From Acinetobacter johnsonii CIP 64.6 (GTDB taxonomy: Bacteria; Pseudomonadota; Gammaproteobacteria; Pseudomonadales; Moraxellaceae), in contig NZ_KB849235.1 of NCBI RefSeq assembly GCF_000368045.1, positions 61,643 to 77,107 on the forward strand: a stretch of 15,465 bases of DNA. Reading direction: 5' to 3'. The position numbers and the translations under genes are program-made. The notes beneath the pieces are model-generated. The model ran no database searches, was not told the origin of the DNA, and saw nothing but the letters and a program-made list of their open reading frames with translations. Below are positions 1 to 15,465 of this stretch, piece by piece. The number at the start of each line of letters is the position of its first letter. Position 1 is the stretch's first letter.

Positions 1-181
1 GCGCCCTTTGATCTGTCATAGCTGACTGTTTTGTAAATGTGCCGATTTTTCAATCAATAAGACCTCGAGGCGTAAATCTTTACCGGCATCTTATTTATGC
101 CTATATGCTCAATTTTATACTTAACAGACTGCGCTAGTTAAGGATAAAATTCGAGCTTAATTTTAAAAAGTGTGTTTAATC

Positions 182-511
182 ATGGAAATAGCATTAATAA
201 TTGTCCTATTGCTACTCATCGCCTTATTTTTCATTAGAAAGCAAAAAGCGCCTAAAGTCATAAATAACAGCAAAAACTTCAAAGAACTGGTTAAAAATAC
301 CTTTCCTAAGTACAGAATTATCGAGAAAAATCAGATGATTATGATTTGCGAATATAATCACCGCAATGAACCTGAAGAACTTATATTTATTCGTATTGAT
401 GCAAGTCAAAAGAAAAAAATGCATTATTCAGGTCGTATGCTGATAGCTGATTATCCATATATACCTAGCGCAAGAGAAATGAAATCAGACTTTGCACGTC
501 ATTTAAAATAG
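182..511 (+). CDS. hypothetical small protein with N-terminal transmembrane anchor
   Basis: Track ORF 170..511 starts at GTG; the first ATG is at 182 (MEIALIIVLLLLIALFFIRKQK = hydrophobic helix followed by basic residues). No family recognised and no clear RBS. Confidence 0.4.
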   Translation: MEIALIIVLLLLIALFFIRKQKAPKVINNSKNFKELVKNTFPKYRIIEKNQMIMICEYNHRNEPEELIFIRIDASQKKKMHYSGRMLIADYPYIPSAREMKSDFARHLK

Positions 512-669
512 TTTGCACGATAACGTTTTATAAACCGTCTTCTTCGGTAAAAGCGAAAAATCCAACAAATAGAATCAATAAAGCGATGTGAAAAGAAAAT
601 GCCTGTAAAAAATCCTGTAATCAGAAGCCATCCAAGCAAATGATTAATTACTTGTATTTCAGGTGTCAT
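499..669 (-). CDS. 56-aa hydrophobic/basic micro-protein coupled to the zot-like gene (hypothetical phage protein)
   Basis: Hand translation gives MTPEIQVINHLLGWLLITGFFTGIFFSHRFIDSICWIFRFYRRRRFIKRYRANYFK. Its ATG (669-667) overlaps the zot-like TGA (668-666) as ATGA, which suggests translational coupling. It is under 60 aa, so absent from the ORF track. Confidence 0.35.
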   Translation of the reverse strand: MTPEIQVINHLLGWLLITGFFTGIFFSHRFIDSICWIFRFYRRRRFIKRYRANYFK

Positions 670-1856
670 AGCGAATGTGCTCCATTAATATTTGACGGTG
701 GTTTTGTGCCAAATGGAATAGGCTCTGCTTTAACTTCAGGATTTTGTATCTGTTGTTCTTGAGTTTGTGGCTGTGCAGATGCAAATTGATATGACGCAAC
801 TTGTTCAGGTTGCTTGTATGGATTAAATGGACGGTCACCGTTCATAGTTCGCTTACAAAGCTGTTTATCTGCATCATGAATGATTGAACCTTGTTGGTCA
901 TAAGCAACTAAAGAGCCGTTTTTGGTTTTCATGCAACCACTAAATACTCGATGGACAATTGGAGCTGGTGCAACGTCATAAGAATAATCGTAAGGATCAG
1001 AAATTTTATATGAAGCCGTTATAACTTCTAAATTATTTCCAGTTTTTTGCTCAAGTTCTGCATTTTTCTGCTGTAGACCTTTAGGATCGTAAGCCTCTAA
1101 GCATTGTTCTTTAGTCCATTTAAATTGTTCTTGGCACAATTTAACTTTTTTATCTAATTCGGAAACTTGTTGCTGTTCTAGTTCTTTTTGTATGCCCTGT
1201 TTTTCTTGCACTGATTTACCAGTAAAAAAGGACTGTGTTTCAGGCTTATAAACAAGATAAAGAACAAATCCAAGCATACCCAAAGCAATTGCAAATGTGC
1301 CTAAAATCTTGGTAGGAATTTTGAATTTTACATGGTGAGCCGTTGCGGATTTATAGAGCTTGAATACATCTTTTGGGTAAACAAATTGAAAGTTATTTTC
1401 TGAACGTTCTTTAGCAGCTTCGGAGTTTGGTTGTTTCTGTGCACCTCTCCAGTAGTAAACAGAAGCCAACTTTGCACCGTAAGGACGATGCAAGTGATAG
1501 TGCTCACCGATAAGGTCGGTAACAAATGAGTTCAAGAATCTAGTGCTTTGAGTTATGAAATATATGTCATGCCCTGTATGTCTATGAACTTGAAGCTTTT
1601 GTACAATTTCGTCACGGTTGGCACTTGTACCCGACCTAAAGCGCTCATGTTGCTGAGCTTCATCATAGAAGATAATCGAGTTATCAGGCGTTTCACGCCA
1701 ATCTTCAGGACTACGTTCTACCCCATCAATTTGCAGACCCTCAATGTCTGCAAAAATTTGACGTTCAGGAAATTGTTTTTGCAATTCTAAGATTTTGGCA
1801 ACTGCAAATAGTGATTTACCTGAACCAGGTGTGCCTGTAATTAATATCATACTCAT
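666..1856 (-). CDS. zot: Zot-like / pI-like phage assembly ATPase
   Basis: N-terminal Walker A GTPGSGKS and Walker B IIFYDEAQ. Central TM helix ILGTFAIALGMLGFVLYLVY followed by a coiled-coil-like periplasmic tail. It is the last gene of the morphogenesis block. Confidence 0.85.
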   Translation of the reverse strand: MSMILITGTPGSGKSLFAVAKILELQKQFPERQIFADIEGLQIDGVERSPEDWRETPDNSIIFYDEAQQHERFRSGTSANRDEIVQKLQVHRHTGHDIYFITQSTRFLNSFVTDLIGEHYHLHRPYGAKLASVYYWRGAQKQPNSEAAKERSENNFQFVYPKDVFKLYKSATAHHVKFKIPTKILGTFAIALGMLGFVLYLVYKPETQSFFTGKSVQEKQGIQKELEQQQVSELDKKVKLCQEQFKWTKEQCLEAYDPKGLQQKNAELEQKTGNNLEVITASYKISDPYDYSYDVAPAPIVHRVFSGCMKTKNGSLVAYDQQGSIIHDADKQLCKRTMNGDRPFNPYKQPEQVASYQFASAQPQTQEQQIQNPEVKAEPIPFGTKPPSNINGAHSL

Positions 1857-2137
1857 TTTGGTGTACCTACAAAACGCATTGCTTTTGAACGCATATAAAC
1901 GTGAGCGATAATTGCACCTGCCATAATTGCGAGTGCTGTATCAACACCCGCTAGACCTAAAGCATTTGCACCTAATCCTGTGATAGAGCCGAACTTTGAT
2001 GATGATTCGGCTAGTACGGTTTGAATCAATTGATTTAAAAATGCAAAGGTGATCATTGATAAACCCATGCCTTTAATAAATTTGGCTAGACCTGAACTAA
2101 CACCCCATTCGAAAATCTTGAAAAGTATCTTGCCCAT
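1853..2137 (-). CDS. g6p-like minor coat protein (DUF2523-like position and composition)
   Basis: Small hydrophobic Gly/Ala-rich protein between the adsorption protein and the Zot-like gene. The likely start, MGKILFKIF at 2137, lies 1 nt after the g3p-like TGA. Its stop overlaps the zot ATG as ATGA (1853-1856). Confidence 0.55.
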   Translation of the reverse strand: MGKILFKIFEWGVSSGLAKFIKGMGLSMITFAFLNQLIQTVLAESSSKFGSITGLGANALGLAGVDTALAIMAGAIIAHVYMRSKAMRFVGTPK

Positions 2138-2138
2138 A

Positions 2139-3626
2139 TCAATTCCCCGAATTGAAAGAAGCATTGCCAATCAGTTTGACCGCCCAAAATGATGCAAGTG
2201 CTATAACGAAAGGTTTAATACCTGAAAAGAAGTCACAAAAAGGCTTCATAGGAAAAACAAAGCTCATTTCTTGTCCCATAAGATTTAGAGAAAGGTTTTC
2301 ATCTGGTGGACATTGAGCATTAAATTTTGCAATTGAAAAAGGCGTAAAAGGTACGTTAATTTCTTCAAATACTGGCTCTGGTTCTTCGGGCTGATCAGGT
2401 TCTTCTTTTGTCCAGTTTATCCAGTCACAGACAATACCTGCCCAGTCACAAAATGCAGGTAATTGTAATGAACCTGTACTTGTTCCCGTTGTTGTTTGAT
2501 TGCCCGTTACTGGGTCTGTTGTCGTTTCTGTTTTTGTTTCTGTCTCAGTTTTGGCTGATGTGTCGGGTGTTGTTACGTATCCCTCTACTGTTTTCTCACC
2601 GTCTGTTATTTTGTAATAACCTGATGGTTTATCAGATGTGGCATTTGTCGTTGGATTATCAAAAGCACGATCAACAGCTTCATTCATATCGTTAGCCGTA
2701 CCAATAGCAATTGTATTGCTTGAATCGTCTTGACCCTCACTAGCATCGAACAAATATGCAGCCTTTAATGCTTCAGCAATAGCAGTAGCCAAAGCAGGGT
2801 TATTTGATTCAAGAGCGTTTTTAAGTGCTTCTGTTAATTGTTCTTGAGTAACATCAATATTTTCGGGATTTGGTGAAGAAGGATTATAAGCGGGGTTTGG
2901 ATAACGTACGGCATTGTATCCACACCCAACAGGTGAGCCATCTTTATAAACACAATAATAAAAATAATCAGGAGAAACAACGGGAGGGTTTTGCGCTGCG
3001 GTGACTACACAAGAAGCAGAAGGACCACAAATAGACGGATTTGATTTTGCACCTGCTAACGCAGCATCTAGGGGTTTTACGGCTTTTTTACCTTGCGAAT
3101 CCCAATAGTATTGCACACTAGGATCAGTTGGATCTTCAGACTCATATGGTTTTGTAACTTTTCCGCCTTCATCCATGACCCACCCGACACCATCAACTAG
3201 GGCTTGTACAGCAGCTCCACCGAGAAAAGAAGGAATAGAAGCTTTACCAGCGTGTTTAGCATAATCTTTAGCTTTACCTAAGCGATCAGCTAATGTTTTA
3301 GCAGCTTTACCAGTGTCCGCAGGTTGAGTTACTTTAGCGACAACCTCTGCTTTTCCACCACTTTCAAGAACACCAGAACGAGTAAGCATTTGTTCAACAT
3401 TAGTACGTTTTGTTCCCTCATTCATATAAATTCTTGCATCTAATTCGGCAAGGTTTCTTTTCATGCCTGCGTCATAGTTAGCCTGACTTTTAAAATTATT
3501 CTGTAAGCGTTTTAATGACTGTGCAGGCGTGTCATTGCGTGGGTTTGCAGGCAAGTCAGATGCATAAGTGGTTATGCTGAAAAAACAAGCCAAAGTGCAA
3601 AACAAAAAACGAAAATTATTAACCAT
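2139..3626 (-). CDS. g3p-like adsorption / minor coat protein (495 aa from the internal start)
   Basis: Signal-peptide-like start MVNNFRFLFCTLACFFSITTYA at 3626, preceded by AGGGGGA 8 nt upstream. Thr/Glu-rich low-complexity linker (TSAKTETETKTETTTDPVTGNQTTTGTSTGS), then an acidic PEEPEP stretch and a hydrophobic C-terminal anchor (FVIALASFWAVKLIG). It sits directly after the coat-gene terminator, as in Ff phages. Confidence 0.6.
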   Translation of the reverse strand: MVNNFRFLFCTLACFFSITTYASDLPANPRNDTPAQSLKRLQNNFKSQANYDAGMKRNLAELDARIYMNEGTKRTNVEQMLTRSGVLESGGKAEVVAKVTQPADTGKAAKTLADRLGKAKDYAKHAGKASIPSFLGGAAVQALVDGVGWVMDEGGKVTKPYESEDPTDPSVQYYWDSQGKKAVKPLDAALAGAKSNPSICGPSASCVVTAAQNPPVVSPDYFYYCVYKDGSPVGCGYNAVRYPNPAYNPSSPNPENIDVTQEQLTEALKNALESNNPALATAIAEALKAAYLFDASEGQDDSSNTIAIGTANDMNEAVDRAFDNPTTNATSDKPSGYYKITDGEKTVEGYVTTPDTSAKTETETKTETTTDPVTGNQTTTGTSTGSLQLPAFCDWAGIVCDWINWTKEEPDQPEEPEPVFEEINVPFTPFSIAKFNAQCPPDENLSLNLMGQEMSFVFPMKPFCDFFSGIKPFVIALASFWAVKLIGNASFNSGN

Positions 3627-3642
3627 CCCATATATCCCCCTA

Positions 3643-3696
3643 TAAAAAAGGCTCGACATGTCCGATCCGTAGGTCGGCAGTCGAGCCTTTTTTTTA
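3643..3696 (-). terminator. rho-independent terminator after the major coat gene
   Basis: AGGCTCGAC (3649-3657) pairs with GTCGAGCCT (3680-3688). A runs and T runs flank it on both sides. It lies between the coat-gene stop (3703) and the g3p-like start. Confidence 0.6.
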
Positions 3697-3702
3697 TTTA
3701 AA

Positions 3703-3921
3703 TTAAAGTGCTCGGCGGATCAACTTCCAACCTTTAATCGCAATCAGTACTGTTAAAATCGCACCACCTACAACAGCAATTGGTGCCATTAAAGCAGTAA
3801 TTGCAGATGCATCAGCTTTAACAGCGCCATCTTCAGCCATTGCCAAAACTGGTGCTAGTGCAACAGATGCAACTACAGCTTTTTGAGCTAGACTTAATTT
3901 TTTGTTTTCTACAGTTTTCAT
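3703..3921 (-). CDS. major coat protein (g8p-like), 72-aa precursor
   Basis: Internal ATG at 3921 with GGAGA 6 nt upstream. Signal peptide MKTVENKKLSLAQKAVVASVALAPVLAMA. The mature ~43 aa has an acidic N-terminus (EDGAVKAD), a hydrophobic core and a basic C-terminus (KGWKLIRRAL). Confidence 0.8.
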   Translation of the reverse strand: MKTVENKKLSLAQKAVVASVALAPVLAMAEDGAVKADASAITALMAPIAVVGGAILTVLIAIKGWKLIRRAL

Positions 3922-3934
3922 GACATTTCTCCAG

Positions 3935-4108
3935 TCATTTAAGTAATTGACCGATTTTTTTATAGCCCCATGCAAGACCCAAAACAGCAAGAATTGCAGT
4001 ACAAACTAAATAAGCATCGGACGTTGATAGTTCGGGTAATACTCCCGATTGAACAACCCATGTTGTGCATGTGTTTTCTATAAGTTCAGCGCAGACATAG
4101 GTCGTCAT
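3935..4108 (-). CDS. 57-aa membrane micro-protein, candidate minor coat protein (g9p/g7p position)
   Basis: Hand translation gives MTTYVCAELIENTCTTWVVQSGVLPELSTSDAYLVCTAILAVLGLAWGYKKIGQLLK: a C-terminal TM helix plus a basic tail. A GGGGG run lies 7 nt upstream of the ATG. The stop lies in the coat-gene RBS region. Confidence 0.45.
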   Translation of the reverse strand: MTTYVCAELIENTCTTWVVQSGVLPELSTSDAYLVCTAILAVLGLAWGYKKIGQLLK

Positions 4109-4111
4109 TCT

Positions 4112-4222
4112 TTAGCCCCCACATTTCGTCATGTGAAAAGCAATATTGTTTTTATGCATTAAGTTGAAGCACTTAGGACATTCGCGGATGTCGCTTCCAA
4201 ATAACACGTATTTGATGTTCAT
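4112..4222 (-). CDS. 36-aa Cys/His micro-protein (hypothetical)
   Basis: Hand translation gives MNIKYVLFGSDIRECPKCFNLMHKNNIAFHMTKCGG (CxxC ... HxxxC). The ATG lies 2 nt after the ssb-like stop and AAGG lies 7 nt upstream. It fills the gap before the next micro-ORF exactly. Confidence 0.35.
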   Translation of the reverse strand: MNIKYVLFGSDIRECPKCFNLMHKNNIAFHMTKCGG

Positions 4223-4224
4223 AC

Positions 4225-4518
4225 TTAGACCTTCGGTGGAAGAATCACGTTGGTAAGCACTTGCTTGGTGCTACGACCTGTAGACACTAGATCAAGTTCT
4301 AAAGTCGCTTCGAACGGGAATTTACGCCCTTGTAACTGGACTAAATTACGTGAATCTTGCCATTTAAATTCGGCAGCACCCTGCCCAACCGCATTGCCTT
4401 GAGAGGTGTCCATAGGGATAAGAGCAAAGAGCGTGACGTGGTCATAATGACGGCCGTCTTCTGACTTCCAATCCGTTGATTTTGCGCCAACTAAAGTAAC
4501 TTTCATTTGTTGTGACAT
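4225..4518 (-). CDS. putative ssDNA-binding protein (g5p/RstB position)
   Basis: 97-aa ORF immediately downstream of the replication initiator, matching inovirus g5p in size and position. No motif recognised with certainty. Confidence 0.5.
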   Translation of the reverse strand: MSQQMKVTLVGAKSTDWKSEDGRHYDHVTLFALIPMDTSQGNAVGQGAAEFKWQDSRNLVQLQGRKFPFEATLELDLVSTGRSTKQVLTNVILPPKV

Positions 4519-4521
4519 TGT

Positions 4522-5688
4522 TTACATCCTCATAGCAGTAAGTGTTAAGTGCTCTAACCGTTTGGGAATAGCCAACGGATCAGAACAAGAAATAATGTTA
4601 ATAAGTTCTTCAGGTTCAAAAACTTTCTTAAATACGTTGATATATTTGCCGTATTGTTTTTTGATAATTTCTAAAGCAGCGTGTGCATTGATTGAAGCTG
4701 CCTTTTTCATGGTTTCGATACGTTCAGGCTGTATATCTTCTGAGAGCATTTGAAAGCATGGATATGCAGCAATAAAATATTCAGAAGGTGACAAAAGCAT
4801 GGTGAACGGCAAAATACGGTCACGTGACTTAAACTCTACTTCAGCACGTTGCCAGTTATCATCTGGATCGCCCTCTGCCCGACCCTTTTCGTACAGTCGT
4901 AAATACTTACCTGATTCACGTGAGCCGATATTAAGAGTACGACCCCGACCGTTTGGACGTTTCCAATTGCCTTTATGCTCTACGTTCGGAGCACGGTTTC
5001 CGTTTTGGAATCCTCCCATGCCATCCATCATGTTTCCCCAGTCAACATTGATACGTTTTCCGTCAAAATCATCATGAGCAATGTCTACACGAGTTAATTT
5101 TCCACGTGTTGCAACCGTTGTCAGGAATGTATAAAGGCGTTGTTCCCAACCCTCTTTGGCCATTGAGCAGCCACGACCCGAAAGCATGACTAGGTATGTG
5201 TTTCGTTGACCGCCAACGCAGACAAATCCGCACTTATCGCCAATTTCAAACGAGCTTTGGTACATATTTTTCTTGCCTTTATCGACAAGGGTTAGCTGTA
5301 ATCCGAAGATGTGCTCTATATGTTTTTCAATTTCTAGAGCCATTGCGAAATTTAATTCTGTTTCATTGATGCTTTGATCATCATTGAGCGCATTTACAAA
5401 CTTGTGGTCTAAAGTGCCACAGCTATCAGTAAAGTTGACCCAGTCAATGACTGCAATTTGATTATCAGCAGGTAAACGGCATTGAACTTGTTTAGCCCCA
5501 CGTGAAGTCATGACCATATGTAGATGAGGAACTGCGAATGGACGCTCAAAAGGCAAAGGCAGATCGGCATCTTTCAAATGGGAGTGCATGGATTCGAATT
5601 CGGTTACCCCCATCTTATTAATGGGGGTATCTAAAAATCCCATTCCCCACGTACAAACTTGTGGTATTGATTGTTTTTTGTTCAACAT
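4522..5688 (-). CDS. rolling-circle replication initiation protein (RstA / Rep_trans-like)
   Basis: 388 aa. Contains RVDIAHDDFDG and GKYLRLYEKG, which I recognise as the R-x-Y-D/E-K signature of the Rep_trans/RstA family. It is the first large gene of the leftward operon. Confidence 0.75.
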   Translation of the reverse strand: MLNKKQSIPQVCTWGMGFLDTPINKMGVTEFESMHSHLKDADLPLPFERPFAVPHLHMVMTSRGAKQVQCRLPADNQIAVIDWVNFTDSCGTLDHKFVNALNDDQSINETELNFAMALEIEKHIEHIFGLQLTLVDKGKKNMYQSSFEIGDKCGFVCVGGQRNTYLVMLSGRGCSMAKEGWEQRLYTFLTTVATRGKLTRVDIAHDDFDGKRINVDWGNMMDGMGGFQNGNRAPNVEHKGNWKRPNGRGRTLNIGSRESGKYLRLYEKGRAEGDPDDNWQRAEVEFKSRDRILPFTMLLSPSEYFIAAYPCFQMLSEDIQPERIETMKKAASINAHAALEIIKKQYGKYINVFKKVFEPEELINIISCSDPLAIPKRLEHLTLTAMRM

Positions 5689-5906
5689 TATTCAATCCCC
5701 ATATCACGCATGATGTCGTTTTCTTGTTTTAGTGAATCGCAGTACTCAGCAACTTTTGCAGAACGATAGCCCCAGTGCCCCATTACCATTTCAATATGGA
5801 AAAGTACCTTTTCAGAGTCATAAGCAGGATTTCCACCCATGATCAGTTGGCACGCATCATCGAAGATGATTTTTGAGACGGTTTCAAAAGCTTGTTCTGT
5901 TGTCAT
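5688..5906 (-). CDS. hypothetical phage protein (72 aa), first gene of the leftward operon
   Basis: AGGTG lies 5 nt upstream of the ATG at 5906. Its stop overlaps the rep ATG (TAATG at 5686-5690). Confidence 0.5.
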   Translation of the reverse strand: MTTEQAFETVSKIIFDDACQLIMGGNPAYDSEKVLFHIEMVMGHWGYRSAKVAEYCDSLKQENDIMRDMGIE

Positions 5907-5919
5907 ATAGCACCTGAAA

Positions 5920-6000
5920 GTATACTGGTATACCCTAATTCGCTAATCGTACATAGGTATACCAGTATACGCAAGGATATTTGTATATAAACGTATACAA
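5920..6000. promoter_or_regulatory. divergent promoter/operator region with GTATAC-core palindromes
   Basis: GTATACTGGTATACC (5920-5934) and its exact reverse complement GGTATACCAGTATAC (5956-5970). A third site, TTGTATA-N6-TATACAA, is at 5981-6000. Candidate leftward promoter: TTGCGT (complement of 5969-5974), 17-nt spacer, TACGAT (complement of 5946-5951); an operator arm fills the spacer. Confidence 0.55.
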
Positions 6001-6027
6001 TATTTTAATTTAGTACAGGAGAGTGAA

Positions 6028-6222
6028 ATGGCTCAGACAGTAAAACTGAACAAATGGGAGCAGGAAGTGCTTGAAGCTAGGCTTAATTATTTAAATAAAA
6101 AGCTAGTAATGAATGGATTTAGAACACTTAAATCAGAAAGCGAGATAGTACACAAAATCATTGAAATGACGATCAACAAGGTCGACATTGACCAAGATGG
6201 AAACTTAAGATTAAAAAACTAA
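6028..6222 (+). CDS. small putative RHH-type transcriptional regulator (phage repressor candidate)
   Basis: AGGAGAG RBS at 6017-6023. 64 aa with a beta-strand/helix/helix pattern (TVKL / KWEQEVLEARLNYLNKK / SESEIVHKIIEMTI). It is divergent from the rep operon, as rstR is in CTXphi. Confidence 0.5.
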   Translation: MAQTVKLNKWEQEVLEARLNYLNKKLVMNGFRTLKSESEIVHKIIEMTINKVDIDQDGNLRLKN

Positions 6223-6254
6223 TAATTTATGTCGATCCTGATTACTAAATAAAA

Positions 6255-6280
6255 AAAGGGCTATATGCCCTTTTCCTTTT
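6255..6280 (+). terminator. rho-independent terminator after the regulator gene
   Basis: AAAGGGC-TATAT-GCCCTTT stem-loop followed by TCCTTTTT. Confidence 0.5.
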
Positions 6281-6288
6281 TGCGCTCG

Positions 6289-6317
6289 ATGTCGCATAAC
6301 GTAATTTTATGTTAAAT
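6289..6317 (+). other. dif-like XerC/XerD recombination site
   Basis: ATGTCGCATAA-CGTAATT-TTATGTTAAAT. The right arm is identical to the canonical XerD arm TTATGTTAAAT of E. coli dif. The left arm is close to xxTxCGCATAA XerC arms. The central region is 7 nt rather than 6. Confidence 0.5.
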
Positions 6318-6450
6318 TGAGTACATGATACGTTAAGTTCATAGATCTCTATGCTTAACCTAAAATCAATCACTTATATAAAATAATATTTCACATTGAG
6401 TTCACTTATGTTTATATTTTATTTACTTCATAAAGTTCTTGGTAGTTAGA

Positions 6451-7788
6451 ATGTTTGTCGTAAAAACAATTAAAATTTCAAAAAATTATTCAAATCAAAA
6501 TCACATAGTTCTACTGTTTGATACTTCAGCTACAGTACCTTGTCTCTATCCTTTACTCTATTCTACAACTGTCCTGCGATTTCAAAGTATTGCCACACAA
6601 CAATCAGACATGTTGGCACTTAAGTTTTGGTATGAATTTTGGTATCAGAAATATTCAACTTTGTTCTGTGAATCATTTTTTTCCTCCAAATATGAACCTG
6701 AGATTTTTTTGAATGAAATCGATAACTTTATTGTTTTCTTAGAAAATAATAAAAAATTAGAAACAAATTTGATTCGACTTCGATCAAATATTGAGACTAA
6801 CTATATGACCATTACACAGCGTTTGCGGTCAGTGTTTAAGTACTTCGGGTATCTTTTAGATGGATACTGGAACATACGCTATCAAGATATTAAAATCAAA
6901 GAGCTAACAAATCGTAGGAAAAAGATAGATTTGTTCTTAATGAACAAAAAAAAGATTTTTAGTAAATTTTCTAAACGTAGTTTAACTGTAAAAAGTAATA
7001 TTAATCATAATTTTAAAAGTTTAACCAATGAAATGGTGGTTATGCTTTATAAAATTATTCGTCCAGATCAGGCGGCTAATATTAATAAAGACAATCCATT
7101 CTCAACAAAATCACATCAACTTCGAAACTTTCTGATTGTGCATCTTATGATGAACTACGGTTTGCGGGTGGGTGAATTAATGCTACTCACAAAAAGATCG
7201 ATAAAAAAATCAATCAATTCTGATTCATATAGTCTCATAGTAACCAATACGGATGATGAACATGATTCCAGACAGAGAAAGCCTAGCATAAAAAATGAGC
7301 AATCTTACAGGGTTATAAAACTAGATAGCATGGATTATAAGTTTTTGATGTTGTATATGGAAAAGATAAGGAATCTTAATGATTCAGATATCTTGTTTAC
7401 ATCACTGAAACCGCCCTACTCCCCGCTGAGCTATTCGTCTATTAATGCGATTTTTAAGGTGATAGAGCAAGTTTTTAGGACCTTACATCCTATATATTTT
7501 GATGATATAAATATAGAATCGATTCAAAAGTTTACCCCTCATGTATGTCGTCATACATGGGCTTATATCACTTTGGCTTTTGCTATAAAAAAGTATCGAA
7601 ACGAAAGTGCATCTCCGCTAACTCAAAGCAATGATGAAATTATGCAAAAAGCACAAGAAAATCTACGTGTCTTAGGTGGTTGGAGTGCTAACAGCATAAT
7701 GCCAAGCTACTATGCAAAACGATTTATTGTCGATAGTGCCAATCTTATAAATTTGCAGCGTATATCGCAAGAATTATGGGAATTATAA
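6451..7788 (+). CDS. tyrosine recombinase 1 (Tn554 TnpA-like?), 445 aa from the first ATG
   Basis: Catalytic signature is visible: GLRVGEL (Arg), HVCRHTW (HxxR), LGGWS...SYY (Trp/Tyr). The ~230-aa N-terminal region is unassigned. Very AT-rich. The track ORF begins at TTG 6439. Confidence 0.8.
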   Translation: MFVVKTIKISKNYSNQNHIVLLFDTSATVPCLYPLLYSTTVLRFQSIATQQSDMLALKFWYEFWYQKYSTLFCESFFSSKYEPEIFLNEIDNFIVFLENNKKLETNLIRLRSNIETNYMTITQRLRSVFKYFGYLLDGYWNIRYQDIKIKELTNRRKKIDLFLMNKKKIFSKFSKRSLTVKSNINHNFKSLTNEMVVMLYKIIRPDQAANINKDNPFSTKSHQLRNFLIVHLMMNYGLRVGELMLLTKRSIKKSINSDSYSLIVTNTDDEHDSRQRKPSIKNEQSYRVIKLDSMDYKFLMLYMEKIRNLNDSDILFTSLKPPYSPLSYSSINAIFKVIEQVFRTLHPIYFDDINIESIQKFTPHVCRHTWAYITLAFAIKKYRNESASPLTQSNDEIMQKAQENLRVLGGWSANSIMPSYYAKRFIVDSANLINLQRISQELWEL

Positions 7789-7791
7789 AAA

Positions 7792-9342
7792 ATGAAGCAA
7801 TTTGAACTTTTTGATGATTTTCATGAGCAGCATTTCATATCAATCTTTAATGATCACCAGACGATTGCTCTTCAAGGTATGAGTAAAAAAATACCAAAAA
7901 TTGTTAGATTTTTAATTACAGATAAATTTGATGATAATTTTATCAATTCAGCAAATACTATTTGGAAATTTTATTATTCAGGCCAGACCGAGAATATTGA
8001 TTTTTCTAAACTTTCTGAAAATGAAACTACTTTACTTAAATTTTTTCTGATTTCATTTATTCAAAAAAATACGCCATCCCATTTGAGTAAAAAGTTTCAT
8101 ACTTTTAATTTTCTAATAAATCATCTAAAAAATAATGAATTAGAATTTAGTTACGCAAACTTAAAAAAATTATTGATAGAAATTGCACCTCTAGAAAATC
8201 ATCAAAATACTTATGCACATATAAAATTTTTATTGAAACTACTAATTTTAGAAGATTTTCCCAACTTTGATATAGAAGATGATTATGAACTGGAGTTTAT
8301 TCCTAGACCTAAATCTTTTAATTCAAATTTATTCTATCAAGAATATGAAGATTCTATTGATTACCCACTTATTTCAATGATTCAACAAGGTTTTATCAAA
8401 TTAAACCAAGTAATTAAAGATGATTTTAAACACATTGATAAACAAACACTACTTTACTCATCAATACTTGGTTTGGTGTATGTAACTGGGCTTAGACCTG
8501 TCCAATTAGCTAAGCTAGCTGTTGAAGATATAAAAATAGATACCACACGTACGATAGATCAATTCCATCGTTATAGCATATTAATCCCATATGCTAAACA
8601 AGCTAGATATGTACATGAAAAGATAGCAATTAAATTACCAGAAGAAGTTGCTAAAATCATCATTACTTATATCGAAAGATATAACTTAAATCTAAAAGAT
8701 AAGTTATTTGATTTAGGAGAAAATTCTGCATGCTTTTGCTCAAAAGTGATTAATACACAATTATTTGATTTTGCTCCTAAAGCCTACAGAGAAGCTGTAC
8801 TTGCAGGTGACATGATAAAACAAAAATATTCTTTTTCTGATTTTAGGCATCATGTCGGCTATAGTTTGGCAATGGCAGGATCTTCTGCTGAGGAAATTGC
8901 ATATATCTTAGGTCATTCTTCAGTGGTAACAGCTAGGCATTATATTTTCTCTACACCAGAGCTAGCTCAAATTAGAGCTCAAGCACTTGGAAATAATTCC
9001 TTGTACAAACAAATGATAGCTATGCTTCTCACTGGAAGGTTGATTTATAAGAAAGATTGGCATGGAAAAAAAGTATTAGGAAATATTGGTAGTAAAATTC
9101 ATTATGATATAGGTGGGTGTTCATATGAAGACAAATGTCTATTTCAACCTGTTCGCAATTGTTATGGTTGTATGTATTTCCATCCCTTTATAGATGCTAA
9201 TCACAGGAATGTGCTAGAAAGTATCCAAAATGAAATTAATGATTTGATCAAACTGTCAGATGGTATAGGGGCGAATTCAAACATGAGGTGCGACAGTTTG
9301 AAAAGTCTTATGATAATCAACAAGCTGAGCAAATTTCTCTAA
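7792..9342 (+). CDS. tyrosine recombinase 2 (Tn554 TnpB-like?), 3' end interrupted by an IS
   Basis: GLRPVQL (Arg), SDFRHH (Arg-His box with the first His replaced), LGHSSVVTARHY (His/Tyr), then a Cys cluster GGCSYEDKC...NCYGCMYFHP. Native sequence ends at 9269. Codons 9270-9342 (ANSNMRCDSLKSLMIINKLSKFL) read through into the IS. Confidence 0.8.
   Translation: MKQFELFDDFHEQHFISIFNDHQTIALQGMSKKIPKIVRFLITDKFDDNFINSANTIWKFYYSGQTENIDFSKLSENETTLLKFFLISFIQKNTPSHLSKKFHTFNFLINHLKNNELEFSYANLKKLLIEIAPLENHQNTYAHIKFLLKLLILEDFPNFDIEDDYELEFIPRPKSFNSNLFYQEYEDSIDYPLISMIQQGFIKLNQVIKDDFKHIDKQTLLYSSILGLVYVTGLRPVQLAKLAVEDIKIDTTRTIDQFHRYSILIPYAKQARYVHEKIAIKLPEEVAKIIITYIERYNLNLKDKLFDLGENSACFCSKVINTQLFDFAPKAYREAVLAGDMIKQKYSFSDFRHHVGYSLAMAGSSAEEIAYILGHSSVVTARHYIFSTPELAQIRAQALGNNSLYKQMIAMLLTGRLIYKKDWHGKKVLGNIGSKIHYDIGGCSYEDKCLFQPVRNCYGCMYFHPFIDANHRNVLESIQNEINDLIKLSDGIGANSNMRCDSLKSLMIINKLSKFL
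9252..9280 (-). promoter_or_regulatory. possible outward hybrid promoter at the ISAba125-like end
   Basis: On the minus strand: TTGAAT (in the IS, 9275-9280), 17-nt spacer, GACAGT (flank, 9252-9257). The geometry matches the TTGAAT-17-TACAGT promoter I recall upstream of blaNDM-1. Confidence 0.3.
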
Positions 9343-10356
9343 TGGTGTAAGCCAATCTAACGCTTTTCTAGGACGAGTATTCAGTGACATGGCAACTTGA
9401 TTTAAATAATGCTGATCTGCCTGATTTAAATCAATCCCTTTAGGTAAATATTGCCTAATTAAACCATTCATATTTTCGCATGTGCCTTTTTGCCAGGGTG
9501 AATGTGGGTCACAGAAATATACATCTATGCCTAAATCTTCTTCAAGTATTTTATGTTCTGCCATCTCGCGTCCACGGTCATAGGTCAACGTTTTACGCAG
9601 TTCTGCAGGTAAATATTTCAGAGCTTCAGTTAAAGCCTTGCGCACTGATTCTGCCTTTGCATCAGGTAATGTTGCCAAGATACAGAGCCGTGTATTTCGT
9701 TCAATAAGTGTTGCTATCGAACTTTTATTGTCTTTACCTTTAATTAAATCAGCTTCCCAATGACCCGGTATTTTTCTTTCTTGAACTTCGGCTGGGCGCT
9801 CATGAATAGTTTTAATATCCTGTAATATAGAATCTTTTTTAGGTTCACCGTTAGCTTTTCGCTTTTTATTTTCATGACGCAGACAGGATAATAAGTCTTT
9901 TTTCAACTCACCCTTTGGTAATGCTCGTATCGTTGAATAAATCGTTGTATGGCTTACATTCATTGTTTGATCCAAATCAGGAAATGTCTTTAAACGTTTT
10001 GCTATTTGCTGAGGAGACCATAAACAACGGATCGCTTCAACAATAAATTTCCAGAGGATTGAATCGATTTTGAGTTTTCTGTGACCACGTCTACGTCTAG
10101 CGAAGGTGTTATCAGAAGCATATTGAGCTTGATAAACGTCATTGATGCTATTTCTTTTAAGCTCACGATAGATCGTACTAGGATGTCTTTTAATGAGTTC
10201 AGCAAATTTTCTGGCTGAAAAGCCTTCTTTTCTTGACTCAAGCATTAATGCAGTACGATCTTCAAAGTTAAGATGATGGTATGACAATTTTATATACTCC
10301 ATAAACCCTTTAAATTAATTAGGTGGTTTATGTCGCACTTCAAGTTTTACTCTGCC
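9270..10356 (-). mobile_element. IS30-family insertion sequence, ISAba125-like (1087 bp)
   Basis: Imperfect terminal inverted repeats GGCGAATTCAAACATGAGGTGCGACA (9270-) and GGCAGAGTAAAACTTGAAGTGCGACA (complement of -10356). AGG is duplicated at 9267-9269 and 10357-10359. The 1087-bp length and the end sequence ...GTTTGAATTCGCC fit ISAba125 as I remember it. Confidence 0.85.
9277..10302 (-). CDS. IS30-family transposase
   Basis: 341 aa. N-terminal HTH region (ARKFAELIKRHPSTIYRELKRN) and a DDE core region (GHWEADLI ... TYDRGREM ... NMNGLIRQYLPKG). The stop codon lies inside the terminal IR. Confidence 0.9.
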   Translation of the reverse strand: MEYIKLSYHHLNFEDRTALMLESRKEGFSARKFAELIKRHPSTIYRELKRNSINDVYQAQYASDNTFARRRRGHRKLKIDSILWKFIVEAIRCLWSPQQIAKRLKTFPDLDQTMNVSHTTIYSTIRALPKGELKKDLLSCLRHENKKRKANGEPKKDSILQDIKTIHERPAEVQERKIPGHWEADLIKGKDNKSSIATLIERNTRLCILATLPDAKAESVRKALTEALKYLPAELRKTLTYDRGREMAEHKILEEDLGIDVYFCDPHSPWQKGTCENMNGLIRQYLPKGIDLNQADQHYLNQVAMSLNTRPRKALDWLTPLEKFAQLVDYHKTFQTVAPHV

Positions 10357-10414
10357 AGGTCTTTATTTCAATAAAATTAAACAATTTAAACCACCAACTT
10401 ATCCGAACCCATAA
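10357..10414 (+). pseudogene. displaced 3' end of tyrosine recombinase 2
   Basis: Removing 9270-10359 joins GGT ATA GG to T CTT TAT TTC ... in frame. This gives ...GIGLYFNKIKQFKPPTYPNP-stop, with TAA at 10412-10414. Confidence 0.6.
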
Positions 10415-10621
10415 TTACAACCAAACCACCCTCAAGTTAATAATTTACACTTTCAAATAATTAGCACTATAAAAAACAAAAAAAATTAAGATAGTAAAAT
10501 ATATTTAACACGTTAAAATTCAAAAAACTCAACTTTATAAAAATACATACCCCTCACATCAAACCATTTTACACTAGTGGTTTTTTAAAATTAAAACATT
10601 TGAAATCATAACAACCTCTTC

Positions 10622-10780
10622 ATTGAAGGCTTAAGTCGTAAAATTGAAATTAGATGTTTTTGTATAGATCCAAGTGTTAAGTCATCATTACGGTTTTTAC
10701 GTACCACACCATGGGCACGTGAAAAAGTTGAAAGCTTATATTTGTATGTCTTACGTCAAAAAGCCAAACAAAAATCGTAG
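10622..10780 (+). pseudogene. 5'-truncated DUF2132/VF530-like gene remnant
   Basis: The frame is open from 10604 with no start codon. [40 protein letters not shown] matches my recollection of the C-terminal half of DUF2132 proteins (...RCF..DPS.KSSLKFLRKTPWAR.KVE.LYL). TAG at 10778-10780. Confidence 0.45.
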
Positions 10781-10829
10781 CTATCAAAACTCAGCATAAT
10801 ATTTTATACCAAACAGTAAACTAAACTTA

Positions 10830-10905
10830 TTGAATAGCCAATGATTTTGTAGACACCTTTTAATTGGTGGTGGGCTGCCACCACTCTCCTGGCAAAATTT
10901 AGTCT
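10830..10905 (+). repeat. 76-bp repeat, copy A (hairpin-containing)
   Basis: 68 of 76 positions are identical to 14242-14317 in direct orientation. Contains the hairpin GTGGTGG-GCTG-CCACCAC (10867-10884). Confidence 0.75.
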
Positions 10906-10993
10906 ATATCCCTATGGTTTATTTAAAAACTTATTTTCTATCTTTACTAGGCTCTATGATCAAAATCATACTGGCACTCAACACTGTAAATTT

Positions 10994-11025
10994 GAGAATG
11001 AATCTGTACGTACAGACTCATTCTC
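10994..11025. terminator. 32-bp palindrome between convergent genes (possible bidirectional terminator)
   Basis: GAGAATGAATCTGTAC / GTACAGACTCATTCTC, 15 of 16 positions paired. It lies 80 nt downstream of the butanediol dehydrogenase stop. No strong U-tract. Confidence 0.35.
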
Positions 11026-11103
11026 TATCGATAAAGATATTAGAAATAGCTACATAGAGTTTATTTCTAGCTTATTCAAATTAGTCGTTCAAATTAGGCT
11101 TTA

Positions 11104-12162
11104 CTACGGATGAACAATAATTTTTACAGCAGACTCATTATTATGAATCAGCGTTTCAAAGCCTTTAGAAACAAGATCATCTAATGCAATACGTTGGGTA
11201 ATAAAAGGTTCTAGATTAATCTTACCTTGCTCGACTAAACGGATGGTTTCCTGATGGTCATTGACATAAGCAATCGTTCCACGAATATCGAGCTCTTTCA
11301 TGACCACACTATGCACATTAATTGTGGCAGGATGGCTCCAAATCGAAACGATAACGACCACACCAGTTGGTTTCATCGCCGCCACCAGTGTATCCATGAC
11401 TTTATTAACACTACTACATTCAAAAGCGACATCAACACCACGGTCTTCCGTAATTTTCATCACTTCAGCGACCACATCAACCTTAGATGGATCTAGCACA
11501 TAATCTGCAACACCCGCTTCTATCGCTTTTTCTTTACGCTTTGCACTCAATTCAGTAATGATGACCGTGAGACCTTTAGCCTTTAAAATGGCTGATAAAA
11601 GTAAGCCTATAGGGCCTGCTCCACCAACCAGTGCTATATCGCCAGCTTTTGCACCACTTCTGACATAGGCATGATGACCGACAGATAAAGGTTCTATCAA
11701 TGCGGCCTGATCTAAGGGAATATCATTTGAAATAGGATGTACCCAACGTCGTTGAACTGCAATTTTATCAGAAAGACCGCCGCCACGTCCGCCTAAACCA
11801 ATAAAGTTCATATTTTTTGATAAATGATACTTATCATTCGGGCCAGTCGGGACATCATCCGCAATAATATAGGGTTCAACTACGACATGTTGTCCAATTT
11901 GGATATCGTCTACACCCTCACCAACTGCATAAACTACGCCTGAAAATTCATGTCCCATTGTTACAGGTGCAGATTCTCCCGAAATTGGATGTGGATGACC
12001 ACAAGGTGGAATAAAAATAGGGCCTTCCATGAATTCATGTAAATCTGTACCGCAAATACCGCACCATGCAACTTGAATTCCAACTGTGCCTGGAAGTACT
12101 TTCGGTTCAGGGATATCTTCAATTCGAATATCCCCTCGATCATAAAAACGAGCTGCTTTCAT
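11104..12162 (-). CDS. bdhA: (R,R)-2,3-butanediol dehydrogenase, Zn-dependent MDR family
   Basis: 352 aa. CGICGTDLHE zinc-ligand motif, GHEFSG, and the Rossmann motif LVGGAGPIGLL. It follows an acetoin-reductase gene and an E3 gene remnant, the usual aco-bud arrangement. Confidence 0.85.
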   Translation of the reverse strand: MKAARFYDRGDIRIEDIPEPKVLPGTVGIQVAWCGICGTDLHEFMEGPIFIPPCGHPHPISGESAPVTMGHEFSGVVYAVGEGVDDIQIGQHVVVEPYIIADDVPTGPNDKYHLSKNMNFIGLGGRGGGLSDKIAVQRRWVHPISNDIPLDQAALIEPLSVGHHAYVRSGAKAGDIALVGGAGPIGLLLSAILKAKGLTVIITELSAKRKEKAIEAGVADYVLDPSKVDVVAEVMKITEDRGVDVAFECSSVNKVMDTLVAAMKPTGVVVIVSIWSHPATINVHSVVMKELDIRGTIAYVNDHQETIRLVEQGKINLEPFITQRIALDDLVSKGFETLIHNNESAVKIIVHP

Positions 12163-12183
12163 TGTGTATTCCTCATGTTGATA

Positions 12184-12969
12184 TTAACGGTAAACCATTC
12201 CACCATCTGTCAAAATAGACTGACCTGTAATATAGTTTGCATCCTCGCTGGCTAAAAATGCAACTAATGCAGCCACGTCATCTGGTGTTTCAGCACGTCC
12301 TAAAGCAATACCATCTACATATTTTTTATACGTTTGACCAATTGGTGCACCTGTAATTTCAGAGAACCGCTGATCTATTTCGACCCACATGTCAGTACCA
12401 ACAACACCCGGACAATAACTATTTACAGTAATTTCAACACTGGCATATTCTTTAGCCGCAGCTTGCGTCAATGCACGAACTGCAAATTTAGTTGCCGAAT
12501 AAACACCGAGTAAAGCAAAGCCTTCATGACCTGCTATTGAGCATGCATTAATAATTTTTCCAGCCTGTTGGCGTTGTTTAAATTTATTTGCTGCGGCTTG
12601 AATCCCCCAAAGTACACCACCGACATTGATGTTTATAATTTGGTTAAATTCACTCGGCGTTACTTCTGCCAAAGCTTTGACTTGTGCAATACCTGCATTA
12701 TTAATCATGATATCAAAACCATTAAGTGTCGATTCTGCATGATTAATAGCGTCACTGATTTGTATTGAATCTGAAATATCCGCAATAAATGTGGTGGCTT
12801 TTACGCCAAAGGCTTCAACCTCTTGTTGAACAGTATTTAACTTTTCTTGGTGAAGATCGACCAATCCAATATGAACACCTTCTTGTGCTAAACGTAAGGC
12901 AATACCGCGTCCAATACCTTGTGCCGCACCCGTAATTAATGCAACTTTATTGTTTAAACCTCTAGGCAT
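12184..12969 (-). CDS. budC: acetoin reductase / meso- or (S,S)-butanediol dehydrogenase (classical SDR)
   Basis: 261 aa. TGAAQGIGRGIA cofactor motif, NNAG, and the catalytic YSATK. Confidence 0.8.
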   Translation of the reverse strand: MPRGLNNKVALITGAAQGIGRGIALRLAQEGVHIGLVDLHQEKLNTVQQEVEAFGVKATTFIADISDSIQISDAINHAESTLNGFDIMINNAGIAQVKALAEVTPSEFNQIININVGGVLWGIQAAANKFKQRQQAGKIINACSIAGHEGFALLGVYSATKFAVRALTQAAAKEYASVEITVNSYCPGVVGTDMWVEIDQRFSEITGAPIGQTYKKYVDGIALGRAETPDDVAALVAFLASEDANYITGQSILTDGGMVYR

Positions 12970-12980
12970 GTTGCGACTCC

Positions 12981-13266
12981 TTAAATATGGATTGCACGTT
13001 GCATCGCCGACAAGACCGACTCATGCATCGCCTCAGACAAAGTAGGATGAGGGAAAATGACCTGCGCCAAGCTTTCATCTGTAGCTTCTAGGTATTTCGC
13101 GATGGCAAACCCTTGAATGTGTTCGGTGACTTCATGTCCAACCATGTGAGCACCCAACAATTCACCTGTTTCCTGACTAAAAATGGTTTTAACAAATCCT
13201 GCGCTATCGCCCAAAGCCAATGCTTTACCATTCGCTTGTAAAGGAAACTTACCCACATTGATATTC
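12981..13266 (-). pseudogene. 3' fragment of a dihydrolipoamide dehydrogenase (E3, acoL/lpd-like) truncated by an IS
   Basis: GFVKTIFSQETGELLGAHMVGHEVTEHIQ ... FPHPTLSEAMHES is the C-terminal dimerisation domain of an E3 enzyme. The first 14 residues of the track ORF (13267-13307) are encoded by the IS end. Confidence 0.8.
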
Positions 13267-14054
13267 GGTGGTGTTTTAAAAAGTATGCTGACATTAAATG
13301 AAGCCATTATTGATGTAAAAGAAGGTTAAGTCGAAGGCTTTAAAATGGTTTTCAAGCTTTTTGGAGAAATTACAACTTCTTCTAAAACCACGCCTTATTC
13401 GATGCCTTATTTTGCAATTATTACCTTCAATTCCTACAGTAAAAAACTTACCAATACTTTGCTTGCAGTTTTTAAAAGCAGTGATGAAACTGTCCCAATG
13501 ATCACTTGCAATTCGGGTGTAGTGAATACCTAATTGTTTAAGCTTTGTCTTCAACCTTTGGACTGTAGCTAAATCTCTCTTACCCCAAACATAAGCAACA
13601 ATCTCACCTGTTTCTCGATGGTAAGCGTAAATAAGCCATTGTTTATTATTTTTATTTCCAACAAAAGTCCAGAATTCATCTACTTCGAGAGATTCATAAT
13701 GACTTTGTTTAGGCTGAATTTGATAGGCCGATTCAGTTAAAGTCCGTAAGACTTTACCGATACTAATGCGCTCAACTTCAGCGATATCTCGTATACCGCT
13801 GCCTCTGACCATTAACTGTAATATTTTACGAGTAATGCCAGAATTACATCCTAGATAGCTCAGAGCATGGTCACCAATAAACTGACGTTTGCAGTCTTTG
13901 CATTGGTAGTTCTGTTTCCCATCTACTTTGATGCCATTTTTCTTTATATTGTCACTGAGGCAGGTTGGACATTTGATTTCTAGAGTTATTTGCATTTCTC
14001 TATTTTATCAAAATTCAACCTGCTTTTTTTTAGCATACTTTTTGATACACCACC
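13267..14054 (-). mobile_element. IS1-family insertion sequence, ISAba3-like (788 bp)
   Basis: Terminal inverted repeats GGTGGTGTTTTAAAAAGTATGCTG (13267-) and GGTGGTGTATCAAAAAGTATGCTA (complement of -14054), 21/24 identical. The flanks (TTGATATTC / AAAACTTGA) show no target duplication. Confidence 0.8.
13294..13995 (-). CDS. IS1-family transposase (single ORF, ISAba3-like)
   Basis: 233 aa. N-terminal zinc finger CPTCLS...CKDCKRQF, an HTH region, and a DDE core (EVDEFWTF ... DHWDSF). Confidence 0.85.
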   Translation of the reverse strand: MQITLEIKCPTCLSDNIKKNGIKVDGKQNYQCKDCKRQFIGDHALSYLGCNSGITRKILQLMVRGSGIRDIAEVERISIGKVLRTLTESAYQIQPKQSHYESLEVDEFWTFVGNKNNKQWLIYAYHRETGEIVAYVWGKRDLATVQRLKTKLKQLGIHYTRIASDHWDSFITAFKNCKQSIGKFFTVGIEGNNCKIRHRIRRGFRRSCNFSKKLENHFKAFDLTFFYINNGFI

Positions 14055-14079
14055 AAAACTTGAAGTAATCTTCAGTTTA

Positions 14080-14117
14080 GCCAAGTTGTGCTGACTCAAA
14101 CCAACTTGGCATTTTTT
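14080..14117 (+). terminator. orphan rho-independent terminator
   Basis: GCCAAGTTG (14080-14088) pairs with CAACTTGGC (14102-14110), followed by ATTTTTT. No gene remains upstream because the IS end lies at 14054. Confidence 0.5.
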
Positions 14118-14241
14118 AATTGAAAGTCCATATTATTGCCCAACCATGATGAGAACGAAAAATAAAGTTAGCCTTATTCTGATTACATTAGACAGATTTT
14201 TACCATCTGTACTACTTTACATCGTCCTCAATTTGGACACT

Positions 14242-14317
14242 TTGAATAGCCACTGATTTTGTAGACACCTTTTAATTAGTGGTGGACTGCCACTACTCTC
14301 CTAGACAAATTTAGCCT
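14242..14317 (+). repeat. 76-bp repeat, copy B
   Basis: Direct copy of 10830-10905. The hairpin GTGGTGG-ACTG-CCACTAC is retained; the single stem change converts G-C to G-T(U). Confidence 0.75.
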
Positions 14318-14608
14318 TTTCCTAAAACCTTTTTAGTAGGAAAATATGCATTCATAGCTAGGTTCATGAACCAAATATTTTATAAGTTATCACTTTAGTG
14401 CGCTAAGTAATTAAATTTATTGTTTATTAAACATAAATTTAATTGTGAACTAGATTCTAGGTGAACATAAGTTAAATAGCATATCCAAGACTGTGGCCTA
14501 CGCAACTCAGTTGGTGCCACAGCTCAGCAAAGTGAATCTGTAAAATTATATTCACGTTGCTGAGTATCCTAATGAACATAATATACGTTATGCCGAAATC
14601 CGTGAGCT

Positions 14609-14758
14609 TTATAATTGTTCATCTGTAAAAATATCAGAAATGATAATAAAAATTGCAGCAATAGTAACAGCAACACAGAAAGCCAATAAAAAATTCTCAA
14701 AAGTAAAATATTGAGTATATTTAAAATTAGGATCAGAAATAAAAACAGTCTCAAACAT
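14609..14758 (-). CDS. possible 49-aa membrane peptide (alternative frame to track ORF 14569..14766)
   Basis: ATG at 14758 with AGGGTG 5-6 nt upstream. Hand translation gives MFETVFISDPNFKYTQYFTFENFLLAFCVAVTIAAIFIIISDIFTDEQL. The track ORF starts at GTG and is a poly-Leu/Phe reading of AT-rich DNA. Confidence 0.25.
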   Translation of the reverse strand: MFETVFISDPNFKYTQYFTFENFLLAFCVAVTIAAIFIIISDIFTDEQL

Positions 14759-14826
14759 AAAAACACCCTATTTTGATTTAAATTTAGTCAATCGTAACCC
14801 GCATGTTATAAGCCGCTAATTCGTCA

Positions 14827-15060
14827 TTACAGCCTGTTTATGGTGTGATCCAATTTAATAAAAAGCACCTTTAAAATGTCAATCTCTCGAGCTAAATCTT
14901 CATTAGATAACTGCATGTTTTCTAAGTGTTTTTCTAGGCATTCACGCATAAAAATATAATCTTCTTTGCGTAAAACACCCTTGCTCCTACTGTATGCAAT
15001 TGTGCTATATACGTGTCTATTACTCATATCAGTTCGCACCCATTCGGGATGCTCTGCCAC
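14827..15060 (-). CDS. hypothetical protein (77 aa from GTG 15060, or 66 aa from ATG 15027)
   Basis: Only an ORF with ordinary amino-acid composition. No family recognised. Confidence 0.4.
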   Translation of the reverse strand: MAEHPEWVRTDMSNRHVYSTIAYSRSKGVLRKEDYIFMRECLEKHLENMQLSNEDLAREIDILKVLFIKLDHTINRL

Positions 15061-15154
15061 TACCGATCAAGTTTAAATGGGAGCTTGTAATCAAGGAGAA
15101 GATGGTCATAAAATCGAAACCTCGAATCACTCGTAGACACTCGTTCTACAAATT

Positions 15155-15343
15155 ATGGAATTAACTATGTTTGATTGCAGCATTGATAAATATGTATTTT
15201 GGTTTGGATTCATCATCGGTGGAATTATTTGCACTGCAATTTTCGAACTAATTCAAATGGTCATATTATCAATCAGTGGTGTAAAAAAACTAAGTAAAGA
15301 AATGGAAAGCAAAAGCAATGAACGCATAGAGCCAAAGCTATAA
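15155..15343 (+). CDS. hypothetical small membrane protein (62 aa)
   Basis: One clear TM helix (VFWFGFIIGGIICTAIFELIQMVILSI) followed by a charged tail. Confidence 0.35.
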   Translation: MELTMFDCSIDKYVFWFGFIIGGIICTAIFELIQMVILSISGVKKLSKEMESKSNERIEPKL

Positions 15344-15344
15344 A

Positions 15345-15425
15345 TTATCTTTGCCTATGCATAAAATACAGAATTAAAAGACCAAATCCAAAAACTACAG
15401 TCACACCACTTATAATTTCATTCAT
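15345..15425 (-). CDS. possible 26-aa hydrophobic peptide
   Basis: Hand translation gives MNEIISGVTVVFGFGLLILYFMHRQR. GGAG lies 11 nt upstream. It converges on the 15155..15343 ORF with a 1-nt gap. Confidence 0.2.
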   Translation of the reverse strand: MNEIISGVTVVFGFGLLILYFMHRQR

Positions 15426-15465
15426 AGTGAATGCGCTCCAGTAATCACCCTTGAAACTTTTTGTT

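Follow-up and report, generated by a model that had tools for sequence, protein, structure and literature searches.

Which element owns a pair of adjacent tyrosine recombinase genes that lie beside a filamentous prophage? The question is raised by a locus of Acinetobacter johnsonii CIP 64.6 that we analyzed as a single stretch of 15,465 nucleotides (hereafter the window). An initial annotation had offered two answers: that the phage integrates by means of the pair, or that the pair is an independent site-specific element. We found that the recombinases belong not to the phage but to a "three-integrase" GInt-type island, which in the window extends from a dif-like site at 6289–6317 to a degenerate XerD-arm repeat at 14466–14477 and is now non-functional. 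With considerable confidence, we read the two genes, here called A and B, as the first half of an A-B-C-D recombination operon at the left end of an island of the GInt type (Tn6571 family), defunct in this genome. By itself, the window is ordinary and holds the defunct remains of an island of known kind.

The two genes are real. They are open reading frames on the same strand and 3 nt apart, the stop codon of A ending at 7788 and the ATG of B starting at 7792. Gene A (ginA-like; 6451–7788, plus strand) encodes a tyrosine recombinase (PF00589) and appears intact: the catalytic set R / H-x-x-R / W / Y is complete, and the catalytic columns are conserved between genera. Comparison with relatives placed its start at the ATG at 6451, giving 445 aa, and not at the TTG at 6439; the exact protein was found in 350 indexed blocks of the assembly collection. 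Gene B (ginB-like; 7792–9269, plus strand) retains the first 492 of 527 codons, and its 492 aa are 100% identical to the 527-aa protein P0001. The Pfam model Phage_integrase matched above threshold only the C-terminal halves of the proteins, residues 208–376 of A (31 bits) and 216–387 of B (43 bits), so that the ~210 N-terminal residues of each are left unassigned by Pfam, as had been noted. The N-terminal regions are no new domain: over ~350 columns, which take in the core-binding domain, a structure model of B (mean pLDDT 60, C-terminal third poor) aligned with Cre, Tn1549 Int, and XerH. The unusual S-D-F-R of B and its terminal Cys cluster were also correctly recognized in the initial annotation: aligned to XerD, S-D-F-R falls on H-x-x-R, the residues of B being R235, K269, S349 (replacing His-II), R352, H375, and Y384, and the cluster consists of C443/C449/C457/C460. 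The profile of B gave, against PDB sequences, marginal matches to XerD alone (E 0.2), and its use was limited to placing the catalytic residues. The block looks compositionally foreign, as proposed, with a windowed G+C of 24–35% over 6000–9250 versus 40–46% in the phage block (A, 31.6%; B, 29.1%; phage, 39.8%).

Given their position beside dif and their weak matches to Xer models, A and B might be housekeeping recombinases of the XerC/XerD type, an outcome that would have made the pair routine. Their scores of 22 and 16 bits stand against equivalog cut-offs of 335 (TIGR02224) and 330 (TIGR02225), and the module is accessory, not present as one copy per genome: it is found on 4 of 80 metagenome contigs with an exact Acinetobacter-type dif, and this variant occurs in 37 of 5426 E. 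coli genomes. We attach practically no probability to the housekeeping reading.

Adjacency in the window argues for the pair being the integration module of the filamentous phage, and the Aliivibrio plasmid pAWOD_1 also has tandem satellite-phage units beside gene A. Against this, a survey of the pair with or without the inovirus found it phage-free in other genomes: in four loci (L031–L033 and L035), a 99.8% identical module lies at dif without a phage, in the order T6SS genes, OmpA-domain gene, dif, A. The module is present in more than 20 Acinetobacter loci whose left flanks are unrelated, A and B lie on the strand opposite to the phage and differ from it in G+C, and the phage ends on its right in a hybrid site of the Xer type whose XerC arm is phage-side sequence. 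The reading as a phage module is thus rejected as very improbable. Compared with the phage collection at megablast level, the window gave no match.

The junction itself accounts for the neighborhood. The left end of the island (attL; 6289–6317, plus strand) is the dif-like site ATGTCGCATAA-CGTAATT-TTATGTTAAAT, a unique match with 0.01 expected by chance, whose XerD arm occupies 6307–6317; homology to other loci starts at 6288–6307. Its XerC arm and 7-nt spacer are phage-side sequence, and phage-free sister genomes have the canonical ..CGTATAA-TGTATA-TTATGTTAAAT at the same position. Filamentous phages likewise integrate at dif, and attL is a hybrid that arose when the inovirus entered the dif bordering the island. 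The inovirus adjoins the recombinases because both entered the same dif; it is a separate element that arrived later by means of the host Xer system.

The missing remainder of the operon is explained by an insertion sequence. A complete ISAba125 of the IS30 family (9270–10356, minus strand; 1087 bp) interrupts B after codon 492, and the last 24 codons of the 516-aa open reading frame are IS sequence. The element has 26-nt terminal inverted repeats, AGG at both flanks, and a transposase gene at 9277–10302 on the minus strand (NF033563, 1.8e-100), and it is 99.9% identical to Acinetobacter plasmid copies. Homology of B to all intact relatives ends precisely at 9269, and the DNA beyond ISAba125 is not the 3' end of B; the initial annotation had missed this cut. 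It had also reported that no third gene is visible. There are indeed no open reading frames of at least 50 aa in 10357–11100, but the relatives have genes C and D, and the third gene is missing from the window because of an ISAba125-associated deletion, not because the element lacks one.

This was seen by comparison with locus L034, which matches positions 1–10364 at 99.99% identity and in which B resumes past the IS; positions 9266–15465 match the L034 contig at 100% and there adjoin a second IS copy in the same orientation. In the sister genome, the IS sits at the identical codon of B and is followed by ~10.9 kb comprising the remainder of B, then C, D, and cargo (regulators, SRAP-umuDC, and an acetyltransferase), and the second ISAba125 copy adjoins an alcohol dehydrogenase gene. 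This stretch between two directly repeated copies is absent from the window. The window is as expected if the two copies had recombined or if the assembly had collapsed over them; the central junction could therefore be such a collapse of identical IS copies and not a true deletion. A 266-bp segment of 24% G+C (10357–10622), which flanks the second ISAba125 in the sister genome and here forms the far side of the deletion, is confined to same-species loci and uninformative on the boundary. With C and D absent and B truncated, the window copy should be inactive.

In intact relatives, the operon consists of four genes encoding A of 445 aa, B of 527 aa, C of 771–787 aa, and D of 145 aa, and is colinear and homologous with the ginABCD genes of a GInt in E. 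coli. BLASTP comparison with ECs_3512, ECs_3511, and ECs_3510 of E. coli Sakai matched A to GinA at 8e-13 over 422 aa, B to GinB at 1e-5, and C to GinC at 4e-6, and the best Sakai match of each of the three was the gene at the same operon position; D gave no BLASTP match to GinD. Supplementary file 10 of Idola et al. (2023, PMC10214605) counts Sakai ginC and ginD among the GInt orthologues. The likeness to the experimentally studied Pseudomonas GInts is indirect and runs through this Sakai element, which Idola et al. found with PSI-BLAST; the accessions of C and D were absent from the supplementary entries listed, under both SE and GInt. The operon of three recombinase-fold genes and a small gene that characterizes GInts is seen in the intact relatives, and the window keeps A and 492 codons of B. 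GInts further have a 3' end rich in A+T and are flanked by imperfect direct repeats of 10–17 nt (PMC5385486); both features were found here, together with site-specific insertion and the homology of A, B, and C to the matching gin genes. All four gin genes are needed for GInt excision and integration (Bardaji et al. 2017, PMC5385486).

The initial annotation had associated the pair with Tn554-type and RIT (recombinase-in-trio) elements. The association was a useful lead toward multi-recombinase elements, and a relative on Cupriavidus necator pHG1, with A, B, and then small genes only, fits it and is also located beside a dif-like site. The closest tested match is nevertheless ginABCD of GInts. 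The intact relatives have a third recombinase-fold gene of 771–787 aa that is absent from the tnpA-tnpB-tnpC set of Tn554, a distinction made by gene content, and a tblastn search of plasmids with B returned no Firmicute among the ten commonest genera listed. RIT elements, set apart by their description, have three recombinase genes of similar size, long terminal inverted repeats, and no fourth gene, whereas we found four very unequal genes and short (about 23–28 nt), imperfect inverted repeats. A transposon of the Tn554 family (TnpA/TnpB/TnpC) or a RIT element is hence a highly unlikely identity for the island.

The surroundings of gene A point to where such islands insert. In every examined locus with upstream DNA, A starts 130–310 bp from a dif or dif-like site whose XerD arm faces the gene; this holds for all such Acinetobacter loci and for E. 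coli IncHI plasmids, Aliivibrio, a Pseudomonas aeruginosa plasmid, Vibrio cholerae, V. navarrensis, and Citrobacter. In each case the module is on the XerD side. None of the 80 metagenome contigs had the module on the XerC side. Between site and gene lies the island leader (6318–6450, plus strand), with a conserved subterminal motif TTAAGTTCATAG (6333–6344) and related copies TGAGTTCACTTA (6397) and TTACTTCATAAAG (6423), which are candidate recombinase-binding or promoter elements. In Acinetobacter, Aliivibrio, P. aeruginosa, V. cholerae, V. navarrensis, Citrobacter, and plasmids of E. coli, the motif follows the XerD arm at a distance of 16–20 bp, and its strict form occurs once per locus.

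The opposite end was harder to place. A search for a second complete dif-like site (at most three mismatches), and then for the XerD arm alone, found no downstream attR within 7–10 kb at most loci, and the true right end emerged only through comparison of E. coli K-12 with an island-bearing strain. That comparison gave attB, attL, and attR and located the insertion within the XerD arm, with dif left intact and the right end a degenerate XerD arm without a XerC arm. In the window, the corresponding right end (attR; 14359–14477, plus strand) consists of TAGGTTCATGAACC at 14359, the inverted motif TGTGAACTAGATT at 14444, and the core CATAAGTTAAAT at 14466–14477, a degenerate XerD arm in surroundings of 24% G+C. 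Core and inverted motif recur beside yneL, where the E. coli island has its right junction, and in three further loci (L014, L025, and L027), and the flank past 14477 is homologous to the dif flank of L013 and L085. The two island ends form imperfect inverted repeats (~23–28 nt; 6307–6345 and 14444–14477 in the window) with a conserved GTTCAT, and the two junctions form imperfect direct repeats, TTATGTTAAAT at attL (6307) versus ATAAGTTAAAT at attR (14467); the same is seen in E. coli against the empty site of K-12. The view of an independent, site-specific multi-recombinase element was on the right track, but the element does have inverted repeats, albeit imperfect, and the block ends at 14477 and not at 10620. 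Locus L025 has the leader of an older island fused to the right-end core of another with nothing between them, which is the arrangement that repeated insertion into dif predicts.

Two other boundaries were considered and rejected. An inverted dif-like site at 14569–14598 resembles a boundary in the style of pdif modules, but the attR core is at 14466–14477 and the intervening DNA is host flank. A site with a 7-nt spacer in L013 (3130–3158) has the same kind of XerC arm as the phage junction of the window and, by this resemblance, more likely derives from a phage or an IMEX.

Within the island, the right part consists of a fragment (10623–13307) carrying the 3' part of a DUF2132 gene, a Zn-dependent alcohol dehydrogenase gene, a short-chain dehydrogenase gene, and the 3' part of a dihydrolipoamide-dehydrogenase-like gene. 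The DUF2132 name is that of the initial annotation, and the gene fragment had no Pfam match. An IS1-family element (13264–14057, minus strand) truncates the dehydrogenase gene. In other Acinetobacter, the genes of this fragment are the native right flank of dif; that they lie within the island in the window and in the host flank in L013 and L085 is a point against the island model.

From these junctions, the XerD half of the chromosomal dif appears to be the insertion target of this island family. We moderately favor, by a little over even chances, a broader reading: a widespread GInt-type clade attaches at the XerD arm of dif, or of the dif-like sites of plasmids, in the chromosomes of Acinetobacter, Vibrio, Aliivibrio, Photobacterium, Citrobacter, and E. 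coli and in IncHI and Pseudomonas plasmids, rebuilding an intact dif at the left junction, so that islands accumulate on the XerD side, and Xer-dependent phages and IS1202-like elements on the XerC side. In the proposed mechanism, A and B, for which C and D would be obligatory partners, would join the two imperfect inverted-repeat ends into a circle, with ..GGTGAA-CATAAGTTAAAT-TGAGTACATG.. as the predicted circular junction in Acinetobacter. The circle would then recombine with the XerD arm of dif or of a plasmid dif-like site, crossing over in or beside GTTAAAT; a crossover at this position would turn the right junction into xATAAGTTAAAT and retain a complete dif, and therefore chromosome-dimer resolution, at the left. 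We infer the role of A–D as catalysts and the exact cleavage positions from homology with GInts and from the junction sequences.

The same junctions can be read as those of an IMEX moved by host XerC/XerD at dif, with A–D controlling Xer, stabilizing the island, resolving multimers, or acting together with XerD. The chromosomal attL is a perfect dif, the XerD arm is identical at 11 of 11 positions between genera when the proteins of the element fall to 33% identity, plasmid copies sit at pdif-like sites with varying spacers, and pAWOD_1 has an inverted dif-like site 11 kb downstream that is a possible alternative end. IMEXs, however, have no recombinase of their own and two junctions of the XerC-XerD type, whereas the attR of five independent elements lacks a XerC arm and has a degenerate XerD arm. 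The imperfect inverted repeats at the ends are specific to the element and contain a conserved subterminal motif, like those of GInts and SEs, and the homologous gin genes are all needed for GInt integration and excision (PMC5385486). We consider an Xer-driven IMEX unlikely, if the least improbable of the rivals. The exact conservation of the XerD arm could be a sign of host XerD involvement also for a GInt-type island, and the island recombinases may even need XerD, bound at the arm, as a partner.

Of the recombination sites in proteobacterial chromosomes, dif is the most conserved, and our results indicate that a non-Xer recombinase system targets it and yet preserves it, which bears on how islands share an indispensable site. 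Recombinase pairs and filamentous prophages lie side by side since both use dif, by different routes. The comparison also provided an attachment-site model for a GInt clade, with attB, attL, attR, a predicted circular junction, and subterminal GTTCAT motifs. Islands linked to dif carry CBASS, Gabija-like, HipBA, and UmuDC genes in E. coli, Vibrio, and Acinetobacter. If true, a dif-targeting clade would explain the hipA-ydeT defense-island hotspot of E. coli and the Acinetobacter "plasticity region" with its undefined element termini; Idola et al. (2023, PMC10214605) described core genes of this kind in Acinetobacter plasticity regions and could not define the termini. The literature searched, to which subscription-only papers did not belong, contained no paper connecting GInts with dif.

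Several known systems share parts of this design. With IMEXs (the CTX, VGJ, and TLC phages and the gonococcal genetic island) and the pdif modules of Acinetobacter, the island has in common residence at dif, a functional dif left behind, and arrays at the same site, but IMEXs lack a recombinase and use an XerC-XerD attP, whereas the island encodes its own recombinases and lacks a XerC arm at its right junction. Tn554, compared by description, also combines an ordinary and a large tyrosine recombinase with a small helper and inserts site-specifically, but it has no large third protein and occurs in Firmicutes. Like the island, SEs have a set of four recombination genes at their left end and termini that are imperfect inverted repeats; they are also target-specific and lack transfer genes (PMC10214605). 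Gene order and termini set the island apart from them: their arrangement is intA-tfp-intB-srap, with the non-catalytic protein (Tfp) encoded by the second gene and not by the third, the island has A-B-C-D with the large gene in third place, and their published C/C' termini, for example TACACTAACGTGTCATGGTA, are unlike the XerD arm. The closest likeness is to GInts: a 5' operon of four genes in the same order, two catalytic recombinases, a large recombinase-fold third protein, and a small coiled-coil protein (PMC5385486; Hochhauser et al. 2023, PMC10121019), followed by cargo that often includes defense or stress genes (CBASS, Gabija-like, HipBA, and UmuDC), an AT-rich 3' end, and short imperfect direct repeats at both junctions. 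The dif-linked clade differs in its target, the XerD arm in place of an ABC-transporter gene or the end of ssb in described GInts; in a B protein with a conserved four-Cys cluster where Sakai GinB has C-x2-C only; in a C protein of 771–854 aa, versus 543 aa in Sakai, that keeps the candidate R, H-x-x-R-H, and Y; and in a D protein without BLASTP similarity to GinD, while the window copy has lost both C and D.

The closest complete genomes to parts of the window were CP037424, CP065666, CP121776 and UFRV01000006 (99.8–100% identity), and the plasmid matches to the recombinase module came from A. johnsonii. The window carries a minus-strand block resembling an inovirus (Zot at 666–1856, coat protein B at 3703–3990 and Rep_trans at 4522–5688), a dif-like site (6289–6317), gene A (6451–7788), gene B (from 7792), an IS30-family element (9270–10356) and, directly after the latter, a 266-bp stretch of 24% G+C. 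The remainder contains the 3' part of a small gene, named DUF2132 in the initial annotation and yielding no Pfam match, genes for a Zn-dependent alcohol dehydrogenase and a short-chain dehydrogenase, and the 3' part of a dihydrolipoamide-dehydrogenase-like gene. An IS1-family element (13264–14057) with 26-nt inverted repeats and a 233-aa transposase interrupts this last gene; an A. johnsonii plasmid carries a 100% identical copy of the element. A 76-nt direct repeat including a GGTGGTGGGCTGCCACCAC hairpin has copies at 10830–10905 and 14242–14317 (89% identical); in three comparison loci (L013, L023 and L025), further copies follow either the module or the DUF2132 gene, and the repeat may be an Acinetobacter intergenic repeat or terminator.

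Several features of A and B noted in the initial annotation were recovered: two ORFs separated by a 3-nt gap, recombinase domains restricted to the C-terminal halves, an S-D-F-R motif and a Cys cluster in B, and a low G+C content, which we measured across the block. The catalytic set of A (R, H-x-x-R, W and Y) is conserved from Acinetobacter to the GinA of E. coli O157 Sakai. In B, the catalytic residues are R235, K269, R352, H375 and Y384, with S349 at the His-II position. This position is mostly S, T or A in the aligned B/GinB proteins (A in Sakai GinB, M in the P. aeruginosa protein) and His in none of them; lack of His-II is therefore characteristic of the family rather than a sign of decay. 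The cysteines of B, C-x5-C-x7-C-x2-C, are kept throughout the dif-linked group. The AlphaFold model of B was of moderate confidence (mean pLDDT of 60), with residues 20–170 and 200–330 well predicted and the C-terminal third, Cys cluster included, unreliable. Since the Foldseek alignment of this model with Cre, Tn1549 integrase and XerH spans ~350 columns, the N-terminal region of B, previously left unassigned, is predicted to consist for the most part of the standard helical core-binding domain, with a small beta-strand unit in addition. On the Xer equivalog models, A and B scored ~300 bits below the cut-off, a shortfall that rules them out as Xer housekeeping recombinases.

The block had been read without noticing that an IS30-family element splits B. 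The element is 1087 bp long with 26-nt terminal inverted repeats, its transposase matches the IS30 model at 1.8e-100, and it is 99.9% identical to Acinetobacter plasmid copies, with >2000 plasmid records matching; from its length and its association with blaNDM contexts, we take it to be ISAba125. Codon 492 is the last of B before the break, the IS supplies the final 24 residues of the 516-aa ORF, and the match of every intact relative to B ends at 9269. The same IS, with an AGG target duplication, is found at the same B codon in UFRV01000006 (L034) and CP065666 (L036), where it is followed by the remainder of B, C, D and cargo. The third gene previously reported as absent is thus present, together with D, after the IS in these loci, and both are missing from the window across the ISAba125 junction. 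A directly repeated second copy of ISAba125 on the UFRV01000006 contig adjoins the alcohol dehydrogenase gene, and the 266-bp stretch that borders the IS in the window borders this copy too. Positions 1–10364 of the window match the first ISAba125 context of this contig at 99.99%, and positions 9266–15465 match the second at 100%. Because each half matches one IS context, the window is the exact product of recombination between the two copies; the stretch lost between them, ~10.9 kb, holds the 3' end of B, C, D, two helix-turn-helix genes, a 168-aa gene, SRAP-umuDC and an acetyltransferase. A collapse of the ISAba125 repeat during assembly would yield the same sequence as a real deletion, and the two are indistinguishable here.

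In uninterrupted relatives, A (445 aa), B (527 aa), C (771–787 aa) and D (145 aa) form a translationally coupled set of four genes. C shows a weak Phage_integrase match across its H-x-x-R...Y region, and D coiled-coil-type matches only. As the reference for the gin comparison we used the E. coli O157 Sakai element ECs_3512–3509, whose last two genes are listed as ginC and ginD orthologues (Idola et al., PMC10214605). The best BLASTP matches fell in conserved order: A to GinA (8e-13, 422 aa), B to GinB (1e-5) and C to GinC (4e-6). GInts have ginABCD at the 5' end, then cargo and then an AT-rich 3' end; their junctions are short imperfect direct repeats, and excision and integration need all four genes (PMC5385486). 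Because of the gene layout and the order-preserving matches to the Sakai gin genes, the architecture and homology of A–D are, to judge by sequence, those of a GInt.

Adjacency to the XerD arm of dif was universal in the loci examined. In all Acinetobacter loci with upstream DNA, A starts 133–150 bp past the end of a dif site whose XerD arm points towards the gene; its sequence agrees with the ADP1 dif (Carnoy and Roten). The adjacency persists despite A proteins diverging to 51% identity, similarity between the loci starts at dif, and two plasmid copies of the module have the same XerD arm with other spacers. Distant relatives (27–44% identity in B) keep the arrangement: E. coli IncHI plasmids have AGTGCGTATAA-CTAGGA-TTATGTTAAAT and AGTGCGCATAA-GATGGA-TTATGTTAAAT, a P. 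aeruginosa plasmid has a dif-like site with one mismatch in the XerD arm, and sites are found in Aliivibrio pAWOD_1, two V. cholerae contigs, V. navarrensis and two Citrobacter-type chromosomes, one with a canonical TGTATA dif. In all distant relatives, a motif TTA(A/G)GTTCAT(A/G), or AACTTCAT in some clades, lies 16–20 bp after the XerD arm, and a second GTTCAT-type copy lies near the start of A. Among a control set of 80 metagenome contigs with the exact 26-nt Acinetobacter-type dif, 4 contained the module, on the XerD side in 4/4, and in one of the others (L085) the site is empty, the DUF2132 gene lying 200 bp beyond dif. That the XerD arm is perfectly conserved is the strongest point for Xer involvement; in the main rival explanation, host XerCD moves the island or XerD acts as a partner.

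The junction sequences bear on this directly. E. coli Eco_24-2013 has a 17-kb island with A–D, regulators and a CBASS system between the hipA and yneL'-ydeT genes, the position of dif in K-12. The empty site (attB) of K-12 reads GGTGCGCATAA TGTATA TTATGTTAAAT CATGT CTGAGTG; the left junction (attL) has the same dif, then CATGT TGATTGTTAACTTACTTCATGAAC, and the right junction (attR) reads TCATGAACTAAATTTCCGCACAA CATAAGTTAAAT CGCAT CTGAGTG. The direct repeats that thus bound the island are imperfect and cover the XerD arm, while imperfect inverted repeats bearing the GTTCAT motif form the island ends. An intact dif is retained at the left junction, and no second exact XerD arm was found besides it in 44 kb around the locus. 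The TTATG and ATAAG differences stay each on their own side, and we therefore infer that the exchange took place in or to the right of GTTAAAT, where the exact cleavage points of island insertion would lie. An attR without an XerC arm and element-specific inverted repeats both argue against a purely Xer-driven element. By analogy with GInts, A and B would perform the recombination together with C and D, and the GTTCAT motifs are candidate accessory sites for these proteins.

The right-end core, preceded at 9 nt by the inverted motif, was found in four more places (the window, L027, L014 and L025). In the window, the right end (14444–14477) precedes a flank that contains a hairpin and shows homology to the dif flank in L013 and L085, and in L014 it defines a 10.1-kb island. 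In L025, an older second island has its leader fused immediately to the core, exactly as predicted by repeated insertion into a regenerated dif. L025 and L007 belong to one contig of Acinetobacter sp. NIPH 2699 with two tandem islands; in the second, the leader leads straight to codon 306 of B, an internal deletion. E. coli C122 (L170) has retained dif, a 174-bp island leader (8990–9174) and the attR core (17221–17253), the operon being replaced by IS elements and a group II intron; another degenerate dif-like sequence lies next to hipA (~4560), separated from the true dif by ~4.4 kb of other genes. The DUF2132-to-dehydrogenase fragment (10623–13307) is inside the island in the window and forms the native right flank of dif in L013 (3376–6094) and L085. 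Its identity to L013 is 94.5%, compared with 86% for the module, and the fragment may be cargo acquired from a former host through imprecise excision.

The proposal that the A–B pair is the integration module of the adjacent filamentous phage was refuted by phage-free loci (L031–L033 and L035). There, a module 99.8% identical from the XerD arm on directly follows a canonical dif, and the upstream side of dif holds type VI secretion (T6SS) genes and an OmpA-domain gene. In the window dif, ATGTCGCATAA-CGTAATT stands in place of the XerC arm and spacer and runs on into the phage, and 6289–6317 is a Xer-type hybrid junction. Given this junction and the phage-free loci, the phage therefore entered a pre-existing dif at the island edge. 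The dif-like site at this right phage junction has a 7-nt spacer and an XerC arm, GTCGCATAA, from the phage side. A partial second phage end (a 72-aa gene, a 64-aa gene and the site) lies upstream in L034 (2558–3271 and 3551 onward); the prophage is therefore part of an array, to which window bases 1–499 belong, and these are not host flank. An inverted dif-like site, TTTCGGCATAA-CGTATA-TTATGTTCATT, is located on the minus strand at 14569–14598, ~90 bp past the right end of the island. In the sister genome L028, a second, different inovirus (Rep_trans, DUF2523 and Zot; reverse complement 14300–20350) begins just beyond the window end, enclosed by two copies of a 136-bp unit made up of the hairpin and this inverted site.

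Other elements were also seen at these sites. In four unrelated replicons, ISNCY/IS1202-like transposase genes (HTH_23/28/29) abut the dif-like site before A on its XerC side (L001 4531–5856, L034/L036 734–2071, L039 2776–4122 and L166 3987–5390); IS1202-group elements are reported to target dif-like sites. V. cholerae L164 has a DUF3653 gene (4507–4935) on the XerC side of the dif before A; XafT, the Xer activation factor of TLC phage, belongs to the DUF3653 family, which suggests a TLC-type element beside the island. In Aliivibrio wodanis pAWOD_1 (L038, L162 and L163), 4–5 tandem satellite-phage-like units, each with Rep II/X, SSB, two small genes and a helix-turn-helix gene, adjoin the dif-like site near A; the 79-kb record holds the whole arrangement twice, by duplication or assembly artefact. 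Defence and stress modules are abundant in the island cargo: CBASS with HORMA and a TRIP13-like ATPase in E. coli (L169 28315–36376), a Gabija-like UvrD-helicase and TOPRIM/AAA pair in Aliivibrio (L038 11879–15491), HipA with a helix-turn-helix gene in Acinetobacter and V. cholerae (L004 8499–9982 and L164 12311–14474) and SRAP-UmuDC in the A. johnsonii type (L034 19267–21338).

Among known systems, SE elements differ in that the non-catalytic protein is the second gene and the published termini are unlike those of the window's island, while Tn554 is set apart by gene content, lacking the large third gene of the A–D operon. A distant A–B pair on C. necator pHG1 (L041, 4546–7452; B 21% identical) is followed by small genes only, with no large C, and sits 127 bp from a perfect dif-like site whose orientation is reversed, so that the XerC arm points towards the gene; it may be a Tn554-like relative also using dif-like sites. 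GInts were described in 2017 (PMC5385486) and are carriers of defence systems at several E. coli hotspots. The hipA–ydeT interval is hotspot 20, occupied in 62 of 783 genomes, in a study that leaves dif unmentioned (Hochhauser et al., PMC10121019), and related core genes in Acinetobacter sit in plasticity regions for which the authors were unable to define the termini (Idola et al., PMC10214605). We found no link between GInt-type elements and dif in open-access papers, and dif targeting by this island clade looks like a new variant, open to direct test. The window copy alone, an element partly misread in the initial annotation, is a decayed island of a known kind.
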